Source: Planctomycetota bacterium
GTDB taxonomy: Bacteria > Planctomycetota > UBA11346
Direction: 5' to 3'
Assembly (NCBI GenBank): GCA_031426335.1
Contig: JANPLC010000241.1
Coordinates: 1,828 to 65,827, forward strand
Length of the DNA: 64,000 bases
Part shown: positions 1 through 64,000 of the stretch, piece after piece
How the letters are laid out: each line of letters begins with the position of its first letter
Position numbering within the stretch: the stretch's first letter is position 1
Notes under the pieces: generated by a model
The model's input: only the letters and a program-made list of their open reading frames with translations
Databases searched by the model: none
Told to the model about the DNA's origin: nothing
Translations under genes and position numbers: made by a program

Positions 1-50
1 TGTTTGCCGATTCCTGGTAACGATGCGGCGGGTGGGGTAGACTCCCCACC

Positions 51-590
51 ATGAGCGAGCCTCTCTCACCCGCAGACCAGGAGCTGTTCACCCGCCATTG
101 GACGCAGGCCAGCCGCATGGTGGGCGATTACATCGGCTCTTTGGTCCCCAACTTTCATGAGGCCGAGGACTTGCTGCAGAACGTCGCGGTGGTCCTGTTG
201 CGCAAATATCCGCAGTACGATCCCGCCCAGCCGTTTGCCTTCTGGGCGATGGGGATCGCCCGCTATGAGGTCTTGGGGCGACGTCGGGCATTTGCCCGCA
301 GCCGGACGGTCTTCACTCCTGACCTGGCTGAGCAGGCGGCCGAGGTGGTGCAGGAACTCGACGCCGAATCCGAGGCCCGTCAGCGCGCGCTGCGCGAATG
401 CCTGCGCAGCGTTGGCACCAAGGCCAGCGATGTGCTGCGCCTGCGTTATCAGGAAGCACTCGAACCGCAGGACATCGCCGGACGCCTGGGTGTCTCGGCG
501 GTTTCCATCCGCGTTATGCTCAGCCGTCTGCGCAGCACCTTGCAAGGTTGCATCCAATCCCGCCTGGCGGTGTCGGAGCAGCGTCCATGA
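51..590 (+). CDS. ECF-type RNA polymerase sigma-70 factor
   Basis: 179-aa ORF with ATG at 51. Region-2-like 'EDLLQNVAVVLLRKY...FAFWAMGIARYEVL' and region-4 HTH 'DVLRLRYQEALEPQDIAGRLGVSAVSIRVMLSRLR'. Its stop overlaps the next start (ATGA at 587-590). Confidence 0.9.
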   Translation: MSEPLSPADQELFTRHWTQASRMVGDYIGSLVPNFHEAEDLLQNVAVVLLRKYPQYDPAQPFAFWAMGIARYEVLGRRRAFARSRTVFTPDLAEQAAEVVQELDAESEARQRALRECLRSVGTKASDVLRLRYQEALEPQDIAGRLGVSAVSIRVMLSRLRSTLQGCIQSRLAVSEQRP

Positions 591-2449
591 ACGCTCCCAG
601 CCAACTGATCGACGCTTACCTGGACGATTCTCTGGACGATGCCGGAGTGGCAGAGCTGCAACGCTGGCTCAGCGCTGATCGTGAGCACCTGCGGGAATTC
701 CTGCGTCTGACCGCCATCCATCGTGACCTGCGACGCGAGTTCCTCGGCGCCGCGGCGCGCTCCGGATTCGCTGACAGCGTATCAAATAACGATCAGCCAT
801 CCGCACGGCTTACCCGTCCATCATCGCGGCGTCTGATCGTCCGGCGGCGGCGTCAGCGCGCATCGTGGCAGTGGTTGGGTCTGGCCACAGCAGCTTGCCT
901 GGTCATCGGGATTGCATGGTCATCGCTCCGTTCGGCGCCTGAAATCGGCGAGCGCGTGGTGGTCAGCGCCGGGTCAGCAACTGTCGTACGTGGCGGGGCG
1001 AGCGTCGTGCTGCGGGCAGGCGAACGGGTGCGCGATGGCGACGTGCTGCGCACTGGCGACGCCAGTGCCACCGTGACGTTTGCCGATGGCACCGCGCTGA
1101 CATTGGCTGCCGGTGGTGAACTTGCCCTGCAGGCGTTGGGGGGCGCTGATACCAGCAAACAACTCCGTTTAGTGCAGGGTCGTCTCCATGCGGAGGTGCC
1201 CAAACAGCCGATCGGGCATCCCTTGGTCATCGCCGCGCCGACCGCAACGGCAACGGTGATCGGTACGACCTTCGCTCTGACCAGCACCTCAACCCAGACG
1301 CGTTTGGACGTTGCGCACGGTCGGGTCCGGCTCGAACAACCGACAGCCCAGGCCAGCGTCGAGGTTGCTGCTGGTGAATATGCGGTGGCTGCACCCGACC
1401 GCGTGCTGGTGGTGCGTAAACAGGGCGCATTCCCAGGTGATCAGCCGCTCCACGTCGGAGGCACCAACCGCAACCTCTTGTTGGGTGCGGACGGCAAACG
1501 CTTTGTCATGAAGGGCGTGCAGGTGCATCTCAACCTCTACTACCCACAACTGGGCTCGGAGTATGAAGCCCTGCTCGCTACAGATCGGGCAATGTATCAG
1601 CGCGCCTTTGACGATCGCGCCGCCCTACTCGACGCGATGAAGGCCTGTGGCATCAATACCGTGCGCATCTTCGTCAGCGGCACCGTGGCACTCGACCCCA
1701 ACAACGGGTACCGCACCCGTGCTGAGGGTTATGGCGGATTGACGGGCTACATCCAACGGCTGGTCACCTATGCGGATGATGCCCGCAGTCGTGGTTTTCA
1801 CGTGATCTTCTGCAGCCACGACGGAGATGCCTGGGCAGGCGATGCCGCCTGGGCGCGTTACCAGAAGTTCTATGCCGCGCTGGTGCCAGCCCTCAAGGAC
1901 AACGGCAATGTGCACTACGAACTGGTCCAACAGCCGAATGTCGATGACCGCGAATGGACGCGACTAAGCAAGCGCTCGATCGATCTCTTCCGCTCGCTCG
2001 GCTACAGCGGTCCGCTGATCGTCGGCCTCAATCACATCAACAACTGGTGGTACCAACCTGAAGTCGATGCGGTCGCTCGCCATGATCCACACGTGGTGTT
2101 CAGCCTCCACTTCGCCAAGTGGGTCGGCTGGACACGAACGGCCGGATTCATGGCCCATGGAACAAACCACGCAGTCATTCTCGGCGAGTTCTCTCGCGAA
2201 GTGAATGGCGATGTCGGCGAGGCCGAGGCCATCGCCGCCGCCAGTGCAATGCGCGTACTGGTCGAACAAGGTCTGGCGGTGGGCGCCATCGCCAACGGCT
2301 GGAACATTCGTGATGCTAGGCCGCCGCTCCGCGGTAACGGCATGACTGACGACGATGGCGCGCTCACACCGAATTCGTGGGGCGCCGGGTATCGCGATCA
2401 ATTCAGCGGGCGCTTGCCTGACTGGCTGCCCGCCGTGACGACACCGTAA
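587..2449 (+). CDS. Anti-sigma factor (zf-HC2-less N-terminus, TM, FecR-like domain) fused to a GH5-like (cellulase-family) C-terminal domain
   Basis: Start taken at the internal ATG 587 ('MNAPSQLIDAYLDDSLDDAGVAELQRWL', typical anti-sigma N-terminus), coupled to the sigma stop. TM segment 'WQWLGLATAACLVIGIAW'. FecR-like 'VVRGGASVVLRAGERVRDGDVLRTGDASATVTFADGT'. The C-terminus has 'GINTVRIF' and 'VILGEFS', like a GH5 TIM barrel. Confidence 0.75.
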   Translation: MNAPSQLIDAYLDDSLDDAGVAELQRWLSADREHLREFLRLTAIHRDLRREFLGAAARSGFADSVSNNDQPSARLTRPSSRRLIVRRRRQRASWQWLGLATAACLVIGIAWSSLRSAPEIGERVVVSAGSATVVRGGASVVLRAGERVRDGDVLRTGDASATVTFADGTALTLAAGGELALQALGGADTSKQLRLVQGRLHAEVPKQPIGHPLVIAAPTATATVIGTTFALTSTSTQTRLDVAHGRVRLEQPTAQASVEVAAGEYAVAAPDRVLVVRKQGAFPGDQPLHVGGTNRNLLLGADGKRFVMKGVQVHLNLYYPQLGSEYEALLATDRAMYQRAFDDRAALLDAMKACGINTVRIFVSGTVALDPNNGYRTRAEGYGGLTGYIQRLVTYADDARSRGFHVIFCSHDGDAWAGDAAWARYQKFYAALVPALKDNGNVHYELVQQPNVDDREWTRLSKRSIDLFRSLGYSGPLIVGLNHINNWWYQPEVDAVARHDPHVVFSLHFAKWVGWTRTAGFMAHGTNHAVILGEFSREVNGDVGEAEAIAAASAMRVLVEQGLAVGAIANGWNIRDARPPLRGNGMTDDDGALTPNSWGAGYRDQFSGRLPDWLPAVTTP

Positions 2450-2463
2450 TCGAGAACACTCGT

Positions 2464-3975
2464 ATGAACCTGCACCGCCTCGCCCGTGGGTCTTCGTTGA
2501 CACTCTGCCTAGCGCTGCTCTGCACCGCCGCAGCCGCCAGTCGGGAAGTTGGTCCCGGCATGCCATTGGTGATTCCCATCACCGACGTGATCGGTGGCAC
2601 CGACGTCAAAAACAACGCTAAGAACAACCCGAATGGCGGTTATTTCAGCGTCTTTGACTCGATCAGCGAATTCAAATATCCGGCGACCCACGGCAATCAA
2701 CTCGGCAGCACGGCGATGGTGAATGATCACACGTACTGGGATAGCGTCCCTGGGGGACTGGATCACACCCACGCACCACCGCCAGATGCCGGAGGCGGCT
2801 CGGCGTTGTGGTGGCCGATCCCAGGGGAATGGGCGTCGTACCAATTCACCGTCACCACCCCCGGCTCGTTTTGCGTCCTGACGCGTTTTTCTTCCGGCGC
2901 TGGTCCAGGGCAGGCAGCGCAGGTCAATCTGTCCGTGGACGGTACCAGTAGCGGCCCGATCCCACTCACCCCCGACGATCCCAAGCTGTGGTCTGATACG
3001 CGCTACCAGGTTGGCGGTTGGTGGGGCCACACGATGGTCAGCAGCACGAGTCCCGTCGCTTGGACGCTCGGTGTTGGTACGCACGTGCTCAAAGTGCAGA
3101 TCGAACAAGTGTCGGGGAATCCCAAAGATCACGGCAATTTGTGGATTCGTTATTTCAAAGTCGTGGCGGTGGCCAACGCCGCAAAGGCACCAAAAACCGT
3201 GCTGAAGGCGCTCGTCCCGAAACAAGTCGCAGCGGCCGCCAACGCCTTCAAACAAGCCGTCGAGCACGAACAAAAAGGACGCTTGGGGCAAGCACTGGTG
3301 GCGTATGAAAAAGCGCTGACCGGATCACCGCCCGGCAGCGAACAACTCGAACGCGCGAAAGTCAAAGCGACCGAATTGCGTACCATGGGACAAGAACGCC
3401 TGGCCGCAGCCAAGGCCCTCCCTGCCGCCGAGTCGTCTGCTGCGCTCACCCGCGTGGCGACGGAGTTCTCCGGCTGTGATTTGGGAGCCGACGCGGCCAA
3501 GGCGGCCAAAGAGTCTGCCCAAGCACCGGCTGCTGCCGTGCCGGACAACAACGGCGCGTCTGGCACCAACGCCGCCGCGTGGACTCCCCCCTCCAAAGCT
3601 CAGGCATTGGCCACGCTCAAGACGTTGATCACCGCGACCACCAACAAAAAGCCGGTGGAACTCAGCATGATCATGTTCGGAAAACCACAGCCGGTGGTGG
3701 TGTCAGGCGGCGATGACCGTGCCTTGGCCGTAAAATTCGCCGGCTCCACCGCCGGCCACGACCTGTTGTGGGAGCACATCTCCGCCAGTGAGCTTGCTCG
3801 CCTTGGCCGCGCCTGCGTCGATGGTCGCGCCGCACAGGCACTGGCGGTTGGTGAAGCGTGCATCGGTCTTGGGCAGAAACCGCTTGCGGAGGAGATGCTC
3901 CACCTCGCTGCACGGATAGATCCCACCTTGAATACCACCGTGGCCGAACGTTTGAGCGTGATCAGTCCACGTTGA
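2464..3975 (+). CDS. Secreted protein with an N-terminal CBM6/35-like module and an Ala/Lys-rich helical C-terminus
   Basis: Signal peptide 'MNLHRLARGSSLTLCLALLCTAAAA'. 'WWPIPGEWASYQFTVTTPGSFCVLTRFSSGAG...VNLSVDGTSSGPI' resembles CBM6/35 sandwich modules. Paralogous to the N-terminus of 4216-6234. Confidence 0.7.
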   Translation: MNLHRLARGSSLTLCLALLCTAAAASREVGPGMPLVIPITDVIGGTDVKNNAKNNPNGGYFSVFDSISEFKYPATHGNQLGSTAMVNDHTYWDSVPGGLDHTHAPPPDAGGGSALWWPIPGEWASYQFTVTTPGSFCVLTRFSSGAGPGQAAQVNLSVDGTSSGPIPLTPDDPKLWSDTRYQVGGWWGHTMVSSTSPVAWTLGVGTHVLKVQIEQVSGNPKDHGNLWIRYFKVVAVANAAKAPKTVLKALVPKQVAAAANAFKQAVEHEQKGRLGQALVAYEKALTGSPPGSEQLERAKVKATELRTMGQERLAAAKALPAAESSAALTRVATEFSGCDLGADAAKAAKESAQAPAAAVPDNNGASGTNAAAWTPPSKAQALATLKTLITATTNKKPVELSMIMFGKPQPVVVSGGDDRALAVKFAGSTAGHDLLWEHISASELARLGRACVDGRAAQALAVGEACIGLGQKPLAEEMLHLAARIDPTLNTTVAERLSVISPR

Positions 3976-4215
3976 CCCAACGTAGGTGCATGCTGCGTGT
4001 CAGATCCGTAAAAGATCAAGCCGCACCTCGACTGACACGTGCGTTACCGGACTTCCCTCTGCTAAGCACGCTTGTCTTCCCCCACACGCGTCAGCATCAG
4101 GGCAAGAAAATCCGGTAACGCCTGAGAATCATCAGCAGATATAGCGCGGAACTAACGATCATGTGGCCATCAGTGTCACGGGGTCGAATGCCACAACCCT
4201 GCGCCAGGAGTCACC

Positions 4216-6234
4216 GTGACCCGATATCGTTCCATCTCAGCTCTGTTATTTGCCGCCCTGCTCGCTCTTGGAGTGATGAGGACGGCAGCCGCTGCGGTCC
4301 ATGAAGTGGGGCCAACCACCCCGGTGGTCATCCCGATCAGCGAAGTCATCGGTGGCACCGGCACAGGCAACAACGCCAAGAGCAACCCCAACGGCGGTTA
4401 CTACAGCCACTACGATAATATCGGACAATACACCTATCCACCGACCCATGGCAACCAGTTGGGCGATACCGCGATGGTCAATGACCATATCTGGTGGGAC
4501 AGCAGCCCAGGTGGACTGGACTACACCCATGTGCCGCACCCAGACGCAGGTGGTGGCAATGCGTTATGGTGGCCCATCCCAGGCGAGTGGGCGACGTATG
4601 AATTTAATGTCACTGCGGCGGGCAACTATACGGTGCTATATCGATTCGCTGCGGGTTTGGGGCCGTCGCAAAACGCGGTAATCAGCATGACCGTCGATGG
4701 CGTTTCCAGCGGACCGATCCAGACGAGACCCGATAATCCAGAGCTGTGGACCAATACCTACTACCAGGCCGGCGGCTGGTGGGGCCACACCATGGTGAAC
4801 GGAACATGTCCGGTGGGTTGGACGCTCGCACCAGGGCGGCATGTGCTGAAAGTCTCCATCGATGGGTTCGGCAATAATCCCCATGATCGTGGCGCCTTGT
4901 GGCTGCGCTATTTCAAGATCATGGCCGGTGGGACGCCCGTTACACCACCGGTTACCGTCGCCACGCCGACCATCACGCCGAATGGCGGGACCTTTACCGC
5001 ACCGCAATCCGTGACGTTGGCCTGCACCACCGTCGGCACAGTGATCCGTTACACGCTCGATGGCAGCACGCCGACGGCGACCTCACCGCTGTACAGCGCA
5101 CCCTTCACCATCAGTGCTCTGGGGACCACGGTGGTTAAGGCGATGGCCTTCACGGCCACTGCTCAGAGCGCGGTCGCGAGCGCGACGTTTATTCTTGATC
5201 AGGTGCCCACGGTGGCGACCGCTGCGTCGGCAACGCCGAATCCGGTCAGCGGCACAACCACCCAACTCAGTGTCCTGGGCGCAGATAACGGCGGTGAGAC
5301 CAATCTCAGTTATGCCTGGAGCACGACTGGCACTCCGCCGGCAACGGTGGCCTTCAGCGCCAACCGCAGCAACGCGGCAAAAATCACCACCGCCACGTTC
5401 AGCAAAGTCGGCACCTATACGTTTCTGGTCACCATCAGCGATGCGTTGGCACTGTCCGTCACCAGCAGCGTGACGGTCACGGTCACGGCCACACCCAGTG
5501 GCATCACCGTATCGCCACCGCTGGCCTGGATCGAACAAGGCTCGTCGCTCACGTTTCAGGCCGCGGCGACCGATCAGTTCGGCCACGCCATTGCCGGTAC
5601 CGCGCCCATCACGTGGTCGACAACAGTGGGCAGCATCACCACCGACGGCGTGTTCACCGCCGGCGGCAGTGCCGGTACGGTAACCGTGACCGCCAACGGA
5701 ACGGGCGGCGCGCACGGTGAGGCTACCGTCACGGTGACTGCCGGTTTCGCTGCGACCATCAATGTAGCTCCGCTTCAATCGACACGCTTCGGCACCATGT
5801 TGACGGACAGCGGCCTGCCCTTCGCCAACCGCGGCAACGGCAAGAGCTACGGCTGGAGCCAGGATCTCAACACCTGGACCCGCGAACGTGGGGGCAAGGG
5901 CTCGCCAGCGGTCGACCTTGCCCATGACACGCTGATCTACCTGCAGCGCGCCGGCAATGCGGTGTTTGAAATTGCGGTACCCGACGGGTCCTACCAAGTG
6001 CGTCTGGTATGTGGTGACGGTGCCTACGCGGATGGCGTCCACCGCCTGGCCGCTGAGGGCGTGCTGGTGGTGGATGGAACCGCGGATGCGTCGCACCGTT
6101 GGTTCGAAGGTACTCAAACGGTTACGGTGGCCGATGGTCGACTGACCATCACCTGTGCTGCTGGTGCGATGAACGCGAAACTCTGCCTGATCGACATTAC
6201 CACGGCGACAGTGGCCCCGTTCGCGTCCAACTAG
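4216..6234 (+). CDS. Secreted multidomain carbohydrate-binding protein (CBM-like module, CHB_HEX_C-like, Ig-like repeats, malectin-like C-terminus)
   Basis: GTG start at 4216 preceded by AGGAG (4206-4210), followed by a signal peptide. The N-terminal ~230 aa are paralogous to 2464-3975. 'TPTITPNGGTFTAPQSVTLACTTVGTVIRYTLDGSTPTATSPLYSAPF' is chitobiase/hexosaminidase-C-like. 'YGWSQDL...VPDGSYQVRLVCGDGAYADGVHRL..EGVLVVDG' is malectin-like. Confidence 0.75.
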   Translation: MTRYRSISALLFAALLALGVMRTAAAAVHEVGPTTPVVIPISEVIGGTGTGNNAKSNPNGGYYSHYDNIGQYTYPPTHGNQLGDTAMVNDHIWWDSSPGGLDYTHVPHPDAGGGNALWWPIPGEWATYEFNVTAAGNYTVLYRFAAGLGPSQNAVISMTVDGVSSGPIQTRPDNPELWTNTYYQAGGWWGHTMVNGTCPVGWTLAPGRHVLKVSIDGFGNNPHDRGALWLRYFKIMAGGTPVTPPVTVATPTITPNGGTFTAPQSVTLACTTVGTVIRYTLDGSTPTATSPLYSAPFTISALGTTVVKAMAFTATAQSAVASATFILDQVPTVATAASATPNPVSGTTTQLSVLGADNGGETNLSYAWSTTGTPPATVAFSANRSNAAKITTATFSKVGTYTFLVTISDALALSVTSSVTVTVTATPSGITVSPPLAWIEQGSSLTFQAAATDQFGHAIAGTAPITWSTTVGSITTDGVFTAGGSAGTVTVTANGTGGAHGEATVTVTAGFAATINVAPLQSTRFGTMLTDSGLPFANRGNGKSYGWSQDLNTWTRERGGKGSPAVDLAHDTLIYLQRAGNAVFEIAVPDGSYQVRLVCGDGAYADGVHRLAAEGVLVVDGTADASHRWFEGTQTVTVADGRLTITCAAGAMNAKLCLIDITTATVAPFASN

Positions 6235-6242
6235 GAGCACTC

Positions 6243-6602
6243 ATGAACCCTCTCAAGCGTCCGCTGCGTCAGCGCTTCGTCCGTCAGTCGTTGGTTTGCA
6301 TGACCGCTGCCAGCATGCTCGTGCTGCTCGCAGCGTGCGGTTCCTTCGCGTTTGCACCCGGCAGCGTGGTCAGCAAACACCAGGTGACCGAATACCACCC
6401 CAACGGTCGCGTGAAGCTCCAGGGCTGGGTCGGCGTCAACGACCAGGGCACTGAAGTGAAGACCGATGACTGGCAGCTGTGGTACGACAACGGGCAACCG
6501 CAGTGGCAGGGCTTCTACCGCAACGATGTCGTAGATGCCGATCGCGAATGGAAAGAATGGAACCGCAACGGCAGCCTACGCGACACCTGGATTGATGACT
6601 GA
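6243..6602 (+). CDS. Lipoprotein with MORN-variant (YwqK-like) repeats
   Basis: Internal ATG at 6243. Lipobox-like 'LVLLAAC|GS'. Repeats 'EYHPNGRVKLQGWV', 'WQLWYDNGQPQWQGFY', 'WKEWNRNGSL'. Confidence 0.65.
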   Translation: MNPLKRPLRQRFVRQSLVCMTAASMLVLLAACGSFAFAPGSVVSKHQVTEYHPNGRVKLQGWVGVNDQGTEVKTDDWQLWYDNGQPQWQGFYRNDVVDADREWKEWNRNGSLRDTWIDD

Positions 6603-6673
6603 ACCAACACCGCAGGGCCACGGACGGCACCTGCCTTTCATCCGCGGCCGCGTGCGGCCGCCGGAAGGATTTC

Positions 6674-7321
6674 ATGCGCCATTTTATCGCCGCCTTATTC
6701 CTGCCCGCTCTCTGTGCCCCGCTGGCGCAGCTGAACGCCGAAGACCATGACATCTTCGGCTGGCAACACCTCAATGATCTACGCGTCGGCTACTCAACGA
6801 TGCCGCTGAAGGCCACGATTGATACCAAGGCCAACAACGCTCAGGGATACGAAAAAGACGGACAGCTCCAATCGGGATCGCGTTTTTCTCTGATGTGGGT
6901 GCTGCCGCTTTCGGAGTTGTCCCCTGACGGCGGTGGGCTGTTCGCGCTGGAGGCGTCCTCCACCACCTACCATCAGGACCAGACGCTGGATGATCCCGAG
7001 ATCACACTCAAGGCGTACGCGTTGACGTTCCATCCGGCTCTGGCATGGGCACTGACCAACGAGCTTCACCTGGAGTTGGGTCCATTCGTGGGCATCGGTC
7101 TATCGTCGATCAGCGAAGGGAGCGGACAGGGTACCTATTTCGAATTTGGCGGACGACTCGCGTTTTACTGGACCATCCGTAATCATTTTCAGATTGGCAT
7201 CGACGCACGTTACCTGGGCACGTACGCGCGTCAGAACTTTACCTATGGCGCATCGAGCGAAGATGTGGAGATCCGTACCCAAGGTGCATCCGGCGGACTG
7301 CAACTTGGCTACCGCTTCTGA
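6674..7321 (+). CDS. Outer-membrane beta-barrel protein
   Basis: Signal peptide 'MRHFIAALFLPALCAPLAQLNA'. Alternating amphipathic strands and a C-terminal '...GGLQLGYRF' ending in an aromatic residue, typical of OMP barrels. Confidence 0.6.
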   Translation: MRHFIAALFLPALCAPLAQLNAEDHDIFGWQHLNDLRVGYSTMPLKATIDTKANNAQGYEKDGQLQSGSRFSLMWVLPLSELSPDGGGLFALEASSTTYHQDQTLDDPEITLKAYALTFHPALAWALTNELHLELGPFVGIGLSSISEGSGQGTYFEFGGRLAFYWTIRNHFQIGIDARYLGTYARQNFTYGASSEDVEIRTQGASGGLQLGYRF

Positions 7322-7538
7322 GCTGAATACAGGCACTTGCCGAATTCGACTGGGGAAAATTGGTGTAAAGTCAAATTTTCCCCGCTCTGGTTTCACCGAG
7401 ATCGATGTCGGTGAAAACCGCAGCGCCATTTGATGGTGACCGACACCGCGGAAACATGGACGCGGAGAAGGTCAGGTCACCCAGGTCGCTCCATCGTAGA
7501 CGCTGAGATCGACTCAGTCTGCGGACGTGTGGAGACAA

Positions 7539-7766
7539 CTACCGGCGGAATCCGACCACGCTCCATTCAGCGGGCTCCAGTCCTTGACGATATCCGCGCT
7601 GACATCGACCGCTGGAGCCGGTGCGAGTGGCACCCTCACGCGGCCAGCATTGCCCAGCGGGATCCAACTCCGCGCTGAACGCTGGAGCGACTGATTTCTC
7701 TGCCGTGGTCGCTGGCAGCAACACCACGCACAACAAACCGATGACCGCTCCCAGGCGCGTGCTCAT
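7539..7766 (-). CDS. Hypothetical small protein with signal-peptide-like N-terminus (possibly a gene fragment)
   Basis: ATG at 7766 overlaps the stop of the upstream BNR remnant (ATGA). 'MSTRLGAVIGLLCVVLLPATTA'. The downstream part looks more protein-like in another frame, so it may be frameshifted. Confidence 0.25.
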   Translation of the reverse strand: MSTRLGAVIGLLCVVLLPATTAEKSVAPAFSAELDPAGQCWPREGATRTGSSGRCQRGYRQGLEPAEWSVVGFRR

Positions 7767-8543
7767 CGCGGCCACGTGGCAATAAAGTAGCCGCGGCCGT
7801 TGCTGCCGAAGACCAGCCGCGTGGGATTATGCGGATCCAACGCCAGGACACCGCCACGCAACATCGGCAGACCATCACTCTGCTGCGACCAGGTCACCCC
7901 TCCATAGTTGGTTATCCATATTCCCGTCGCGCGGGTCTGATCGTGGTACGGATTGTCGATGGTGGAGAACGCGATGCGGCGCGGATCACCGGGATCGATC
8001 ACCACCTGACCCATGCGCTCGTGTTCGCGCAGCTTGGTCCAATTGCCATCGTCACAGCGCCACACGGCATTTTCCGTGGCCACCACCATAACCTCGTCGC
8101 CTTTACCGCCCACGGCAACTGGCTCGTCCTCCGTCGGTGCTCACCCACACACCCTTATTGTGGAGTGCGACATAGATGGGCGGGTTGGTTCCCGGTCCGA
8201 AGCCCGACGCCATGACATCGGCGTGGCCATCGATACGGCTGAGTTCTTTCCAACTGGTACCGTCGTCAACGCTCTCCCACACCGCCCACACCGCCTTGCC
8301 GTCTGGATTGCTCCAACGCCGGCGACTGCCACCAAAGGCCAACAGTCGCCCAGCGCGCTGTGGATCGATCAGGATTTTCTGCACCGGCGCGCTGTAACTG
8401 CCCCACGAGACCGGTGGAAAACACTGACGTTTCCATTCCCAATGATGCCCGCCATCACGACTGACGCAGGGTCCACTCATGGTCCCGGCCCACACCACCT
8501 TGGAATCCTTCGGATGAAAGGTGAACTCGCCAACCCCCGCACG
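7763..8543 (-). pseudogene. BNR/Asp-box repeat (sialidase/GH74-like beta-propeller) gene remnant, 5'-truncated and frameshifted
   Basis: Two overlapping ORFs in different frames (8103-8498 and 7763-8113) both carry Asp-box motifs ('SRDGGHHW', 'SVDDGTSW', 'STDGG', 'NYGGVTW'). An upstream in-frame stop lies near 8544, and there is no signal peptide or N-terminus. Confidence 0.6.
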
Positions 8544-8843
8544 TTACTGACTTTCACCAAGCAACGACATCTGCCCCGTATTCCGGTAACCCCACCTACC
8601 GGTCATAGGTAGCCAACGCCAAGCCGCCAAGATGGAGAAAACCATCACAATCCTCGTTCTTGGCGCCTTGGCGTTGGATCTTTCCCCTCGTTCAGTTGAC
8701 ACCCCGGTCACCAGACGACCACCCGACTGCGGGCGAACGAATGGACGTGCGTTGGCCAAAGCCCATGGAGCCCCCGCCTACCAATTCACCTCGTTCGGCA
8801 GATCGTTCACATGGTGGTCTGTGCCACTGTCGGCACGCTGATC

Positions 8844-9155
8844 TCATCGCCGACCGGTATGGATGAAAATCCCGGAGTTGGATTCCGGTTCGCTGCGGGT
8901 GATCACTTCCAACTCAAAGTTGGTGAAGCGCTCAAATGGTTCCTTGCCTCCATTATAAAACAGATGCGAACTGGCCTTGGTCGCATTCGCGCGGATGGCG
9001 CCATCGACCACTGACCACGAACCGGCTTCGACATTGGCGCGCCAGCCATCGAGGTCCTTGCCGTTGAAGAGGTCGCGCCAGCCGTCGTCGGCGGCGTGCA
9101 AGACGGAACAGAGGACGAGGGCAAACCCAGTGAGGGTGCTACGGATCATGGACAT
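8844..9155 (-). pseudogene. DUF1080 (3-keto-disaccharide hydrolase-like) protein, C-terminally truncated
   Basis: Signal peptide followed by 'DGWRDLFNGKDLDGWRA...WSVVDGAI...FTNFELEVITRSEPESNSGIFIH'. The ORF stops after ~103 aa, roughly half a normal DUF1080 domain. No continuation was found in the other frames. Confidence 0.5.
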
Positions 9156-9209
9156 GGACGAACTCCGGTCGGGGTGGAAGCGGGCACAGAATACCAGTGG
9201 ATCAGGGCG

Positions 9210-10718
9210 TCAGGGCACGCGCGGCGGCGTTTGCAACGGAAGCAGCTTGAGCGACTGGTAGGCCACCGCGTCACCGTGATCCTGCAAAATGATGCGCCCG
9301 CGCTCTTCGCGGCCGTATTTCGGCAGACGGGCAAATTTGCTGCGCGCCACGCGCGCCAACCAATCGTCACTGCCCAGGGTGTAGCGCACCGCGAGGGAAT
9401 CGTTCAGCCAATGCTCGACTTCCGCGCCACGCACCACGATCCGTCCGCGATTCCAGCCACCGGCCGGGACCGCCAAGTCACGTGCCGGCGCATACACGGC
9501 ATAGCAGGATCCGGGCCACGTGAGTGGCGTGCGTCCATCGGGATGACGCAGGGCGTCCACCACTTGGTATTCCGCTCCGGTATCATGGGCCTGGGAGTTG
9601 CCGGTGCGTGTTCGGTACAACACCCCGCTGTTGCCACTGGCACTGATGCGCCAGTCGAAGCGCAGGTCGAAATCGCCGAACTCCGCGCTGGTGGCCAGAT
9701 CATCGACGATCGTCGAGGTTGCTTCTCCGACCCGCTGCAGCGTGCCGTCGCGCACCGACCACACGGATGAAATCTTTGGTGAACGGTAACCACGCCAGCC
9801 CGCCGTGCTGGTGCCATCGAATAACAGGATCCAACCGGCAGCCCGTTCCTCCGCGGTCAAGGTGTTGGGCTCGGCAGGTTCTCGTGTCACTGGCGTCACA
9901 GTTGCGATAGGATCCTCCACCCACCCCGTGGCATCAGCAGCAGTGGTTCCACCGGCGTTCAACTGGCGCTCCTCGCCGCGTTGATTGGTTACCCGCACCA
10001 CCCCGGACGTGACCGCTACTGAGGTGATCAGTGGAGCGGTATCGACAATGAAGCGGGTGCCCACGACGGTCACCGTGACGGTGTTGCTGCGCACGCGGAA
10101 AGGATCCACCGTGGTACGTGGCCTCACCACGGCTTCGGCACGTCCGGCGTCGAGCCACGCTCCATCGCCCTCGATTTTTGCCCGACTAGCGGTGGTGAAC
10201 GTCAGCGTACTGGCGTCTGGCCAACGCAGGGTCAGCGGTTGATCCACTGTCACGCGGATACCTGGTGACAGCCGGTCGCCGGTCTGCACCCGCACCTGCG
10301 TGTCCGTGGTTCCGCTGCCACTGACTACTTGCACACGTAGTTCAGCACCTGGCCACCAGCTCCAACCAAGGAGCGATATCAGCAGCGCAGCCGCCACCAC
10401 GGCAGACCGCCTCCACAACGTTGGAACCGTTCGCGCTTTTCCGGTTCGACGGCGAACGCTGCCGAGCGCCGCCCGTTGGCGCTCTGGTCGGCGTGCCGCC
10501 ATCAAGGCACGTACTCGGCGTGCCAGCTGGTCGGCGTCCGGTGGTTGCAGCGCATGCCGCAGCACGGTGGCGATCTCCAACTGGTCGAGCATCGCCGCGG
10601 CCTGATCTGCTTGTGACAAGCGCACGGCCACTTGCCGTCGTCCTGCGTCGTCCAGAGTGCCGTCCAGCCACGCTTCGAGCAGCTCCGTCGGCAGATTGTC
10701 CTGCGCGTTGCCACTCAT
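9210..10718 (-). CDS. Anti-sigma factor (FecR-like) fused to a C-terminal DUF1080 domain
   Basis: 'LLEAWLDGTLDDAGRRQVAVRL' N-terminus, TM 'AVVAAALLISLLGWSWW', FecR-like middle. C-terminus 'GWILLFDGTSTAGWRGY...WSVRDGTL...SGNSGVLYR...GRIILQDHGDAVAYQSLKL' is DUF1080. The ATG overlaps the sigma stop (ATGA at 10715-10718). Confidence 0.8.
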   Translation of the reverse strand: MSGNAQDNLPTELLEAWLDGTLDDAGRRQVAVRLSQADQAAAMLDQLEIATVLRHALQPPDADQLARRVRALMAARRPERQRAALGSVRRRTGKARTVPTLWRRSAVVAAALLISLLGWSWWPGAELRVQVVSGSGTTDTQVRVQTGDRLSPGIRVTVDQPLTLRWPDASTLTFTTASRAKIEGDGAWLDAGRAEAVVRPRTTVDPFRVRSNTVTVTVVGTRFIVDTAPLITSVAVTSGVVRVTNQRGEERQLNAGGTTAADATGWVEDPIATVTPVTREPAEPNTLTAEERAAGWILLFDGTSTAGWRGYRSPKISSVWSVRDGTLQRVGEATSTIVDDLATSAEFGDFDLRFDWRISASGNSGVLYRTRTGNSQAHDTGAEYQVVDALRHPDGRTPLTWPGSCYAVYAPARDLAVPAGGWNRGRIVVRGAEVEHWLNDSLAVRYTLGSDDWLARVARSKFARLPKYGREERGRIILQDHGDAVAYQSLKLLPLQTPPRVP

Positions 10719-11278
10719 GGCGTCACCCGTTCGATACAGTCACGCAGCTGGGAGCGCAGGCGCAGCAACAAGTTTGCCACGCCCGCCGTGCTGCGCCCGG
10801 CACGTTCCGCCACCTGCGGCAGCGGTAGCGCCTCGCCGTAACGCCACGTCAACAACGCACGCGCAGTCGGCGCGAGGTGCTCCAAACAACGATGCAGCCG
10901 CGTCAGTCGGCCGCGCTCATCGTCGTCGGCCTGGTCAGCGAGGCGTGTGAGGGCGGCCTGCGCCAGAGCGGCCTCCAACACCTCCTGAGCCGTTTCACCA
11001 GAGCCCCGGCGTACCTCGTGCAAGTGCCGCAGCGCTAGATTACGCGCGATGCCTTTGACCCACGAACGGAAGGTGCCACCAGCGCGGTAGTCCTGCAGTT
11101 TTTCGAAGGCAGTGGCCAAGGCGTCGTTGACTACTTCCTCGATTAGGTCCGGGTTCGCTACCCGCACCGCGACGAAGGCGCACAGGTCGCCATGCAGCTC
11201 GCCGACGATGGCGGTGAAGGCCGCTTCATCGCCACCGCGCACACGTTGCACCAAGATATCTAAGTCGTCGCTGATCAT
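10715..11278 (-). CDS. ECF-type RNA polymerase sigma-70 factor
   Basis: 187 aa. Region 2 'DLIEEVVNDALATAFEKLQDYRAGGTFRSWVKGIARNLAL'. Region 4 'ARALLTWRYGEALPLPQVAERAGRSTAGVANLLLRLR'. Confidence 0.9.
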   Translation of the reverse strand: MISDDLDILVQRVRGGDEAAFTAIVGELHGDLCAFVAVRVANPDLIEEVVNDALATAFEKLQDYRAGGTFRSWVKGIARNLALRHLHEVRRGSGETAQEVLEAALAQAALTRLADQADDDERGRLTRLHRCLEHLAPTARALLTWRYGEALPLPQVAERAGRSTAGVANLLLRLRSQLRDCIERVTP

Positions 11279-11629
11279 CGGAGCTTATTCACCCGACAGG
11301 TCCATTCATCTCACAGTTTTATGGGAACCTTCCCGCGCGGTTTCCGCTCCTGTTCAATTTTTTCATCCGCCTGAGTGACGTCACGGGGATAGACGTACTG
11401 GAGTCCACAGGCGCGGTCGGCAGACGGTGCCGCCGGAGCAGGTGGGCGGTCAGCCGCAGCTGACGCCGCAGCAGCGGTTGGTGGTGTCGAACACATGGAT
11501 GAAGAGTGGTCTGCCAGGGCGAGCGCTGGTGGCCTCAGCCGTGCGGTAGGCCAACGAGCAGCCGGCTGGCGGAGGGCTGGCGGAGGTGACCAAGCGTGCG
11601 GTGCTGATGACCTGCGGAGACTGGTCCGT

Positions 11630-11661
11630 AAAAGAAAAGAGGCGTCGGGATCACCGACGCC
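11630..11661 (-). terminator. Rho-independent terminator (minus strand)
   Basis: GGCGTCGG (11641-11648) / CCGACGCC (11654-11661) form an 8-9 bp GC stem with a 5-nt loop. On the minus strand it is followed by TCTTTTCTTTT (11630-11640). It lies ~95 nt downstream of the tRNA-like 3' end. Confidence 0.5.
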
Positions 11662-11753
11662 TTATCACCTCAACTCCCTTTTATTCTCGACCGAGACTCG
11701 CGCTTGTTGCACCGGAGTTGCACGGAACGGGAAAGCGAAACTCTTGCGATTAC

Positions 11754-11769
11754 AAAGTTACCCCGCCTG
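11754..11769. repeat. Left copy of a 16-bp direct repeat AAAGTTACCCCGCCTG (candidate att core)
   Basis: Identical 16-mer at 35369-35384. This copy forms the acceptor 3' strand and part of the T-stem of the tRNA-like sequence. Confidence 0.65.
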
Positions 11770-11812
11770 GATTCGAACCAGGAATGAGAGAGCCAAAATC
11801 TCAGTCCGGGGT
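11757..11812 (-). other. tRNA-like sequence lacking a D-arm (Gln-UUG-like anticodon arm, T-arm, 7-bp acceptor helix); not a canonical tRNA gene
   Basis: Minus-strand read: TACCCCG-GAC-TGAGA-TTTTGGC-TCTCT-CATT-CCTGG-TTCGAAT-CCAGG-CGGGGTA-A. It has a perfect T-arm with a GGTTCGAATCC box and a perfect 7-bp acceptor pairing, but only 3 nt where the D-arm should be. Confidence 0.5.
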
Positions 11813-11891
11813 ATTCTAGGGAAGTCGAGCTGTGCGTTTTACTGTGTTTTTACGTATTTCCAATTTCTAGGAATTGCTGGGAAGTCACCCC

Positions 11892-11913
11892 GAGTTGATA
11901 TGGAGTTGATATG
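11892..11913 (+). repeat. Tandem 11-mer GAGTTGATATG x2 (candidate integrase arm-type sites)
   Basis: GAGTTGATATG GAGTTGATATG followed by GGG. Lies between the att core and the integrase start. The same motif pair occurs at 35299-35320. Confidence 0.55.
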
Positions 11914-11970
11914 GGGGTAAAATCGCGGATCCTTCTCTCGTGCCAGTTTCGATCTGGCCAGGAGCGGTGA

Positions 11971-13308
11971 ATGGCACCTCACGACGGTATCTCGATCCAG
12001 GATCGCTGGCTGGACGCTCCGGCCACGAAGGCGGCGGGCAAAGAGCGACTGAAGCCGGTCAATAATCGCTGCGCCAAAGTCAGCCGCTATTTCGTGCGCG
12101 TGTGGGATCCCAATCTTCCAGCCAAGAACCCGGGTGGGAAAATTGGTGGCTACGCTTCAAAGTGCTTCCCGACCGTGACAGCGGGTCATGCCTGGGCTGA
12201 GCATCGTCGCGGCGAATTTCTCAAAGGCACGGCATCGGCACACACGACGACCATGACCGAACTGGGCACCGCTTTCATGACGAGCCTGCGCACGCGTATC
12301 GACGGGGCGGTCACGGAGCGACATCAAGCGCAGGTCCAGCAGGTGATTGATGGTTTGGTGTCGGCTGGAGCGCGCGACATCACCGATCCGTCGTTTCCGG
12401 ACCTCGTGCAACGCTGGCTGTCGGGCCTCCAAGCCCAACGTACTTGGGAAAAGCGCCCACGCCCGGCGTCGCCAGGATTGAAACGGAAGTTCTTGGTCAT
12501 CGCTCGTGCCGTCATGGCGTACGCCCAAGAGCGGCGATTGGTGGCCTATGATCCCCTCGCCGCGATCAGAACCGGTCGGGTCGAGCAGAAGCGCAAAGCC
12601 ATCTTTGCCATCAATGAACTTTCCGCCCTGGTCAGCGATTCAGCCCGCTGGAAGAATCGTGATAAGTGGTCAGAGGCGCGGCGCATGGTCGATGCCCACC
12701 ACGGCAATCAGAAGGAAGCCGCCAAGGCCCTGGGGATATCACCCTCAACCTTGCACTACCGCCTGAATACCCCGCAGGAAGCCGATCCCTGGTGGCTCGT
12801 CGCTGTCTTGCTGACCTACACCGGGTGCCGGATCTCCGAAGTGCTGGCGATGACACCGCGCATGGTGGATCGCCAGGCTGGAGTCCTGCTGCTGCCGGCC
12901 AGCGCAACCGGCAACAAGATGAAGCGCGACCGGCGCATCCGCTTGCAACCGGAATTGATGGCGATTCTGGCAGAAGTGCTTGATGCGGGTGCGCTCGGAA
13001 AGGACGAGCCACTGGTGGGAACCCACATGGTGAAATTCACCAGCGCGAACCTCGGCAACGGATTCAAAGACTATTGCCGCCGCTGCGGCATCGAACCTGG
13101 GCCGCGCGGTCCGCATGCGCTTCGCCACACCTTCTGCGCGCTGATGACCGCACTGGGCGTCTCACCTTTCCTGGTCATGGAATTGGCGGGGCATACGTCG
13201 GCTCAAGTTACCAGATCCTACAGCCAGTCAGCCGAAGAACTCATCGACGGTGTGGCCTGCTGGCCCAGACATGAGCCAGCACAGTTCTATCTTCGTCGAG
13301 CAAAATGA
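11971..13308 (+). CDS. int: Tyrosine recombinase / phage-type integrase
   Basis: 445 aa. Catalytic signature 'TGCRISEVLAM' (Arg), 'HALRHTFCALM' (His-x-x-Arg-His), 'LAGHTSAQVTRSY' (His...Tyr). Adjacent to the att repeat. Confidence 0.9.
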   Translation: MAPHDGISIQDRWLDAPATKAAGKERLKPVNNRCAKVSRYFVRVWDPNLPAKNPGGKIGGYASKCFPTVTAGHAWAEHRRGEFLKGTASAHTTTMTELGTAFMTSLRTRIDGAVTERHQAQVQQVIDGLVSAGARDITDPSFPDLVQRWLSGLQAQRTWEKRPRPASPGLKRKFLVIARAVMAYAQERRLVAYDPLAAIRTGRVEQKRKAIFAINELSALVSDSARWKNRDKWSEARRMVDAHHGNQKEAAKALGISPSTLHYRLNTPQEADPWWLVAVLLTYTGCRISEVLAMTPRMVDRQAGVLLLPASATGNKMKRDRRIRLQPELMAILAEVLDAGALGKDEPLVGTHMVKFTSANLGNGFKDYCRRCGIEPGPRGPHALRHTFCALMTALGVSPFLVMELAGHTSAQVTRSYSQSAEELIDGVACWPRHEPAQFYLRRAK

Positions 13309-13434
13309 ACGCACCACCAGGTGCAGGTGGTTGCTCATCACCGCAAAGCCGGCCACTTTGACCGCGAACAAGCCGGCCAGGGACCGCAACCGCTCATCAA
13401 CCTCGCTCGACGGTGATCGAACCGTCAACCGCAT
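13306..13434 (-). pseudogene. Remnant of an IS200/RAYT-type (Y1/HUH) transposase
   Basis: 'LAGLFAVKVAGFAVMSNHLHLVV' matches the conserved 'yvvMpNHvHLl' block of REP-associated tyrosine transposases. Only ~40 aa remain. The fragment abuts the integrase stop and lacks N- and C-terminal parts. Confidence 0.45.
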
Positions 13435-13435
13435 A

Positions 13436-13526
13436 GGTAGTGTCCGTCAAGTTTCGCAAATTCGATCAGCGGCGTAGCCGGTCAGTGGTTAAGTGATCGA
13501 ATTTGCGAAACTTGACGGACACTACC
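13436..13526. repeat. Perfect inverted repeat (33-bp arms, 25-nt spacer); REPIN-like hairpin
   Basis: GGTAGTGTCCGTCAAGTTTCGCAAATTCGATCA (13436-13468) is the exact reverse complement of 13494-13526. It sits next to the RAYT remnant and at the left edge of the lower-GC cassette. Confidence 0.85.
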
Positions 13527-13586
13527 GGGGAATTAGTCTGAGCTAAGATCATCCATCTAATCGTAAAGTGCCAGTAAACCACGGGC

Positions 13587-13943
13587 ATGCATGTGCATAA
13601 AGAAGAATCCGTAGAGGACAACGAATATATTGTCTACGCTATTTTTCTTTGGCACGTTGCTGACCAAATCAAAAATGGAATGTCGGAAAATAATGCCATT
13701 GAGTATGTCTTGAAAACTGAGTATCCAGACATGGACGGCGCATTGATGAGTGTAGCGCTCGACCGTCATCGCCAAATAAAACATGCCCACCTTGGTGATC
13801 TTACAAGCAGCGTCGTTCTTCCCCTCTACCTCAGATACAAGGTTTCCGCGACTCAAGCAGATTGGTCGCATGGTAGCGACAATGCAAAAATAGCGTCAGA
13901 ACGCATCAAGGCAGAATTCGTACGGCAATTATCTATGCAATAA
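13587..13943 (+). CDS. Hypothetical protein (lower-GC cassette)
   Basis: 118-aa ORF with balanced composition. An overlapping minus-strand ORF (13557-13871) looks antisense-like. No recognisable motifs. Convergent with the immunity gene. Confidence 0.35.
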   Translation: MHVHKEESVEDNEYIVYAIFLWHVADQIKNGMSENNAIEYVLKTEYPDMDGALMSVALDRHRQIKHAHLGDLTSSVVLPLYLRYKVSATQADWSHGSDNAKIASERIKAEFVRQLSMQ

Positions 13944-13949
13944 TTCATC

Positions 13950-14480
13950 TCAAGCTTCCCATGGCAGAGGATAACCAAACGAAGCGATCTTCGGATCCTC
14001 ACGAAGAACATAGTCTTTATCCCCCGGCCATAGTGAATCATCATAATTCAAAGATCTCTCTAGTGCATTCTTAATAAATATGAACAGAGTCGAAGCCGCA
14101 ATATAGCATACGTTCGTTCGTCCTAGTATTCCTTCAACAAAGACGATTGGGGGATCCAATGGATTATCCCCCAATACAGCGACATAGTGATTTCCATGAC
14201 TATCACCAGCAATCGGCAAGAACGAAGCTGATCTGTATTCCGGAATCATACTTGCTATTTTTACGATCTCTTTGGCCCCCAAAAAATCACAGCCAATCAC
14301 TTCCGCTCCATCGACTTTCGTAAGCCATGACTGCAGATCAGCAGGGAACTCCATGCCGATTTCAATCGACGCTTCCTTAATTTCAATTGTCGATGCGCCG
14401 CGATATGCTATCGACCCACCAGAATACGTTCGGGATTTGGCTAGAATCTGGAGAAGAGTGTTTAAATTTGGCTTATTCAT
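13950..14480 (-). CDS. SMI1/KNR4 (SUKH-1)-type immunity protein
   Basis: 176 aa, starting 12 nt after the toxin stop with AGGA 4 nt upstream. 'IEIKEASIEIGMEFPADLQSWLTKVDGAEV' and 'FLPIAGDSHGNHYVAVLG...PPIVFVEG' fit the SUKH pattern (lP.dy..fl...nG ... ia.dg.Gn.y). Confidence 0.75.
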   Translation of the reverse strand: MNKPNLNTLLQILAKSRTYSGGSIAYRGASTIEIKEASIEIGMEFPADLQSWLTKVDGAEVIGCDFLGAKEIVKIASMIPEYRSASFLPIAGDSHGNHYVAVLGDNPLDPPIVFVEGILGRTNVCYIAASTLFIFIKNALERSLNYDDSLWPGDKDYVLREDPKIASFGYPLPWEA

Positions 14481-14492
14481 GATCCTGGCTTT

Positions 14493-17400
14493 CTATGGGA
14501 ACGCAATGAATGTCGCGGCATCTTGTGCAAATTGACCATCTATGAGCGCAGCTTGAGCCTCGACCTCAGCTTTAGTGACGTTACCGACTCCGCCTTTTAA
14601 ACGCAACCATTCCTCCCATGCTTTGGTTATCTTAGCATGGACCTCTATTTTTACAGTAAATACATTCTCAATGGCGTTCGGATTATCAGGGAACAAGTGA
14701 CTGAATTGCAACTCGATGCGATGATGAACTTCGTATCCGGCCTCTTTAAGCCCCTTTCCTCCCAGCAATTTAGTTCCCGCACGTTCTGCCCAAAGTCTTC
14801 TGGCTGCTTCGCGTACGGCATCTCGTTCGAGGGACGACAATTGGCGTCTATTTAGCTGCGCCTTCATGACGCTTACTTGCCACTTCGGAAGTTTAGTAAA
14901 CGTCTGAAAAAAACGCGTTTCTCCCATTCTACCTAAGACAGCCAAGGCTCTTCCCCATGCCTTATCGCAAAAACCACCAACGTTGTGAACCCAAATAGAT
15001 GGAGAATCTTCTTTTGAGTTCGAAGAGGCAACGAAATAGGTCTGCCAATCGGCCACGGAGAAATTGTACGTTGTGAAGCACTGCCCTATCGGGGCCTCTT
15101 CACAGCGCACCGATTCAACTACGGCACATTCATTGCCTGCCATATGCAACTGATAGCCGGGTTTCAATTCACCCATTGGAACCCAGGCACTAAGCTGCTT
15201 AACCCAGAAGGGGTGGGTGGTTGTTCCGACCAACTCAGACGCATCACCATCCATGTTCCCAACATCTAAACGATGATAACGAAGATGGATTAAAGTGGCT
15301 GGCGTGGTCATGAACGTCTGTTCAACGTGTTTGAGCCCTTCCGCACCACTTCGTTCATCACGCGACCAAACCATGTCGCCAACACGAATGTCCTCTATCG
15401 CTTTAAAACCGTTCGAAACTTTCACCCGCGTTCCCGCCACAAAGCAAATCAACTTTGTTGAAGCACGTACCAAAGTCTCCGTCGGGAGGAAGTCGCGCAC
15501 TGCTTGTCGTGCTTTTGGTAATGCTGACTCTTCAACCTTTTTAAATAAGACTTTACCTGATTTTCCGACGACACTTCCTACTTTCGCAAAGGGGACAAAG
15601 TTGACCAGTAAAAATCCACCGTTGACTCCCACCGCAGCCCAGGTGGCATCACCCTCGGGAAGCACAATCCTTTTTCCTCCACCAATGTAACCAGCCCAAG
15701 CGGTAACATCGGCCAATTGATTCATTGCTGACAAAACTTGGTTGGCGCCGTTCATCGCCGTTTGCTCATTTATCGGACGTAACTCCCATCCTATTTCCCT
15801 GGCAATTTTCATCCGCTCCTCTCGGCGAGCTTCGGCAGCAGCATGTATGTTGCCATTCGCCTTATTATAGGCATCAATTGCTGCGGGGAGATCGAAGGTT
15901 CCTTCTTTTTCGTACCTCAGGTCTCCAGCTTTCTTTCCAACAGGTATATCAGTATCACCAGATTTGTATGTGGCGTGCGGGGCAACCCACAAGTACACAG
16001 CTCGTGCCTCCGGAAGATCCCATGTGCGAATGGTCCCTCCGAATCCAACGTGAGCGATGAACGCATTTTGAACGATGCGCTCTACCCCAAGATCTACCCC
16101 TGGGATTACGACATCCTTCGTAAGCGCCGCTATGACGCTGCTGGCTAAACTCAGGGCATTGCCTTCAGGCGCACCCAACAGTTCTGGTATTGTCCACAGA
16201 GGAATGTCATCATCCAAGACGGGATTATCGAGCGCGTTCCAGACCCAACCGGTAGTTTCAGCGTTTTCACCTTGGACCAAGTACCAGGCCATGAGCTTGT
16301 TATCGAGGAATGTTTTGGGGTTGGTTCGAGCAAGTTTGACCTCTGCCGGCGTCAATGAGTCGCTCGTTACATTGCCCGCCACTTGTATTGCGCCCTGTCG
16401 CTTAAGGGTTACTTGGTAACTGCCCTGCACTGTTTTATCAAAGCCGCGTACTTCTTGCGTCGTCCAGGTATCCTCCTCATTAAGTCCAATGACGCTTGCA
16501 CTAATGCGCTGAGCGGCATCAGGAGACACAACTACAGTTACCGTATAAGTGTCGGGCACCGGAGTGGGAAGACGTGATCGCGCAATACCGATGGTAACCG
16601 AGAGATGAATAGTGTCATTGGTGCCTGAGAACGTAACCGGACCTTCGTCCTCACCTTCGCCGCCTTCGGTACCGACGGTTCCATTAACGGGTGCCCACGC
16701 TGGATCTACAAAAACCATTGCATTGCCTGTCGTTGCATCCTTCACGTAATAGCGGTCGTCCTTCTTGATAAGATCAACCCTGGAGCCGTTTTGGAACCAT
16801 TTGTGGCTCGTAATTACAGTGTCAATAATCGACGGCGCTTGTATCGATACTCGATAAGGCGTGACGGTTTCTTGCTGTGCTGGGGAGATAGCAGAAGAGA
16901 CAGACCGCAGGGAGAACGATGGCGCATCGGAAGTAATCGTAGTTGAGTATTGATATTGTGTCGAGGTCACTCCACCAATTTGAATGAAATTTGCAGTGAC
17001 CGCTTTTGATTCAGACATCTTCACCGAAGCTGGGATTGAAACACCCGTGGTAGCGCCAAGAAGATCCACTTGGATCACGGTTGAGCCAACTGTCGCGGTG
17101 AAAACCTTGGTGTCTGCACCTGTCTCGGTCAGTGCGATTGGTGTCGGACTCGGACCCGCGATGTGGTTAGGCAGTGTGATCGCGATCTGGTTAACGACTG
17201 TTGGTGAGAGCACGCCGCTAAGGTCGACTTTATAGGTCATCACTGTTGGAGCAGTAATTGCATTACTGCGAACTATAAGAGCCTCGAAACGGAGCGATGA
17301 AGGACCATTTTCCGTAAATACTTCTTCGCAATACCATTCACCATTCTTCTCGACTGTAGCCGATATGGTGTCAACGAGGATTGCGTTTGTTTGACCGCCT

Positions 17401-20400
17401 TCACTAATGGACACTCGATAAACTGCCCCGACATCCTGGAAGACATTAGAACCAACCGCTGTCTCGGTTAGCGTGACGGTTGCTGGATTCTGACCAATGT
17501 ACTGGTTAGGGATCACTAGCGTGATGGCATCCGTTTGCGTAGCCCGAAGATCGCCATTGAGTTGAATTGCGACCGTCTCTCGGATAACCGGGTTAGGATA
17601 CGTACCATTCATAGTCGCCGAGAAATTGGCACTTCCCTGAATGCCGCTTTCATTCGCATCAGTCACGACATTCATCAAGTGCTCGCCTTCCCAGGCAGGG
17701 ATCGTCACGGAACCGGAGAATGCAAAGCTCTTAGAATACGGCTTCCAGTCTGTTGGACTGCCGCTGACTGTGGATAATGCAATATCCCCCACCCACTTAT
17801 TGTGGTGATAAACATGGACCGACTTCATCGCTGGGGCTTCGAGCAAATTCGCAACCGCATCGGTAACGGTGCCAGATAGTGATACCGTGGCGTTTACACC
17901 GCTGACAGTGACGCTCGGCGATACCGAGATATTAGGCACTGACATAGTTTTGGTAATCTGAGGCGGGTTTTGATCTAACTCTGTCTCATAATTGATTTTC
18001 ACAATCGCCAGCGCCTCCTTCATCCGATGCGCGCCGTTGGCTCCGGCGAATTGTCTGCTTAATTCATCTGGATAGGCGTGCACGGCTCCAACTTTTACAT
18101 CAACGCTGTAAAGTCCCGCCGCGACGTCGGCGCCAATAAATACAGTGAATTCCAATACTTGGTAAGTTCTCATATTTGAATTTTGATCCTGCTCATCTCG
18201 GAGTCGCTGGCTCACAATGGTGACCTTATCGGAACCCGGCTTGACTCCAGGTGCCACAGAAATTGCTTGCGTAACATCCTTCTCTGAGCTTCCATTAATC
18301 TTGATGAACCGAATGTAATCTGCTGACATTCGATTAAAGTCATCAAATCCAAATTCTTTTGAGAGAAAATTCCCCCTAATGGTGAAGGCGGCCGTCATTC
18401 CTGATGCCGCTATATTTGGCGAAAGATTTATAAAGTTGAATACTGGCATGGATTGCCCTACCGAGAATCCAAGAAATGTATCCGTATCCGTCCCATACTG
18501 ATAGGGGCCAAGGCCAACAGTTGCGTAGTCGTTGCCTACTCGCCAGATCTCATAATCGTTGATGTACGATCCAATCGGAGCCAGATCGACTGATGCCGAT
18601 AACGCATCTCCATTACGGGTGACGGGGTGATTTGCGTTTCTTCCGCGATCGACGCGAAGCACTGGGAGCGCGCTCGGATCTCGCACCTGTGAAAGAGACG
18701 GGAAATTAAACTGAATTTCCTGTCGCTTCATGCCTTTTTTAAATGCCGGCTCGTAATTTAATACTGCGGGGCGATAATATCTGTCTGTTCCTGACCCCGG
18801 AGAATAGGGATAATTTTGAATGACCCCGCCATACAACATCGATGCGACATCGATCCCATTTCCCGCAAATGTGACTTGGGTTTTGAACGCCTTTGCGACG
18901 CCCAATAATGGATCGAAGGTCGCAGGATTGACCGTAATTGACGTAACTTGATGGCTATCATTATAGCCATAGTCATACCGTTGTCTTATGTCAAAAAATC
19001 CACCTGGCTCTGACAGGGAGAAAGTTTGAATGACTGACGTTCCTGTCAGCGAATTATACCCGGCCTGTTTAAATGTTGTCGTTCCATGTGCTCCCGAAGC
19101 GGGGTCCGTAAAGGTCGGCAGTCGGCTAAAATTTCCATAGCCAACATAATCTTGGGGCTGAAGGCCACGGAATTCATACTTTTTCTTGACGATATTTCCA
19201 ATCCAGTCCCTAAAGTAATAGGTATCTGTTTTGGCAATCTGATCTTTCTCCGCACCTGTGATATTAACAGGATTGTTCAACGTGAAGGACTGGCCCATTT
19301 GACCACTCGTAGGTTTACTCGGGACGCCTTGCCATGCCTCTTCTGGGTACCAGCCCATAGATAGATCGCTGGGCCAAGAGAGCCAATAGACGGGCGAGGT
19401 GTAACTATAGACGGACTCTGTTGCTGCTTCGACCGATGGATCCACCAACATCGCATCGACATAAAATAAATCCTTTACCTTCTCTGGTGGTACGGGATAA
19501 GGCTGATATGTATCCTCGAGGTAATTACCACATCTATCACTTATATTAACTGCATAGAAGGAGGTGTAACTCCTTGTGTTTAGCGAAAATGGCGTGTGAA
19601 ATCCGTTCAGCTTCCACCCAATAAATTCTCCTCCTTCGTCTACAATATTACTTTTTAGCAGAGGCGCATTATTCTTGTCAAAGACTTTGAACGACGATGA
19701 ATTTTTCAGTCCAGTTACTTCATCTGGCGCCTTGATGGTGACTGAAAAGTCCTGGGCATTGAAGCAAAGTCTTTGCCTATACTTGCGGAGATTCCCGTTC
19801 CCGGTGAACCCGAGTTCTGGGTTGGAATTGAGGAAGATGAATTTTTCTCGCTGATATGCGGATGTTTTTAAAGGTCCGTTCGAAATAACCAATGGCTCAG
19901 TGGGGCTGTCCCACAATGATTTGTCGGCGAGTATTTCGAGCTTAGGCGGCGAGCGATCTACCACGAGTCTTTCTGATAAACGGATAGTTTGCATTGCATT
20001 TTCTTGCGCTCTGGAGGCGTTGGCATATGCGACAAACTCAAAAATCCCTTCGCTAGCGAACTTGAATGACGCCGTTCCGCTAGATCCCGGTATTCTATAT
20101 TCCTGGCCATCCGATGAGCTTACGATTATTTCGGATACGACTCCTCCTCCATAAGATTGAGCTGAAGCGGTGATGAGCACCGGGGTCGAAGGATTTCCGC
20201 CTGTGTTCGTAAAGGAGAAGTTTTCGCCTTTGATTTCACCGTGCTTGTCACCAGTCAAAGAACTGTCTAAGTAGGCAATTGATAGAACTGGCGGCGCCAG
20301 AGGCGTGCCATCTGGGCTCCCCTGTTCTGTCGTTTCCGATCCGGTCGGCCAACGAAGAACAGCGATTTTCTTTGGCCCTAACACTCCGCGGGCATCCTGA

Positions 20401-23400
20401 TATTGCAGAATAATGGAGGCGGTGGTCGTACCGGCTGCTGCCAATGAAGCCCTAATGGCAAACCCGCCGTTGGTTAACGTAGACACCAGAATCAACCCAG
20501 GAGTTGTGGTAGTCGCGAGAACAGCTGTGATATCATGACCATAGGGTACGATCCCTGAAGCCTCTACGACTAACCCTTTTCCATACTGATAGGTAACTGC
20601 GGCAGCGGGCAATTCGTCGCTGTATAGTGTGATTGCGGCGACGGCGCCATCGCTGCCTAGATTAAAATTGCTGCTAGTGCCAAGAGTGACGTCAATCGAT
20701 TCGGCGGTCTCAATTTCACCATCATCGCGCGGCGTGATCGTGATTAGCGAACTGGTTTGGTTAGCCAGGATGGTGACCAATCCGGTAAGGCTGAGGTAGT
20801 CGATGCCGGGTGTGGCCGAACCTCCGACGGTATACGGCACGGTTAGTGTCGTAGTCGAGGGGGCCGACCGCGTCACGGTGAACGTGGCAGTGGTCAGTCC
20901 GGCCTCTGTTGCGACGTTGTCGGTGGCAGAGATACGCACCGTTGGCCGTTCATCGTCACCGATCGTTACGGTTGCACTGCTGTCGATTCCAGGTGTGAAT
21001 GCGCCGGTGACGAGCGTGACGATCACGGTCTTGTCGCCGTTGGCCGTGGCATTATTTACCGGGGTGATGACAAGGTCGGCCGTAACCTCGTTGGCCGCGA
21101 AGGTGATGGCACTGACGTTGGGGTTGAGGGTGTAGTCGGTGCCTAGCGTGGTGCTGGCGGTACCAGTGCGCAGGAAGGGGACGCTCAGCGTCGTGGTGGT
21201 ATCGCCCGTGCGCGTGAATCGAACCGTCCCGGTGACGGGCGTCGCGCCTTCGGCCGCATTCGGCTGGAGCGCCACCACGGTCACCGTGGGGAGGTCATTG
21301 TCAGCGATAGTCACCGTGGCGTTGGTGGTGGCACCAAGGCTGTAGCCGGCTCCTGCCACCAGGGTAACCTTCACGGTTTCGTTGACCTCGGGTAGATCGT
21401 CGTCCGTCGGCGAGATGTAGAGGTCTTTGGTGGTCACGTTGGGGCCCAGCACGATCGGCCCGGTCAGCGTGCTGTAATCGCTACCCGCGGTTGCCGTACT
21501 GCCCGTCGTGGAGATGCCGATCGAGATCGTGGTCGTGGGGTCGCCGGTACGCTGCAGGGTCAGCACACCCAGCGCGCCGCCTTCGACTGCTTGGGCAGCG
21601 GTGGCGGCGATGCTGACAACTGGCGGCTCATTGTCGCTGATGCTAATCTGGGCTTGGGCTTGACCCACCCGGTAGGTCGCCTGCGGCACCAGGGTGAGAA
21701 TCACGGTTTCCGCGACTTCCGCGCCGGAGTCGTTGACCGGCGTAATGTTGATGGGGGCCGATTCCTGTCCGGCGAGAATCGTTACCGTGATGGTGCCAGT
21801 ACCGGTGATGCTGGTTGGCGTGGCCGTGTAATCCGTCAGCGCGGTGGCCGTGCCGGCGCGGGTCAGTGTAACCGTCAACGGATTGGCCGTCGAGCCGCTG
21901 CGCGTCAGCATAAACGTACCCGTATCCGGGCCGGTTTCGCTGACCGCAGCATCGGACACTGCCAAGTCGACGATCGGGAAGTCGTCGTCATGCAGGATAA
22001 TCGCAACGCTGCTGGTGATGATGCCATAGGAGCTGGGTCCAATGGTGGCGGTGATGGTTTCGTCACCTTCCACCGTCGTGTCGTCACGGTTGGTGGTGAT
22101 CGACACGGGTGGCGCTGAGGCATTGCCGGTAGGAATAGTCAATGTGCCCGAGGGAACCGAACTGCTGTAATCCACGTCTAATGTGGCCCCCGACAGGGCG
22201 AACGCGACATTCAGCGCGGGCCCGCTAAAATCACCCGTCCTGGTAACGGTCAGCGTTACTTGCTCATTTGCATTTTCCGTGACCTCGGTGCGGGAAGCCG
22301 TGATCGTCAACGTCGCATCTTCGATCGACGTGCTGGCCGACCAGGAACCGCTGATCGCAAACGGCACCGTGGTGGACGCCTGCAGCAGGAGGATTGCGGT
22401 CTCCGTGCCTTCCACCAACGCGTCCGCCTTCGCCGCTACCGAGATGTCGACGAACGTTGCGTTGGCCGGGATGGTCGCCGTGGTAATCACTGCGGGGGTA
22501 GCGGTGAAATCTGTATTTAGCACCGCATTGCCGCTCCATTGAACTGGAATGGCGAGCGCGCTCGTCGACGTATTGTTTCGGGAAATGCGGATTTTGCCCT
22601 GATTGGCGGTGTTGGGCTCCTTCACCTCGGCGTCGGTGGCTGCGATGGTAAGGGTGCAATCCTTGATGGTGGCGGTCGCGCTGGGCGTGGCACCAATGTT
22701 GTAGGTTGGCACGCCGATCAGGGTCAGCACCACCGTTTCGTCCGCTTCGGTGATCTGGTCACCCAGTGCGGTGAGCGTCACCGTGGTGGAGGTGGCATTC
22801 GCAGCGATGGTCGCGGTGCCGGACAGGGCGGTGTAGTCGAGGCCAGGGGTCGCGGTGCCGCTGACCTGGTACGTGACCGTCAGGGCTGCGGTGGTCGCGG
22901 CTGGGCGGGTAATGGTGAAGGTGGCGTTGTCACCACCGGGTTCGACCGCCGTCGCGTCCGTGGCGCTGATCGTCAGGGTTAGAACTTCGTCATCCGTAAT
23001 GGTGACCGTGGCACTGGCGGCGGCTCCAATGGTGTAGGTCGCCGTTGGTGTGGTCGGGATGATGGTGGCGATGACCGTTTCCGGGCCTTCAACGAGTGCG
23101 TCCTGCACCGGGGTGATGGTCAGGGTAGCCGTCGCCACGCCGGCATTGAAGGTGACCGTGGTTCCGGTGGGGTTTCGCGTGTAGTCACCGCCGGCCGTGG
23201 CGGTGCCGGTGATCGCGACGGAGACGGTCAAGGCATTGGTGGTGCTGACACGCGTCAGCGTGAATACGCCATTGGTGGGTGTGGCCGCTTCGGTCGCGTT
23301 GGGCGTGGTGGCGGCAATGGTGACCACATCATCATCACGAATGGTCAGAGTGGCGACGCTGGGGGTGCCGACGGTGTATCCGGTACCGGCAATCACGGTC

Positions 23401-26400
23401 ACTACGATGGTCTCATCCACTTCGTGGAGGGAATCCTGCTTGGCCACGACCGCCCGCGTCACGGATGCGACGCCAATCGGGAAGGTGATCTTGGTGCCCG
23501 TGTCGGTCGGGTCGGCGTAGTCGGTGTCCACGGTCGCCGTCGAGCCGGTCAGGCTGAGATTCGCCGTCAGGGCTGCTGCCAGCGAGCCGGTCCGGGTGAA
23601 GGTGACGGCGCCATAGTGCGTGCCGTCTTCGGTGACCACTGGGTCGGTGGCCGCCACCTGCACGGTGATGGCGTCGTTGTCAGTGATGGTGACGGTGTGG
23701 ACTTTGATGGTGTCCAGGGCGCCGTTCACCGGTGCACTCAACGTGATGATGGCGGTCTCATTGGCTTCCACCGTGGCGTCATCGCGCACCTGCAGGGACA
23801 GGATCTTGCTGGTCTCGCCTGGGGCGAAGATCAGGGTGCCGTTTGGCAGGTAATAGTCGTCACCATTGCCGGTGGCGGTGCCGGTCAGGGCGTAATTGAC
23901 CGTCGTGGTCAGCGAGTAGGGGAACGACAACACGACCGGGATATCGATCTGGGTTCCGGATTCGCCGACTGATGAGGACGCGGCCTGGAAGGCGATCAGC
24001 GGGGCATCGTTGTCCTTGATGGATACGGTGGCTGCTGCTGGGGTTCCCACCACATAGCCAGTGCCGGAGGCCACCGTCAGCGTGACGGTCTCGTCCGGTT
24101 CGGAGAGCGTATTGTCGACGGCAGTCAACGTCACCGTGGTGCTCATCTGGCCTGCAGCCAGATTCACGGTCGCCGGCAGTGCCGTGAAGTCGGAGCCCAC
24201 CGTTGCCGTGCTGGTGGTCGTCAGGTTGATCGTCAGCGCCGGGGACGTGACACCGGCCGTGCGGATGATGGTGAACAGACCGGTGTCGGGACTGCCTGGC
24301 TCTGACGCGATCGCATCTGTGGCGGCGATCGAGATGCCTTGTTCGTCATCCAGGATGGTGACGGTCGCGGCGTTGGGGCTTCCGACCGTGTAGCCGCTGC
24401 CCGTGGCGATGGTCAGAGTCACCGTCTTGCTGGCTTCCAGCAACGTGTCGTTGATCGGGGTTACGGGGACCGTGGTCGTGGACTGACCGGTAGCGAAGGT
24501 CGCCGTGGCCGGCAGAGCCGTGTAGTCGGCTCCCGCACCCGCTGATCCTCCCGGCGTGACCGTGACCATCAGCGCGACGCCGTTGAAGCCGCTGCGCGTC
24601 AGGGTGAAAGTGCCGGTATTCGACGGCTCAGCTGCATTCGCATCCGTCGCCGCAATGGTGATCGTCGGGAGGTCGTTGTCGGCGATGGTCACGGTCGCGC
24701 TGGCGGTACCGATGAAATAAGCCGCATTGGCCGTGATGGTCGCAATCACCGTTTCGGAACCTTCGTAGGCAGTGTCATTGACCGGCGTGGCCGTGACCGT
24801 CGCCGAGGCGGCGCCGGCCGAGATGGTCACGGAGGTCGTGATGGCGCCATAGTCGCTCACCACCGCCGTACCGCCAAGAGTGAAGACGACTGTCAGCGGG
24901 TTGGTGGTGATGCCCGTGCGCGTGAACGTAAAGGTGCCGTTGTCGGGGCCGGTCTCCGACGCCGCCGCGTCGGTCGCGGCGACCGACACCGTCTGTTCGT
25001 CGTCGACGATCGTCACCGTCCCGGCGATGGTGCCGCCGAGGTAGTAGCCGGTGCCAGTGGTCAGCGTCACGATCACCGTCTCGTTCGGTTCGTTCAGCGC
25101 GTCGTTGACCGGTGTCAGCGTGATGGTCTTGCTCGCAGCACCCGCAGGGATCACCACCGTGGTCCCCAGTGACGTGAAGTCGCTCGCCGACGCCGTCCCG
25201 CTCACCGCCAAGTTGACGGTCAGGGCCGCCGTGGTCACACCCGTGCGCGTCACCGTCCAAGTGCCGGTATCTGGGGTGGCCGATTCCGCTGCGTTGGCAT
25301 CCGTCGCGGCGATCGTCACCGTCTGTTCATCGTCGACGATGGTGACGGTGGCAGCCGACGGTGAACCCGCCGTGTAACCGGCAGCCGTTACCACCGTGAC
25401 GATCACTGTCTCGTTGGGTTCGTTGAGCGCATCGTTGGTCGGCGTCAGGGTCAGCGTCTTGTTCACCGAACCCGCCGGGATCACCACGCTGGTCCCCAGC
25501 GACGTGAAGTCGCCCGCCGACGCTGTCCCACTCACCGCGAAGGTCACCGTCAGAGCGGCGGTCGTCGCGCCCGTGCGCGTGAAGGTGAACGTGCCAGTAT
25601 CCGGGGTGGCCGATTCCGTCGCGTTGGCATCCGTCGCCGCGATCGTCACCACCGCATCGTTGTCGGCGATGGTCACCGTCGCCGCCGACGGCGATCCGAT
25701 GGTATAGCTGCCCGTCGTCAGGGTCATGATCACCGTCTCCGACGGCTCACCCAGCGTGTCGTCCACCGGCGTCACCGTACGCGTCGCCGTCGCCGAACCG
25801 GCAGCGATCACCACCGGCACGGTCACTGACGCGTAGTCACCCGACACGGCAGTGCCGCCCAGCGTGACGTTCACCGTCAGCGCCGCAGCGGTGGTCCCCG
25901 TGCGGGTGATGGTGAACGTGCCGGTGTCCGGCCCCGTCTCCGACGCCGCAGCGTCGGTGGCGGCAATCGATACTCCCTGCTCGTCATCGATGATGGTCGC
26001 CGTGGCGTTGGCGGGGCTGCCCACGGTGTAGCCGGTGCCGGTGGCCAGGGTGACGATCACCGTTTTGTTCGGCTCGGTCAGCGTATCCTGCAGCGTAGTC
26101 ACGGTCAGCGTCTTGGTTGTCGCTCCCGCAGGGATCACCACGCTGGTACCCAGCGCAGTATAGTCGCTGCCCGTCGCGCTGCCCGTGACGGTGAAGTTCA
26201 CCGTTACCGCCGAGCTGGCGATGCCCGAACGCGTCAGTGTGAAGGTCGCGGTGTCGCCCCCCTCGGTCGCGGTTGCGTCTGTCGCCGCGATGTTGATCGA
26301 CGGTGGGCCGACCACGCTGACCACCGCCGTGCCGGTCTTGCCGCCGCCTTGGACCGTCACGTTGTGCGGACCGCCCGCCGTCGCCGATGCTGTGAACAGG

Positions 26401-28805
26401 CCACCGGAAGTGATGGTGCCGCTCGCCGCTGGGGCCACCCACGGACCAAAGGTCGGCTGACTTACCATTGCCTGGCCAAACTGGTCGTTGGCCACCGCGG
26501 TGAACTGCTGAGTTCCGCCCGTGGCTACCGACACCGGGGTCGGTGTCACCGCTACCGTGGTGATGGTCTGGTTGACGATGACCGTCACGTCGCTCGGCGC
26601 CGAGGTAGCATTGTTCGCATCCTTCGCCGTCGCGCGCAAGACGTAGGTCCCCGCCCGGGTGAAGGTCGCCGTCACGCTCTTGGCCGCGTTGGTGTTATTG
26701 GCGCTGAACGCCACCGAGGCCGGTGGCGTACCTGTCGTGGCCCAAGTATAGATCAGCCCTGGCTCTCCCGCGTCATCATCGCCGTAGGCAGTCAGCGTGG
26801 TCGTGGTACCGGTGACCGGGCTGGCACTGGATTTCGCCGCGATGCTGATGATCGGCGTGCCGTTGGTGATGGTGACCTGCGCGGTGCCGGCGGTTGGGAC
26901 GCCGGTGCCGGTGGCGGTCACCGTGTATGGGCCGCCAAGGGTCTGGCTGGCCAGGAATACGCCTGGGGCAGTAGTCGTGTAGGCGCTGCCGGCCAACACC
27001 ACCGTGCCGACGTCCTGCGTCTGCCACGGCCACTGCATCGTCGCCAGGGCGGTGGTGCCGATGAGGATTTGCACGTTGTCGAACGCCGCCGTGGTCAACG
27101 TGGTCGCATTGTGCGACGTCACGGCCAAGCCCATGTAGACCGAAGCCCCCATGGTGACCGTCTCGCTGCCGATGAAGGTCCACGTCGCCCCATCGGTGGA
27201 GACGTAACCACTGAAGAGCGATCCGCTGCGCACCAGCTTGATCCAGCGTGGCGCCGCGTGTCCGGTGAGGATGGTGTTGACGCTGGTTCCGGCAGTGGTG
27301 GTACGGCGTTGGAACAATGCGCCCGACGCGGCGGTGACGTTGACCATCGCATTGCGCGCGTCCGCGGCTAAACCATCGCGAATCATCAGGCCGGCCTTCG
27401 CCCACGCGTCGGTGTTGGTCAGACTCGTGACACGGGCAATGAGCGTCACATCGCCCGCGGGCAGCGGACGGTGCATGAAGCGAAACTGGTCGCTGGTGCC
27501 CCAGATATCCGTGCCGGAGGCCTGGACGGTATAGGTCCCGGTCGACGGGGTGTAGGTGCCCGAGCCCACTGGCGTGGTGATGTTGATATCCTGCTGCGTC
27601 CAGCCACTGGGTAGAGCACCAGCCGTGGCCGTCGCCGGGGTAATGCTGACATTGCTGAAGCGGGCTTGGGCGCGCACACCTGACTGGTGGGAGGTCACCG
27701 CCAAGCCGACGCGCACCGTGGCGGCCATGGTCACCGTGTCGGTGCCGAGCTGCGTCCAGGTGGTGCCGTCGGGGGAGGAATAACCCGTCAGCGTGTTGCC
27801 GACACGCGTCAGGCGCACCCAGTACGGCGCCGCCTGACCGGCGGTGATGACGTTGGTGCTGGTGCCGCCCACAGTGGTGCGGCGCTGGAACAACGCGCCA
27901 GCGGCGGCGGTCACGTTGGCCATGGCGTTAATCGCGTTGTCCGTCAGGCCGTCGCGCATCATCACGCCGGCCTTCGCCCACGCGTTGGTGTTTTCCAGCG
28001 ACTCAACCTTCGCGGTGATGGTGCCGTCGCCGGTCAGCTGCTGGTGTACGAATTGGAAGCCATCGTTGGTGCCCCAGATGTCGGTGCCGGAAGCTTCAAG
28101 GACATAATTGCCCTTCGGCAGGAAAGTGCCGCCGCCCGCAGTGGTCCAACTGATCGCCGGCTGGGTCGACAGCGCCGCGGCGAACTGGTCGCGTGCAGTG
28201 CCAGTGAATGCCACCAGACCGCCGCGCACCGGCGTTGCCGTCGCGGGTGTGACCACCACATCCGTGGCCGTTGCGTTCACCGTCATCGTCACTGGGTAGG
28301 TGTTGGCACTACCTTCCGCGCCAGTCGCGGTCACCGTCAGCACGTAGGTGCCGCTCAAGCTGAAGGTCGCCGTCCAGGTTTTGCGCAAATCGGGCATCGC
28401 CGCGCCGGCTACGAACGTCGCCGTACCGGGGCCGGACGTTTTCGCCCACGAGTACGTCACCGTATTTTCGCCCAGGTACCACTGCACCGGCGTCACGTAC
28501 AGCGTCGTGGTCTTCGCCGTCACGGGTGATGGCGATGCGGTCGGGGCAGCGGGGAAGTACGGCACCAACTGGCATTTGAAGCTGGCGCCAGAGGCCACTT
28601 TGAAGTTGTTCAAAAGCAGGCGGCCTGTCTTAACCGTCACTACGGCCGTGGACGCGAGCACCGTCCCGACGGTCGCTGAAGTAGTCGTATTCGCGGGACC
28701 GTAGGTGACTGTTCCGCTGACAGTAGGCGGTAGGGGGACGTCAGCCGCCTTTGCCCAAGGCCAGATCAGTGACAACACCGCCAGAAGGCAGAGACGAATA
28801 GGCAT
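14493..28805 (-). CDS. Giant secreted polymorphic toxin (Sec signal, Ig-like domains, 2 ConA/DUF1349-like lectin domains, ~17 Calx-beta repeats, ~1,700 aa unassigned, pretoxin-HINT, C-terminal nuclease-like toxin)
   Basis: Uninterrupted 14.4-kb ORF (the ORF track extends to 28859). Probable start is ATG 28805, 'MPIRLCLLAVLSLIWPWAKA', with AAGGAA upstream. Domain motifs are listed in the sub-features. Confidence 0.9.
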   Translation of the reverse strand: MPIRLCLLAVLSLIWPWAKAADVPLPPTVSGTVTYGPANTTTSATVGTVLASTAVVTVKTGRLLLNNFKVASGASFKCQLVPYFPAAPTASPSPVTAKTTTLYVTPVQWYLGENTVTYSWAKTSGPGTATFVAGAAMPDLRKTWTATFSLSGTYVLTVTATGAEGSANTYPVTMTVNATATDVVVTPATATPVRGGLVAFTGTARDQFAAALSTQPAISWTTAGGGTFLPKGNYVLEASGTDIWGTNDGFQFVHQQLTGDGTITAKVESLENTNAWAKAGVMMRDGLTDNAINAMANVTAAAGALFQRRTTVGGTSTNVITAGQAAPYWVRLTRVGNTLTGYSSPDGTTWTQLGTDTVTMAATVRVGLAVTSHQSGVRAQARFSNVSITPATATAGALPSGWTQQDINITTPVGSGTYTPSTGTYTVQASGTDIWGTSDQFRFMHRPLPAGDVTLIARVTSLTNTDAWAKAGLMIRDGLAADARNAMVNVTAASGALFQRRTTTAGTSVNTILTGHAAPRWIKLVRSGSLFSGYVSTDGATWTFIGSETVTMGASVYMGLAVTSHNATTLTTAAFDNVQILIGTTALATMQWPWQTQDVGTVVLAGSAYTTTAPGVFLASQTLGGPYTVTATGTGVPTAGTAQVTITNGTPIISIAAKSSASPVTGTTTTLTAYGDDDAGEPGLIYTWATTGTPPASVAFSANNTNAAKSVTATFTRAGTYVLRATAKDANNATSAPSDVTVIVNQTITTVAVTPTPVSVATGGTQQFTAVANDQFGQAMVSQPTFGPWVAPAASGTITSGGLFTASATAGGPHNVTVQGGGKTGTAVVSVVGPPSINIAATDATATEGGDTATFTLTRSGIASSAVTVNFTVTGSATGSDYTALGTSVVIPAGATTKTLTVTTLQDTLTEPNKTVIVTLATGTGYTVGSPANATATIIDDEQGVSIAATDAAASETGPDTGTFTITRTGTTAAALTVNVTLGGTAVSGDYASVTVPVVIAAGSATATRTVTPVDDTLGEPSETVIMTLTTGSYTIGSPSAATVTIADNDAVVTIAATDANATESATPDTGTFTFTRTGATTAALTVTFAVSGTASAGDFTSLGTSVVIPAGSVNKTLTLTPTNDALNEPNETVIVTVVTAAGYTAGSPSAATVTIVDDEQTVTIAATDANAAESATPDTGTWTVTRTGVTTAALTVNLAVSGTASASDFTSLGTTVVIPAGAASKTITLTPVNDALNEPNETVIVTLTTGTGYYLGGTIAGTVTIVDDEQTVSVAATDAAASETGPDNGTFTFTRTGITTNPLTVVFTLGGTAVVSDYGAITTSVTISAGAASATVTATPVNDTAYEGSETVIATITANAAYFIGTASATVTIADNDLPTITIAATDANAAEPSNTGTFTLTRSGFNGVALMVTVTPGGSAGAGADYTALPATATFATGQSTTTVPVTPINDTLLEASKTVTLTIATGSGYTVGSPNAATVTILDDEQGISIAATDAIASEPGSPDTGLFTIIRTAGVTSPALTINLTTTSTATVGSDFTALPATVNLAAGQMSTTVTLTAVDNTLSEPDETVTLTVASGTGYVVGTPAAATVSIKDNDAPLIAFQAASSSVGESGTQIDIPVVLSFPYSLTTTVNYALTGTATGNGDDYYLPNGTLIFAPGETSKILSLQVRDDATVEANETAIITLSAPVNGALDTIKVHTVTITDNDAITVQVAATDPVVTEDGTHYGAVTFTRTGSLAAALTANLSLTGSTATVDTDYADPTDTGTKITFPIGVASVTRAVVAKQDSLHEVDETIVVTVIAGTGYTVGTPSVATLTIRDDDVVTIAATTPNATEAATPTNGVFTLTRVSTTNALTVSVAITGTATAGGDYTRNPTGTTVTFNAGVATATLTITPVQDALVEGPETVIATIIPTTPTATYTIGAAASATVTITDDEVLTLTISATDATAVEPGGDNATFTITRPAATTAALTVTYQVSGTATPGLDYTALSGTATIAANATSTTVTLTALGDQITEADETVVLTLIGVPTYNIGATPSATATIKDCTLTIAATDAEVKEPNTANQGKIRISRNNTSTSALAIPVQWSGNAVLNTDFTATPAVITTATIPANATFVDISVAAKADALVEGTETAILLLQASTTVPFAISGSWSASTSIEDATLTITASRTEVTENANEQVTLTVTRTGDFSGPALNVAFALSGATLDVDYSSSVPSGTLTIPTGNASAPPVSITTNRDDTTVEGDETITATIGPSSYGIITSSVAIILHDDDFPIVDLAVSDAAVSETGPDTGTFMLTRSGSTANPLTVTLTRAGTATALTDYTATPTSITGTGTITVTILAGQESAPINITPVNDSGAEVAETVILTLVPQATYRVGQAQAQISISDNEPPVVSIAATAAQAVEGGALGVLTLQRTGDPTTTISIGISTTGSTATAGSDYSTLTGPIVLGPNVTTKDLYISPTDDDLPEVNETVKVTLVAGAGYSLGATTNATVTIADNDLPTVTVVALQPNAAEGATPVTGTVRFTRTGDTTTTLSVPFLRTGTASTTLGTDYTLNPNVSAITFAANEVTADLVITPVNNATANGDKTVIVTLVTGAFTPGIDSSATVTIGDDERPTVRISATDNVATEAGLTTATFTVTRSAPSTTTLTVPYTVGGSATPGIDYLSLTGLVTILANQTSSLITITPRDDGEIETAESIDVTLGTSSNFNLGSDGAVAAITLYSDELPAAAVTYQYGKGLVVEASGIVPYGHDITAVLATTTTPGLILVSTLTNGGFAIRASLAAAGTTTASIILQYQDARGVLGPKKIAVLRWPTGSETTEQGSPDGTPLAPPVLSIAYLDSSLTGDKHGEIKGENFSFTNTGGNPSTPVLITASAQSYGGGVVSEIIVSSSDGQEYRIPGSSGTASFKFASEGIFEFVAYANASRAQENAMQTIRLSERLVVDRSPPKLEILADKSLWDSPTEPLVISNGPLKTSAYQREKFIFLNSNPELGFTGNGNLRKYRQRLCFNAQDFSVTIKAPDEVTGLKNSSSFKVFDKNNAPLLKSNIVDEGGEFIGWKLNGFHTPFSLNTRSYTSFYAVNISDRCGNYLEDTYQPYPVPPEKVKDLFYVDAMLVDPSVEAATESVYSYTSPVYWLSWPSDLSMGWYPEEAWQGVPSKPTSGQMGQSFTLNNPVNITGAEKDQIAKTDTYYFRDWIGNIVKKKYEFRGLQPQDYVGYGNFSRLPTFTDPASGAHGTTTFKQAGYNSLTGTSVIQTFSLSEPGGFFDIRQRYDYGYNDSHQVTSITVNPATFDPLLGVAKAFKTQVTFAGNGIDVASMLYGGVIQNYPYSPGSGTDRYYRPAVLNYEPAFKKGMKRQEIQFNFPSLSQVRDPSALPVLRVDRGRNANHPVTRNGDALSASVDLAPIGSYINDYEIWRVGNDYATVGLGPYQYGTDTDTFLGFSVGQSMPVFNFINLSPNIAASGMTAAFTIRGNFLSKEFGFDDFNRMSADYIRFIKINGSSEKDVTQAISVAPGVKPGSDKVTIVSQRLRDEQDQNSNMRTYQVLEFTVFIGADVAAGLYSVDVKVGAVHAYPDELSRQFAGANGAHRMKEALAIVKINYETELDQNPPQITKTMSVPNISVSPSVTVSGVNATVSLSGTVTDAVANLLEAPAMKSVHVYHHNKWVGDIALSTVSGSPTDWKPYSKSFAFSGSVTIPAWEGEHLMNVVTDANESGIQGSANFSATMNGTYPNPVIRETVAIQLNGDLRATQTDAITLVIPNQYIGQNPATVTLTETAVGSNVFQDVGAVYRVSISEGGQTNAILVDTISATVEKNGEWYCEEVFTENGPSSLRFEALIVRSNAITAPTVMTYKVDLSGVLSPTVVNQIAITLPNHIAGPSPTPIALTETGADTKVFTATVGSTVIQVDLLGATTGVSIPASVKMSESKAVTANFIQIGGVTSTQYQYSTTITSDAPSFSLRSVSSAISPAQQETVTPYRVSIQAPSIIDTVITSHKWFQNGSRVDLIKKDDRYYVKDATTGNAMVFVDPAWAPVNGTVGTEGGEGEDEGPVTFSGTNDTIHLSVTIGIARSRLPTPVPDTYTVTVVVSPDAAQRISASVIGLNEEDTWTTQEVRGFDKTVQGSYQVTLKRQGAIQVAGNVTSDSLTPAEVKLARTNPKTFLDNKLMAWYLVQGENAETTGWVWNALDNPVLDDDIPLWTIPELLGAPEGNALSLASSVIAALTKDVVIPGVDLGVERIVQNAFIAHVGFGGTIRTWDLPEARAVYLWVAPHATYKSGDTDIPVGKKAGDLRYEKEGTFDLPAAIDAYNKANGNIHAAAEARREERMKIAREIGWELRPINEQTAMNGANQVLSAMNQLADVTAWAGYIGGGKRIVLPEGDATWAAVGVNGGFLLVNFVPFAKVGSVVGKSGKVLFKKVEESALPKARQAVRDFLPTETLVRASTKLICFVAGTRVKVSNGFKAIEDIRVGDMVWSRDERSGAEGLKHVEQTFMTTPATLIHLRYHRLDVGNMDGDASELVGTTTHPFWVKQLSAWVPMGELKPGYQLHMAGNECAVVESVRCEEAPIGQCFTTYNFSVADWQTYFVASSNSKEDSPSIWVHNVGGFCDKAWGRALAVLGRMGETRFFQTFTKLPKWQVSVMKAQLNRRQLSSLERDAVREAARRLWAERAGTKLLGGKGLKEAGYEVHHRIELQFSHLFPDNPNAIENVFTVKIEVHAKITKAWEEWLRLKGGVGNVTKAEVEAQAALIDGQFAQDAATFIAFP
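14496..14981 (-). other. C-terminal toxin domain, HNH/EndoVII-superfamily-like (xHH-type) nuclease candidate
   Basis: The last 162 aa after the HINT 'VHN'. 'GYEVHHRIELQFSHLFPDNPNAIENVFTVKIEVHAKIT' shows an HH...N...H spacing like the AHH/GHH/SHH toxin families. Family assignment is tentative. Confidence 0.5.
14982..15446 (-). other. Pretoxin HINT (PT-HINT / bacterial intein-like) domain
   Basis: 'CFVAGTRVKVSNGFKAIEDIRVGDMVWSRD...LVGTTTHPFWV...WVPMGELKPGYQL...TTYNFSVADWQTYFVAS...IWVHN'. It has the N-terminal Cys, a TxxH block and a terminal HN. Confidence 0.85.
20640..26300 (-). repeat. Coding tandem array of ~17 Calx-beta repeats (~333-345 bp units)
   Basis: Recurrent '...(I/V)AATDA.A.E....G.FT.TRTG....LTV...(V/L)(S/G)GTA..G.DY......V.I.AG....T.T.TP..D...E..ETV...L'. 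Adjacent units at 25051-25377 and 25396-25707 are near-identical. Confidence 0.8.
27060..28120 (-). other. Two tandem ConA-like/DUF1349-like lectin domains
   Basis: Duplicated 'Y.(L/V).ASGTDIWGT.D.F.F.H..L.GD....A.V.SL.NT.AWAKAG.M.RDGL....NAM.NVTAA.GALFQRRTT.....N......AP.W..L.R.G....GY.S.DG..W'. Confidence 0.55.
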
Positions 28806-28887
28806 GATAAGCGTTTCCTTCGAATAACAGGCAAGAAACATCGCATTGCCAAGTGACAACGGTCAAGTTGCCACCCAACTGATCACC

Positions 28888-30090
28888 TCACCACATTACG
28901 ACAACCAGACCTGGACGCCCTGGCCCGTCGGGGTTCCCCCCAGAACCATATCCCGCACCTGGTGATCCAAACATGTAGCCTGCACCAGCAGTTCCCGGGG
29001 CATAACCATAAAAGTTCCCATTGAGCGATACCGGCTGGCTATTCGTCCCTTTAGCCCCTTGGATTGCTAGGCCAGTTGCACCATTGAGTACCGCAGCCCC
29101 CCCATTGAGATATGTCGCCCCACTACAAATAATGAGGGATCCAAAGCTTGTTTGACTACCAGCTAAACCACCAATCCCCCCTCCAGTACCAACTGTGATC
29201 GCATAGCTTCCTTGAGGGCTAGAAACGACAGCCCAAGCAAATCCACCGGCATTTCCTGGTTCAGCAAGTGTGGCATAACTTCCATCCTGGTTAGAACTCG
29301 TCTGACTGGGAACCCCGCCAGAACCACCCCCCAAAGCAATCACTTGAATTTGTGTGACACCAGCAGGAACGGTAAAGGTACCGCTGGAGGTAAAGAATTG
29401 GACGCCCTTCGAAGAAACCATCAGGGGCAATTGTGATGCCAAGACTTTCCCACTCGCATCGAGCGTGGCCAAGCCGTTCGCAGCCCCTTTCTCATCGCCC
29501 CGCACCGCCTGCGCGCCAGTTGCTGGCGCAGTGCGATTGATCACCACGTCGCCTGCTGTAACCGTTCCAGCAACATTTATCGGCGTGCTAAAGCTAGTGT
29601 TTGTCTTGGTCACGCGGACAGCACGAACGACGCCATCTGGGTATAGATCAATGCCGCCATTGGTCTGGCGGTTGACGATTTCAATCGGGACGTCCGAACT
29701 CGGACGCATATTCAGCTGGCTGGCACCTGCCCAGATAAAGCCCCCGCCAATGACAACTTGTCCTGCCGTTACCGTAGTGGGCGGGGATTTGGTGACGACT
29801 AATTGGCGCCCACCCACTTCGTCGTAGACCGAAAAGGTTTTCCCAGCTTGACGCCACTGGATAAACGGACCTAGAGCATCTGCTGCCCAGGTTCCCTGCA
29901 TCAGTCCGTTCAGGTAGGAATCAAATGCAAGACCAGTAGCAACCCGTCCGCCTCCAATGCGAACCTGCGTCGACGTCGGTGCGACCGGAACTGCACCGGC
30001 CACAATGACCGCACCAGCGGGATCAACAGTCAGCACATCCTCTGCCTGGAGTGCTCCGATGGCCAAGAGGCTAATTAAGATTCGTTTCAT
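28888..30090 (-). CDS. Secreted phage-tail-fibre-like protein with C-terminal glycine-rich domain
   Basis: Start at the internal ATG 30090 ('MKRILISLLAIGALQA' signal peptide). 'NGLATLDASGKVLASQLP' is a tail-fibre hallmark. 'FFTSSGTFTVPAGVTQIQVIALGGGSGG...ITVGTGGG' is the glycine-rich domain seen in phage fibres. Confidence 0.7.
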   Translation of the reverse strand: MKRILISLLAIGALQAEDVLTVDPAGAVIVAGAVPVAPTSTQVRIGGGRVATGLAFDSYLNGLMQGTWAADALGPFIQWRQAGKTFSVYDEVGGRQLVVTKSPPTTVTAGQVVIGGGFIWAGASQLNMRPSSDVPIEIVNRQTNGGIDLYPDGVVRAVRVTKTNTSFSTPINVAGTVTAGDVVINRTAPATGAQAVRGDEKGAANGLATLDASGKVLASQLPLMVSSKGVQFFTSSGTFTVPAGVTQIQVIALGGGSGGVPSQTSSNQDGSYATLAEPGNAGGFAWAVVSSPQGSYAITVGTGGGIGGLAGSQTSFGSLIICSGATYLNGGAAVLNGATGLAIQGAKGTNSQPVSLNGNFYGYAPGTAGAGYMFGSPGAGYGSGGNPDGPGRPGLVVVMW

Positions 30091-30148
30091 GGTTATCCCT
30101 GAAAATGATGTGTATCGCTCTGACACTTAGAAAAAATGAGTTAATGAT

Positions 30149-31150
30149 TCAAAACCCCATAACTGCCACGGTGACTATCGAGGCATTGGTCGCTGCCAGA
30201 GGACCATTGATGCAAACAAAGGAAACGCTCGTTGTCGTCAATGCTCCGACTTGATTGAAATAGGCCGTCATCGCTTCTGGCCCACACGTAATAATTGGGA
30301 CATAGGAAACCGAAGCGAACGGCGTTGTGAAGTTTACTCGGTACTGACCAGTGGCGAGGCGATCCACCGAGGACACATTATAAGCACCACGAACCGTAAG
30401 TGCCGCGGCCTTCCCATCAAAATTAACCCACGCCTTTATGCTGCCCGCGTTGATACGTGGGTCATCACCCCGAACAACTTCGGTCGCAGCCGCTGGGGTA
30501 GCACGACTAATCACGGCGTTATTCGAAGAAACCGTACCTGCAAATAAATCTCCCCCAGTTCTAATCACGCCACCGCCAATTGCGGTCTCGTCCACCTTCA
30601 CCTGTGCTGCTTGTGGCTGGGGGCCGTAAAACGTGGTGTAGCCGTCCGGGGTAATCTCCATCCGCGTGATCGCATTCGCCGTCGGTGCGGGCGAGGTCGT
30701 TGGCGTTGTGGAGAATTTCAATCCGGCTCGTTGACCCGCGCCGCCTGGCAACCATCCGCTGATTATGTAGAGATTGGGGTCTGCCTCACTGTAGCGTCCA
30801 CCACGAAGGCCACCGCTGTTCAAATCGCCAATGGAGAGGAGGCCTGACGTCATCACGCCTCCTCCTCCTATTGCGGTCCCTGTGGTCCCAGTGGGCAGCG
30901 TCGTGGTAGGCATCGGTCCGTAAAAAATGGATGGGGTTGAATCCCCGGCGATTCCAACCAGGAGGCGCTGAGCAAAGGCGGCTCCGCCGCCAGAAATCCG
31001 CGATTCCGTTGATGTATTGACGCCACCAAGCGTTCCGCCCGCTGTTACTAGGCTACCGGCTACCTGGACGGTGCCACTTGGGTCAACCGTCAAGGCATCG
31101 GCAGAATGGAGAGCGCCTATTGCCAGCAGGCTTAAAATAATTTTTTTCAT
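30149..31150 (-). CDS. Secreted phage-tail-fibre-like protein (paralogous N-terminus to 28888-30090)
   Basis: Signal peptide 'MKKIILSLLAIGALHS'. Shares 'LTVDPSGTVQVAG' with its neighbour. C-terminus 'VVRGDDPRI...IKAWVNFDG...LTVRGAYNVSSVDRLATGQYRVNFTTPFASVSY' matches a common tail-fibre C-terminal module. Confidence 0.7.
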   Translation of the reverse strand: MKKIILSLLAIGALHSADALTVDPSGTVQVAGSLVTAGGTLGGVNTSTESRISGGGAAFAQRLLVGIAGDSTPSIFYGPMPTTTLPTGTTGTAIGGGGVMTSGLLSIGDLNSGGLRGGRYSEADPNLYIISGWLPGGAGQRAGLKFSTTPTTSPAPTANAITRMEITPDGYTTFYGPQPQAAQVKVDETAIGGGVIRTGGDLFAGTVSSNNAVISRATPAAATEVVRGDDPRINAGSIKAWVNFDGKAAALTVRGAYNVSSVDRLATGQYRVNFTTPFASVSYVPIITCGPEAMTAYFNQVGALTTTSVSFVCINGPLAATNASIVTVAVMGF

Positions 31151-31210
31151 GCGGTTTTCTTGAAAAGAGGCCGGCGCTCTGCGCCTAACCGGCTACTTCG
31201 CCTCGTTGAT

Positions 31211-31939
31211 TTAAAATCCATTGGCCGCTCCATCGGAAATCGGCACCGGCGCTTCGGTGGGTGGCTGCGAAGGAACCGCTTCCGACTGTGGTGCGCCGGG
31301 ACGCTGGTTGTCCACAGGCGGCTGGAACCCCGGCAGAGAATAGGCGCCCATGCGGCGCTGACGCGCTTCCTCAATCGCCTTTCGGGCTTCCATGAAGAAT
31401 CGCGATGATGTCGGGCGGCCGGACTGCGATTCGTCCAACACCGCCCAGCCGGCACGCATCAATTCGACCTGCAGCGATGTCCGATGGTGGGCACCTGGCC
31501 CCGCAGGTGGTGGTGGCGACGCAGGATCCACCGGTGCGGAAAAATCCCGCAGAATCCAAGCCTTGGCCAAGCCAAAGGCGTCTGTTTCCAATCGTTGACC
31601 GCTCACCTCGATCATCACGTCGCAACCTGGCGGGCAGAGTTCCTTCAATTTAGTCAGCGCGTGCTCGGGTGGGCCGATCAGGCGGATGCCCTCCAATTGC
31701 AGCGGAATGGTCGTGGGCAGACCGCCTACTGTGGCTTCAACCGTGATGCGCAAGGCGCTTTGCACGTCGACCACCCGCACCGGCATTGATTCCATGGCCA
31801 CTGACGGACCGCCGAAGATGAGAGCCGACGCCAACCCCATCGACATATACTTGACCACTCGACTGACGTCGACCGAGAACATGCCCACCCCGCCTTGTTT
31901 GGCGGGGCGGCGTTCTAGAAACGGCCAGCACCTAGTCAA
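31211..31939 (-). CDS. Exported SNase (thermonuclease)-like OB-fold protein, catalytic motif degenerate; Pro-rich C-terminus
   Basis: 'VRVVDVQSALRITVE...IPLQLEGIRLIGPPE...DAFGLAKAWIL...SLQVELMRAGWAVLDE' follows the SNase pattern (V.DGDT..V....vRL.GIDaPE ... eLvr.GlA). The DGDT and GIDxPE acidic residues are replaced. Confidence 0.45.
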   Translation of the reverse strand: MTRCWPFLERRPAKQGGVGMFSVDVSRVVKYMSMGLASALIFGGPSVAMESMPVRVVDVQSALRITVEATVGGLPTTIPLQLEGIRLIGPPEHALTKLKELCPPGCDVMIEVSGQRLETDAFGLAKAWILRDFSAPVDPASPPPPAGPGAHHRTSLQVELMRAGWAVLDESQSGRPTSSRFFMEARKAIEEARQRRMGAYSLPGFQPPVDNQRPGAPQSEAVPSQPPTEAPVPISDGAANGF

Positions 31940-32184
31940 TAGCGTCGGTAATTAGCTGCCGAATGCGTTGGCTGCGGAAACAGGCGACCAACTGTTTCTC
32001 TGGCGAAATATCGCACCCAGCTTGCATTGTCGTGAAATTCGAGCCTCAGTTCGCTCATTTCGATCAGCACCACGAGTGTCAGGACGTCACCTGAAGATAT
32101 GGAGTATACGAGGCACGGTTTTTCCGTGGAAGATTTGTCGCGGTGACTGAGCGGCGGATTGTTCATCGCTTGAAGGCGATCCAT
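31936..32184 (-). CDS. Hypothetical small protein
   Basis: Internal ATG at 32184 ('MDRLQAMNNPPLSHRDK...VLTLVVLIEMSELRLEFHD...'). Its stop overlaps the next start (ATGA at 31936-31939). The longer N-terminal extension in the ORF track runs through the G-tract region and is discounted. Confidence 0.3.
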   Translation of the reverse strand: MDRLQAMNNPPLSHRDKSSTEKPCLVYSISSGDVLTLVVLIEMSELRLEFHDNASWVRYFARETVGRLFPQPTHSAANYRRY

Positions 32185-32212
32185 GGACTCTTCGCAGACT
32201 AATCGCTGTTCT

Positions 32213-32342
32213 GCCCCTCGGCCCTTCCCCTGGCCCATTCCCAGAGGCTTCCCCGGTGGCAGCCCCTGGGGCTGGCCTACGGGGTCCTCGGCGGGGCTCC
32301 GGGCGGGGACCCCGGCGGGGATGCCCACGGGGCTCTCTGGGG
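32213..32342 (+). other. C-tract / G-tract block with quadruplex potential
   Basis: Four CCCC runs (32213-32266) are followed by at least 7 GGGG runs within ~80 bp (32267-32342). Includes GGCGGGG x3 at ~12-bp spacing and the palindrome CAGCCCCTGGGGCTG (32260-32274). Confidence 0.5.
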
Positions 32343-32387
32343 ATTTACGGGCTTTTCTTGCCAAAACCCTCTCATGGCGTTTTGCCG

Positions 32388-32586
32388 GGAACACGCGGAA
32401 CACTAGGAACACGGTGACGGGCTTCAGAGACTCACACCTACCAGTCGGATGTCAGCGCTCTGGTCTGCGCCCGCGTGACCTCTGATCGATGCTCGCTAGG
32501 CACTTACTCGACCGTTCACTAAACACTGACGATAAGCACACAAACACCGGCTGGTCCCTCATTGTTCTCAGTGTTCCTGGTGTTCC
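32388..32586. promoter_or_regulatory. Iteron-like repeats (candidate replication origin/operator of the island)
   Basis: GGAACAC x3 at 9-bp period (32388-32394, 32397-32403, 32406-32412). Inverted GTGTTCC x2 at the same period (32571-32577, 32580-32586), plus a degenerate copy at 32562-32568. The ~150-bp spacer contains AAACAC variants. Lies immediately 3' of the primase gene. Confidence 0.4.
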
Positions 32587-33914
32587 GGGTGGTTGGTAGT
32601 CAGGGACGATTGGGGAAGAAGTGCTGCGCGGAAATACTCCGGCACGTCGTAGATCCACTCCAAGCGATCTGCCAAGCGCACCCGGCGACGATTGAAGGCG
32701 AGGGCCGTTAGTCGCTGGCCGAGGCGAGCCATCTCCAACGGACGCGCGCCGTTTGCTTGGCACCAGTACAGGAAGCGCAGGCGGGTGTGGCGGCAGAGTT
32801 CGCCGCAGGTGGCGTCGTAGGCGGGAATGTCCTCAGGATCGGTGCCAGGCGGCGACCAGCAGAGGCGCTGCCAGCGTTCGTCCTCCAGCCAACCGGTGAC
32901 GGCGTCGCGGGCGATCAGGGCGAGTTGGCGCTGGCGCAGTTCTGGTAATACGGCGTGGATCGGCGGGGCGTCGTGTTCGTTCACGGCGCGCCACAGCAAA
33001 TCGATATTGATGGCATTGATGGCGGACCAATCCACCGCGCCGCTGGGATTCACGTCCAATTGATGGAAACGACGCGCACCGGTAGTGTCATTGACCAGGA
33101 GCGACACCGGTTCGTTGGCCGTGCCGGCGAAGGTCATCAAGCGCCGTGCTGTGATGCGGCCGTTCTCGCGCATGCGGCGGTAGCTGACGGCCGGTTGGGT
33201 GATGACGCGCTTGATGTCGGCGGCCTCGGTGGTGCTGACGCGGGCCATTTCATCAAGGATGCCAATGGCGTGCGTGGCCATGACCTGCGCTTCGCGTTCA
33301 TCGCTGAACGTGCGCGCGCTAACGTCGATCACCAGTTCGCCGAGTGGTTCGACCAACCGGCGCAGCGCCGTGCTTTTGCCGGTGCCCTGGACGTGGCCGT
33401 AGATCACCAGCATCAGTTCATCGTGAGTTGGCAGACCAGCGAGACGGCGTTTCACCTGCCAGAGCCAATGACATACCACGGTGGTATCCACTGAATCGGT
33501 GCGGCCGGTGATGGCGGCACACCAGGCGGCGACTTCGTCGGCCCCGCGTTGATCCACCGGCTGATCAAGCAGACGGCCGGTGATGGCAGCGTAGCGTTCG
33601 CGTGCGTCCTGACGCGCGAGTTCCTCGAAGATCGCTTGGAGCGTGGCTTCGCTGGCGCGCACGCCCTGGGAACGCAAGGCGAACCACAGTGAACGCGCCA
33701 ATGCCCCATGGGCTGCGTCGGCACCGGCGATGTCGCCGAGCGCGCCATCAGCCGCCAAGCGATACGTCCCGGTGGCGTCGACCGCCAAGCCGCGCGAGTG
33801 ACGATGACGGCGGCATGCTTCGACCATTTTAGCGAAGGTGAAACCGTCGGTCAGCGGCGGCGCGGACTTTGCTGGTGATGATGTCGGCGTTGGATCAGTG
33901 AGGAGGCGAGGCAT
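32568..33914 (-). CDS. VapE / P4-type primase-helicase family NTPase
   Basis: Start at the internal ATG 33914 ('MPRLLTDPTP'). Walker A 'GHVQGTGKSTALRRL', Walker B-like 'AIGILDEM', and 'LMTFAGTANE...TGARRFHQLDV', typical of virulence-associated protein E / D5-like helicases. Confidence 0.8.
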   Translation of the reverse strand: MPRLLTDPTPTSSPAKSAPPLTDGFTFAKMVEACRRHRHSRGLAVDATGTYRLAADGALGDIAGADAAHGALARSLWFALRSQGVRASEATLQAIFEELARQDARERYAAITGRLLDQPVDQRGADEVAAWCAAITGRTDSVDTTVVCHWLWQVKRRLAGLPTHDELMLVIYGHVQGTGKSTALRRLVEPLGELVIDVSARTFSDEREAQVMATHAIGILDEMARVSTTEAADIKRVITQPAVSYRRMRENGRITARRLMTFAGTANEPVSLLVNDTTGARRFHQLDVNPSGAVDWSAINAINIDLLWRAVNEHDAPPIHAVLPELRQRQLALIARDAVTGWLEDERWQRLCWSPPGTDPEDIPAYDATCGELCRHTRLRFLYWCQANGARPLEMARLGQRLTALAFNRRRVRLADRLEWIYDVPEYFRAALLPQSSLTTNHPEHQEH

Positions 33915-33918
33915 GGGT

Positions 33919-34185
33919 TCACCGCAGGTGGGGATGAGGAAAAAGTTCTTCAACCAAGGCGCCGTGCACAGGATGGCGGCGACGAACCACGGCTGGCCAA
34001 GGTTCGCCATCGCAATCCACCAGCACGCGTTCGCCGGGCAGCAGGGTCGCGCCGGTGGCGAACTCCGCTAACCGCTGAACGTTGCCAGCGGTCAGCACGG
34101 TCACGCGTTCATCACTGGCGATGACCGCCACGCGAGGAGCGGGCTCGCCAGGAAAGCGCAGTGATGATGCTGGGGAATGGGGCAT
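33919..34185 (-). CDS. Hypothetical protein
   Basis: 88-aa ORF in the operon between the HTH genes and the primase. It ends 4 nt before the primase start. No motifs recognised. Confidence 0.45.
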   Translation of the reverse strand: MPHSPASSLRFPGEPAPRVAVIASDERVTVLTAGNVQRLAEFATGATLLPGERVLVDCDGEPWPAVVRRRHPVHGALVEELFPHPHLR

Positions 34186-34268
34186 GGATGCGCGTGGTGC
34201 AGGTCGTGCGTATTCAAGAGGTGAAGAAAACCCGGCGAGATGTGCGCCGGGCCTTCGACTTGGAAATT

Positions 34269-34412
34269 TCAGACGGTGACGAGGTCCTCGTCTTCATCGT
34301 CATTCGTGTCGTTCTGTTCTTCGGCGTCGTCATCATCCACCTCGGGGTCGTCGTGATAAACACGGCGCGTGATGGTTTCCTCGATCAGCCGGCGTTTGGG
34401 GTTGGGGATCAT
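34269..34412 (-). CDS. Small, highly acidic protein
   Basis: Internal ATG at 34412 overlaps the upstream stop (ATGA). 'MIPNPKRRLIEETITRRVYHDDPEVDDDDAEEQNDTNDDEDEDLVTV'. Confidence 0.35.
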   Translation of the reverse strand: MIPNPKRRLIEETITRRVYHDDPEVDDDDAEEQNDTNDDEDEDLVTV

Positions 34413-34762
34413 GATGCCTCCGTGCCCGTGGTGGGCGGTGGTGGGGTGATGTCGAGTGAGCTGCGATGGTTGCGGTCGGGATCCCAGCGCGCGGCATCGG
34501 CGGCGCGGATGAACCAACCGAGCTTGCCGCCTTTGGTGTTGCGGCGGATCGCCGGCAAGTGCCCTTGGGACAACGCATGCAGCACGCGCGACAGGCGACA
34601 GCGCTTGAGGGTGCGCACTTCTGACGGCGTCATAAGTCGTTCGGCATCCGCCTGAGCGCTGGTCAGCAATCCTGGCAGTCGAAGGACGAGTTTCGCCAGC
34701 AAGGCATCGGCCACCTGCTCGGCGAAGGCGTGATCATCAGTGACGACCTGAACACGGCTCAT
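34409..34762 (-). CDS. Excisionase-family HTH (HTH_17-like) DNA-binding protein
   Basis: Start ATG 34762 is coupled to the upstream stop. 'LMTPSEVRTLKRCRLSRVLHALSQGHLPAIRRNTKGGKLGWFIRAADAARW' resembles MerR-superfamily excisionase/AlpA HTH. Confidence 0.55.
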   Translation of the reverse strand: MSRVQVVTDDHAFAEQVADALLAKLVLRLPGLLTSAQADAERLMTPSEVRTLKRCRLSRVLHALSQGHLPAIRRNTKGGKLGWFIRAADAARWDPDRNHRSSLDITPPPPTTGTEAS

Positions 34763-34965
34763 GGCAGCGCTCCAACCACCACCTGGTTCGTTAGTCGCGT
34801 GATTTCGGTCGCAGGAATCAACCACGGCTGACGCCCAGGGCCGGTGCCGCGGATTGCACCGCGCACGAAGCCACGGCGACACCAGCGATGGATAGTGGAG
34901 AGATGACGACCCGCCGCGCGCGCAAGCGTGGTCGCTGGTTGGTAGGAATCGTTCGTCGTCGACAT
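34759..34965 (-). CDS. AlpA/excisionase-like HTH regulator
   Basis: 'YQPATTLARAAGRHLSTIHRWCRRGFVRGAIR...WLIPATEITRL' fits the AlpA/Xis pattern (helix-turn-helix plus wing). First gene of the island's leftward operon. Confidence 0.65.
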   Translation of the reverse strand: MSTTNDSYQPATTLARAAGRHLSTIHRWCRRGFVRGAIRGTGPGRQPWLIPATEITRLTNQVVVGALP

Positions 34966-35298
34966 CGGCCACCTCTCGCGCACGTTGCGCTCGTGGTGCC
35001 GGTCTACTGCGCCATCAATTCATTGTCATTAGTGATGACGAATGTGGTAAAAATGTAGGCGCAATGTTTGCTCGCCCCATCAGCTCAGGCAGAGTTCTGA
35101 CGCGCTGAGATCGCGGGAAGCGCATGGGAGTTGGCAGACGACCATGGTGAATTGATGGTTTGCGCGCGTGAATGGCTGCCACGTCCCGAGGTTACGATTC
35201 CCCGGAAAATGCCGGGCGTTTCTCTGATTCCGGTCATGCAGACCCGAGCCTGATAAGGTGAGAGGCCGTGACCGAGATCACGATCCGCAATCTGGTCC

Positions 35299-35320
35299 GA
35301 GTTGATACAAAGTTGATATA
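35299..35320 (+). repeat. Tandem 11-mer GAGTTGATACA AAGTTGATATA (candidate integrase arm-type sites)
   Basis: Same RAGTTGATAYR motif, orientation and trailing GGG as 11892-11913. Lies 48 bp inside the right att repeat. Confidence 0.55.
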
Positions 35321-35368
35321 GGGCGAATATTCGGCCCCGAGTCAAAGCCGTAAGTGTCTGCTATTTAA

Positions 35369-35384
35369 AAAGTTACCCCGCCTG
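35369..35384. repeat. Right copy of the 16-bp direct repeat AAAGTTACCCCGCCTG (candidate att core, junction between island and prophage)
   Basis: Identical to 11754-11769. On its right, 43 bp separate it from the stop of the prophage distal tail gene. Confidence 0.65.
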
Positions 35385-35427
35385 CATGGTGTACGAACCT
35401 TGACGGTCCGGCTTCCACGGCGGCCGG

Positions 35428-38124
35428 TCACGCTCCCGCGGCGTAGATTCGCGGGTCATAGGGCTGGCACGTCAACTCTACCTCGGTCTCGCTCCGGGGC
35501 ATGACCTTGGTGACCACCACGTCCTGGCACCATGTGGTCCCCGGTCCGAACAGGTAGGCGGTGCGGTCGCCGTTGGACAGGTCTAGCCGTGGGGTGAAGT
35601 CCAGCGCGCCCACCAGGGTGAAGGCGTTGGGGTTGTCGGCCACCTCGGTGACCGCCCACGGGCCGGAGAGGCTGCCGTCCGGCTTGCGGAGCCCGACGTA
35701 GTGCGCGCTGGAGGGCGTCCAGGTCAATGGCTCGCTGGTGGTGTAGGTGGTGCCGCTGATGGCCAGGAGCGCCCCGGATTGGCCCCAGGCGGGCACGTCG
35801 TGGCTGATGGCGATGAGGTCGCCCACCAGTGGGATATGGCCGTCCATTTCGGTAGTGAACCGGATAACCTTGCGCTGATAGGCATCGACGCGCGCCAGGT
35901 ACGTGGCCTCGCGCTGCGCCTGTGCTTGGTTGGTCACGCCGAACAGGTCGACCGATGCCGGCCGCAGCGGGGCGCCGCCGCCCACCGTCGCCTCAATGTG
36001 TGCTTGCCGCCAGGTGTTGGGGTCGATCCATGCCAGCTCGATGCCGTCCGGGTCGTCGGCCTGTCGGAATGTGTACTCAATTCCCAGGCTGCCCTTTTTC
36101 ATGTGCTGCGGGGAATAGAGCGCCGTGCGGATGGTGCGCGCTTGGTCGCGTACGAACGTCACCACGCCACCGCTAACGATGGGCGTTGCACGGCCAGCGC
36201 GGGCAATGCGCGTGAGCGTTTCCCATACCGTAATGGTCTGGTCAAAGACGCCGTCGAAAAAGTCGCCGCGGGCGGCCCAAATGCCGTCCAGCTCCAACAG
36301 CTTGGCCAAGTCGATCCGGCTCTCCGGTAGGTCGGCGCCGTAGTCGCCATTGCGCAACACGTCAGCGAGTGCCCATGCTGGTGAGCGCGTGGCCTGTGGC
36401 GCGCTCCAGGTGGCGCCGTTCCACACTGGCAGCTTGCGCGTGGCGATGATGTTGATTTGCCGCGCAACGTCCTGCGGGATTTGTTCGGTGGCCTTCACGC
36501 GCAGGGCGTACAGCGTTACGTCCGCGTAGGTGCCGACGCTCGGCAGATACCCGCGCATGCCTGCCCAGGTGGTTTCGTCGGGAATGTTGGCATTGAACGG
36601 TGACGCGGTGGTGCGACGGACGCGAACCTCCCAGCGATTGGCGGACGTTGGCGGATTGTAGCGGAAGGACACGCGCACCGCTGACAGGTTGTTGCGGGTG
36701 ATCGACTCCGTTCCCAGCGTGGTCCACGTGCCGGGGCCGGTCGGGTCGCCGTTGTTGTCGATCGGCCGCGCCTGGAACTCAACGCCCACGGTGTACTCCG
36801 CGCCGTTGTTGGTCAGTCCCTTGGCAAAAAGAATATCCAGGCCGATCGCCTGCAAGTCGGTGTTGGCCGCGTTCACCGGAAACGGGCCGACGTAGCCACC
36901 ACTGGCCAGGATGATGTACGGGTTGGCGAGCGTTTCGCCCACGATCGTTTCCAGCACGGTGGCGCTGGCGCCGCTGGGGTCGACGGTGTCGAGCGTGAGC
37001 GTTGCGTTGTTGCTCGCCGTGTTGCTGATGGTGATGGAGTCGCCGGGCTTGAGTCGGATAAATCGCTTGAGCGTCGGGTCTGAAATGGTCTTCGTTCCGG
37101 CGGTGAACGTGACGTTGCCGGCAATGATCAATGTAATATTGGGACCCGCCGCAACGGGGTCGCGCACCACGCTGGCAGCATTCGGAGATTCGTCAGTGAA
37201 CACGGACCCGCTTGCCGCCACCCACAGGCCACCGGCGTCCATGGTGGTGATCACGTGCGTTCCGGCGTTGGCGCAGTTGGCCAGTATGATGGAGTCACCC
37301 ACGAGGCAGTCGATAAAAAGCGCCGGGTTGTCGAGCGCGGTTATTCGCTTGGTCGCGGCGGTGATCTGCACGCGACCATTGCCCGGAAGGTTCGCGTCGT
37401 TGGTCGCGCGGAGTAGCTGACCCTGGACGAGGCTGGAGGTGCTGACGTTGTCTTCAAACAGCGTCAGCGTATCGCCGGGCGCCACGATCTGTGACGTAAA
37501 GTTGGACAGCCTGGTGACGACAGATTCAGCAATGCGGACCTCTTCAATGTCGAACTCTCCATTTCCGAGACAAAGCACCATAAAAAGGTATTGGTCGTTG
37601 CTGTCGTACTCGGTGTAGGGGTTGGCGATGAGGTCCGGCACGATGCGGTGGGTTCCATAGAGGGCCGGGATGGGCTCACCGATGCGGCGACGGTTGACCA
37701 CGTCGAGCGCGTAGGTTGGCGAACCGCTTTCAAATTGCAGCGCACTTGGGACGCGTGGCGTCTGGATCAGCAGCGATGAGGCGAGGCCGACCACGCCGCC
37801 AGCGATGAGCGCGACGCCGACGCCGGCCAGCGGGGTGAACAGCAGTACCGCGCCAATGGCTATCATGCCGATGGACACCCACATGCCGGCGTTTTTTCCA
37901 CCGGCCACTAGGCGCACGGCAACCACCGCGGCGCCGGATTCTATTGGGCGCTCCCACTCCGCTTGCAGCACCCACACGCCATTTATTGAAACCACGGCCG
38001 GGCGGCCGTCCGCCATGTCCGCAGAGCGCAGGCAATCGCGCACCGTGCGACCGGACGGCAACTCTGACAGCTCGCGGCGGTGCGGTTGGAACGGGTCGGC
38101 GCAGGCAAGCAGCTTTATGGTCAT
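35428..38124 (-). CDS. Tail tip / host-specificity protein (lambda gpI-like N-terminus fused to a gpJ-like body)
   Basis: Start at the internal ATG 38124 ('MTIKLLACADPF...') coupled to the upstream stop. The N-terminal ~120 aa with TM-like 'WVSIGMIAIGAVLLFTPLAGVGVALIAGGVVGLA' resemble tail assembly protein I. The remainder is a large J-like protein in terminal position. Confidence 0.7.
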   Translation of the reverse strand: MTIKLLACADPFQPHRRELSELPSGRTVRDCLRSADMADGRPAVVSINGVWVLQAEWERPIESGAAVVAVRLVAGGKNAGMWVSIGMIAIGAVLLFTPLAGVGVALIAGGVVGLASSLLIQTPRVPSALQFESGSPTYALDVVNRRRIGEPIPALYGTHRIVPDLIANPYTEYDSNDQYLFMVLCLGNGEFDIEEVRIAESVVTRLSNFTSQIVAPGDTLTLFEDNVSTSSLVQGQLLRATNDANLPGNGRVQITAATKRITALDNPALFIDCLVGDSIILANCANAGTHVITTMDAGGLWVAASGSVFTDESPNAASVVRDPVAAGPNITLIIAGNVTFTAGTKTISDPTLKRFIRLKPGDSITISNTASNNATLTLDTVDPSGASATVLETIVGETLANPYIILASGGYVGPFPVNAANTDLQAIGLDILFAKGLTNNGAEYTVGVEFQARPIDNNGDPTGPGTWTTLGTESITRNNLSAVRVSFRYNPPTSANRWEVRVRRTTASPFNANIPDETTWAGMRGYLPSVGTYADVTLYALRVKATEQIPQDVARQINIIATRKLPVWNGATWSAPQATRSPAWALADVLRNGDYGADLPESRIDLAKLLELDGIWAARGDFFDGVFDQTITVWETLTRIARAGRATPIVSGGVVTFVRDQARTIRTALYSPQHMKKGSLGIEYTFRQADDPDGIELAWIDPNTWRQAHIEATVGGGAPLRPASVDLFGVTNQAQAQREATYLARVDAYQRKVIRFTTEMDGHIPLVGDLIAISHDVPAWGQSGALLAISGTTYTTSEPLTWTPSSAHYVGLRKPDGSLSGPWAVTEVADNPNAFTLVGALDFTPRLDLSNGDRTAYLFGPGTTWCQDVVVTKVMPRSETEVELTCQPYDPRIYAAGA

Positions 38125-38522
38125 GCGCGGTCCCGGTGGCGGTAGAACTTGAACGATCCCCAGCCGACCACCGCAAGCGCGCGGATCGGCGCGACCGTCA
38201 CGCCGAGCGGTTCGGCGCAGTGTGCAACCAGTCCACCGTCCGTTGCCAGCCAAACGCCCACGTGGTGCGGCCGTGCGCGTCGCCCCATCGCCACCGCGTC
38301 ACCATCGCGCGGGATCGACACCGGGCACCACCGACCGCTGCCGGCCTCGGTGTAGGCAAAGGGAACGTCCCGTGCGGTGTCGCCTGCCACGTGGCCCAGC
38401 TCGTGCAGCTCGATTCCGTAGGCTTGGCGATAGACCAGGCGGAGGAACTCCCAGCAATCGAATGCTGGCGGCTCCCACGGTCGACCGACCAACGGCGCAA
38501 CGATGGCGGCGAGGTCAGACAC
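38121..38522 (-). CDS. NlpC/P60-family tail protein (lambda gpK-like)
   Basis: 'FDCWEFLRLVYRQ' (catalytic Cys) and 'PHHVGVWL' (His). Probable GTG start at 38522 overlaps the upstream stop. The ORF track's start at 38600 would overlap the upstream gene by 86 nt. Confidence 0.65.
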   Translation of the reverse strand: MSDLAAIVAPLVGRPWEPPAFDCWEFLRLVYRQAYGIELHELGHVAGDTARDVPFAYTEAGSGRWCPVSIPRDGDAVAMGRRARPHHVGVWLATDGGLVAHCAEPLGVTVAPIRALAVVGWGSFKFYRHRDRA

Positions 38523-39039
38523 GGGGCGCGAGCCCTGGGAACTCCTCAACCGTGTAGATGCGGCGAGGGAAACGACGGTTGAGGAAATCCGCGTGGGCAC
38601 ACATGCACGTCACCTGCATGGCGTCGGCTGAAATGCGCGTCACGTCGAGCGTCAGCGGCGGCGTCATTTGCGGCGCGGTGGTGTCGGTCGACAGGTACGG
38701 GCGATATGTTGCCTTTATCGGCGTTTCGCTGGCGAGGTCTGCGGCCTCCAGGAGCGGCATCAAAAGCTGTGCCACGTTGTCGATCTGGATTTGCAACTCC
38801 TGCCGGCCCTCGCCTACCTGTGGCAGCGTGAAGCGAAACGGGCAGGCGGTGAATAGCACGGCGTCGCCAGCGTCCACCGGCGCTTCGTCCTCCAGTGTGG
38901 CGGTCAGGTCTGCGAAGTCCGCAACCAGACGGATGGGGTCCGCCCACGTCGGATGCCATAGCTCCATGGTGTGGAGAATGACAACCGTGGGCGGCGCGCT
39001 GGCGTATGCCTCGGCAAGGGCCTCGGTGAGCGTTGCCAT
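38515..39039 (-). CDS. DUF1833-like minor tail protein
   Basis: Start ATG 39039 (TAATG overlap with upstream). 'VVILHTMELWHP..ADPIRLVAD...FTACPFRFTLPQVGEGRQELQIQIDNV' fits the DUF1833 pattern. Confidence 0.55.
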   Translation of the reverse strand: MATLTEALAEAYASAPPTVVILHTMELWHPTWADPIRLVADFADLTATLEDEAPVDAGDAVLFTACPFRFTLPQVGEGRQELQIQIDNVAQLLMPLLEAADLASETPIKATYRPYLSTDTTAPQMTPPLTLDVTRISADAMQVTCMCAHADFLNRRFPRRIYTVEEFPGLAPRV

Positions 39040-41087
39040 TAGTTTGGCACGTCGACGCCGGTTTGGGAAATCTGCACCCACGCCGAGCCAGTAAACTTGA
39101 AGCTAACGGAGCGATTCTGGCCATTCGCTGGGTTGGTCCATGCCGACTTGTAATAGGCTCCATCCCACGTGATGGCGCCTAATGCACCGCCGCTGCCATT
39201 CTTGATCGTCAGTGTGATAATCTGCCCAAGATTGCCCTTGGTTGGCGCGTTTATCGTGAACGCGGTTCCGTTGGTCGCCGTGATCTCAAACACGGTTCCG
39301 CTTGTCGCGTCCGGTGTCATCGACGCGGAATAGGTGATGGCGTTATTGCCATATCCGATCGTAGCGCCGGCATCCTTGGCAATCGCAGCGCCGGTCGTGT
39401 TTTTAATGATGTTACCCTGTTGATACAGGGTTGAGGTGTCCAATGCGTTGATGCCGTTCGTGGTGCTGTCACGAATGATGCAGTCTTTGACAAATGCCTC
39501 CGAGGCATTCTGTGTGATCACGCCATAGCTTCCGCCGCTGAGGTAAGACGACGCAACAACGTGCGCGGTTCCGTTCTGGAACTGAATGCATGCGTCCGTT
39601 GTTCCAGAAATGTGCGCGTCTTTCACCTGGACGCCTGCGCCGCGGTTGACAAGGATTCCTTGGGTAACGCCGCCACGGATGCGTATGTCTGAAAGAATTA
39701 GGCTCCTAACTTCACCGAATGCAGCAGTCCCGGAAACAAGAATTGCAGGACCAGGACCGCCGTACGTTGGAGTTTCTGCCGAGATAGTCACATCGGAGAC
39801 GATTGTATCCAAAAGGTTGCCGGCGTATGCGCCTGGGATGCCCACCTGGATAGCACCAACTGACCCAAGCCAGCCGAGCACGGAAAGCCCATTAATCACG
39901 TTGCCGTGCCTGTCGCTTCCGTTGGCATTGGTGATCGCCGCGCCTGCCCCGCAGTAGCGAGCGGTACAGCCAGAAATGATTCCATTATTGGACGACTCCA
40001 ACACGAAACCGGTGTCCGTGCAGTTCGTCGCAATGCAGCCTATTATTACGTTCTGCTCGCCGCTCGTAAATATGGCGTCGGCATCTTTCGACGGAGAAAG
40101 CCCCGCCTCTCCGCAGTCAATGATAACACACCCCTCAAGGCGGCAGCGGGTTGATTGACCGGCGGCGAAAAGTGCAACGGCGGAGCCGCCGTTGTATCCC
40201 AGGGCATTCTGTGCGCGCACGTTGATGAGGTGGCATTCGGTGCATGCGCTAAAGCCTGCGCACATATAACGGATGGACTGGCTAGCTTTTCGGTTGTCCT
40301 TGTTGGCGTCAAAGTTGATGTCCCGAGCGACAACTCCGGCCCTTCCGGTTGCTAGCAACATATATTCAAACTGCGTTGATGCCTTGGCCTTGATGAGGGC
40401 GGGACCTCTGATTGTCACGTTGTCCGTGCCGGGGGTTAGTTGACTACCAATGATATAGGTTCCGGCCTGGAACCGCAGAGTCCCATAGGCCGGCGTTGCA
40501 TCAATGGCGGCCTGGATTGCGGTGGTGTCGTCCGTTGTTCCGTCTCCCTTGGCACCGAACCACCGAACGTCTAGCTCGCCGTCGTAGACACGAAGCCAGC
40601 GGCCGGTTGCTGGCGCGGCGGTCGGGATGATGACCGTCCCGCCGTTATCGGTCACGCTCGATGCACTGTCCCAGCGGAAAATGCCGCCGCCGAGGTCGCC
40701 GGCCGCGTAGTAGCCAAGCACCAGAATTGTCCCGTAGGTATTGGCTGCGGCCTTGAGGAGGGCCATGGTGTCCACCACTGACGTGGCGGTGTAATGAACT
40801 ATCCACTTTCCTGCGGCAAGATCGTTAGCGAAGGCCGCCGCGGAGGTGTGCGCGGTGACACAACGGTAAGCGGTCCCGCTCGACGTTACCACCTCGCCCA
40901 GCGCGTACGCGGTTAGCGTCACCCAGGCGCCGCGCACAGTTCCGGCGCCCATGCTGGTGAGGAGTCGCGCAAGACTTGGAACCTGGCCGCCGTCCGTCGC
41001 CACCGTGGTGGCCGCGTCGCCGTTTACGATCTGTTGCAGCTTCGGGCGATCCAAGGCAATGCGGGCGATGTCGGTTGCAAGGCTCAT
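39039..41087 (-). CDS. Tailspike/fibre with pectate-lyase-3-type right-handed beta-helix (putative polysaccharide depolymerase)
   Basis: 'LDVRWFGAKGDGTTDDTTAIQAAIDA...GTLRFQAGTYII' is the Pectate_lyase_3 hallmark. It is followed by repetitive beta-helix-like 'N.I.G....' segments. Confidence 0.7.
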   Translation of the reverse strand: MSLATDIARIALDRPKLQQIVNGDAATTVATDGGQVPSLARLLTSMGAGTVRGAWVTLTAYALGEVVTSSGTAYRCVTAHTSAAAFANDLAAGKWIVHYTATSVVDTMALLKAAANTYGTILVLGYYAAGDLGGGIFRWDSASSVTDNGGTVIIPTAAPATGRWLRVYDGELDVRWFGAKGDGTTDDTTAIQAAIDATPAYGTLRFQAGTYIIGSQLTPGTDNVTIRGPALIKAKASTQFEYMLLATGRAGVVARDINFDANKDNRKASQSIRYMCAGFSACTECHLINVRAQNALGYNGGSAVALFAAGQSTRCRLEGCVIIDCGEAGLSPSKDADAIFTSGEQNVIIGCIATNCTDTGFVLESSNNGIISGCTARYCGAGAAITNANGSDRHGNVINGLSVLGWLGSVGAIQVGIPGAYAGNLLDTIVSDVTISAETPTYGGPGPAILVSGTAAFGEVRSLILSDIRIRGGVTQGILVNRGAGVQVKDAHISGTTDACIQFQNGTAHVVASSYLSGGSYGVITQNASEAFVKDCIIRDSTTNGINALDTSTLYQQGNIIKNTTGAAIAKDAGATIGYGNNAITYSASMTPDATSGTVFEITATNGTAFTINAPTKGNLGQIITLTIKNGSGGALGAITWDGAYYKSAWTNPANGQNRSVSFKFTGSAWVQISQTGVDVPN

Positions 41088-41090
41088 AGG

Positions 41091-41588
41091 TCAGGGTCCT
41101 AGCGGTGCGATAGAGTCAGCGGGATATTGCACGTGGCAAAAGCTGTAGAGAGACAGCGCATCGTTGGCGTATTCAAACACGCCTTCCGCCAAGAGTCCCT
41201 CAAGGTCTCCGGCTGAGAGCTGCGGCATCTGGTCGACCTCGACCTCCCAGGACACGCGCCACACGTCCGGGCTGATCATCTGCGACTTGAACGGAGCGAC
41301 GCCGCGCACCGTCCACACGTCATCGGAAATGCCGTTGCGCAAAATGATGTTGCACCACGCGGAGCCGTCGCCCAGCGTGCCGCGCCAGAACCCGTCAAAG
41401 AGGCCGTATTGCAGGCGGGTGAAATTGAAGTTGAGAGACGCCGTGGTCATCTGCCGTGTGAAGCGACGACGCACGCGCGCCGTGGCGTTGTCCATGTCGG
41501 TGCGAATGGTCGACGGCATCGGCTGTAAGCCGTAGCCATCAGCGAGCGGACGCGGCAGGTACTTGATTGGCCACGCTGCAACGGTCAT
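41091..41588 (-). CDS. Minor (distal) tail protein, hypothetical
   Basis: 165 aa, directly after the tape measure gene with an ATGA overlap. Assigned by position only. Confidence 0.45.
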   Translation of the reverse strand: MTVAAWPIKYLPRPLADGYGLQPMPSTIRTDMDNATARVRRRFTRQMTTASLNFNFTRLQYGLFDGFWRGTLGDGSAWCNIILRNGISDDVWTVRGVAPFKSQMISPDVWRVSWEVEVDQMPQLSAGDLEGLLAEGVFEYANDALSLYSFCHVQYPADSIAPLGP

Positions 41589-43738
41589 CGGCTTGACCCC
41601 CGCGAACGGTTGAGGCCGTACGTGGTTTGCATGGTCTTGCTGACCGGCCCCACGCCGCTGGCGATGTCGCCGGCCATGCGGTTGGACACCTGCTCAATAA
41701 TGAGGTCTATGCGTGGGGCGCCGCCCTCGCCGGTGCTTTCCTCGCTGCGCGCGGCCATGCCGGGCGGCGTGTGGACGTGGACCTCCACGGTGGGCTTGCC
41801 GCCTGCGGGTCCGCCTGGGGTGACTTGGCCGCCCTTGTTGCCCATCATAAGGAACGACTTGTCCCCGACCGTGAGCATTTCGGGGCCGCGCTCGTTCACT
41901 TGGTACATGCCGCCGCGCGAGACCGGACCACCGTTCGCGCGGCCTGGCGGTTCCTGGCCGGCGATCTGCGCCACCGCGGCCATGCCCGAGGCCAACGCCA
42001 TGCCGGCGAATACCTGCGCCATCATCGGGTTGCTGATCAGTGCCGGGCTGGCCAGTGTGTTGGAGTATGCCATCCACGCGTTGACCGTGGCTTGTGCCAT
42101 CGCCGCGCCGCGGTTGAGATAAAAAAGTCCCTTGCTGCTTTCGGCTCCCTCCGCGGTGAGCGTGTCCATGTTGCCGAAAAAGTCAGAGGTGGCGCCGAGT
42201 AGCGCCATCTGCTTCTTGCGCTCGGCCTCGATCTCCTCGGAGTTGGTGGCGTTGCGTGCGGCCACCGTCTCCGCCACGCGTTTCTTTTCTTTGGCCTTGG
42301 CGCGCTCCTCGGCCTGGGACTTGATGGTGATGATTGCCGCCTCGACCTTGCCCAGGTTGGCAAGGCGCTCCTGGTCAATCTGGTTGAGGTCGTAGACCTC
42401 GGCGCGCATGTTGTCGGTGAGATTCTGACGCCATCCGGCAATGGTGGCGTTGGCCTCTGGCAGCGTGGTGAAGGCCTTGCCCAATCGACCCAACGCGGCG
42501 CCGGCATCGTCGGCAGCGTTGCCCATCATGATGCCCGTCACCACGAGGTCCTGCGCGGCTTCCTTGCGCATTTCTTTCGTGGTGTCGCTCAGCGACTTGG
42601 CCGCGCTGGACAGGCTGGCGCTCAGGCTCTCCGACACGTAGCCGGCGGCGTCCGCCAGCTTGGTGATCATCACCGACGCGGCCTGTCCGAGGTTGTCCAG
42701 CACCACCAGGAGGCCCAGCTTCATATTCTGCCACACGTGCTTGATGGCCGCGGCCACCATTTCACCGCCGAACTTGACGGTATCCCACGCTGCATTCCAT
42801 ACGTTGGCGATCATCTGCCCGGTTTGGGTGATGTTCGATGCGGCGGCCAGAACCTTGTCCGTCATCCACATGACGCCGATACGCAGCGCGGACCACACCT
42901 CACGCAGGCGCATCCACACGTCATAGACGCCGACGCCGCCGCGGATGCCGGCCTCCACGAGTGCCGCGATCTGCGAGCGGAAGCCGTTGGACTCGCGCGC
43001 CGTGTTGAGGAACTCGTGGCCCAGCTCGGTGATGTAGGGCGACAGCTCCGACGTAACGCGCAGGCCAAGCGATTGGACGACGGACTCCACCTGCGCGAGG
43101 ACGGTCTTGGCCTCGGTGATCTGGCCAATCTCCGCGCCGGTGAGCGCGATGCCTAACGCCTTCGCGTCCTCTGCCGCCTGCTTCAAGCCGGCGGATCCGT
43201 TGTTGAGCATGGGCAGCATTTCCATGCCGCCCTTGCCGAACAACTTCACCGCGGTGGCGGCTTTTAGGCTGGCGTCGCCGGTCGCCTCAAAGCGGTCCGC
43301 GATGATCGCCAATTGCTCGTCGGTGCCCTTGCCCTTGAGGTCGTCCAGGCTGAGGCCGATGCCACGGAGCGCGCTCTCGACTTCCGGCGAGCCGTTGCGC
43401 AGTGCCACCATGGCCTGCTGCATCTTGCCCATGCTGGTGGCGAACTTCTCGCCCGTCATGCCGGTTTGCACCGCGGCCAAGCGCATGCTCGCCATGGCTT
43501 CGGCCGTCACGCCCATTTGCTCCGCCTGGTCCTCCAGCGCGTCCGCAATATCCATGTTGGTTTTGATGAACGACGCCGCGGCCTTCACCGTGGCGACAGA
43601 CGCCCACACGCCGACCAATCCCAGGACGGTATTCTTGAACGCGGCCACCTGCTTGGAGGCCTCGCCAAACGCCTTCGTCATCTTCTCGTGCGATGCACTG
43701 AGGACGACTTGGACGGTACCGATCGTGGTGTTAGCCAT
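41585..43738 (-). CDS. Tail tape measure protein
   Basis: 717 aa, Ala/Gly/Met-rich and helical, with 'GLVGVWASVATVKAAA' hydrophobic segments. Lies immediately downstream of the G/GT chaperone pair. Confidence 0.8.
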   Translation of the reverse strand: MANTTIGTVQVVLSASHEKMTKAFGEASKQVAAFKNTVLGLVGVWASVATVKAAASFIKTNMDIADALEDQAEQMGVTAEAMASMRLAAVQTGMTGEKFATSMGKMQQAMVALRNGSPEVESALRGIGLSLDDLKGKGTDEQLAIIADRFEATGDASLKAATAVKLFGKGGMEMLPMLNNGSAGLKQAAEDAKALGIALTGAEIGQITEAKTVLAQVESVVQSLGLRVTSELSPYITELGHEFLNTARESNGFRSQIAALVEAGIRGGVGVYDVWMRLREVWSALRIGVMWMTDKVLAAASNITQTGQMIANVWNAAWDTVKFGGEMVAAAIKHVWQNMKLGLLVVLDNLGQAASVMITKLADAAGYVSESLSASLSSAAKSLSDTTKEMRKEAAQDLVVTGIMMGNAADDAGAALGRLGKAFTTLPEANATIAGWRQNLTDNMRAEVYDLNQIDQERLANLGKVEAAIITIKSQAEERAKAKEKKRVAETVAARNATNSEEIEAERKKQMALLGATSDFFGNMDTLTAEGAESSKGLFYLNRGAAMAQATVNAWMAYSNTLASPALISNPMMAQVFAGMALASGMAAVAQIAGQEPPGRANGGPVSRGGMYQVNERGPEMLTVGDKSFLMMGNKGGQVTPGGPAGGKPTVEVHVHTPPGMAARSEESTGEGGAPRIDLIIEQVSNRMAGDIASGVGPVSKTMQTTYGLNRSRGSSR

Positions 43739-44320
43739 GTGGGCGGTTCGTTGCTATCTGGCCAAATATGGCCGTCACGTGTTGCGCGGACTGCTCTGGC
43801 GTCATGTCGTCGGCGGCGTCGCCGTCGTGCATCGGCAGCCCTTGGCGTTGCCGTTCCGCCATGTCGTTCTGGTGCTCAAAATAGAGCATCCAGTCCACAA
43901 ACTCCGCCTCCGTCATGCGCTCTTGCAGCTCTGCGACCGTTGTCCCTCCCAACTCTTTGGCGAGGAAATGCCAGTCACGTTTGCGGCCGTCGCGCTTTAG
44001 GCTTTTTTTGCGTCCTCCACCGCGGCCTTGGTCATGCGGTTGATGCGGAGCGCCTCGTCCACGATCGGCGCGAGGACGCGCGACGGGTGCGCCTCGTAGA
44101 GCGCAAGGCCGTCCTCTGGCTTGAGGAGGCGCACGCCCTCGGCATCGCAGAGCGAGGCCGCAACAAGGAGTTGCGTGATCTCCTCCGCCGGACGCTCGCC
44201 GGTGTAGAGCCGCGCCATCTCTCCGCCGGACAGCTCGCGCAGGTAGACGGTGCCCAGGTCCGGGCACTCGATGGTGACAACCGGGCGCGTCGGCTTGCTG
44301 AGGAGTGCCGCGCGGTCCAT
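43731..44320 (-). CDS. Tail assembly chaperone, -1 frameshift fusion (gpGT-like)
   Basis: After slippage at 44003-44009 the -1 frame reads 'SLKRDGRKRDWHFLAKELGGTTVAELQERMTEAEFVDWMLYFE...' and stops at 43731, overlapping the tape-measure start. Confidence 0.6.
43997..44320 (-). CDS. Tail assembly chaperone (gpG-like, short form)
   Basis: 107 aa between the major tail and tape measure genes. Ends '...AVEDAKKA*' on an A7 slippery run. Confidence 0.7.
   Translation of the reverse strand: MDRAALLSKPTRPVVTIECPDLGTVYLRELSGGEMARLYTGERPAEEITQLLVAASLCDAEGVRLLKPEDGLALYEAHPSRVLAPIVDEALRINRMTKAAVEDAKKA
44003..44009 (-). promoter_or_regulatory. Programmed -1 ribosomal frameshift slippery heptamer (A AAA AAA)
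   Basis: T7 on the plus strand is A7 on the coding strand, in frame as GCA AAA AAA GCC TAA. An open -1 frame of ~90 codons follows. Confidence 0.6.
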
Positions 44321-44730
44321 TAGGTTGCCGCCGTGAAGGTGGCCGCGCTGTTGACCTTGATGGTGACGCCGACTTCCGAGCGTCCATCATTGGCCGCCTT
44401 GGGCCGGCTCATCTTGCTGATGTGGCCCTGGAACTCGTACTTGGCCGCAACGCTCTGGCCGGTGAGCAAGGGCAGGGTGATGCGCACCAGCTCGTCAATG
44501 GCGCCGATGGGCACGGCAACGTCCGGCGTGTAGCGGATGGTTGCGCTCACCTCACCGACATCGAGCACCGGACCGGCAAACGATTTCTTGATGGTGCTGG
44601 TGAGGTCGGTGTTGTCGATTTCGGTGGTGGTCTCCTCGTTGAGGTCGAGCCCAATAAGCGTCACGACGAACGAGGGGCGCGACGGCAGCGACAGCAAAAT
44701 GCCGTTGAGGTTCTTGTATTCGGTAGGCAT
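44320..44730 (-). CDS. Major tail protein
   Basis: 136 aa, beta-rich, immediately upstream of the chaperone pair. Assigned mainly by position. Confidence 0.6.
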   Translation of the reverse strand: MPTEYKNLNGILLSLPSRPSFVVTLIGLDLNEETTTEIDNTDLTSTIKKSFAGPVLDVGEVSATIRYTPDVAVPIGAIDELVRITLPLLTGQSVAAKYEFQGHISKMSRPKAANDGRSEVGVTIKVNSAATFTAAT

Positions 44731-44754
44731 GGGGTGGTCCTTGGGTGTGGTTGG

Positions 44755-45273
44755 TCAGACGGCGGCGGCAATGTGCTTGCGCACGTCGTCGTGGATGGTG
44801 GTGGTGAACGGCCCGGCACCTGGGCGGACGCTGCGTTCCAGCATTTTCGCGCCGCCGGCTTGGCGCGTCATGCGGCCTTTTGGGCTGTGGCCGGCCTCGA
44901 TGCCGTAGGCGTATTTCCACGCGTCGGCGCGATCGACGGCCACGCCCTTGGCAGCGGCGGCCAGCACCGACTTGTGTGCGCGTCCGCGGCGCGTCACCAG
45001 GCGCTTGTTGCCGCCGGTGTCCTTGAACGTGAACGAGGAACGCGGCTCGATCGTCACGCCCACGGATCCGGTGCGGCCGTCGAAAAATGCCGACGTGCCC
45101 CAGCTCGCGCGCAGCTTGCCGGACTTCACCGGCGTGGCGGCCTTCACGGAGGCGAGCATGGGCTTGGCGCCCTGCTTGGTCGACTTCCGCAGCATCTTGC
45201 GGAGCGGTCCCATCTGCGTCGTGGCAAGAGCGCGCCGGATGCTGGGGTCTGCTTTGATCTCAACGACGATCAT
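44755..45273 (-). CDS. HK97 gp10-like tail-completion/neck protein
   Basis: Internal ATG at 45273 ('MIVVEIKADPS...') coupled by ATGA. 'AATPVKSGKLRASWG...YAYGIEAG' resembles the HK97 gp10 family. The ORF-track N-terminal extension is out of context. Confidence 0.55.
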   Translation of the reverse strand: MIVVEIKADPSIRRALATTQMGPLRKMLRKSTKQGAKPMLASVKAATPVKSGKLRASWGTSAFFDGRTGSVGVTIEPRSSFTFKDTGGNKRLVTRRGRAHKSVLAAAAKGVAVDRADAWKYAYGIEAGHSPKGRMTRQAGGAKMLERSVRPGAGPFTTTIHDDVRKHIAAAV

Positions 45274-45755
45274 GGCCACACCGTCAGGTCGAGCGCCCAC
45301 ATGATTTCCAATTGATCGCCGTGTTTGTCGCGCTCCTGGGAGCTGATGCGCGCCGGGCCGTTGGCGAGGTCGTAGCCGTTGAGCACGACGGGCGCTCCGC
45401 CCAGGGGCGGGAGCTGTTCCATCTCCACCATCACCGCGCCCACGCGGTTGAGGAAATCGGTTTCTGCGTCGGCGTCGCTGCCCTGTCGCGCATCGTCGCA
45501 GAAATACAGGAGGGCGCCGCCGGCCTGGATGAATGGTCCAACGGTCTGCCCGTCGCGGCGGCGGCCGGTGCCGGTGTTGAAGTCCACAATGGCGTGCGGG
45601 CGCGGGGCGTTGCGGGGCGCGCTGATCAAATACACCTGCGCCGCGGCTGGCGTGACGCCACCGCACCACGCTTGCCATGCGACGTTGGCCGCCAGCCAAC
45701 CCTTGACGGTGTGGAGCGGAAGGGAGAGCGGACCGGATGGGAGTACGTCAGGCAT
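45270..45755 (-). CDS. Head-tail connector/neck protein, hypothetical
   Basis: 161 aa between the adaptor and the gp10-like gene. Coupled starts and stops. Confidence 0.45.
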   Translation of the reverse strand: MPDVLPSGPLSLPLHTVKGWLAANVAWQAWCGGVTPAAAQVYLISAPRNAPRPHAIVDFNTGTGRRRDGQTVGPFIQAGGALLYFCDDARQGSDADAETDFLNRVGAVMVEMEQLPPLGGAPVVLNGYDLANGPARISSQERDKHGDQLEIMWALDLTVWP

Positions 45756-46114
45756 CAGCGCAACCCCTTCGGCTGTGCGTCGCCTGCGCGCTTGAGGCGC
45801 AGACGGTAGCCGACGCCGGCCAGGAGGTCTGCCTCATCAATTTCCCAGCGCGTGCCGGTGGCCGAACGGACGAACGTGGCGCCGCGGGTGAAGCCAGGAA
45901 CGTCAGCAAGGGCAACGTCGAGCGTGGCGCCGCTGAACTGCGATTGCACGCCGATGCCGAACGCCTGGCGGTCGTCACTGGGGAACTCCTGCCACACGCC
46001 GCGGATGCTGATGGCGGCGGCGGCTTCCGGTTCGTAGACGATGGTCTCTGCAACGCCCATGGGGTTGGCGTTGTCGCTGGCGCGATCCATGGCGGCGAGG
46101 TCGCGCAGGCTCAT
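45755..46114 (-). CDS. Head-tail adaptor-like protein, hypothetical
   Basis: 119 aa. Position only; coupled to both neighbours. Confidence 0.4.
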   Translation of the reverse strand: MSLRDLAAMDRASDNANPMGVAETIVYEPEAAAAISIRGVWQEFPSDDRQAFGIGVQSQFSGATLDVALADVPGFTRGATFVRSATGTRWEIDEADLLAGVGYRLRLKRAGDAQPKGLR

Positions 46115-46887
46115 GGTAGCGCACCGGCGGGCAGCGAGCGGAGCGGACGTTTGGTGCGCAGCGCGGCGGCGGCCTTCAAGAGCTTGCCGCCCTCCTCGTA
46201 CACTTTCGCGCCGGCCTGGATCTGGCGGCTACGGTTCTCACGGTTGAGGGCGTCCACCACGTTGGGCGCAGAGGTGGCGGCAATGCGCGTGGCTTGCTGG
46301 AATCCGTCTGCCATCTCGACGGCGGCGGTAGCAAAGCGCGGGAACCAGCGCAGCCCCAGGACGACGCCGGCAACCAGCACTGCACCGGCAACACACAGCA
46401 GAGCGATCACGCCCACGGTGGGCAGCCAGGGCACCGCCCAGGCGCAACCCGTGGCGAGCACCACCAGAACGCCGCACGCCACCGCGGCCTTGACCAGGGT
46501 GGGCTTGGCGATCGGAGAGAGGAACGCGGCAACGGTGCAGGCGAGGCCAGCCAGCAAGGCAAGGCCAGCCACCCACAGGCACGAGGCGCGCAGCGTTCCT
46601 AGGAATGCGTCGCGCCGGTCCTGGTCGCGGTCAGCGGTCAGGGTTGCCACACGCTGCTGCCAACGGGCGAGATCACCGGCGAGCGTTGCCACGGCGTCGC
46701 GCGCTTGGCGGAGCTGTGACTCCGTCTCGGTCTCGCCGGCTTTCGCTGGCGTGACAACACGAGGCGGTGCGGATTCCTTGGGTGGCTCCGGTCGCTCGAT
46801 GGGCGCGGCGGCGCGCACGCTGCATGGGCCAAACGCCATGCAGCAGAACGCGACCAGCACGCACAGAGCGAGGGAGCGAGGGATCAC
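46111..46887 (-). CDS. Membrane protein (signal peptide, coiled-coil, ~4 TM helices)
   Basis: Probable GTG start at 46887 (GTGA overlap). 'IPRSLALCVLVAFCCMAFGPCSV'. TM-rich 'CLWVAGLALLAGLACTVAAF...ACGVLVVLATGCAWAV...VGVIALLCVAGAVLVAGVVLGL'. Confidence 0.5.
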   Translation of the reverse strand: MIPRSLALCVLVAFCCMAFGPCSVRAAAPIERPEPPKESAPPRVVTPAKAGETETESQLRQARDAVATLAGDLARWQQRVATLTADRDQDRRDAFLGTLRASCLWVAGLALLAGLACTVAAFLSPIAKPTLVKAAVACGVLVVLATGCAWAVPWLPTVGVIALLCVAGAVLVAGVVLGLRWFPRFATAAVEMADGFQQATRIAATSAPNVVDALNRENRSRQIQAGAKVYEEGGKLLKAAAALRTKRPLRSLPAGALP

Positions 46888-47333
46888 GGCATGCCGCCCG
46901 ATGCGCTCGCGGGGCGACGATCGCGGGCCAACTCCAGGCGCACGGCTTCCATGCTCTTGGACAGGTCCTTGATGTCGGCCTTGATCTCTTTGAGGGACTC
47001 GCCGGTGGCGGTCTTGATCTCTTGCAGCGACGTGGCGGTTGCGGCGGCGTCCTTCTCGTTCTGCTTTTCGCGGACGATTTCGCGCGTCTCGATCGTGGTC
47101 AGGCGCTCGCCGTGGCCGATGAGCGCGCCGTGCAGCCACGCGCCAATGGAGAGCGATAGGCCGCCAACGGTGACGCCGACGTATTGCGCAAACGCTTTCC
47201 AGTCGACGCCAGCGGAGCGGCGGGGAATTGGTTGTTGGTCGGTGTCGGCCACGTGGTTGTCCTGTGGTGGGCGGATGAATGGCGCAGCTCCCGTGCCGTC
47301 GTGTTGCCACGGCGGACGGGGAGACGCGGTCAT
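46884..47333 (-). CDS. Single-pass membrane / coiled-coil protein
   Basis: Internal ATG at 47333 coupled to the upstream stop. TM 'YVGVTVGGLSLSIGAWLHGALIG' followed by the helical 'EIVREKQNEKDAAATATSLQEIKTATGESLKEIKADIKDLSKSMEAVRLEL'. Confidence 0.5.
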   Translation of the reverse strand: MTASPRPPWQHDGTGAAPFIRPPQDNHVADTDQQPIPRRSAGVDWKAFAQYVGVTVGGLSLSIGAWLHGALIGHGERLTTIETREIVREKQNEKDAAATATSLQEIKTATGESLKEIKADIKDLSKSMEAVRLELARDRRPASASGGMP

Positions 47334-47506
47334 TTCTTGCCGTCGCCGTCCTTGTCGTTTTCGGACTTCTTGCCCTTCGGCTCTTTGTCCTTCTTGCCGT
47401 CGCCGTCCTTGTCGACGGTCCAGCCTTCGGACTCCATGGCCTGGAGCTGCTCTGGTGCGCAGTGAGCTGCGCCGTGTTTCGGATGCACGATGTTGATGTG
47501 TGCCAT
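47330..47506 (-). CDS. Small protein with two DKDGDGKK (DxDxDG-like) motifs
   Basis: 'MAHINIVHPKHGAAHCAPEQLQAMESEGWTVDKDGDGKKDKEPKGKKSENDKDGDGKK'. Lies directly downstream of the capsid gene. A 22-bp direct repeat encodes the motifs. Confidence 0.45.
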   Translation of the reverse strand: MAHINIVHPKHGAAHCAPEQLQAMESEGWTVDKDGDGKKDKEPKGKKSENDKDGDGKK

Positions 47507-47583
47507 TGGTTGACTTTCGATGTGGTGGAGGAAATCCGCAGCACCCACCCGGCAACGCGCCGGGTGGGTTTCTTCTCATCGGC

Positions 47584-48735
47584 TCAGCGGATGAGCTTGC
47601 GGATCCACGACGGCCGGCGAGCGATGCCGCCGAACACGGCCGACACCTCCCACATGCCCTGGTGGTACTGCTTGTAATAAGCGAGGCGCATCATCAGCCC
47701 GGTGACCGGGTCCTTGATAACCTGCTCCATCGCCGCGGCGTCGCCGCCGGTCGGCTGCGAGCTGGGGCGCACGCTGTAATACATCGCGGCCGGGTGCAGC
47801 AGAATGCTCTGCTGATGGGTCACGATGCGGACCACGCTGGCGTTGTCGGCAACGGCCGACAGCAAGCCCTGGTTCAGCGTGATGACGGTGGCGGTTGCCG
47901 ATTTCACAACCATCTGCGCCAGGGTGGCGGTGCCGGGCAGGACGTTGCCGGCAATGGTGATCACGTCGCCAGCAGCAAAGCCGCCGGTGCCGGTGTCCAC
48001 GGTGATCTCCGTGGCGCCCGCAACCAAGCCCACTTGGTTCACGAGGTAGCCACCGGCGGCAACCGTGGTCTGCGTGGTGCCGGCAAGCTGATCATAACCA
48101 ACGTTGAAGTTGGACAGCATGCCCAGGCGGCCGGTCGCAAAGTCGGTTCCGGTTGGCGCTTCGCTCAACTTCTGGAACTGCGTCAGCTTGCCCGCCGACG
48201 CATAGTCGGTGGTGGACAAGATGCCCAGGCGCCGCGAGTCCGGGCACTTGGAATCCGCCAGCGATTTCCAGACATCCACCAGGATGTTGGGCGTGGTGGC
48301 GAACGGGTCGGTGGTCGGAGTGCCGAACGCCTGACCAGCGCCGCGCACCATCGTCTGGAACGCATCGGCCGCGATGGCGTCAACCACTGCCTGGACGGCA
48401 AGGTTGATTTGCTCGCTGCGGTAATTCTGGCCCAGCGACGCCATGCCGCGCTCGTCTTCGCCCGTCAACTTGAACTGACCAGCCTTGTGGTTGCTCAGTG
48501 TCATGGTCTTGGCGGTGGCGGTGACGCCGGTGGCGTCAGGCGGCGCAACGCCTGGGGTCACGTCGACCGCGGCGATGTCCGGCAATTCCGGGTAGGTGAC
48601 GGACTGCCCCTTGGACGCAGCGTCGGTGCGCTGGTCGCGGGACACGCCGTTGAGGATGAAGCCGCTATTGCGGGCGGTTTCTTGGATGGTGCTGATCAGC
48701 GTGGGGATCAGCACAGAGAGGACGTTGGCAGCCAT
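47584..48735 (-). CDS. Major capsid protein (HK97-fold, P22-coat-like)
   Basis: 383 aa directly after the protease/scaffold gene. Length, position and the 'MAANVLSVLIPTLISTIQETARN...' N-terminus fit coat proteins. Confidence 0.75.
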   Translation of the reverse strand: MAANVLSVLIPTLISTIQETARNSGFILNGVSRDQRTDAASKGQSVTYPELPDIAAVDVTPGVAPPDATGVTATAKTMTLSNHKAGQFKLTGEDERGMASLGQNYRSEQINLAVQAVVDAIAADAFQTMVRGAGQAFGTPTTDPFATTPNILVDVWKSLADSKCPDSRRLGILSTTDYASAGKLTQFQKLSEAPTGTDFATGRLGMLSNFNVGYDQLAGTTQTTVAAGGYLVNQVGLVAGATEITVDTGTGGFAAGDVITIAGNVLPGTATLAQMVVKSATATVITLNQGLLSAVADNASVVRIVTHQQSILLHPAAMYYSVRPSSQPTGGDAAAMEQVIKDPVTGLMMRLAYYKQYHQGMWEVSAVFGGIARRPSWIRKLIR

Positions 48736-48782
48736 GGCTGTGGGGTGCTTTCTTTTTTACTTGGAGGTGTTGGTGGTGGTGA

Positions 48783-50147
48783 TCAGACCAGAGCGGCCTT
48801 GCCGGCTTGAATGTCGGCAAGGTCTTGCTTGGTCAGCGACGCGGATTCCGCGATCGGGATGCGGCGGACATCCTTGGCGAGGGTTTCGTCTCCGCCCTTC
48901 GGGTCCGCGGTTTGGCTGTGCGCCTTCGCCGCGAGGAGGTCCGCGTCAGCCTTGGCCTTCGCCGCTTCGGCATCGGTCGCGCGCTTTTCAGCGGCGGCCA
49001 GTGACGCCTTGACGGTGGCCAGCTCGGCGCCGGTCGCCTTGGCGACGAGGTCCGAGGCCAGCGCCTTGAGGCCGTCAGCGGTCGCGCCTTCTTTCTGTGC
49101 GGCCTCGACAAGCTCGGCAGCGTGGGTGGGGTGGGTCTTGGTCAGCGCGGCGAGGGCCGCCATCAGCGTCTTGTCCATGATGTTGGACTCCTGGTTGCCG
49201 GCGGCTGCCGGCGGGGTGGTTGAAGACTTGGCGGACTCGGTCGAGTCGCCGGGAGAGGTGAGAGGAACGGGAACGACGAGAGCTGGCGCTGGCGTGTCGC
49301 CCTTCGCCTGGTCCAACTCGTCAGCGGGTGAGGCGACGGCGTCGATAAGGCCAAGCGTCAACGCCTCGGCGGCCAACCACGTTTCGCCGGTAAATACGGC
49401 ATCTAGCGCGGCGCCGGTGAGGCCACGGTTTGCGCCGACCGCATCGCGGAACACGGCCACGAGTGAGTCCACGCGGCGCTGCACTTGGTCGCGTTGTGGT
49501 TGCGTTATTTGACCATCAGCGCCTAGGCCCTTGCCAACTGCCGAGACGATCGTCTCCAGGCGCACACCGGCTTGATGCAGCGCGCCGGTCTGATCCATCA
49601 ACAGGTTGTAGACGCCCAACGATCCCACGTGCGTGGTTTGCGTGGCAACGATGCGATCAGCGCCGGCAACCATCCAATACGCGGCGGATGCGATGACGCC
49701 CGCGGCGCGGACCTCGATCGTCTTGCCCTTGCCCTGGAAACGGGTCAGCGCGGCGGCGGCCTCAGCGGTGCCGGCGATCGTGCCGCCGCAACAATCCATC
49801 TCGATGACCAGCGACTTCACCGCGTCGTTGAGCGCGAGCGCATCCACGGCGTCGGCCACGTCGAACGGGTCGACGGCGTCCATGTACGCCTTGGCGTACC
49901 ACGGCGCGCGGGCGATGATGTCGCCCACGATTTCGATGGTTGCGACATCGCCCACGATCTCGGGCACGATGGGGTTTCCGCCGTTGAAGATGAGACGCAT
50001 GCGGTCAGACGGGGACGCGCCCTTGTCGTCCAGGATGCCCACGCCGCGGCTGATCAACGCGTCCATGGACTCCATGCGTGCCTCCAATGCGCGGCGCGCG
50101 TCGTAGGTCATGCCCCAATTTTGATGGCCAAGTGCGGAAAGTTTCAT
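48783..50147 (-). CDS. Prohead protease (S49/ClpP-fold, lambda gpC-like) with C-terminal scaffold-like coiled coil
   Basis: 'VKSLVIEMDCCGGTIAGT', 'GVIASAAYWMVAGADRIVATQTTHVGSLGV' (SppA/S49 pattern). C-terminus 'ELATVKASLAAAEKRATDAEAAKAKADADLLAAKA'. Confidence 0.8.
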   Translation of the reverse strand: MKLSALGHQNWGMTYDARRALEARMESMDALISRGVGILDDKGASPSDRMRLIFNGGNPIVPEIVGDVATIEIVGDIIARAPWYAKAYMDAVDPFDVADAVDALALNDAVKSLVIEMDCCGGTIAGTAEAAAALTRFQGKGKTIEVRAAGVIASAAYWMVAGADRIVATQTTHVGSLGVYNLLMDQTGALHQAGVRLETIVSAVGKGLGADGQITQPQRDQVQRRVDSLVAVFRDAVGANRGLTGAALDAVFTGETWLAAEALTLGLIDAVASPADELDQAKGDTPAPALVVPVPLTSPGDSTESAKSSTTPPAAAGNQESNIMDKTLMAALAALTKTHPTHAAELVEAAQKEGATADGLKALASDLVAKATGAELATVKASLAAAEKRATDAEAAKAKADADLLAAKAHSQTADPKGGDETLAKDVRRIPIAESASLTKQDLADIQAGKAALV

Positions 50148-50641
50148 GCGGCCATCCGGTGGTGGTGATCAATGGCAAGGATGAGGGCGAGGACTTCGGC
50201 CTCGTCGTTTCGGATGACGCCAGGGAGTGCGCGGCCACGGCTCGCAGCGCGGCCGGCGAGGCGGAGCGCGGTGCGAACACGCGGCGATGCGTTGGCGCTT
50301 GATCCGCTGTGGCCGGTGGCGTGGGCTGGCACGCGACGCGGCTGCACGACTGCTGCGGCCACGGCGGTTGCCGGCGCGGCCGGAACGCTGACCGATGCGA
50401 GCACGGCGCCGACTGCGCCGCACTGGCCATCAGCCATCACGGCGGGCATGCGCCGGTGCTTGATCGGACGAACGTAGTAGGTGCCGCCGCCGGCCACCTC
50501 GACGACAGCGCCGTGGAGCACTGAGGCGGACGCGTCGCCCACGGCTCCGCAGAATCCTTCCGCGACCATCTCGCCCGCTGGAGCTGAGGCGCCGCCCCAG
50601 CCGCCAAACCAACTCGACATGAAATCGCCAAACCAACTCAT
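50144..50641 (-). CDS. Hypothetical phage protein
   Basis: Internal ATG at 50641 ('MSWFGDFMSSWFGGWGG...') with ATGA coupling on both sides. Confidence 0.4.
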   Translation of the reverse strand: MSWFGDFMSSWFGGWGGASAPAGEMVAEGFCGAVGDASASVLHGAVVEVAGGGTYYVRPIKHRRMPAVMADGQCGAVGAVLASVSVPAAPATAVAAAVVQPRRVPAHATGHSGSSANASPRVRTALRLAGRAASRGRALPGVIRNDEAEVLALILAIDHHHRMAA

Positions 50642-51258
50642 GCGCCCACCGTCACTGCGGTGCGGTCGCCGCTCGGGGTGGTGGTGCCGGTGACTTGGTC
50701 GGCGGTGTCGTTCACGTCGCGGAAGGTGTCGCCGGCCTTCTTGCCCAGGTTGACCGCAGCAACGCCGCGCATGATGCGGCCTGCGGAGAATCCGGCGGCA
50801 ATGGCGTTGGGGGCGCCCCACACCGCATAGGCGATGTCTTGCGCGGATGGGCGTGCGCCAATCTCGCCGGTGCAGGTCATGCGGGAAAGGCACTTGGTCG
50901 AGTTGACGCCGGCCGCAACGGCGCTGCCGGTCGCGCGACGCCAGCGCAAGCGCAGCGTGTGAATGGTGAAGGCCATGGAGCACAGGCCGACAACGGCGAT
51001 GCGGGAAAAGCACTTGGCTGCACACGCGCCGACGCTTGCTGCGAGACGGTCAGCGGTGACCGCCATTGCGCCCGGCGACATCGGCAGAGACCAGCCGCGC
51101 ACGAGGTAGCCCACCGGAATTGCAGAGCCGTTCCAGTTGACCATGTGCGCCGCAGGGTTGGCGCCGCCGCTGCGATTGGGCAAACCGCTGGACGCACCCA
51201 CGCCGCCCGGAGAGGCGAAGCGAAGCGACAGCGGCGAACCCATGGGGCGCAGCGGCAT
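50638..51258 (-). CDS. Hypothetical phage protein
   Basis: 206-aa ORF in the coupled minus-strand chain. No motifs recognised. Confidence 0.4.
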   Translation of the reverse strand: MPLRPMGSPLSLRFASPGGVGASSGLPNRSGGANPAAHMVNWNGSAIPVGYLVRGWSLPMSPGAMAVTADRLAASVGACAAKCFSRIAVVGLCSMAFTIHTLRLRWRRATGSAVAAGVNSTKCLSRMTCTGEIGARPSAQDIAYAVWGAPNAIAAGFSAGRIMRGVAAVNLGKKAGDTFRDVNDTADQVTGTTTPSGDRTAVTVGA

Positions 51259-51261
51259 ATT

Positions 51262-52137
51262 TCAGCCCCACCCAAAAAAGATGCCGTAGTTGAGCGCCTG
51301 GCTTGTGGTCAGCGCGCCGCCGACGTTTGCCACCAATCCGAGGCACGCGGCGTCCTCGATCTGCGGCCAGCCCGGCGTGTTGAAGGCAAAGTCCATGATG
51401 GCCGGCACGTTGGCGGCGATGAGCGGCGCCTCCGCGATCTCGCGCGCCAGCACAAAGGCCACGGTGCCCGTGGTGCCGCTGGCGACGGTGTAGGATTCAA
51501 TTGAGCGCACGCCGGTATCACCAGCTTGCAGGCTCGCGTACGGTCCGCCGAGCTGGCCAGCAACGCCAGCCGTCAGCAGCGCGCCCGCGGGCAGCGAGTT
51601 GGCGGAGGCCATGATGGTGCCAGTGCGGCCAGCGGTGCCCGCCTGGTTGGTGTATGAAAACGTGACGGTGGTATTGGCTGCGCCGAGCGCGCCGGTGATG
51701 ATTGCCAGAATCTTGACGCCGTCGCCGTTGCCCATGCGCGTGGGCTTGCCCGCGGCGTTGGACAACACGGTGGGCGTGTTGATGGCGCAGCTCGGGTAAA
51801 TATAGAGGAGGTCCAGGAGGCGGACCTCACCCGGACAGGCGAGTGATTGCGGCGTTGACACTTTGAGCGTGACCAATTTCCGTTCATCGCCCACGACTCC
51901 GGGCGCGTTCATCGCCGCCGGCAGCGCGCCAACCGTGGCATTGGACAGAGCTGCGCCCAGGCCTGCCGTTCCAGTCAGTACCATGGTGCCGCCCATGCCG
52001 CCGCCGCTCAGGCATTCGTGCCACCGGCCCGCCACGCTGGTGGCGCCGGTCACCATCACGCGGCTACCTGACATGCGCTCGGATTTTCCGAGGGCGCGCA
52101 TTTTATAAGCCGCATCGTCATGGGATGACCAAGGCAT
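51262..52137 (-). CDS. Hypothetical phage structural protein
   Basis: 291-aa ORF starting 3 nt after the upstream stop. No motifs recognised. Confidence 0.45.
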   Translation of the reverse strand: MPWSSHDDAAYKMRALGKSERMSGSRVMVTGATSVAGRWHECLSGGGMGGTMVLTGTAGLGAALSNATVGALPAAMNAPGVVGDERKLVTLKVSTPQSLACPGEVRLLDLLYIYPSCAINTPTVLSNAAGKPTRMGNGDGVKILAIITGALGAANTTVTFSYTNQAGTAGRTGTIMASANSLPAGALLTAGVAGQLGGPYASLQAGDTGVRSIESYTVASGTTGTVAFVLAREIAEAPLIAANVPAIMDFAFNTPGWPQIEDAACLGLVANVGGALTTSQALNYGIFFGWG

Positions 52138-52140
52138 TGC

Positions 52141-52554
52141 TCAGTCCTCCGTGATCGTGAAGCCGGCGGCGGGGATGTACGGACTATCGTTTTGGTCGAC
52201 CTCGATTGCGCTGTTGAGCGCGTAGCTGTGTAGCAGCTTGGTGGCGCCGCTTCCCGCAACGCCGATGCCGACATAGACGATGGTTTCCGTCGCGCCTGCG
52301 TCGGTGCGTTCACCGAACACGAGTTGCGCCGCAAGGCTGGCGACAGCGCCGGCAATGGTGAAACCGCCTGGGCGACTCACTGCCATGCGCGCATATCCGG
52401 TATACGTCGCTTCGTTGGTGGCCTGCGTGCCGCCTTCGCCGGGGTCCGCGGTGTGCAGACTGATGAACAGTTGCGAGGCGCCGTCCCACGTCGGGCGAGT
52501 GCCGCCAAACAGGTATTCCTGGAAATCATTTTCACAGGCGTTGCTTTTACTCAT
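52141..52554 (-). CDS. Hypothetical phage protein of the widespread 'LFGG...LHTADPGE' family
   Basis: 'NDFQEYLFGGTRPTW...LFISLHTADPGEGGTQATNEATYTGYAR' matches a recurrent phage protein family of unknown role. The start overlaps the portal stop. Confidence 0.5.
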   Translation of the reverse strand: MSKSNACENDFQEYLFGGTRPTWDGASQLFISLHTADPGEGGTQATNEATYTGYARMAVSRPGGFTIAGAVASLAAQLVFGERTDAGATETIVYVGIGVAGSGATKLLHSYALNSAIEVDQNDSPYIPAAGFTITED

Positions 52555-54161
52555 GCGGCAACCTTTTCGACCGACACGCCAACGGCGCGGCCGTTCGCGT
52601 CGCGGTCGATGCGGTAACGGGTTGGCGTTGGATTCGCCGCGCCCAGGTGAATGGCGATGGCGTCAGAGCCGGCCTTGGCAGGAGGCGGCACGGCCGGCTC
52701 CTCTTGGTCCTCGGACGTGGGCGTGTCGCCGCTGTCGTCGATGTGTTTTGTAGGCGCTTGGCCCGAGTCCGAGGTTTGTGCGGCGGGGCCGATGCCCTGC
52801 GCCTTGAGGAAGGTAGCGCACGCGGCGCGTAGCTCTTGCTCGTCTTCCCAATTGAGGCCGAACATTTCAAACGCGGTGGGGCCGGAGACGCCGGCCGCCA
52901 TCAGCTCTTGGATGGTCTTTGCGTCCTTGAGACGGTCGGTGCTGTACTTCGGCGGGCGCGTGCGCTTGCCGGCCATGATCTGCGTCCACGAGTCGGCGGG
53001 CAGCTTGAGGCCGTCGTACACCACGGCGTCACGGACGGCCACTTCGTCGATGACGGACGACACGGTGGAGACGTGGCCTTCCTGTTCCGTCTGGTGCGTG
53101 CGGTCGCATTGGTCGAGACCGGCGCGGGCGCTTGCCAGATTGCTGTTGCCGAGTTGGCAGAGCACCACGTCCACCGGGAGCTGGAGGACGGCGCACAGCA
53201 CTTTATAGCACAGCATCAAGTAGGCGGTGAGGTCCTCGCCGCGGAACTCGATGTCGGTAAATTGAACGGTCGAGCCGGGCGGCTTGACCCACACATTGAG
53301 CGAGCCGGACACCCGCATGGCGGTGGGGTCCAGCGCGGTGCCGTCTGCCTGGGCGGCCTTCCATGCTTCGGGGTCTTCCGCCTCGATGATCATGCCATAG
53401 ATCGCTTGCAGGCGCTTGGCGGCTACGTGGCTTTCCAGCACGCCGTGGAGCTGGCGCATCATCACCACCATGGGCGCGACGCGGGAGACGCCGCGCATCA
53501 TGCCTGGGAGGCGGAGTCCGGGCTTGTGGATGACGTTGGGCGTGCCATCCGGTGCGCGCCAGGGAATGAAGGTCGCTTCACGCTGCGCGGTCGAGAGCGT
53601 GCCGCCGCCGAACACGGTGGGCGGACGCACCCAAATGCCGACCACGCGGCCGTCCTTGAGCTTGAAGCCGTCGCGCAATTCTTCCGTATTGGCCGTGAAG
53701 TTGGGATTGCCGACGCGGTCGGGATGGATGAGGCGCCAGCGTGAGCGGCCGTCCATCGTCACGCGGACCAGGAAGCCGTCGCCGTGGAAGAACGCGAACC
53801 AGTCCACCGCCTCCTCCAGCTCGCGGCGCGTGCGGACGCCTTCCGCGTCCAGCTCCGTGCCGTTCCAGGTGGCGGTGCAGATGGCGGTGATGCGACGGCG
53901 CAAGGCGCGCGTCTGCTTGTCGGTGTCGTTTGCTTCCGGGTGCGGATCGTAAAGCGATGTCAGGCGCAGGCCGAGCGGTCCAAGGGTGCCCTGGTTGTGC
54001 GCGGCGTAGAGCGAGGCAACGAACGGATCGTTGATGCCGAGCCATTGACCGCGCGCCGCCAGTGTTGACGCCTCGGACGGCCATATCCACGTGTGGTCTT
54101 CAATCCATGTCAGCCATTCGGCTAGGAGCGGATGCGCGCTGGAGCCTTCAAAGGCGGTCAT
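52551..54161 (-). CDS. Portal protein (lambda family)
   Basis: ~536 aa. Preferred start is ATG 54161, coupled (ATGA) to the gpW-like stop; the ORF track's GTG is at 54179. Position terminase-W-portal as in lambda. Confidence 0.8.
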   Translation of the reverse strand: MTAFEGSSAHPLLAEWLTWIEDHTWIWPSEASTLAARGQWLGINDPFVASLYAAHNQGTLGPLGLRLTSLYDPHPEANDTDKQTRALRRRITAICTATWNGTELDAEGVRTRRELEEAVDWFAFFHGDGFLVRVTMDGRSRWRLIHPDRVGNPNFTANTEELRDGFKLKDGRVVGIWVRPPTVFGGGTLSTAQREATFIPWRAPDGTPNVIHKPGLRLPGMMRGVSRVAPMVVMMRQLHGVLESHVAAKRLQAIYGMIIEAEDPEAWKAAQADGTALDPTAMRVSGSLNVWVKPPGSTVQFTDIEFRGEDLTAYLMLCYKVLCAVLQLPVDVVLCQLGNSNLASARAGLDQCDRTHQTEQEGHVSTVSSVIDEVAVRDAVVYDGLKLPADSWTQIMAGKRTRPPKYSTDRLKDAKTIQELMAAGVSGPTAFEMFGLNWEDEQELRAACATFLKAQGIGPAAQTSDSGQAPTKHIDDSGDTPTSEDQEEPAVPPPAKAGSDAIAIHLGAANPTPTRYRIDRDANGRAVGVSVEKVAA

Positions 54162-54457
54162 GGCAGCGTCACCCTGCACGGTATCGGCCCGCCGCCTGCG
54201 CTCGATTTCAGCTTATCAAGGAACTCCCACGCTTTTCTCAGTGATTCAATGTCGAAATCTGCTGATTGTCCCGATAGCGCATAGCGGACCACCCCCTTGC
54301 GCGTGATGGCGGCGGCGCCTCCGGCCAACCCAATGATTTCTTGCAGCAGGTTGGCCGCGTTCCCCACGGTCATGCCGGTCAACGCCGCAACCAACGCGGC
54401 GTCAGTGATGCCGGCGAATGCGAGGTGTAGCGCGGTAATGACCGTGGAGGCGGCCAC
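54158..54457 (-). CDS. gpW-like head-tail joining protein
   Basis: 99 aa with GTG start, immediately upstream of the portal as lambda W. 'ITRKGVVRYALSGQSADFDIESLRKAWEFLDKL'. Confidence 0.5.
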   Translation of the reverse strand: MAASTVITALHLAFAGITDAALVAALTGMTVGNAANLLQEIIGLAGGAAAITRKGVVRYALSGQSADFDIESLRKAWEFLDKLKSSAGGGPIPCRVTLP

Positions 54458-54463
54458 GGCGTT

Positions 54464-54823
54464 TTAGGCAGCGGCCTGGTTGACGCGGATGGCTTGCAGC
54501 ACAATCGCGGTGATCGCACTGAAAACGATATTCATCTCACCATTGGCATCGTTGTAGACGCCGGGCGAAAATGGCCCGATGAGATATTCTTTGTTGACCG
54601 CCAGAACGATGACCGGCGCGGTTGGGCTGAGGCCGGTCGGGCTTCCGTCCTGCACCTTGGACTGTGGCGTCAGGGTCAGGTTTGCGCCGGTGCCCACGGT
54701 CTTGATGCGCAGCAGGGTGCGGCCGTCGTTGACGAACGACATGTTCGCCAGTGCGGCGGTCGGCGGCGTGGTGATGTCCAGGCCGGCGGCGCTGGCATTG
54801 GTTGCGGCTGGGATGTTGGCCAT
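54464..54823 (-). CDS. Hypothetical phage protein
   Basis: 119-aa beta-rich ORF. No motifs. Confidence 0.45.
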   Translation of the reverse strand: MANIPAATNASAAGLDITTPPTAALANMSFVNDGRTLLRIKTVGTGANLTLTPQSKVQDGSPTGLSPTAPVIVLAVNKEYLIGPFSPGVYNDANGEMNIVFSAITAIVLQAIRVNQAAA

Positions 54824-54880
54824 GGCGGATTGCTCCAGGGTGCAGGCTTGGGTGGCCTGACCTGTAGCGATCCGCTGCCG

Positions 54881-55279
54881 CTAGTCGCTAGCTGGCATTG
54901 TCGTTAAACAATTTCTCGGCCGACCAACCGGGAATCCCGCAGCGCACCACGCGTCCAAGTCGGCAACTCTAATCGACCATCGGCTACCATCTCTGATAGC
55001 CGTCAGCGCTCCTGACGCGCATGCTCCCAGCACTACGGCCCGGCCCTTTTTCGCCATGGATGCCGCACGCCCCGCGCTGATCCGTTCCATGCTCTGCGCC
55101 GTCCTTCGGCTGGCGGAAACCAGGGCGCGCTCTACTTCTTCCGCGATCATCATTCTGAGCTGTCCAACAGTGAGCGCCCCCGCAGGTGCGGTGTCCGTTG
55201 GCATCATGGCCCAAACGCCAGCCCCAACGCCCGGACATGCGTCCTCCCGCGCCCGCTGCCTAACTGAAATTCTTTTCAT
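54881..55279 (-). CDS. HTH DNA-binding protein (excisionase-like C-terminus)
   Basis: Internal ATG at 55279. 'LTVGQLRMMIAEEVERAL' and 'ALTAIRDGSRWSIRVADLDAWCAAG'. Confidence 0.45.
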   Translation of the reverse strand: MKRISVRQRAREDACPGVGAGVWAMMPTDTAPAGALTVGQLRMMIAEEVERALVSASRRTAQSMERISAGRAASMAKKGRAVVLGACASGALTAIRDGSRWSIRVADLDAWCAAGFPVGRPRNCLTTMPASD

Positions 55280-55292
55280 GTTCGTCCCTTGG

Positions 55293-55610
55293 TTATGCGA
55301 TTCGGTCGCATCGCTCGTCCTTCCACCTGTGTTTGCAATCACGGCACTCCATAAGGACGGTGGTTTCCCCGGTTGGTGTGCGAATCTTTACGCGAAGGCT
55401 GCCGCACTTTGGGCAGCATGCCACCTGCGCAACGGCCCTCGCTTGCCCAGGCTTCCAGGTGGCGAGCGGGCCAGACTTACTGGCAGCGGCTTTCGGTGGC
55501 GGTGACGGCGGCTCACGTTCTGGCCGCGGCGTTCCCGCGGTCGGTTGGTGGCTGCCGCGAATCACCGGCCGGCGAGGTGTGCCGCCGAATCCTGTCAGCC
55601 AGTCACTCAA
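55293..55610 (-). CDS. Zinc-ribbon protein (Ogr/Delta-like architecture)
   Basis: 'CCPKCGSLRVKIRTPTGETTVLMECRDCKHRW' (CxxC-x19-CxxC). Confidence 0.45.
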   Translation of the reverse strand: MSDWLTGFGGTPRRPVIRGSHQPTAGTPRPEREPPSPPPKAAASKSGPLATWKPGQARAVAQVACCPKCGSLRVKIRTPTGETTVLMECRDCKHRWKDERCDRIA

Positions 55611-56170
55611 GCATCCTCCAGCGGCCTAGCCTGAAACGTCACGCCCTGCGGCTTGTCGAACTCCAGCCTTGCCGCCCCCACAATTATCAACTCCCGGTAG
55701 TTGTCCCCCTTGAATATATGGAAGGCGTAGCGGCCGTCCTTTTCCACGTTCACTGTTAAAACCTGCTCAACTGGTGACCGTATAAAAATTGAAATAATTT
55801 CCCCGCTGTATTGAACCCCACATTCCGTCTCCGCATTCCTCCATCCTGTGCTTCCGGCGAGGAAGACCGCCGCCCGCCTGTCTTTTTGGCCCTCGCTCCT
55901 TCGCTCCGCTTCCCGCTTCGACTCCCGCTCTTTGCGCTTACCATTTTTTTTATCTCTTATTTTTTTTGCTTTTCTTCTAAGAATTTTCATTGCCTCTTCG
56001 CCCATCTTGCCCATCACCTCCGCCGGCATCATCCCACATTTACGCGCAATGCTCCCTGGTGACTTTCTGCCGATATATAGCCGCAACATTTCCGCGGCTG
56101 TCATCTTGGCCTTTGTCGCCTGTCCTTTTGGTGTGCTCATTTTTGCGCTTCCTTTGTTTGGGTTTTTCAC
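55607..56170 (-). CDS. Hypothetical protein with a Lys/Arg/Glu-rich linker (low-GC patch)
   Basis: 187 aa. ATG overlaps the terminase stop (ATGA). 'KILRRKAKKIRDKKNGKRKERESKREAERRSEGQKDRR' is encoded by A8/T8 runs at ~55944-55968. Confidence 0.5.
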   Translation of the reverse strand: MKNPNKGSAKMSTPKGQATKAKMTAAEMLRLYIGRKSPGSIARKCGMMPAEVMGKMGEEAMKILRRKAKKIRDKKNGKRKERESKREAERRSEGQKDRRAAVFLAGSTGWRNAETECGVQYSGEIISIFIRSPVEQVLTVNVEKDGRYAFHIFKGDNYRELIIVGAARLEFDKPQGVTFQARPLEDA

Positions 56171-58311
56171 AGCTTGGACCCGTAGCCGGAGAGCCAGCCG
56201 CCGCCCGATGGGCGCGGACGACGCGGCGGCGGCACTGGCCGCGCTGACGGCGCCGCGGCGGTGGTGCGCTCCTGGGCCTTGCCGGCCGGCGTGCTGGTGG
56301 TCTTTTCTGCGTTCGCCTGCGCGCGTTTGACCACGGCCTTTTCATCGAGCTTGCATCCCATGATGGACGCGGCCACCGCCGAGAGCGTCAACGTATCGAG
56401 CCAGTGGTTTTCCTGGTTCGGTTTTTTCTTCCATTGCTCGGACACGCGACCATTCGCGGCCACTCGCGTGCGTAGCTCGCTGCTCAGATGATCCGCCAGC
56501 ATGCGGTGGTCCGATGCCTTGCCGTAGATTCCAAGCGACGTGTATTGCCCGGCGGGGTCCAGGATTCTGTCGGCAACAAATGATTTCCAGCGGTCGGCGT
56601 CAAACAGGCAATGCCGCGTCTGTCGCATGGTTGGCTTGGGGATGCGCCACGATGCACCGATGCGCTCGCCTGGTTTTTTCTTCCACTCGTCCATGGGCGT
56701 GGCGCCGGCTGCGACCGCACGGCCGAACGACGGCAAGAGGATGGCGCTGTGATCGGACTGGCGGCAGAACTTGTAAACCGTGTCCGTTGATTCCCCATAG
56801 CCGGCGTCGATCAACACGCGCTCCACTCGCGCAACGGTGCCGTCGTCGCGCTTCCATTCCTGGCCGCACAGCGTGGCCACCAACGCCTCCAGGCTGGCGT
56901 ACAGCGCGGCCGGCCATGATGCGCCGTCGTGCGCTTTCGCCATGGTGCGCTCCACTTGCGGCAGCGTGAAGTATGGGCGGCCCTGTTCCGGGTAAGCGCC
57001 GTAGCTGATCACGTCGCCACCAAAGGCGGGATTCCAACCGGCCACCGTGTAGAGTAGTATTTTTTCCTGCACGTCGATGCCCACGGTTAGGACGGAATCC
57101 TCCACCGGCACAACGCCGCGCTCTGCGTTGGTGGTCTTCCGCAGCACGGCCGCGGCGGTGATCTGCACCACCTCGCCGGATGCGTACGGGTCTTGCGGTG
57201 AGTTTTGATACTCCGCGGCGAATGCGGCCTCCCCTCGCTTGATACGCAGGTTCATCGCGTGTTGAGTCGCGGAGATTTCCGCCGGCTCGTGCCGCTGTGG
57301 CCATGCCGGCATGGCGCCCGCGTCCATCTCCTCCCGGTGCTTCACATAGAACGCCGTCGACTGGTCGTGCGGTTTTTCGGTGCGCATCTCCTCGCGGAGC
57401 ATCTCGGCATATTCGTCCCACAGCTTTGTCGCCGTGGGCATCGCGTACATGAGCGAGCACTTGAGGCCCTGCCACTCGGGATGCAGCGCGCGGTCTAGGA
57501 GCTGGTCGGCAAGGTCGCCCTTTTCAATTATCGTGCAGGTGACGGCCGCGCTGATTTTCTGACCCGGACCCGCCAAGCCCAGGATGGTGCTGGCCAGCGT
57601 CTTCATGCGCGAGGCGACTTGCGCCGGGCTCTTGGCGCTCTTGTCGGTCTGCGGATCGTCGACCAGGACCAAGTCGGGCCGCACCTGGGAGCCGTCAGAC
57701 AACGGAGCCTTGGCGCCACGGATGCGGCCGGTGATGCCGGCGGTGCGGATGACGGAGCCGCCGCCTGGCGCGGTATTCGGTAGCCGTACCTCGTTCTTGG
57801 TCCAGATGAGGTGGGTGCGCTCGCCCTCGCTCGTCTGCCCTTCGGCACGGCGGGCGATTCCTTCAAGCGCACGGATGGCGTGGACCGCGTCGGGAAAGTC
57901 CTCGCCCAACAGGTCGTTGCCGTCCAGCTCGGCGCGCAGGTTTGAGCAAATGGATTCAGCGGCGGCGGCGTCGGAAGCGACAACGAATATAAACCGGCGG
58001 TGCCCGTTGAGGATCGCCCATAGGCACGCGACCTCGCACACCGTCGTCTTGCCCGAGCCGCGCGGCATCGCCACGGCGAACTGGCCGCCGTCGAGCACCG
58101 CGGATTGCAGGAGCTTGATCGCCCGCAAGTGATCGTTGGAAAACTCCAACACGAACCGCTGCGGAAAATACGTGCGCGAGAATGCGAGGAGGTCGCGGGC
58201 GCACTTCTTACGGCGCTTCGGATTCTTCGGCGGCGGAGGTGCGCCAACGTCACGGCCAGCGGCGCGACGCTCAGCGGTTTGGAGCACTCGATCGGCGGAG
58301 CTACTCGGCAT
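56167..58311 (-). CDS. Terminase large subunit (GpA family)
   Basis: 714 aa. Walker A 'AMPRGSGKTT'. 'LVLVDDPQT' Walker B-like. Size and position are typical of lambda GpA-type terminases. Confidence 0.85.
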   Translation of the reverse strand: MPSSSADRVLQTAERRAAGRDVGAPPPPKNPKRRKKCARDLLAFSRTYFPQRFVLEFSNDHLRAIKLLQSAVLDGGQFAVAMPRGSGKTTVCEVACLWAILNGHRRFIFVVASDAAAAESICSNLRAELDGNDLLGEDFPDAVHAIRALEGIARRAEGQTSEGERTHLIWTKNEVRLPNTAPGGGSVIRTAGITGRIRGAKAPLSDGSQVRPDLVLVDDPQTDKSAKSPAQVASRMKTLASTILGLAGPGQKISAAVTCTIIEKGDLADQLLDRALHPEWQGLKCSLMYAMPTATKLWDEYAEMLREEMRTEKPHDQSTAFYVKHREEMDAGAMPAWPQRHEPAEISATQHAMNLRIKRGEAAFAAEYQNSPQDPYASGEVVQITAAAVLRKTTNAERGVVPVEDSVLTVGIDVQEKILLYTVAGWNPAFGGDVISYGAYPEQGRPYFTLPQVERTMAKAHDGASWPAALYASLEALVATLCGQEWKRDDGTVARVERVLIDAGYGESTDTVYKFCRQSDHSAILLPSFGRAVAAGATPMDEWKKKPGERIGASWRIPKPTMRQTRHCLFDADRWKSFVADRILDPAGQYTSLGIYGKASDHRMLADHLSSELRTRVAANGRVSEQWKKKPNQENHWLDTLTLSAVAASIMGCKLDEKAVVKRAQANAEKTTSTPAGKAQERTTAAAPSARPVPPPRRPRPSGGGWLSGYGSKL

Positions 58312-58407
58312 CGGACACCGCCAGGGACATCAACACGCAGATTGTTGACCCCGCCATGTGCCAGCTATGGCGCCCCCAGCGGGGGAGGACCCGTTGCGCT
58401 AGGGCGT

Positions 58408-58644
58408 TCATGGCTCGCCCCTGTTCAACAGCGCAGCAGGGCCGTGCATCCAGAATGTCCACCATGCCAACGTTCCCTCGCCTGCTGTCCACGTGTCGGT
58501 TGTGATCGGCTCCATGCAGGCCTCGCGCATCACGTCGCACACCTCGTCCATCGTCGCGCCCTCTGGCGTGACCACAGCGGCGCGCACGTACTGGTGCAGC
58601 GCCATCGCCTCAATGAGGAGAGCCATGATGCGCCAGCGGTTCAC
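58408..58644 (-). CDS. Hypothetical protein (possible small terminase-region gene)
   Basis: 78-aa ORF coupled by ATGA to the upstream gene. No motifs. Confidence 0.4.
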   Translation of the reverse strand: MNRWRIMALLIEAMALHQYVRAAVVTPEGATMDEVCDVMREACMEPITTDTWTAGEGTLAWWTFWMHGPAALLNRGEP

Positions 58645-58838
58645 GACTCGTTCCCTCTGTCGATGCGGTCGCCGTCATCCTGTGCCACGTGCATGTCCTC
58701 CGGTTTGCCGTCAATCTCACCTGTGCGCTGCCACTCAGTCCCGCGCACCTCCGCCTTGGCCTTGGCCTCGTCCTCGGAGTCTGCATACACGATCGTCTTG
58801 ATGCTGACCCTCACCGTTGCTCGCACGCACCATCTCAT
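58641..58838 (-). CDS. Hypothetical small protein
   Basis: Internal ATG at 58838 coupled to the upstream stop. Acidic C-terminus. Confidence 0.35.
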   Translation of the reverse strand: MRWCVRATVRVSIKTIVYADSEDEAKAKAEVRGTEWQRTGEIDGKPEDMHVAQDDGDRIDRGNES

Positions 58839-59002
58839 TGGCACACCAACGACGCGCGATTGCACTGCTGCACCCGTTCGTTGTGGATCTGGCGCGCCTC
58901 GATCTGAACCAGCACGCGCCTCATACTTGGCGCCGTTCTTTTGATGTGGCGCATGACCAGACGCGCGGCCTGTTTCGATATTCTGCCGTAGACTATTCGC
59001 AT
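58835..59002 (-). CDS. Hypothetical small basic protein
   Basis: Internal ATG at 59002. 'RISKQAARLVMRHIKRTAPSMRRVL'. Confidence 0.3.
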   Translation of the reverse strand: MRIVYGRISKQAARLVMRHIKRTAPSMRRVLVQIEARQIHNERVQQCNRASLVCQ

Positions 59003-59208
59003 GGGCGCTCCGGATGCATGGCGTTGCCGAAAATCAGATGATCCGGACCGGGCGGCGTGCGGGCCATTTCGTTCCAATCGCAGTCCAAACACCTATGCAT
59101 TTTCACGCGCGCTGGCGGGTTGCTGCATCTGGTTGCCCAGCGAGCAATCACGCGCACCGATCGACAGCGAGCGCACATGATGACCACCGGCAGCGAGGGC
59201 GCATTCAT
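58993..59208 (-). CDS. Zinc-ribbon protein
   Basis: 'CARCRSVRVIARW...HRCLDCDW' (CxxC...CxxC). The start is coupled (ATGA) to the HNH gene stop. Confidence 0.45.
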   Translation of the reverse strand: MNAPSLPVVIMCARCRSVRVIARWATRCSNPPARVKMHRCLDCDWNEMARTPPGPDHLIFGNAMHPERPCE

Positions 59209-60398
59209 CGGCTTACCGCTGCGCCGGCCAAGCCGTCCTCGCCATCAACCCGCGGCGACTCGTCCACCACGATGCCAAGCTCACCAAGGAGCGACGCGGC
59301 CAGCGCCCTGCGCTTCGCCATGCTGTGCGTGTGCCATGCCGCCAGCGCCATACGGAAGCCCTTGGGCATTCGCACCGGGTCCTTGAGTGATCGCCGCCAG
59401 GCCAGAACGGCGGCGATCTCGCCCACTTGCATGCCGTCCGTGTCGCGTGCCCATTCGCCCTCCAGCCCAGGCGTGACGTTGAACGCAGCCACCACGGCCA
59501 TGGGGTCGCCGGCCTCCACCGCGCGCTTGAGCGCATCGGCGTCCAGTGCGTTGGCGCGCTGCCCTAGGACACTCGCGCTGGCCGCCTTGGCGGCTGGCCG
59601 TGGCGCATCGTGCGCCGGCTCGCCGTCCACCGTGAAGCACGGCGACGGCGGCGGCGTAGGAGAGGGATCTGATCCGATCCGATCTGATCCGATCTGATCT
59701 CTCCGCGACGAAACGTGCCGCGCATCGCGGTTCGTCGCGGCGTTGAAACGCATTTCATCCGCGTTTCCGTCCGTGCCTTCCTCCAGTGCCGTTTTCCTGG
59801 CGTGGCACGTCCGGCACAGCGTGGTCAAGTTGCTAGGGTCATTGTCTCCACCGGCTTCCAGCGACACCACGTGATCGCAATGGAGGTCGTCCACGCCTCC
59901 GCACCCCTCGACGGTGCACCTCCAACCGTCTCGTGTGAACACGTGCGCGCGGAGCTTCGCCCACTCGGCCTCCGTCATGCCGCGGCTATTGCGCCAGCGC
60001 CGGAGACGCTCGGCATCCTGCTCACGCTTGCGCTTCGCTGACTGTTTCTGGCCGGCGGCCTCGATCGCCTTGGCCGCAACCACGGGGTGATAGAGGCGGC
60101 CATCCGAGCACAGCACCCAGCCGCGCAGGCCGCCGGCCTCGCGGACTTTCTGCCAGCCTTTCACGTCGCGGCCGAATCCAAGATTGCGAGCCAACCACTT
60201 GTCATCGTTCGGCAGGCTCGCCGCCGGCACCTGGTGCCACGACACGCACCACGAGAGCACGGCGACACGGAACGCCTCGGCCTCTGGCAGGCCGGACAAC
60301 TCGCTGTCGCGCAATCGCACGACATCCAGCGCCATGTACTGGAAGCCGCGTAGGTCGACGTGTGGGGGAACGGGTGGGTCTGGTAGCGTTGTGGTCAT
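59205..60398 (-). CDS. DUF1376-like / HNH endonuclease / C-terminal domain fusion protein
   Basis: Preferred start is ATG 60398; the ORF track's 60437 overlaps the upstream gene. 'FQYMALDVVRLRDSELSGL..EAFRVAVLSWCVSW' is DUF1376-like. 'WRCTVEGCGGVDDLHCDHVVSLEAGGDNDPSNLTTLCRTCHARKT' is an HNH motif. Confidence 0.75.
   Translation of the reverse strand: MTTTLPDPPVPPHVDLRGFQYMALDVVRLRDSELSGLPEAEAFRVAVLSWCVSWHQVPAASLPNDDKWLARNLGFGRDVKGWQKVREAGGLRGWVLCSDGRLYHPVVAAKAIEAAGQKQSAKRKREQDAERLRRWRNSRGMTEAEWAKLRAHVFTRDGWRCTVEGCGGVDDLHCDHVVSLEAGGDNDPSNLTTLCRTCHARKTALEEGTDGNADEMRFNAATNRDARHVSSRRDQIGSDRIGSDPSPTPPPSPCFTVDGEPAHDAPRPAAKAASASVLGQRANALDADALKRAVEAGDPMAVVAAFNVTPGLEGEWARDTDGMQVGEIAAVLAWRRSLKDPVRMPKGFRMALAAWHTHSMAKRRALAASLLGELGIVVDESPRVDGEDGLAGAAVSR
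59666..59700. repeat. Pentanucleotide tandem repeat (GATCY)x7 inside a coding sequence
   Basis: gatct gatcc gatcc gatct gatcc gatct gatct. Seven GATC sites in 35 bp, encoding 'RDQIGSDRIGSD'. Confidence 0.9.
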
Positions 60399-60402
60399 TG
60401 GT

Positions 60403-60861
60403 CTAGGCTTGCTGGTTGGTTTTTGTAACGGCGACAAATGGCCCCGGCGTCAGGTTCGGCGGAAGGTCCGGCACATCGCTGGCCGTGATCACAAACGAAA
60501 GCGGCGGCCTCATGCACTCGGCAACCACCAGTCGCTCCGTGGTCTTTTCCAGCTCGTCCAGCAAGAGACGAACAAACGGCCCCAGGCGCATGCCCGCCAT
60601 CACCGCGGCCTGGGCCATCACGTTGTTGCGGTAACGATCGCGCCCCACCGTCTCAATGGTGACTGGTCCGCCATCATGCTCCGGCGCTCCCAGCGTCGCG
60701 TTGCACGTCTCGCATCGGCGCTCGTGCCGCTTACGCTGATGAATGCCGCACTCCTCACACAGCACGGTGGGCGATGGCGCAGGCGCCGGCACAAAGCCGC
60801 GGTCTAGATGCTTGGGATATGCCGGCCACGGCTCGCTGCCCGCTGTTCCTTGTCGCGTCAT
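60403..60861 (-). CDS. Hypothetical protein with a zinc-ribbon motif
   Basis: Internal ATG at 60861 (ATGA coupling). 'LCEECGIHQRKRHERRCETCNATL'. Confidence 0.45.
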   Translation of the reverse strand: MTRQGTAGSEPWPAYPKHLDRGFVPAPAPSPTVLCEECGIHQRKRHERRCETCNATLGAPEHDGGPVTIETVGRDRYRNNVMAQAAVMAGMRLGPFVRLLLDELEKTTERLVVAECMRPPLSFVITASDVPDLPPNLTPGPFVAVTKTNQQA

Positions 60862-61265
60862 GGCGTCCCCTTCGTCTGCATGATCAGCATGCGCGCCGTC
60901 TCGATCTGCGCGGCGGTTACGTTCGTTCCGAGGAGGTCGCACAGCGCATCGCGGAGCTGTTCGTAGCTCGGCAGTCGGTCGCCGCTGACACGTGCGCCGA
61001 CCATCTTGAGCGCGCGGCGTGCATGCTCGCCACATTCGCCCAGGTGCGTGGGTGACCATGCGCCAGCAATTCCGGCAATCGTGCGCAGCGTCGCCACGAC
61101 ATCGCCAAACAGATTCCAGCGCCGCACCATCTCGCCGTGCATCGCCTCGTTATAGACAAGGAGCGCCACGGACTCGTCCGCGTCCTGCCAAACGCGCATG
61201 CCGTCGAACTCCAGGCCAGCGGCCGGCACCGGGCAGATTTGAAACGGGAACTCCTGGCCGCTCAT
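60858..61265 (-). CDS. Hypothetical phage protein
   Basis: Start chosen at ATG 61265, just after the upstream stop at 61270. No motifs. Confidence 0.4.
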   Translation of the reverse strand: MSGQEFPFQICPVPAAGLEFDGMRVWQDADESVALLVYNEAMHGEMVRRWNLFGDVVATLRTIAGIAGAWSPTHLGECGEHARRALKMVGARVSGDRLPSYEQLRDALCDLLGTNVTAAQIETARMLIMQTKGTP

Positions 61266-61269
61266 GGCG

Positions 61270-61491
61270 TCACCGTCGCCCATTTCTCTCCGTCCCACTT
61301 GCACTTAGCCAAGGCGAACGCGCCGCGTCGTCGCGCGCATAGATGAGAGCGGCCGAACGCTTCCCGGCCGCAACCGTCTCGCAGAAATTGAACGTTATAG
61401 AGGTTCCTTTTTTGCCCGAGGAGTGAACGGAAAACGAGGAAAGGAATTGGCCCTTGCCGTCGCTGATTGCATACACGTTAGGGTCGCTCAT
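61270..61491 (-). CDS. Hypothetical small protein
   Basis: 73-aa ORF. The ATG overlaps the upstream stop (ATGA). Confidence 0.35.
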   Translation of the reverse strand: MSDPNVYAISDGKGQFLSSFSVHSSGKKGTSITFNFCETVAAGKRSAALIYARDDAARSPWLSASGTERNGRR

Positions 61492-62474
61492 GGCCGTTTT
61501 CCTGTTGTGATGTTTTCACGAATGAGCGGCAGCAACCGCATATCCTCTGGCGTCTTTGGGTGCCCGTTGGTCGACAGCCGTTCCAATGCCGCCTCAACCA
61601 ACGCCCGCCGGATCCCATTTCCCGGCCGGTGACCTTTCGACGGTCCGCGGTGACGGTCGGGACACTTCGCGGCCAGCTTTTGATACCACGACGGGTTGCG
61701 CCCATCCAACGCACGCACCATGTGGCCCTCGTACATCGGCCGCGGCGCTGGCAGGAGCACGACGCCAAGCCGTTGCTCGCCCAGCTCCACCAACAACTGG
61801 TTGGCAGCCTCGCGCTCTGCCGCGGTCAACTTCGGCACCACCTGCCACATGGCCGAACCGCGGAACGTCGCGCGCACGTCGTGCCCGTACACCTGCGCAC
61901 GTGCCGCGTAGTCGCCTACCCAGGTCGCATCCAGGCCGGCGATTCGCTCGATGGCGCCCCACGGCATGCGATAGCCGAGCGGCCCGCCGTCCCACATGGC
62001 GCGCGGCTCCTGCGTGCGTGCCCAGGCGCGCACCTTGCAGGACCGCACCACGATCACCTGGAAGCGCGGCGAGGCGAGCGCGGCGCGAATGGCGAACAAT
62101 TGCGCCGGCAGCGCCGGCAACGGACAGGTGGTGCGGACGAACGCGTAGAACAGCCGCGCGCCGCCTTCCTCTAACTCGCGGTCCTTGGTCAGCCGCTTGG
62201 CGAACAGCAACGCGCCGGTGTGCCGACAGCTCTTTACCTCGACATAATGCGCGCCCTCAAGCGGCTGATGCGTCAACTCGACATCGGGGCACACGTCCGC
62301 CTGACTGTCGATCTGGTGGCGAATGCCGCGCAGGCACCGCACCACCAACTCCTCGCACCAATCGCCCATCACCGTCCGCATCTGCGCGGAGGTCTCTATG
62401 GTGCGATCTCCAACCCACTCCCATATGGGGAGCTGGTCGCCTTCCTTGCGAGCCGAGACGCGGAGCGCGGTCAT
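61488..62474 (-). CDS. PD-(D/E)XK nuclease-like protein
   Basis: Internal ATG at 62474 ('MTALRVSARKEGDQLPIWEW...'). 'DVCPDVELTHQPLEGAHYVEVKSC' gives a D...(D/E)xK arrangement. The remainder is unassigned. Confidence 0.45.
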   Translation of the reverse strand: MTALRVSARKEGDQLPIWEWVGDRTIETSAQMRTVMGDWCEELVVRCLRGIRHQIDSQADVCPDVELTHQPLEGAHYVEVKSCRHTGALLFAKRLTKDRELEEGGARLFYAFVRTTCPLPALPAQLFAIRAALASPRFQVIVVRSCKVRAWARTQEPRAMWDGGPLGYRMPWGAIERIAGLDATWVGDYAARAQVYGHDVRATFRGSAMWQVVPKLTAAEREAANQLLVELGEQRLGVVLLPAPRPMYEGHMVRALDGRNPSWYQKLAAKCPDRHRGPSKGHRPGNGIRRALVEAALERLSTNGHPKTPEDMRLLPLIRENITTGKRP

Positions 62475-62632
62475 CCGTGCGCCCTCCCGGCCATGAAGCC
62501 GCACAGCACGCACAGCAACGGGAACCACAGCCAAATGGTCATGCCGGCGATGAGCACCAGCGGCAGACAGACGAGGCCGAACGCCTGGACGGCCGTATCC
62601 AGGCCGCGAACGACGGAGCGCAGTGCGGTCAT
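62471..62632 (-). CDS. Small two-TM membrane protein
   Basis: Internal ATG at 62632, coupled on both sides. 'AFGLVCLPLVLIAGMTIWLWFPLLCVLCGFMAG'. Confidence 0.4.
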   Translation of the reverse strand: MTALRSVVRGLDTAVQAFGLVCLPLVLIAGMTIWLWFPLLCVLCGFMAGRAHG

Positions 62633-63948
62633 GCCGCACCCTTTTGCGCCGCCGGCAGGTTCGCCGCCACGATTGCGCGAGCGACGGGCGGACACACCGC
62701 GTTGCCGATCCGCTCAACCTGCTGCGCTATGGTTCCGTCCAGCTCGTAGCTATCTGGAAAGCCCATCGCTCGCGCCAGCTCGCGCGGAGCGAGCATGCGC
62801 GTTCCGATGTCGACCACGAACCGCTCCACGCCATCGGCCAGGACCACGCACACCGGACGCAGTCGACCGGCGACGGTTAGCCACCGCACCGGCGCGTCCG
62901 GCACGAATCGCAGCACCCAACGCGCAACACGGACCGCTGCGCCGATGTCGTTCCCCGCCTGTGCCTGGACCAATCCCAAGCGCGCCTTGCAGGTGATGGT
63001 GTGCGCCGGTTGGTCGCATCGCTGCCACTGCCCGCCGCTCTTGTAGAACTTCACCAGGAACGCGAAGCCCACCGCATGATGGTCGCGCGTGGTAATTGTC
63101 CCAAGCGGCCGGCGCATGTCGTGACCGATGACGCCCGTGTAATGCTTCACCACCCACGCCGCGCCCTTCGGCACCATGTAGGGGTTCCCGCCCAGCACGT
63201 AGCGCACAAACCCGATGGCCTGCCGCTTCTGACTGTTGAGTGCCGGCGGTTTCTTGCCGAAAATCGAACGCGGCTCCTTGCTCCAGTCGATGCAGCCGCC
63301 AACGGTCAGCCACGGCCGCGCAAGGCCTGGTCCATGCGTCGCCGCCGGCCACGTGATCGGCTCGCCGTCGCAGCGCATGACCATGTAGAGCCGGCGGCGA
63401 GTGGTCGGCGTGCCGTAGTCGCAAGCGTCCAGCTCGCGCCATTCGATTTCATAGCCGCGCGTCCGTATCTTCTCCACGAACTCAGCGAACAGCCGCCCGC
63501 GCTTCTCCGGTATTGGCTGCCCGCGCTCGTCCAGGTCGCCCCAATCCTGGAACTCCTCGACGTTTTCCAGCGATGCGATGCGCGGGCGCACTTCATCAAT
63601 CCACTTGACCAACACATTGGCCAACCCGCGGCGCTGGTTGTCGCGCGGCTTCCCGCCCTTGGCCTTGCTGTGGTCCGTGCAATCGGGGCTCACATGAATC
63701 CAGCGGTAAAAGCCGGACCCCATCTCCTGGCTGAGGTGAAGTTGCCAAACGTCTTCCAGGAAATGGCGCGTCCCGGCGTGATTGCGCCCATGCAGATGGA
63801 TCGCGTGCGCGTCGTGGTTACATGCCCAATCCACCGGCTTGCCCGCGGCCTGCTTGAAGCCTTCGCACCAGCCGCCGAATCCAGCAAAGCCGCAGCCGTC
63901 GATGCCTTCGGCTGGAATCACGGTGCAACCTCGCCCATCACGGGGCAC
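62629..63948 (-). CDS. DNA (cytosine-5) methyltransferase
   Basis: Motif I 'GFAGFGGW', motif IV-like 'HVSPDCTDHSKAKGG', motif VI 'LENVEEF', and a late 'GNAVCPPVA' (motif X). GTG start. Confidence 0.8.
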   Translation of the reverse strand: MPRDGRGCTVIPAEGIDGCGFAGFGGWCEGFKQAAGKPVDWACNHDAHAIHLHGRNHAGTRHFLEDVWQLHLSQEMGSGFYRWIHVSPDCTDHSKAKGGKPRDNQRRGLANVLVKWIDEVRPRIASLENVEEFQDWGDLDERGQPIPEKRGRLFAEFVEKIRTRGYEIEWRELDACDYGTPTTRRRLYMVMRCDGEPITWPAATHGPGLARPWLTVGGCIDWSKEPRSIFGKKPPALNSQKRQAIGFVRYVLGGNPYMVPKGAAWVVKHYTGVIGHDMRRPLGTITTRDHHAVGFAFLVKFYKSGGQWQRCDQPAHTITCKARLGLVQAQAGNDIGAAVRVARWVLRFVPDAPVRWLTVAGRLRPVCVVLADGVERFVVDIGTRMLAPRELARAMGFPDSYELDGTIAQQVERIGNAVCPPVARAIVAANLPAAQKGAA

Positions 63949-64000
63949 ACCACGCCAGCCTTGGCCAGTTGCTCCGCCTCCGTGGCATTTCCTCCGGCCG

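Follow-up and report, generated by a model that had tools for sequence, protein, structure and literature searches.

Sec-dependent polymorphic toxins, as surveyed by Zhang et al. 2012 (PMC3482391), carry a signal peptide, a long repeat stalk and a PT-HINT domain, together with a C-terminal toxin that varies among homologues and an adjoining downstream SUKH-1 immunity gene. The same arrangement was found in a 64,000-nucleotide stretch of DNA from a Planctomycetota bacterium (the window), where a single 4,788-aa ORF occupies positions 14493-28859 of the minus strand. Planctomycetota are noted for giant genes without known function, and to our knowledge it is not understood how their Sec-exported polymorphic toxins reach their targets. 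The ORF has a secretion signal, variable tips, a downstream immunity gene and the processing domain PT-HINT (Pfam E 7.5e-22, residues 4479-4626). The secretion signal is a putative N-terminal Sec signal peptide, MPIRLCLLAVLSLIWPWAKA, which was read from the sequence; it coincides with the strongest hydropathy peak of the whole protein (residues 16-34). The 162-aa tip matched no Pfam family. The SUKH-1 gene lies 12 nt downstream of the toxin ORF, and its product, read from the start of the sequence, shows no evident N-terminal hydrophobic leader.

We analyzed the part of this protein that lies between the Calx-beta array and HINT, window positions 15447-20640, which correspond to residues 2740-4471 (in-frame extent 15447-20642); the HINT Cys (CFVAGT) begins at residue 4472. 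An earlier note on this DNA had described the stretch as having no recognizable motifs, and the three peptides that it quoted were all located, at residues 3214-3244, 3435-3462 and 4387-4428. The searches bear the description out. Calx-beta ends at about residue 2731 and PT-HINT starts at 4479, and no Pfam family matched between them at E<=1; nor did NCBIfam, or phmmer against PDB sequences at E<=10, give any match within residues 2740-4471. RHS, RTX, FHA and TPS families of Pfam were found nowhere in the 4,788-aa protein. Because the stretch was matched by no Pfam family at all, we rejected its assignment to CdiA/TPS, Rhs or RTX proteins or to the Pfam pre-toxin domains. The note's further description, a composition rich in Asn, Ser, Thr and Tyr, is only loosely apt: these residues make up 5.2, 8.3, 8.6 and 3.8%, which is not especially rich, and Thr is far more abundant in the Calx array (21.8%).

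Relatives of the stretch were recovered in related genomes. Word-indexed searches with residues 2740-4471 and 3465-3760 returned only the query itself and one weak match, and a single-protein query against the genome contigs gave no loci, so that an alignment had to serve as the query there. With local jackhmmer, every part of the stretch was covered by 14-66 homologues, collinear and all belonging to unannotated giant proteins of Planctomycetota MAGs and metagenomes. The last 1,200 residues, searched exhaustively against 1.84 billion proteins, gave only 51 matches, about 12 of which stayed collinear almost to the query's end. All family members were unnamed or "hypothetical protein" singletons of metagenomic origin. 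Behind Calx-beta arrays, the same core was collinear in P0008, the closest homologue, and in the G003 giant protein. Since the frame is open and conserved over its entire length in relatives, residues 2740-4471 are more than a chance reading frame. For the C-terminal half, 28 homologues were compared with Pfam and none matched any family, and profiles A1, A2 and A4 found no relative among PDB sequences. Conservation within the stretch peaks at residues 3585-3614 and 4395-4424.

Two AlphaFold2 (AF2) models, A for the N-terminal half and B for the C-terminal half, with a pLDDT of 75 in one and 62 in the other, were compared with known structures by Foldseek. The results showed about ten Ig-like beta-sandwich domains across the stretch, several of them confidently predicted (Table 1).

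Table 1. Predicted features of the stretch and its neighbours, ordered along the protein
Feature	Residues	Window positions	Strand	Basis
Beta-sandwich domain 1, after last Calx-beta repeat	2757-2847	20319..20591	(-)	AF2 A pLDDT 83-94; collinear with G003
Beta-sandwich domain 2	2858-2979	19923..20288	(-)	AF2 A pLDDT 81-97
BIg/Big_13-like beta-sandwich domain 3, DRCGN motif	2989-3119	19503..19895	(-)	AF2 A
Beta-sandwich domain 4	3149-3232	19164..19415	(-)	AF2 A pLDDT 45-73
Hypervariable, unmodelled insert (about 240 residues)	3233-3470	18450..19163	(-)	AF2 pLDDT <35
Family-signature beta-sandwich (Block B)	3476-3629	17973..18434	(-)	AF2 B; alignment A1
Ig-like domain	3639-3754	17598..17945	(-)	AF2 B pLDDT 88-95; Foldseek: Ig arrays
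Two tandem Ig-like "TLTETG" domains	3757-3864, 3869-3989	16893..17591	(-)	AF2 B pLDDT 78-94
Small beta domain, PYRV...W.NG...YYV motif	3999-4054	16698..16865	(-)	AF2 B pLDDT 78-89
Acidic Gly-rich linker, then beta-sandwich	4057-4072, 4074-4168	16356..16691	(-)	AF2 B pLDDT 42-43 / 51-76
Trp-rich, mostly helical domain	4169-4354	15798..16355	(-)	AF2 B pLDDT 69-93
Helices, Gly-rich hydrophobic segment, basic tail, linker to HINT		15447..15797	(-)	AF2 pLDDT 33-66
PT-HINT and 162-aa xHH-type toxin tip	4472-4626 (PT-HINT)	14496..15446	(-)	Pfam
SUKH-1 (SMI1/KNR4) immunity gene		13950..14480	(-)	Pfam PF09346 E 1.5e-7

In Foldseek, the N-terminal half resembled SiiE BIg domains, Sap/SbsB S-layer proteins, cadherins, intimin and GhpA, and the C-terminal half resembled Ig arrays, an RTX-adhesin repeat and FdeC; the likeness to solved BIg domains applies to residues 2757-3232 only. 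The best match of domain 3 was SiiE (2yn5_B, E 2.6e-6, probability 1.00), and profile A3 matched SiiE 2yn3 with an E of 5e-11, most strongly over profile positions 345-374. The D, G and N of the DRCGN motif of domain 3 are invariant in alignment A3. Domain 2 ends in the inter-domain motif VVDRSPP (2966-2972), conserved as VDRTxP in relatives, and RDWIGN, contained in the peptide quoted earlier as YYFRDWIGN, closes domain 4. Twelve of the 23 homologues of the N-terminal half matched Pfam Big_13 weakly (best E 2.3e-5), and the query's own sequence matched no Pfam Ig family at E<=1 or E<=0.01. In the C-terminal half, the second TLTETG domain is an optional duplicate that is missing from P0008, L031 and P0019, and the motif of the small beta domain was kept in collinear homologues. 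Whole-region BLAST of the stretch against itself was uninformative; a windowed self-comparison gave a single weak pair (3781-3807 vs 3894-3920, E 0.003) and no other tandem repeats of similar sequence. About 60% of the stretch is predicted to fold as adhesin-type Ig-like beta-sandwiches, with the Foldseek and profile matches to SiiE in its N-terminal half, and to that extent it shows the outcome that the earlier note had named as refuting its interpretation. As modeled, most of the stretch is an ordinary adhesin-type Ig-like stalk that continues the Calx-beta stalk.

Following domain 4, the insert at residues 3233-3470 had the lowest alignment occupancy and identity of the stretch. It keeps only the motif PAV..x..P[SA][WF] (3363-3373), and its identity to P0008 fell to 12-15% over 3321-3440, with indels. 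These residues could be misaligned instead of truly hypervariable. The adjoining Block B domain, with the signature motif GANGAHRMKEALAVV and, at 3606-3620, GANGAHRMKEALAIV, contains the best-conserved 30-residue window of the stretch (58% identity) and 33 invariant columns in alignment A1, and it had no Pfam or PDB match. In 401 sampled Planctomycetota genomes, the full-length A1 profile, which comprises Block B and the following Ig domain, matched 21; matches spanning Block B proper fell mostly within the window's own family, whereas the Ig part of the profile (3639-3754) matched more broadly across the phylum.

Another distinct region lies just before HINT. The Trp-rich helical domain carries the motifs W.W, GWVWN and P.LWT[IL]P, and the only invariant columns of alignment A4 in this domain are Trp, Pro and Gly. 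It is followed by the Gly-rich, moderately hydrophobic segment that had been noticed earlier, ADVTAWAGYIGGG...ATWAAVGVNGGFLLVNFVPFAKVG (4383-4428), and by a basic tail, ...KVLFKKV, which runs to residue 4442 before the linker to HINT. The hydrophobic segment, the motif of which was aligned in 14 homologues, is the second conservation peak (62% identity to P0008, 42% family-wide) and thus one of the two places in the stretch where conservation is strongest. Its Kyte-Doolittle 19-mer value was 1.45, and 1.07-1.89 in 12 relatives; the customary threshold for a transmembrane segment is about 1.6. The relatives conserve a polar residue (D/E/N) in the middle of the segment and also have the basic tail. 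AF2 drew the segment as beta-strands with low confidence, and it may be merely a buried core element.

Searches with this region (residues 4160-4471) gave little. Alignment A4 found nothing in PHROGs, and the best E in a PDB profile search was 0.055. In Pfam at E<=1, 15 members gave only four unrelated single-member matches, with E of at least 0.03, and the described pre-toxin domains PT-TG, PT-VENN and DUF637 had no profile match to the region or its homologues. Foldseek of the multi-domain model against BFVD gave generic Ig matches only; such matches are dominated by the Ig domains, and the helical domain, read within the whole model, may have a known fold. The sequence and profile searches set apart a candidate pre-toxin module of about 300 residues that appears rare and undescribed. 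With the signature domain (3476-3629) and this module (4169-4450), at least two candidates support the earlier suggestion that the stretch contains undescribed domain families. We infer a possible role of the stretch in receptor binding or translocation, as had also been proposed, from the hypervariable insert and the hydrophobic segment, which is below the threshold.

All 14 homologues with the hydrophobic segment pass straight from the module into a variable tip, which consists of PT-HINT and a toxin or of a toxin alone. Their alignment closes with ...ATWxAV..G.L....P.GK..K..FK[KR] and is divergent beyond. The tips, with HINT present or absent, included WHH/colicin-DNase, a CdiA-CT-type RNase A (RNAse_A_bac), a weak ADP-ribosyl-cyclase-like match and others without assignment. 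Judged from this alignment, the putative pre-toxin module is exactly at the junction where toxin tips are exchanged. The base composition changes at residue ~2700: GC is about 0.65 before this point and about 0.48 after it, and GC3 about 0.8 and about 0.5. Both stay low through the immunity gene; a comparable 5'-to-3' fall in GC3 recurs in relatives. The DNA immediately downstream contains an integrase and the remnant of a RAYT. Clustering of neighbouring ORFs gave one real cluster, RAYT-like transposases, the rest being mostly out-of-frame ORFs in GC-rich giant genes. By tblastn, neither the immunity protein nor any of three upstream ORFs of the window had a match in the retrieved loci of relatives, which include only short upstream flanks.

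Taken together, these data suggest that the collinear Ig stalk, the hypervariable insert, the signature domain and the pre-toxin module are probably the chassis, specific to this lineage, on which a small family of giant polymorphic toxins in Planctomycetota is built. In such a protein, the Ig domains would serve as a rigid spacer and target recognition would most plausibly fall to the hypervariable insert; the pre-toxin module would present the toxin and may help it to cross a membrane, after which HINT, where present, would release the tip by cleavage. The module could double as a conserved homology arm beside the exchanged tips. A more specific reading is possible, if rather doubtful: the C-terminal module would represent a new, Planctomycetota-confined class of pre-toxin delivery device that inserts into or docks at the target membrane and carries any fused toxin across, with HINT as an optional release step and the insert as the receptor binder. 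We consider it unlikely that the whole stretch is an ordinary adhesin-type Ig stalk or spacer, the C-terminal part of which is a structural domain packing against HINT or the toxin. Both models gave only Ig-type arrays in Foldseek, the N-terminal half has Big_13 and SiiE profile matches, the invariants of the helical domain include no catalytic-type polar residues, and the hydrophobic segment was drawn as strands, all of which would fit such a stalk. However, residues 4169-4354 were predicted to be helical and not Ig, conservation is much stronger in the hydrophobic segment and the signature motif than in the surrounding Ig domains, the position of the module is constant beside unrelated tips with or without HINT, and in sequence the domains do not repeat one another.

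Two other explanations seem improbable to us. The hydrophobic segment and its Lys-rich tail could be a stop-transfer anchor in the producer's cytoplasmic membrane, with the N-terminal lectin-like domains distal and with HINT and the toxin in the cytoplasm, guarded by SUKH until release. That arrangement would place the toxin in the producer's own cytoplasm without an evident route to a target, and we found no precedent for it in the polymorphic-toxin survey (PMC3482391). The low hydropathy of the segment, down to 1.07 in relatives, and its D/E/N residue also argue against it. In its favour are the Sec signal at the N terminus, the conserved run of some 20 hydrophobic residues with a basic cluster behind it, as in the positive-inside rule, and a SUKH protein without an evident leader. 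The stretch might also be a recently grafted foreign 3' cassette that owes its distinctness to horizontal origin and not to a special function, as the drop in GC and GC3 and the nearby integrase and RAYT remnant could suggest; this too has little probability. In both P0008 and the G003 protein, Calx-beta arrays precede the same core in collinear order, and the fall in GC3 is family-wide and could reflect GC-biased gene conversion in repeat arrays. A grafted origin would in any case be compatible with, and not opposed to, the chassis explanation.

What were 1,730 dark residues are now a domain map that is mostly ordinary stalk, in which three short pieces stand out: the hypervariable insert, the signature domain and the rare pre-toxin module beside which tips are exchanged. 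Should it prove to be a translocation device, the module would represent a delivery principle distinct from the CdiA, Rhs and T6/T7 systems. The module could also act as a handle for toxin discovery in PVC genomes.

Compared with the polymorphic toxins of PMC3482391, the 1,730-residue core matches no Pfam pre-toxin domain (E<=1), and HINT is optional here, whereas all family members with a toxin tip have the new module. The N-terminal half is predicted to fold as tandem BIg-like beta-sandwiches, like those of Salmonella SiiE (2yn3/2yn5; Big_13) and other giant BIg adhesins, and shares with them the VDxxxP and DxxGN motifs, as reflected in the family profile match to SiiE. The domains here show no repetition in sequence, however, the query falls below any Pfam Ig family, and, unlike SiiE, the protein carries a toxin tip and has no T1SS signal. 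The protein is like CdiA (T5SS) in its long stalk, its variable central candidate receptor binder, its conserved pre-toxin region at the recombination junction, and its polymorphic tip with an immunity gene. In contrast to CdiA, in which the stalk is a beta-helix, no TPS domain, FHA repeats, VENN motif (PT-VENN) or CdiB partner was found here, and the stalk is built of Calx-beta and Ig domains.

The whole stretch under study lies within a single ORF that encodes a 4,788-aa giant toxin, and the HINT Cys (CFVAGT) begins at residue 4472 of this protein. The three peptides quoted in the earlier note were located at residues 3214-3244, 3435-3462 and 4387-4428. A Pfam search of the giant protein found two DUF1349 domains, one PKD domain, a Calx-beta array extending to about residue 2731 and PT-HINT at residues 4479-4626, with no match between the last Calx-beta repeat and PT-HINT, even at E<=1. 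An NCBIfam search and a phmmer search of PDB sequences with residues 2740-4471 were also empty, thus confirming the observation that this stretch has no recognisable motifs. Its description as Asn/Ser/Thr/Tyr-rich was loose: the stretch is not notably rich, with Thr at 8.6 % vs 21.8 % in the Calx array.

Word-indexed searches for homologues were unsuccessful. Six-frame searches of related genomes yielded giant ORFs that have parts of the stretch in common: residues 2744-3742 were collinear with a protein from one genome (G003; 24 % identity over 1,124 columns), and residues 3463-4450 with a fragment from another (G033). The carriers were MAGs of Planctomycetota recovered from lakes and microbial mats, and none of the carriers identified was a cultured isolate. 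Local jackhmmer over all fetched homologues covered all of residues 2740-4471 at a depth of 14-66 sequences. The family is rare. An exhaustive HMMER search with residues 3272-4471 against 1.84 billion representative proteins returned only 51 at E<=1e-3, about 12 of which were collinear up to near the query end, and all eight that were looked up were singleton clusters, unnamed or called 'hypothetical protein'. Among 401 sampled genomes of the phylum, a profile (A1) spanning the signature domain and the Ig domain after it matched 21, the matches on the signature domain proper falling mostly within the protein's own family, and a profile of the pre-toxin module (A4) matched only the genome of the window. 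One family member (L020, JBBQYB010000173.1) lies on a 5.7-kb contig that was binned as a Rhodobacterales MAG and has a GC3 of 0.84, which points to either a binning error or a transfer out of Planctomycetota.

The structure of the stretch was predicted with AlphaFold2 as two models, A (residues 2740-3470; mean pLDDT 62) and B (residues 3465-4471; mean pLDDT 75), using the family alignments A3 (N-terminal half) and A2, respectively.

Features of the toxin protein (residue numbers) and of its gene neighbourhood (nucleotide positions; those of relatives refer to their own loci)
Feature	Position	Strand	Remark
Stretch under study	15447-20640	minus	residues 2740-4471
Beta-sandwiches, model A	2757-2847, 2858-2979		confident
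Beta-sandwiches, model A	2989-3119, 3149-3232		weaker
Unmodelled part, model A	3233-3470		hypervariable insert; pLDDT <35
Beta-sandwiches, model B	3476-3629, 3639-3754, 3757-3864, 3869-3989		first is the signature domain
Small beta domain, model B	3999-4054
Acidic Gly-rich linker, model B	4057-4072		low confidence
Additional beta-sandwich, model B	4074-4168
Mostly helical domain, model B	4169-4354		pLDDT 69-93
Tail, model B	4355-4471		low confidence
Tyrosine integrase gene	11971-13308		just past immunity gene
RAYT transposase remnant	13261-13401	minus	tblastn E 1.6e-9; ~550 nt below immunity gene
SUKH-1 immunity gene	13950-14480	minus	E 1.5e-7; 12 nt downstream of toxin gene
Giant toxin ORF	14493-28859	minus	4,788 aa
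Toxin tip	14496-14981	minus	162 aa; EVHHRIE...N...H, HNH/EndoVII-like spacing
Gly_rich_2 (tail-fibre-like), VapE-like and GpJ-like tail-tip (Phage-tail_3, FNIII-A_GpJ) protein genes	28888-38253	minus	directly upstream of giant gene
RAYT-like gene, relative L025	14179-15288
RAYT-like gene, relative L026	14788-15699
RAYT-like gene, relative L031	4551-4934
RAYT-like gene, relative L014

Foldseek comparison of model A with the PDB matched the BIg domains of SiiE (2yn5, E 2.6e-6, probability 1.0), and also the S-layer proteins Sap and SbsB, cadherins, intimin and the grappling hook GhpA, whereas model B matched generic Ig arrays, one RTX-adhesin repeat and FdeC; a search of BFVD added nothing specific. 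SiiE was matched at the sequence level as well by the A3 profile (E 5e-11), and 12 of the 23 homologues of the N-terminal half weakly matched Pfam Big_13. The quoted peptide that starts YYFRDWIGN holds a DxxGN motif, the C-terminal end of one BIg-like domain. These matches show that about 60 % of the stretch is an ordinary adhesin-type stalk, whose Ig domains would prolong the Calx-beta stalk.

Is the stretch, then, a plain stalk without special modules? The Foldseek and profile matches to known adhesin/Ig-type repeats account for the 60 %, but not for three distinct pieces. The signature domain bears the strongest motif of the family, GANGAHRMKEALAVV, in a part with 58 % identity across the family (33 invariant columns in A1), and has no relative in Pfam or the PDB. 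The pre-toxin module (residues 4169-4450; 15 members) was recognised neither by Pfam at E<=1 nor by PHROGs nor by a PDB profile search. The interpretation in the earlier note is thus supported in part: its proposal of undescribed domain families appears to hold for these two library-invisible pieces, and not for the ordinary stalk. The invariant residues of the module are Trp, Pro and Gly, in motifs such as W.W, GWVWN and P.LWT[IL]P, a pattern more in keeping with a binding or structural function than with enzymatic activity. The module closes with the Gly-rich hydrophobic segment quoted in the earlier note (family form DPFxW....GG...[IV].[LI]P....ATWxAV...G.L....P.GK), after which comes a tail rich in Lys and Arg (..FK[KR]). 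Of the conservation peaks in the stretch, this segment forms the second (62 % identity to the closest homologue, P0008), and despite this its pLDDT was 33-66. A rival, less likely reading takes it for a stop-transfer anchor. Its Kyte-Doolittle value was 1.45, and 1.07-1.89 among the relatives; it contains a conserved polar residue, and for a membrane helix its hydrophobicity is no more than borderline.

In all 14 homologues that have the hydrophobic segment, divergence starts right after it. Some continue into PT-HINT with either a WHH/colicin-DNase tip or a CdiA-CT-type RNase A tip, and in others the module runs straight into other toxins without HINT, one of them weakly ADP-ribosyl-cyclase-like. 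P0008 shares the xHH-type tip of the present protein, while P0016, equally close in the module, carries another. The module is therefore a constant element beside a polymorphic tip, with HINT optional. The tip of the present protein matched no Pfam family at E<=0.001. Two relatives, L018 (G009) and L021 (G007), have the signature domain together with the Ig core but no pre-toxin module; their C-termini are other large regions (567 and 845 aa) that lack HINT, suggesting that the chassis is also used with other, putative payloads. Beyond the directly observed domain map, conservation pattern, family rarity and junction behaviour, we infer that the module would present the toxin tip, perhaps aid its translocation, and also provide the homology arm at which tips are exchanged.

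The SUKH-1 immunity gene and an N-terminal signal peptide (residues 16-34 are the strongest hydropathy peak) identify the giant protein as a polymorphic toxin belonging to the type surveyed in PMC3482391, one that has a chassis specific to its lineage and a pre-toxin module that appears undescribed. The phage-type genes upstream, together with the integrase, indicate that the toxin gene resides in a prophage-like region or an island. Several relatives also have a RAYT-like (REP-associated tyrosine transposase) gene of about 370 aa close to the giant-toxin gene, just downstream of it in L025, L026 and L031, and these transposases may be involved in moving 3' cassettes. At about residue 2700, GC falls from ~0.65 to ~0.48 and GC3 from ~0.8 to ~0.5, and the low values persist through the immunity gene. 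This drop supports a core-tip-immunity unit that is mobile as a whole, and fits the rival, less likely view that the stretch is distinctive only as a foreign cassette. However, GC3 likewise drops along the whole giant ORFs of most relatives, with higher values in the 5' repeat array than in the core and at the 3' end (L023, L038, L026, L035; for example, 0.78 to 0.50, 0.75 to 0.52, and 0.88 to 0.74 to 0.47), so the composition break is a family trait and not peculiar to this gene, and GC-biased gene conversion within the repeat arrays could explain it instead.

The hypervariable insert showed the lowest conservation and the lowest occupancy of the stretch; its identity to P0008 was 12-15 %, with indels, vs about 39 % overall. 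The receptor-binding region of CdiA is variable, and by analogy this insert would be the best candidate for target recognition.

Follow-up and report, generated by a model that had tools for sequence, protein, structure and literature searches.

A Sec signal peptide and a possible type II secretion route for a giant polymorphic toxin of an uncultured diderm bacterium

The T2SS/Sec-dependent polymorphic toxins are a named class whose members carry only a signal peptide and undergo HINT processing (Zhang et al., 2012, Biol Direct 7:18; PMC3482391, Table 1). How signal-peptide-only polymorphic toxins exit from diderm bacteria has been a standing question since that 2012 catalogue. Experiments on MafB of Neisseria have excluded the obvious candidates, where neither the PilQ secretin nor MafA is needed for secretion (Jamet et al., 2015, PMC4287609). 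Therefore, Sec-only toxins can use a route outside PilQ and MafA. For the TANFOR toxins of Bacteroidetes, a route was deduced from the one two-step system that the genome has and from the secreted proteins encoded next door (PMC7073777). The proteins with MYXO-CTERM/GlyGly-CTERM sorting tags require T2SS for their arrival at the surface (Haft, 2023, bioRxiv 10.1101/2023.06.07.544157).

The locus reported here is located in a 64-kb window, which is the whole stretch of DNA that was analysed. The genome it belongs to is that of an uncultured organism, metagenome-assembled, and 85% complete. The locus encodes a giant protein that, judged from its sequence, is an antibacterial polymorphic toxin with a signal peptide, adhesin-like modules, PT-HINT, a nuclease tip, and a predicted SUKH immunity gene (Table 1). 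We put at about 0.5 the probability that this toxin is exported by Sec and then by a T2SS-type secretin with the neighbouring gene products as accessories, where the outer-membrane step was reached by elimination.

Table 1. Coordinates of the features in the window, ordered by position.
Feature	Positions	Strand	Basis
Left 16-bp direct repeat of island	11754..11769	plus	exact repeat
Tyrosine integrase of island	11971..13308	plus	Pfam Phage_integrase E=4.4e-16
SUKH-1 immunity gene (predicted)	13950..14480	minus	Pfam SMI1_KNR4 E=1.5e-7
Giant polymorphic toxin gene, 4,770 aa + stop	14493..28805	minus	ORF, translation, Shine-Dalgarno, Pfam architecture
C-terminal toxin tip, residues 4613-4770, His-His motif	14496..14969	minus	sequence
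PT-HINT autoproteolytic domain, residues 4453-4612	14970..15449	minus	Pfam PF07591 E=1.3e-21
Central module, 1,719 residues (2734-4452)	15450..20606	minus	no Pfam match
About 17 Calx-beta repeats, residues 836-2733	20607..26300	minus	Pfam E=2e-93; direct repeats of ~330 nt
Ig-like/PKD modules and two DUF1349 (lectin-like jelly-roll), residues 116-835	26301..28460	minus	Pfam
Conserved N-terminal domain, residues 21-115	28461..28745	minus	near-invariant in three orthologues
Sec (SPase I type) signal peptide, residues 1-20	28746..28805	minus	sequence; kept in orthologues
Exported tail-fibre-like protein 1, 400 aa, signal peptide, Gly_rich_2 head	28888..30090	minus	Pfam, PHROG tail-fibre
Exported tail-fibre-like protein 2, 333 aa, signal peptide, different head	30149..31150	minus	PHROG tail-fibre
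Exported SNase-fold protein, 223 aa	31211..31882	minus	AlphaFold pLDDT 76.5
VapE-type primase/helicase of island	32568..34010	minus	Pfam VapE-like E=9.3e-20; PHROG primase/helicase
Right 16-bp direct repeat of island	35369..35384	plus	exact repeat

The enclosing ORF of the toxin gene extends from 14493 to 28859 on the minus strand. The ATG at 28805 was selected as the start codon since an AAGGA Shine-Dalgarno sequence is located about 10 nt 5' of it and none is located before the in-frame ATG at 28841. The Pfam matches on the toxin are PKD, two DUF1349, Calx-beta, and PT-HINT/Hint_2 with no others, and the only NCBIfam match is of the Calx-beta type. The domain at residues 21-115 has no Pfam match and is specific to the closest orthologues. 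The profile of N-terminal positions 1-60 matched only the genome of the window among the 48 genomes of its family, and the search of the toxin N-terminus against one genome per species returned a single irrelevant match from Lactobacillaceae (Furfurilactobacillus). The AlphaFold model of residues 21-240, for which three near-identical sequences were available, is uninformative (pLDDT 41.8). The tip is probably an HNH-type nuclease, as its residues suggest. The SUKH-1 gene lies 12 nt 3' of the toxin gene, and its product has no signal peptide and is therefore cytoplasmic. DUF1349 is also found in the same genome at the C-terminus of secreted glycosidase-like proteins and in Rhs toxins.

The N-terminus of the toxin (MPIRLCLLAVLSLIWPWAKA followed by AD) has a single basic residue, then a hydrophobic core of 13 residues, and then AKA. 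These features, together with the retention of signal peptides in the L007, L009, and L010 orthologues, bear out the ordinary Sec signal peptide claimed in the original prediction. The signal peptides of the three orthologues differ in sequence and are followed by a near-identical mature N-terminus. No second hydrophobic stretch was identified in the toxin (Kyte-Doolittle, 19-residue window, threshold 1.6). A Tat or lipoprotein signal on the toxin is ruled out by the lack of both twin arginine and lipobox.

The original prediction had also claimed that the toxin has no known secretion-targeting domain and that no secretion-system genes are nearby, and both claims stood. The HMM searches with Pfam and NCBIfam identified no TPS, PAAR/VgrG/Rhs, RTX, LXG/WXG, autotransporter, T9SS tail, or C-terminal sorting tag in the toxin. 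Pfam likewise returned neither an Hcp fusion nor DUF1020 (MafB-N), and the toxin has no VENN motif. Its C-terminus is made up of HINT and the tip, with no RTX repeats or T1SS signal there. No secretion genes were found across the 64-kb window.

The genome-wide inventory of secretion systems that had been proposed as a check recovered a T2SS cluster, six further secretin genes, and a T6SS sheath protein. The T2SS cluster is located on contig C337, where Pfam recognises T2SSG, T2SSF, and T2SSE together with a secretin that bears Secretin_N three times and GspD N0; the secretin, ATPase, platform protein, and major pseudopilin of T2SS are all present. The seven genes for secretins and at least 12 for TolC-like proteins agree with the diderm host that had been claimed. 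Rhs-type toxins are also encoded. ShlB/TpsB and autotransporters have no match in the 85%-complete genome, where PF03797 is absent from both the genome and the toxin (Pfam), and the same is true of Por_Secre_tail of T9SS. FtsZ was not found by tblastn, and no 16S motif was found in the assembly. Taken with the DUF1080, FecR, and ECF genes of the window, this gives a weak hint of a PVC-type bacterium, perhaps a planctomycete.

The toxin carries only a Sec signal peptide, and therefore its outer-membrane crossing is most likely via the T2SS of the genome. Among the options raised in the original prediction, the T2SS-type pathway is the best supported one, with the cluster confirmed by Pfam and the other Sec-dependent routes searched for (TpsB, autotransporter, T9SS tail) not found in the 85%-complete genome; the route itself is what we infer from this elimination. 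Translocation of the unfolded precursor through Sec and removal of residues 1-20 by signal peptidase I would form the first and well supported step. The toxin would then fold as beads on a string and cross the outer membrane via the secretin-based type II system, where the candidate channel is the GspD/E/F/G cluster on C337 or one of the six other secretins. T2SS would recognise folded features of the toxin and not a linear motif, and this would be why the targeting domain is invisible. The co-transcribed, Sec-exported SNase-fold and fibre proteins would be accessories and not the channel, and would probably keep the toxin attached to the surface of the producer or choose the target cells. Outside the cell, the C-terminal cassette would enter a neighbouring cell and the tip would be released, while siblings would be protected by the cytoplasmic SUKH protein.

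The toxin mass of about 480 kDa, roughly three times that of the largest T2SS substrates known, speaks against this route. Another point against it is that MafB, the closest studied analogue, is secreted without PilQ or MafA (Jamet et al., 2015, PMC4287609). In its favour, the same genome encodes about 15 further large Sec proteins whose C-termini combine a Gly-run, an invariant Cys, a hydrophobic helix, and Arg residues, and several of them carry Calx-beta or PKD modules. This tag, which was not recognised by NCBIfam on two such C-terminal tails, shares the design of the MYXO-CTERM/GlyGly-CTERM tags and sets a precedent for the transport of such proteins to the surface by T2SS. The toxin itself is without the tag, and the link of the tagged proteins to T2SS is by analogy.

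The toxin locus is the cargo of a 23.6-kb integrase/VapE island that abuts a prophage, which was missed in the original prediction. In the control of the direct-repeat search, none of the 100 shuffles reached three matches. The left repeat is inside a fragment that resembles the 3' half of a tRNA, with no intact tRNA in the window, and the right repeat is 44 bp from the stop codon of prophage tail gene J. The adjacent prophage is siphovirus-like and looks complete, since its genes include those for portal, terminase, capsid, tape measure, and tail J. Elsewhere, the window has ECF sigma/FecR-glycosidase genes and DUF1080. The orthologous modules are flanked by YdjC, HEAT-repeat, chorismate-binding, and oxidase genes, with no phage genes. 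The fibre family and the central module have no relatives in 2.9 million viral contigs. We therefore rejected the view that the toxin is a prophage moron or part of the virion, since the island is set apart from the prophage by its own direct repeats and the orthologues have non-phage flanks.

The adjoining prophage bears on another reading, where Sec delivers the toxin to the periplasm and it is then released non-specifically via outer-membrane vesicles or lysis (e.g., prophage induction), with no dedicated outer-membrane step. The invisibility of any targeting domain and the occurrence of MafB toxins in vesicles (Jamet et al., 2015, PMC4287609) are consistent with such release. However, it appears unlikely, given the non-phage flanks of the orthologous modules, the lack of viral-contig relatives of the fibres and the central module, and the long adhesin-like arrays and exported fibres, which suggest ordered surface display over bulk release.

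The two exported fibre-like genes and the SNase-like gene upstream of the toxin gene had been described in the original prediction, and their signal peptides, PHROG matches, and AlphaFold fold support that description. The SNase-fold model aligns with staphylococcal nuclease at TM 0.70-0.77 (normalised to target). In the alignment of its family, the tail is rich in Pro and always terminates in Gly-Phe, where most members end in ANGF. The last residue of the fibre proteins is aromatic in five of the six aligned. No lipobox is present in the SNase-fold protein or in the two fibre proteins. The search of the fibre alignment against metagenomes returned the already known contig alone, and the promoter and terminator scans around the operon yielded sites no more numerous than in shuffled sequence. 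The fibres are built from phage tail-fibre parts, which had not been noticed in the original prediction; the locus illustrates how phage receptor-binding parts are taken into a secreted bacterial weapon.

In five loci (the window, L007/L008, L009, L010, and G405:C65), the SNase-fold gene is located directly 5' of a giant gene with DUF1349/Calx modules. One or two fibre genes are located between them in four of the five loci (range 0-2), and the genes 5' of the module are unrelated across the five. The neighbourhood is thus kept in homologous loci, as regards the conservation check that had been proposed. The SNase-fold and fibre genes are thus genuinely linked to the toxin gene, and therefore an accessory role of these partners is likely. 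The number of fibre genes and their swappable heads fit targeting better than export. The original prediction had offered that the neighbours are part of the apparatus. This is not supported for a channel, given the soluble fold and the receptor-binding-like swappable heads, and what stands is the conserved linkage. The neighbours as an outer-membrane pore are ruled out by their folds, namely a soluble staphylococcal-nuclease fold and fibres.

The central module has a GC content of 47-51% versus 59-67% in the scaffold, the latter being that of the Calx-beta array. It has no match in Pfam or NCBIfam, its profile has no match to PDB sequences at E<=1, and a word-based homologue search recovered its own protein alone. 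Only 51 relatives were identified among 1.84 billion representative proteins, so that the module marks a rare toxin family. The toxins that share the central module have unrelated N-terminal scaffolds. All seven N-terminally complete relatives begin with a signal peptide (P0027, P0028, P0033, P0034, P0065, L026, and P0044), which is lipoprotein-like in P0044. Pfam identified lectin, Ig, PKD, and Calx modules in six of these relatives and a known secretion domain in none. The tips vary, where P0027 has the same tip as the window toxin, L010 has AHH, P0033 has WHH/colicin-DNase, and P0065 has PT-TG and another tip. The GC contrast and the unrelated scaffolds indicate that the C-terminal cassette of central module, PT-HINT, and tip is horizontally exchangeable. 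The cassette swapped between scaffolds is about 7 kb, well beyond the tip alone. The central module travels with the warhead across unrelated scaffolds and therefore fits target entry over export from the producer.

These observations also bear on a dedicated pathway independent of T2SS, in which the neighbours, the central module, or both bring the toxin through the outer membrane or insert it there. The recurrence of the SNase-fold gene next to the giant toxin gene in loci with different flanks argues for it, as does a sixth locus (G412:C673) where a distant SNase-like gene and a giant Calx-beta gene are divergently oriented. The distribution of the SNase-fold family is patchy (4/48 genomes of the order), as expected of a part of an accessory system, and the invariant Gly-Phe and the aromatic fibre ends point the same way. 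The central module without known relative in the libraries and the MafB precedent, where a factor outside PilQ/MafA may be responsible, are also consistent with such a pathway. We nevertheless regard it as doubtful. None of the neighbours is channel-like, and the island has no other large uncharacterised ORF. The fibres vary from none to two per locus and their heads are swappable. Homologues of the SNase-fold protein (50-57% identity) also occur without the toxin gene, and the distant relatives of the central module lack SNase-fold and fibre neighbours where their flanks are readable. The central module itself moves with the warhead between scaffolds. A more far-reaching idea is that the SNase-fold protein, the fibres, and the toxin form a new Sec-dependent, surface-assembled, and contact-dependent device, a fibre-guided filament that would use no numbered secretion system either at the producer outer membrane or in target entry; we consider this quite improbable.

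A one-step or two-partner system (T6SS, T1SS, or T5SS) with the signal peptide irrelevant could draw on the T6SS sheath, the many TolC-like proteins, and the Rhs-type toxins of the genome, but it is very improbable since T6SS loads from the cytoplasm and is therefore a misfit with a cleaved Sec signal, the signal peptide is kept across orthologues and family members, the toxin has no PAAR, VgrG, Rhs, TPS, RTX, or T1SS signal and ends in the tip, and no TpsB or autotransporter gene was found in the 85%-complete genome.

Export by Sec and a T2SS-type secretin would match the toxin to the class that Zhang et al. (2012) termed T2SS/Sec-dependent. As in that class, the signal peptide is the sole trafficking feature, there is no signature secretion neighbour, PT-HINT precedes variable tips that are exchanged by recombination, the tip is of the HNH nuclease type, and a SUKH immunity gene is located downstream. 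The class is defined by default, and the window toxin differs in being far larger, with a module of about 1,700 residues and exported partners. Calx-beta is not mentioned in the full text of that catalogue (PMC3482391). Neither the membership in this signal-peptide-only class with HINT nor the MafA/MafB precedent had been noticed in the original prediction. The locus adds a well-delimited family that has a Sec signal, variable lectin/Ig scaffolds, and a shared module of about 1,700 residues outside library descriptions. In one lineage, this toxin family also has conserved exported partners with a nuclease fold and phage tail-fibre parts.

The MafB/MafA system of Neisseria also has a diderm host, a Sec signal, and a lineage-specific N-terminal domain (Jamet et al., 2015, PMC4287609). 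Both have an exported partner immediately 5', a variable tip with an immunity gene, and a location on genomic islands (PMC4287609, PMC3482391). The resemblance is of organisation only, since MafB-N (DUF1020) and the MafA lipoprotein are absent here. MafB is small and repeat-less in contrast to the giant toxin, and neither the SNase-fold protein nor the fibres are similar to MafA. The TANFOR toxins are similarly large with a Sec signal and no recognised outer-membrane signal, whereas their N-terminal domain, phylum, and inferred system (T9SS) are different (PMC7073777).

CdiA/CdiB (T5bSS) differs from the window toxin, which has no TPS domain, FHA repeats, or VENN, has no CdiB/TpsB gene in its genome, and relies on HINT for release. 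Both are very long Sec-dependent filaments in which a pre-toxin region is followed by a nuclease at the C-terminus, and both come with an immunity gene. Like CdiA, the window toxin is probably presented on the cell surface.

The toxin gene was identified by an ORF scan of the window as one open frame. The start at ATG 28805 is accepted because AAGGA precedes it at suitable spacing and does not precede the in-frame ATG at 28841, which bears out the start and the length of 4,770 residues in the original prediction. The predicted span of 20640-28805 corresponds to the part from the signal peptide to the end of the Calx-beta array. The layout of the toxin, with boundaries set by sequence landmarks, is shown in the table together with the other features. 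Pfam identified a PKD domain, two DUF1349 domains, the Calx-beta array (E=2e-93) and PT-HINT (E=1.3e-21) in the toxin, and NCBIfam gave no match of a trafficking type. Neither library shows a known secretion-targeting domain in it, as had been claimed. The SUKH-1 gene lies 12 nt downstream of the toxin gene and its product has no signal peptide. The toxin and SUKH-1 are a polymorphic toxin and its cytoplasmic immunity protein.

Features of the toxin (residues), the window (nucleotides) and the genome to which the window belongs (contig:nucleotides)
Feature	Location	Description
Toxin open frame	window 14493..28859	minus strand
Signal peptide	residues 1-20	
Conserved domain	residues 21-115	unknown fold
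Ig-like, DUF1349 and PKD modules	residues 116-835	
Calx-beta repeats	residues 836-2733	about 17
Central module	residues 2734-4452	no library match
PT-HINT	residues 4453-4612	
His-His toxin tip	residues 4613-4770	
Central module, HINT, tip and immunity gene	window 13950-20606	47-51% GC
Scaffold	window 20607-28805	59-67% GC
SNase-fold gene	window 31211-31882	
Left 16-bp repeat and tRNA-like fragment	window 11754-11812	repeat at 11754-11769, within fragment resembling 3' half of tRNA (T-arm and acceptor end)
Right 16-bp repeat	window 35369-35384	44 bp from prophage tail J stop codon
FecR-fusion genes	window 398-2449, 9210-10718	FecR anti-sigma domains fused to GH5 cellulase and to 3-keto-disaccharide hydrolase (DUF1080) domain
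ECF sigma gene	window 10715-11278	adjoins FecR-fusion genes
T2SS cluster	C337	GspG-type pseudopilin (PF08334), GspF, GspE, minor pseudopilins, secretin with three Secretin_N and GspD N0 domain
T2SS secretin gene	C337:8340-10511	
Orphan-looking DUF1349/Rhs fragment	C337:10708-12216	DUF1349, Rhs core end (DPLGYVDGMNLYAY) and C-terminal tip; adjoins T2SS secretin gene; no start codon followed by a signal peptide
Fuller Rhs protein	C55	internal DUF1349
Three tandem secretin genes	C278:5992-13762	849-885 aa, downstream of PilM-like gene; unusual triplication
Calx-beta protein	C239:5348-9921	1,095 aa, signal peptide and GGGCGLG tag; directly upstream of TolC-like gene, same strand

The N-terminus of the toxin (MPIRLCLLAVLSLIWPWAKA, then AD) exhibits the three parts typical of a signal for signal peptidase I. 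A lipoprotein or Tat signal was ruled out, as the N-terminus contains neither a lipobox nor a twin arginine. No segment with transmembrane-like hydrophobicity was found outside the signal peptide when the whole protein was scanned. Related loci were retrieved via the genes neighbouring the toxin. The toxin of L007/L008 is 74% identical to the window toxin over 1,893 aligned residues. The L010 protein (5,043 residues) has the N-terminal architecture of the window toxin, PT-HINT and an AHH tip, and the orthologue in L009 has its first 48 residues present. The orthologues in these three loci have hydrophobic signal peptides that diverge in sequence and a nearly invariant mature N-terminus, which is the pattern expected of a functional, cleaved signal. 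The Sec signal originally predicted is thus borne out by the three-part N-terminus and by signal peptides in all fetched orthologues.

The original prediction also stated that the export route is not evident from the toxin and that no secretion-system genes are nearby; the former is confirmed, and no such genes are present in the 64 kb of the window. Secretion systems were inventoried across the own assembly (494 contigs, 5.68 Mb, 63% GC, 85% complete). We identified seven secretin genes, the T2SS cluster, a T6SS sheath gene and at least 12 TolC-like genes. Some of the secretins outside the T2SS cluster adjoin PilM/N/O/P-like genes. This 85% complete assembly has no TpsB, no autotransporter barrel and no T9SS tail domain. 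A secretin-based route is the only known Sec-dependent outer-membrane route found in it.

About 15 large Sec proteins of the same genome have a C-terminus made up of a Gly-run, GGGCGLG, a hydrophobic helix and clustered Arg residues, and some of them have Calx-beta or PKD domains. Open frames with the motif 'GGGCGLG[SGA]' are located, for example, on contigs C100, C76, C239, C189, C191, C71, C216, C238, C251, C336, C403, C443 and C466. Such a tail is a three-part sorting tag at the C-terminus in which the Cys is invariant; two of the tails were submitted to NCBIfam, and neither gave a match to a known tag. Tripartite, Cys-containing tags need T2SS for surface delivery in the systems studied (Haft 2023, bioRxiv 10.1101/2023.06.07.544157). 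The requirement of similar tags would support, by analogy, a T2SS route for the toxin, which has no tag itself.

The order of SNase-fold gene, one or two fibre genes and toxin is exhibited by four loci (the window, L007/L008, L009 and L010), and the genes that precede them are not related to one another (VapE, YdjC, chorismate-binding enzyme, HEAT-repeat protein). A congeneric genome (G405:C65) has an SNase-fold gene with 47% identity followed directly, with no fibre gene, by a giant signal-peptide gene; the latter shares 56% identity with the toxin across the two DUF1349 domains and 67% in the Calx-beta repeats. In G412:C673, a distant SNase-like gene and a giant Calx-beta gene are divergently oriented. 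No giant toxin gene adjoins the SNase-fold homologues of L011, L012 and G402 (50-57% identity). The SNase-fold family is patchy (4/48 genomes of the order), with no second copy in the own genome. The linkage is real and confined to one lineage; the SNase-fold protein shows it most strongly, and the fibres are not an obligatory part of it.

Both fibre-like proteins have signal peptides and match phage tail-fibre families and the Gly_rich_2 domain, and their family has no relatives among viral contigs. The alignment of six fibre proteins from the four loci exhibits a conserved signal peptide, DVLTVDPxGxVxVAG segment and VVRGDDPR segment, and C-terminal heads that differ (Gly_rich_2, Collar/Gp10_C or a small beta domain). 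This fixed N-part with changing heads is the manner of phage receptor-binding proteins. The SNase-like protein was modelled with 16 homologues (pLDDT 76.5), and the model resembles staphylococcal nuclease (TM-score 0.70-0.77, normalised to the target). Residues that correspond to the catalytic arginines of the nuclease vary across the family alignment, and the protein is therefore taken to be a putative binding protein. The family has a variable Pro-rich tail that closes with an invariant Gly-Phe, in the majority of members as ANGF. An aromatic last residue is likewise seen in five of the six fibre proteins (endings VMW, VEW or MGF), the exception being the Collar-type protein of L010. These aromatic C-termini may have a common role in docking or sorting. 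The conserved linkage fits the suggestion that the neighbours are part of the apparatus, but no channel-like protein is among the three, and no further large ORF of the island is left unexplained.

A query of 1,200 residues of the central module had only 51 matches among 1.84 billion representative proteins, and the family is therefore rare. Its profile matches 11 of 401 sampled genomes of the phylum, strongly in only three or four, and the module has no sequence relative in PDB and no relatives among viral contigs. The 51 relatives share with the central module of the window (15450-20606) the blocks NGAHRMKEALA, WKPYAKHFTFSG and GWVWN...PLWTLP, and also a Gly-rich hydrophobic ATWAAV..GG.L.V segment that stands directly before HINT or PT-TG. 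The module would deserve a family model of its own. It is followed in the relatives by PT-HINT or PT-TG and varied tips, such as WHH and colicin DNase. Every N-terminally complete relative has a signal peptide (P0027, P0028, P0033, P0034, P0065 and L026; lipoprotein-like in P0044). The scaffolds after it vary (LamG and Ig modules, PKD, DUF1349 with Calx-beta and, to judge by sequence, probably a PA14-like domain), and none of the relatives has TPS, PAAR, Rhs, LXG or RTX elements.

The GC content changes sharply inside the single toxin ORF, which indicates that a cassette of about 7 kb was acquired recently. Such a cassette, far larger than the tip, moves between unrelated scaffolds. The Sec signal is the sole feature common to all scaffolds, so export from the producer would need nothing more specific than the general pathway and a system that accepts folded proteins. 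Since the cassette is exchanged between scaffolds, the travelling central module would serve entry into the target cell and not exit from the producer.

We give a probability of about 0.5 to a route by Sec and then T2SS, with the neighbours as accessories. The toxin would first be exported by Sec and would next cross the outer membrane via T2SS, the SNase-fold and fibre proteins would act in anchoring or targeting, and PT-HINT would release the tip after the toxin has left the producer. Five points have sequence evidence behind them: a signal peptide is present, another targeting domain is lacking, T2SS is encoded, T5 and T9 markers are absent, and the partners are conserved. T2SS use and the roles of the partners and the central module are the parts that we infer. 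The interpretation in the original prediction is supported in part, its T2SS-type option being favoured over the neighbours as a channel. However, the toxin is, to our knowledge, far beyond known T2SS cargo in size, and the genome is only 85% complete. The secretion of MafB, which required neither PilQ nor MafA (Jamet et al. 2015, PMC4287609), also weighs against this route.

The mobility of the region is a feature that the original prediction missed. An exact 16-bp direct repeat (0/100 shuffles reach the observed count) bounds a separate 23.6-kb unit with an integrase, the immunity gene, the toxin, two fibre-like genes, the SNase-like gene, a VapE primase and small regulators. ARAGORN found no intact tRNA in the 64-kb window. 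The left side of the island has ECF sigma and FecR-glycosidase genes, and the right side has a siphovirus-like prophage with tail J, tape measure, major head protein, protease, portal and terminase. The position of the right repeat beside the tail J gene indicates that island and prophage are tandem or nested. Because the repeats bracket this unit beside the prophage, the toxin operon is the cargo of an integrative island abutting it.

The toxin does not have the features of T5b, T5a, T6, T1 or T9 cargo, nor those of Maf proteins proper. The locus fits the "T2SS/Sec-dependent" class, which is listed with a signal peptide only and HINT processing (Zhang et al. 2012, PMC3482391), and has each of the class features examined, namely the sole signal peptide, a processing domain before a variable tip, and an immunity gene downstream. 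The same work described lineage-specific N-terminal domains with an upstream secreted partner, such as MafB-N with MafA, and proposed surface anchoring. The export puzzle is genuine and already known in kind, and the locus sharpens the question without solving it. The route of TANFOR toxins (PMC7073777) was likewise inferred from the only available two-step system and secreted neighbours. Compared with these systems, three elements are new here: a family recognised by its uncharacterised central module, the extent of the cassette that is exchanged, and partners with an SNase fold or derived from tail fibres.

Follow-up and report, generated by a model that had tools for sequence, protein, structure and literature searches.

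Phage-derived fibres choose the targets of the bacterial weapons known as tailocins and eCIS, and the fibres of virions, tailocins and eCIS alike are assembled in the cytoplasm, without a signal peptide. Zhang et al. 2012 (PMC3482391) list phage tail-fibre repeats among the modules that occasionally form the central filament of polymorphic toxins. Streptomyces Umb (Zhao et al. 2024, PMC11062931; PMC13274773) has been described as a secreted particle whose large polymorphic toxin serves as the scaffold for separate, diversified carbohydrate-binding subunits that determine target specificity. How giant Sec-dependent polymorphic toxins that have no T5SS, T6SS or T7SS partner are targeted is largely unexplained. 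Here, we analyzed two genes, A and B, located in a 64,000-nucleotide stretch of DNA from a Planctomycetota bacterium (hereafter the window). Their products belong to a previously undescribed family of proteins, predicted to be exported by Sec and built of phage tail-fibre parts. We consider it somewhat probable that giant polymorphic toxins work with A, B and their relatives in trans, using them as exported and interchangeable receptor-binding subunits of phage origin. A separate, in-trans tail-fibre accessory of polymorphic toxins was found neither in PMC3482391 nor in full-text literature searches.

Genes A and B and the adjoining toxin locus

As a preliminary description of this DNA had proposed, two ORFs on the minus strand stand immediately upstream of a toxin gene (Table 1). 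The ORFs of A and B are 58 nt apart, and 82 nt separate the end of A from the downstream gene, which encodes a polymorphic toxin of the Calx-beta/PT-HINT type. A SUKH immunity gene starts 12 nt past the toxin stop codon. The strings that had been quoted from the two proteins were present in A (LTVDPAGAVIVAG, NGLATLDASGKVLASQLP, FTSSGTFTVPAGVT and GGGSGG) and in B (LTVDPSGTVQVAG and KAWVNFDGKAAALTVRGAYNVSSVDRLATGQYRVNFTTPF), and the GC content of the fibre genes was indeed intermediate (55% at 29–31 kb, versus 62–67% in the 5' two-thirds of the toxin gene and 46–52% in its 3' third). The term paralogues, also used for A and B, applies to parts of them: BLASTP revealed homology in the N-terminal ~55 residues (49% identity over residues 1–58, E 9e-13) and in a ~27-residue junction (E 4e-5), but the central and C-terminal parts of the two proteins are unrelated. 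Searches of PDB sequences with A and B gave no usable match.

The toxin comprises a signal peptide (MPIRLCLLAVLSLIWPWAKA), a conserved N-module, two DUF1349 domains, a PKD domain, at least 12 Calx-beta domains, a PT-HINT domain (residues 4461–4608) and a toxin domain. The final ~160 aa, corresponding to the C-terminal toxin domain, had no Pfam match; the orthologue in locus L003 ends in AHH. By its predicted parts, the locus is a polymorphic toxin system: the large protein combines an export signal with a repeat stalk, a peptidase for release and a variable C-terminal toxin, and an immunity gene comes next. Other neighbours in the window include FecR/ECF-sigma and 3-keto-disaccharide-hydrolase genes, which may hint at a PVC-like bacterium.

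Directly upstream of B lies a gene for a conserved 223-aa protein without a Pfam, PHROG or PDB match, which has syntenic homologues in loci L001 and L003 (87% DNA identity to the latter) and a relic in L017. A single weak terminator-like hairpin was present between this gene and B, and a promoter and terminator scan of the region from 13.5 to 33 kb gave counts not above those of shuffled sequence. The fibre genes are co-transcribed with the giant toxin gene, or at least lie directly beside it, and we infer an operon around A, B and the toxin.

Table 1. Features of the fibre-toxin locus (window coordinates)
Feature	Position	Strand	Basis
SUKH-1 (SMI1/KNR4) immunity protein	13950..14480	(-)	PF09346 at 1.5e-7
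Giant polymorphic toxin, 4770 aa	14493..28805	(-)	Pfam; 71–74% identical to giants of L001 and L003
Toxin N-terminal module, ~220–230 aa	28116..28805	(-)	Conserved among giants accompanying fibre genes
Fibre-like protein A, 400 aa	28888..30090	(-)	ORF; ATG at 30090 (MKRILIS...); same sequence as public protein P0001
A, C-terminal glycine-rich domain (Pfam Gly_rich_2, PF21722)	28891..29391	(-)	Pfam, AF2, Foldseek
A, junction motif VINRTAPATGAQAVRGDE	29491..29544	(-)	Family alignments, A–B BLASTP, profile match
A, N-module EDVLTVDPAGAVIVAG...VRIGGG	29935..30042	(-)	Profile A2, E 1.9e-20
A, predicted signal peptide MKRILISLLAIGALQA, residues 1–16	30043..30090	(-)	Heuristic; equivalent Met start in all homologues
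Fibre-like protein B, 333 aa	30149..31150	(-)	ORF; identical to public protein P0010
B, C-terminal domain KAWVNFDG...VAVMGF, phage tail-protein tip domain	30152..30448	(-)	PHROG, tblastn
B, junction motif VISRATPAAATEVVRGDDPR, RGD inside	30455..30514	(-)	Family alignments
B, N-module ADALTVDPSGTVQVAG...SRISGGG	30974..31102	(-)	Profile A2 matches residues 1–59; 49% identical to the A region
B, predicted signal peptide MKKIILSLLAIGALHSADA, residues 1 to ~16–19	31094..31150	(-)	Heuristic; family-wide conservation
Conserved 223-aa protein, hydrophobic N-terminus, directly upstream of B	31211..31882	(-)	Syntenic homologues

Predicted signal peptides and the conserved N-module

Members of the family share one layout, consisting of a signal peptide, an N-module, a variable fibre-like shaft that ends at the junction, and an exchangeable C-terminal domain. 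Signal peptides were recognized by a heuristic (K/R at residues 2–3, a hydrophobic core of 11–13 residues, and small residues at -3/-1), and the cleavable signal peptides previously claimed for A and B held up, with canonical Sec features in both N-termini and conservation across ~50 homologue clusters. In B, KK at residues 2–3 precedes the hydrophobic core, and residues 16 and 19 are both followed by possible cleavage points that satisfy the -3/-1 rule. The hydrophobic cores reach a mean Kyte-Doolittle value of 2.7 in the best 10-residue window, and the small -3/-1 residues (LQA, HSA/ADA) directly precede the conserved motif. The same features were present in all ~50 relatives, suggesting that A and B are exported by Sec.

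The possibility that the signal peptides are artefacts of wrong start choice was ruled out. The mechanical ORF for A spans 28888–30126 with a GTG start; the internal ATG adopted here is the start of P0001, and ~40 homologues start at the equivalent position. For B, the ATG is the first start codon past an in-frame stop. Since the leader is conserved as protein in the ~50 clusters while the DNA has diverged, it is not a start-codon artefact.

The N-module has the family consensus (A/E)D(V/A)(L/V)TVDPxGxVxVxG...EV(R/K)IGGG. When a profile of 53 positions was searched exhaustively against a library of 1.84 billion proteins, 86 proteins matched at E<=1e-3, with E values of ~1e-20 for A and ~1e-17 for B. 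About 50 clusters carry the module at their own N-terminus, and 42 of the 50 also have the RGDD junction. P0020–P0023, P0026, P0046, P0056 and P0057 were rejected as members, their several internal matches being those of beta-propeller or unrelated repeat proteins. A more distant subfamily (P0053 and P0079) lacks the TVDP motif but resembles the family in its signal peptide and in having IGGG repeats.

Searches of GTDB species representatives, IMG/VR and JGI metagenomes with the fibre N-module returned nothing beyond the already known contig L001, and the toxin N-module returned nothing from GTDB or IMG/VR. None of the modules of the system was found in the 185,579 GTDB species-representative genomes searched, and the 2.9 million IMG/VR contigs likewise yielded neither N-module. 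This apparent rarity may explain why the system has gone unnoticed.

Phage-type tips and domain swapping at the junction

The tail-fibre likeness noted earlier was borne out for the C-terminal halves of both proteins, by Gly_rich_2, PHROG, Foldseek and tblastn matches. In A, Gly_rich_2 scored 33.5 bits against a cut-off of 24.3 over residues 234–389 of 400, and PHROG families 863 and 6202 were matched. AF2 modelled this glycine-rich domain with a block-mean pLDDT of 81–94 over most of residues ~231–320 (59–64 at 261–280), and Foldseek against BFVD gave 37 matches at E<=1e-3, the best at 2.9e-11, to glycine-rich tail-fibre proteins. Against PDB, the best Foldseek match of A, a Bxb1 tail-tip chain, was not significant (E 0.023). 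The AF2 model of B had a pLDDT of 40, and the shafts fell below 50 (monomer AF2).

PHROG tail-fibre matches in B span residues 235–320, its tip matching phrog_11355 at 1.2e-10 and phrog_3484 at 1.9e-7. In tblastn searches the B tip was 40–50% identical to the extreme C-termini of tail proteins in seven phage records. Two phage tail proteins carrying the domain, Nitrincola phage 1M3-16 orf113 (654 aa) and Pseudomonas phage PPSC2 orf26 (783 aa), begin with MPYINRPLD... and MADISKIDM..., respectively, and have no signal peptide, which agrees with the contrast to virion fibres drawn in the preliminary description. Among 50,697 phage genomes, B found matches through its C-terminal tip only, and A found none.

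Across the family, the tips are hypervariable and, as judged by homology, of the phage receptor-binding type. Of 45 members searched with Pfam, 12 have Gly_rich_2, 5 have Collar and 3 have Gp10_C. Members matched 67 PHROG families, and the majority of the 25 listed were annotated as tail or tail-fibre. The tips have been swapped among at least ten domain types common to phage receptor-binding proteins.

These swaps take place at the junction motif, with consensus NR..A...(E/Q)(A/V)VRGDDPR, in which the R, A, V, R, G and D columns are invariant or nearly so in family alignments. An RGD tripeptide had been pointed out in each protein, and it is there, as VRGDE in A and VRGDD in B, but it is no independent hallmark, being part of the near-invariant VRGDDPR junction present in 42 of 50 members. 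A reading of RGD as an integrin-type signal was rejected on the same ground, the tripeptide being embedded in a family-wide motif.

The mosaicism is evident from pairwise comparisons. B and P0011 are 78% identical across the first 82% of B and have different tips, whereas B and P0012 of L003 have near-identical tips (~93% amino-acid and 83% DNA identity) and different shafts. When the window was aligned with L003 at the DNA level, the 223-aa gene (87%), the 5' end of the toxin gene (82%) and the B tip (83%) aligned, whereas the B shaft and the whole of A did not.

Synteny with giant secreted proteins

Co-occurrence with toxins had been suggested as a check, and its outcome was positive. In all ten independent loci with usable context (the window, L001, L003, L007, L009, L010, L011, L013, L017 and L020), one to three family genes abut a gene for a giant secreted protein of the Calx-beta, RHS or PA14 type; most of these contexts come from metagenomic contigs of short length, and contig ends cut off three of the ten giants, whose toxin nature is inferred from the shared N-module. 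The synteny is strict: in nine loci the fibre genes precede the giant gene on its own strand, with gaps of ~46–82 nt where both gene ends are defined, and in one they are divergent. Most of the giants are recognizable polymorphic toxins (Calx-beta/PT-HINT/AHH or DUF6531/RHS).

The stalks of the giants vary (Calx-beta/PT-HINT/AHH, MBG/DUF6531/RHS or PA14/RCC1), and nine of the ten giants nevertheless share the toxin N-module; the L007 giant resembles it only weakly. The module of the window toxin is 36–80% identical to those of Calx- and RHS-type giants in L003, L009, L010, L011, L013, L017 and L020. Wherever upstream sequence is available at the other loci, the flanking genes are not of phage type (capsule synthesis, ABC transporter and LytB/ScpA), and the loci show no dedicated secretion genes. 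Family members are thus not found solely as virion components, with giants beside them in all ten loci and neither N-module found in IMG/VR. In a mirror-tree-style comparison, fibre and toxin N-modules were not significantly correlated (Spearman 0.27, p 0.12; the pairs were not independent).

Proposed role and alternative explanations

The juxtaposition of a conserved N-module and a hypervariable remainder implies a conserved binding partner. We suggest that the exported fibre would be held on this partner through its N-module, most likely the giant toxin, by way of its conserved ~220-aa N-terminal module, or else an envelope component common to the producers. With its variable C-terminal domain, the fibre would bind a receptor on the surface of the target cell and so set the target range of the toxin; the C-terminal toxin domain would then be freed by PT-HINT, with the SUKH protein shielding the producer. 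One to three fibre genes with different tips in a locus might broaden or hedge that range. A surface location, receptor binding and attachment to the toxin are predicted, and A and B probably choose the cells that the toxin attacks. It is possible, and we propose it tentatively, that the product is a new multi-subunit secreted toxin particle of a poorly sampled bacterial lineage, in which the N-module of a giant of Calx-beta or RHS type carries one to three interchangeable, phage-derived fibres in trans.

A and B might instead be free-standing exported adhesins or fibrils, unattached to the toxin and serving cell-cell contact or surface adhesion, with the linkage to toxin genes reflecting a shared role in contact-dependent competition or residence on the same mobile DNA. 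Signal peptides and tips of the receptor-binding type would fit this equally well, the co-evolution test of the N-modules was not significant, and the distant-subfamily gene (P0053, P0079) in L016 is not beside a giant gene. Adjacency in ten of ten loci with short gaps and unrelated stalks is, however, tighter than mere co-mobilization would predict, and the conserved partner implied by the N-module also argues against free-standing fibres, an explanation that we consider unlikely. The hypervariable tips bear in turn on a role as export or assembly helpers, which would fold, stabilize or move the giant toxin through the envelope with no part in target recognition. Although a constant position just upstream of the giant gene and loci devoid of dedicated secretion genes would suit such helpers, a chaperone or usher role predicts conserved C-terminal domains, not tips swapped among at least ten domain types, and the copy number ranges from one to three; we regard this role as quite improbable.

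Two further explanations relate the proteins to phages. In a receptor-masking or decoy role, exported tips would cover the producer's own receptors against self-intoxication or phage adsorption, in keeping with tips of the phage receptor-binding type, predicted export and, at the window locus, an adjoining prophage. A dedicated SUKH immunity gene is already there, however, and no phage is near the other loci with upstream context, the association being with toxins and not with phages, which makes this role very improbable in our view. We give hardly any credence to the idea that A and B serve the adjacent prophage as tail fibres of a virion or tailocin, their apparent signal peptides being non-functional hydrophobic N-termini. 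The two genes do lie ~4.3 kb from a prophage J-like tail gene on the same strand of the window, which recalls the side-tail-fibre genes of lambda, and their C-terminal domains are homologous to phage fibre tips. Nevertheless, the N-module was not found in the IMG/VR contigs, phage genomes are matched by the B tip only and not by A, the phage homologues of that tip have no signal peptide, neighbours at the other loci with upstream sequence are non-phage, and a VapE gene, an excisionase-like ORF and a candidate att repeat stand between the fibre genes and the prophage tail genes. The window prophage is non-contractile, as indicated by its tape-measure protein and J-type tail, and the toxin/fibre block appears to be on a separate integrase-bearing island. 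Retargeting of the neighbouring phage, which had been offered as a less likely role, found no support, with no prophage protein in the window carrying the N-module and the block apparently on its own island.

If A and B are receptor-binding subunits acting in trans, toxin targeting would be outsourced to swappable parts, and phage receptor-binding modules would have been domesticated through the gain of a signal peptide, providing a natural toolkit of exchangeable binding tips. Should the particle exist, its target range would evolve by tip swaps, independently of toxin-domain swaps.

Comparison with known systems

A and B follow the modular plan of phage tail fibres and receptor-binding proteins, in which a shaft links an exchangeable C-terminal tip to a conserved N-terminal part, and the tips of the family are homologous to those of phage fibres by sequence and, for A, also by fold (PF21722, PF07484 and PF21939; PHROGs 863, 6202, 1446, 11355 and 3484). 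Unlike phage fibres, the family has predicted Sec signal peptides and its own N-module, not found in viral collections, and its genes stand beside those of giant toxins, outside the structural modules of virions. No sheath, tube or baseplate genes stand beside the fibre genes at the other loci that retain upstream sequence.

Giant size, a filamentous build, a polymorphic toxin at the C-terminus and an immunity gene alongside are features that the window toxin has in common with CdiA, as would be a receptor-binding function under the proposed role. In CdiA, however, the receptor-binding domain is within the same polypeptide, and export is by a TPS domain and CdiB; Pfam found no TPS or haemagglutinin domain in the window toxin, and no CdiB-like gene is among the annotated neighbours. 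The locus shares with the systems of Zhang et al. 2012 (PMC3482391) a giant Sec-dependent toxin, a repeat stalk, HINT, a variable C-terminal toxin and a SUKH gene. Unlike the in-cis repeats described there, A and B are separate polypeptides encoded upstream of the toxin, with their own predicted signal peptides and variable tips.

In function, the proposed mechanism comes closest to that of Umb, by analogy only and not by homology: Pfam found none of the UmbC/UmbB/UmbA features (ALF repeats, trypsin-like or lectin domains) in the toxin, A or B. Umb is actinobacterial, and the putative targeting subunits A and B are derived from phage fibres. If the particle reading is true, it would parallel the umbrella particles of Streptomyces in a likely diderm, with domesticated phage parts, and the principle of a scaffold with separate targeting subunits would reach beyond Actinobacteria.

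Two putatively exported fibre-like proteins in a polymorphic toxin locus

This polymorphic toxin locus is of the classical Sec-dependent kind sensu Zhang et al. 2012 (PMC3482391); two fibre-like proteins, B and A, are encoded in it head to tail in front of a giant toxin gene. Gaps of 58 nt separate B from A and 82 nt the end of A from the toxin ATG. The PT-HINT releasing peptidase occupies residues 4461–4608 of the giant (Pfam), and its last ~160 residues had no Pfam match. GC content was 55% in A and B and stepped sharply within the toxin gene, from 62–67% in the 5' two-thirds (21–28 kb, the Calx-beta stalk, which carries tandem repeats of 327–330 nt) to 46–52% in the 3' third (14–20 kb, encoding the C-terminal ~2000 residues with PT-HINT and toxin domain), which suggests that the distal third has its own history of acquisition or exchange. 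The 223-aa gene upstream of B is kept in two other loci, L001 and L003, and as a 90-aa relic in a third, L017; its product had no match in Pfam, PHROG or PDB. The chromosomal flank (1–11300) encodes two paralogous secreted proteins sharing a 155-nt repeat (71% identical). It also holds an ECF sigma factor and two FecR fusions, one with GH5 and one with a 3-keto-disaccharide hydrolase; such genes would fit a PVC-type bacterium without being diagnostic of one.

Features of the toxin-fibre locus and its surroundings
Feature	Position	Strand	Remarks
Secreted protein, first paralogue	2464–3975		
Secreted protein, second paralogue	4216–6234		
Direct repeat, left copy	11754–11772		
tRNA-like fragment	11758–11813	minus	26.9 bits, below Rfam threshold
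Tyrosine integrase	11971–13308	plus	
SUKH-1 immunity gene	13950–14480	minus	starts 12 nt past toxin stop
Giant toxin	14493–28805	minus	4770 aa; signal peptide, two DUF1349, PKD, at least 12 Calx-beta, PT-HINT (Pfam)
Toxin N-module	28116–28805	minus	no Pfam model
A	28888–30090	minus	ORF, 400 aa from ATG of public annotation
B	30149–31150	minus	ORF, 333 aa
Weak terminator-like hairpin	31173–31185		between 223-aa gene and B
223-aa protein	31211–31882	minus	directly upstream of B; hydrophobic N-terminus
VapE-type primase/helicase	32568–34010		
Direct repeat, right copy	35369–35387		40 nt beyond stop of J-like gene
Lambda-like prophage	35428 to at least 64000	minus (all genes)	right of locus
J-like tip protein	35428–38253	minus	
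Beta-helix tailspike with CBM5/12	39039–41087	minus	
Tape measure	41585–43738	minus	
Protease	48783–50147	minus	
Portal	52551–54179	minus	
TerL (gpA type)	56167–58311	minus	

The sequence strings quoted in the preliminary description were all present in A and B, and its view of the two as paralogues held in part: homology is confined to residues 1–58 (49% identity, E 9e-13) and a ~27-residue junction, ...V(I)(N/S)R..PA.....VRGD(E/D) (E 4e-5), whereas the C-terminal halves are phage-like yet mutually unrelated. Signal peptides had been proposed as well, and both N-termini have all three parts of a Sec signal peptide (basic residues 2–3, a hydrophobic core of 11–13 residues, too few for a membrane anchor, and small residues at -3/-1), with no lipobox cysteine; cleavage would probably remove MKRILISLLAIGALQA from A, leaving EDV..., and MKKIILSLLAIGALHSA from B, leaving DA....

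The C-terminal tips are of phage ancestry. A matched Pfam Gly_rich_2 (33.5 bits, cut-off 24.3) and PHROG tail-fibre families, and its glycine-rich domain (AF2 block-mean pLDDT 81–94 over most of residues ~231–320, 59–64 at 261–280) gave 37 Foldseek matches in BFVD at E<=1e-3 (best 2.9e-11), mostly to glycine-rich-domain and tail-fibre proteins of tailed phages. The last ~100 residues of B matched PHROGs 11355 and 3484, both annotated tail fibre, and by tblastn seven phage records at 40–50% identity. This domain forms the extreme C-terminus of Nitrincola phage 1M3-16 orf113 (654 aa, 'putative tail protein') and Pseudomonas phage PPSC2 orf26 (783 aa), both of which lie among fibre genes and, as had been anticipated for phage counterparts, have no hydrophobic leader. 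AF2 models were poor for the shafts of both proteins and for the whole of B.

An apparently rare family with exchanged tips

Word-index searches gave few relatives, all with the same plan as A and B. A 53-position profile of the signal peptide and the conserved segment after it (fibre N-module) was then searched exhaustively against 1.84 billion representative proteins, yielding 86 proteins at E<=1e-3. In ~50 of them the match covered the full profile and lay at the protein's own N-terminus, and an RGDD-type junction was also present in 42 of these ~50. Proteins matching the profile several times were beta-propeller or other repeat proteins and were rejected. The family seems very rare: no match to the fibre N-module or to the toxin N-module (see below) was obtained in 185,579 GTDB species (one genome each), and a JGI metagenome scan returned a single contig, the known L001.

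Hypervariability sets in past the junction: of 45 members, 12 gave Gly_rich_2 in Pfam, five Collar, three Gp10_C and the rest nothing; the 45 matched 67 PHROG families, most of the 25 listed being annotated tail or tail-fibre, and their C-terminal ends fall into at least 10 tip types. The RGD tripeptide, earlier taken as a hallmark in its own right, is instead the core of the nearly invariant family junction VRGDDPR, and its reading as a free-standing cell-adhesion motif was rejected on that ground. VRGDDPR is a structural or recombinational joint, at which domains are swapped. Relative P0011 is 78% identical to B across the first 82% of B and has a different tip; P0012 has a tip ~93% identical to that of B and a different shaft. 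When the DNA of the window is aligned with that of L003, the 223-aa gene matches at 87%, the 5' end of the toxin gene at 82% and B's tip at 83%. B's shaft does not align, nor does any part of A, and the L003 counterpart of A has a Collar tip. Mosaicism in this otherwise conserved locus thus falls on the fibre genes. A distant subfamily (P0053, at 8091–9347 of contig L016, and P0079) has a similar leader, a repeated '(V/I)(R/K)IGGG' and a coiled-coil C-terminus; both lack the TVDP motif, and in L016 P0053 is surrounded by genes of housekeeping, pilus and flagellar type, with no giant toxin beside it.

Strict synteny with giant secreted toxins

Genomic context was recovered for ten independent loci, the window included, mostly on short metagenomic contigs whose ends cut three of the giants. 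A giant adjoins the fibre genes in all ten, and in nine the fibres are encoded upstream of it in the same orientation, at distances of ~46–82 nt where both gene ends are defined. This comparative co-occurrence test, suggested in the preliminary description, supports the main proposal made there, exported fibre modules linked to the toxin.

Fibre genes and giants in the ten loci
Locus	Fibre genes	Giant	Further upstream
Window	B and A, before giant	Calx-beta/PT-HINT toxin	
L001	one, before giant	orthologous giant	
L003	two, before giant	5043-aa Calx-beta/PT-HINT/AHH toxin	
L007/8	one, Collar-tipped, before giant	5583-aa PA14/RCC1/Ig protein	capsule-synthesis genes
L009	one, before giant	3663-aa MBG/DUF6531/RHS protein	
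L010	one, divergent	DUF6531/RHS protein, at least 2536 aa	
L011	one, before giant	truncated, PKD-rich	ABC transporter, chorismate-binding enzyme
L013-15	two (Gly-rich and Collar), before giant	Calx-beta giant	
L017-19	three, before giant	giant	LytB, ScpA
L020	two, before giant	giant	

The first ~220 residues are shared (36–80% identity) by the giants of the window, L003, L009, L010, L011, L013, L017 and L020, with a signal peptide and the pattern A(A/V)D..LP, GPANT, VK(T/A)G(R/Q)L, G(A/G)SF, VPYFP.AP and VQW..GE..Y.W.K; elsewhere these giants differ, their stalks being unrelated (e.g. Calx-beta/PT-HINT versus DUF6531/RHS). The L007 giant shares this toxin N-module weakly; that of L001, 74% identical to the window toxin, has its extreme N-terminus outside the gene call. 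Predicted mature N-termini of giants and fibres alike begin (A/E/V)D(V/A/I). Since a conserved toxin module accompanies a conserved N-module on hypervariable fibres, the two may form a docking pair. Fibre N-modules average 65% identity within one locus versus 49% between loci; fibre and toxin N-module similarity across loci gave a Spearman coefficient of 0.27 (p 0.12, pairs non-independent).

A candidate integrative element beside the prophage

Only two sites carry a 19-nt direct repeat, AAAGTTACCCCGCCTG(G/C)AT, against 0 copies expected by chance; the left one is within the tRNA-like fragment. The repeats bracket the integrase, immunity gene, toxin, A, B, the 223-aa gene, a 158-aa ORF, VapE and an excisionase-like small ORF, and are candidate att sites of a 23.6-kb element carrying the whole toxin system. 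Because they enclose these genes, the toxin-fibre block appears to ride its own integrative element, in tandem with the prophage. To the right of the late genes tabulated above come an HNH endonuclease and a C5 DNA methylase.

Discussion

We consider this a polymorphic toxin system that appears to delegate targeting to exported, phage-derived, swappable receptor-binding proteins. The fibre proteins would be exported by Sec, lose their signal peptides and assemble into fibres, whose N-module would attach to the toxin N-module or to a common envelope component; the variable tip would bind target-cell receptors, and HINT would release the toxin domain. By having one to three fibres with unlike tips, a locus would widen or hedge its target range.

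The phage-like tips and adjacent prophage might instead point to true virion fibres, or, as had been offered as a less likely option, to retargeting of that phage. Both readings are poorly supported, since no prophage protein in the window carries the fibre N-module, a search of 2.9 million IMG/VR contigs recovered neither N-module, and tblastn of A against 50,697 phage genomes gave no match; outside the window, the loci with upstream sequence retained show no phage genes. We regard virion fibres as the least credible alternative. Helpers in export or assembly are improbable, being hard to square with hypervariable tips, and decoys that mask receptors slightly more so. Free-standing adhesins co-mobilised with the toxins are the strongest competitor, though still an unlikely one.

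Zhang et al. 2012 (PMC3482391) record tail-fibre repeats that occasionally serve, in cis, as a filament module within a polymorphic toxin. Here, by contrast, the tail-fibre parts are encoded in trans with their own predicted signal peptide, a version absent from that paper and from full-text literature searches. The closest functional precedent to the targeting mechanism proposed here, though with no homology, is the Streptomyces umbrella particle, in which a polymorphic toxin scaffolds lectin subunits that are separate from it, have diversified and determine specificity (PMC11062931, PMC13274773).
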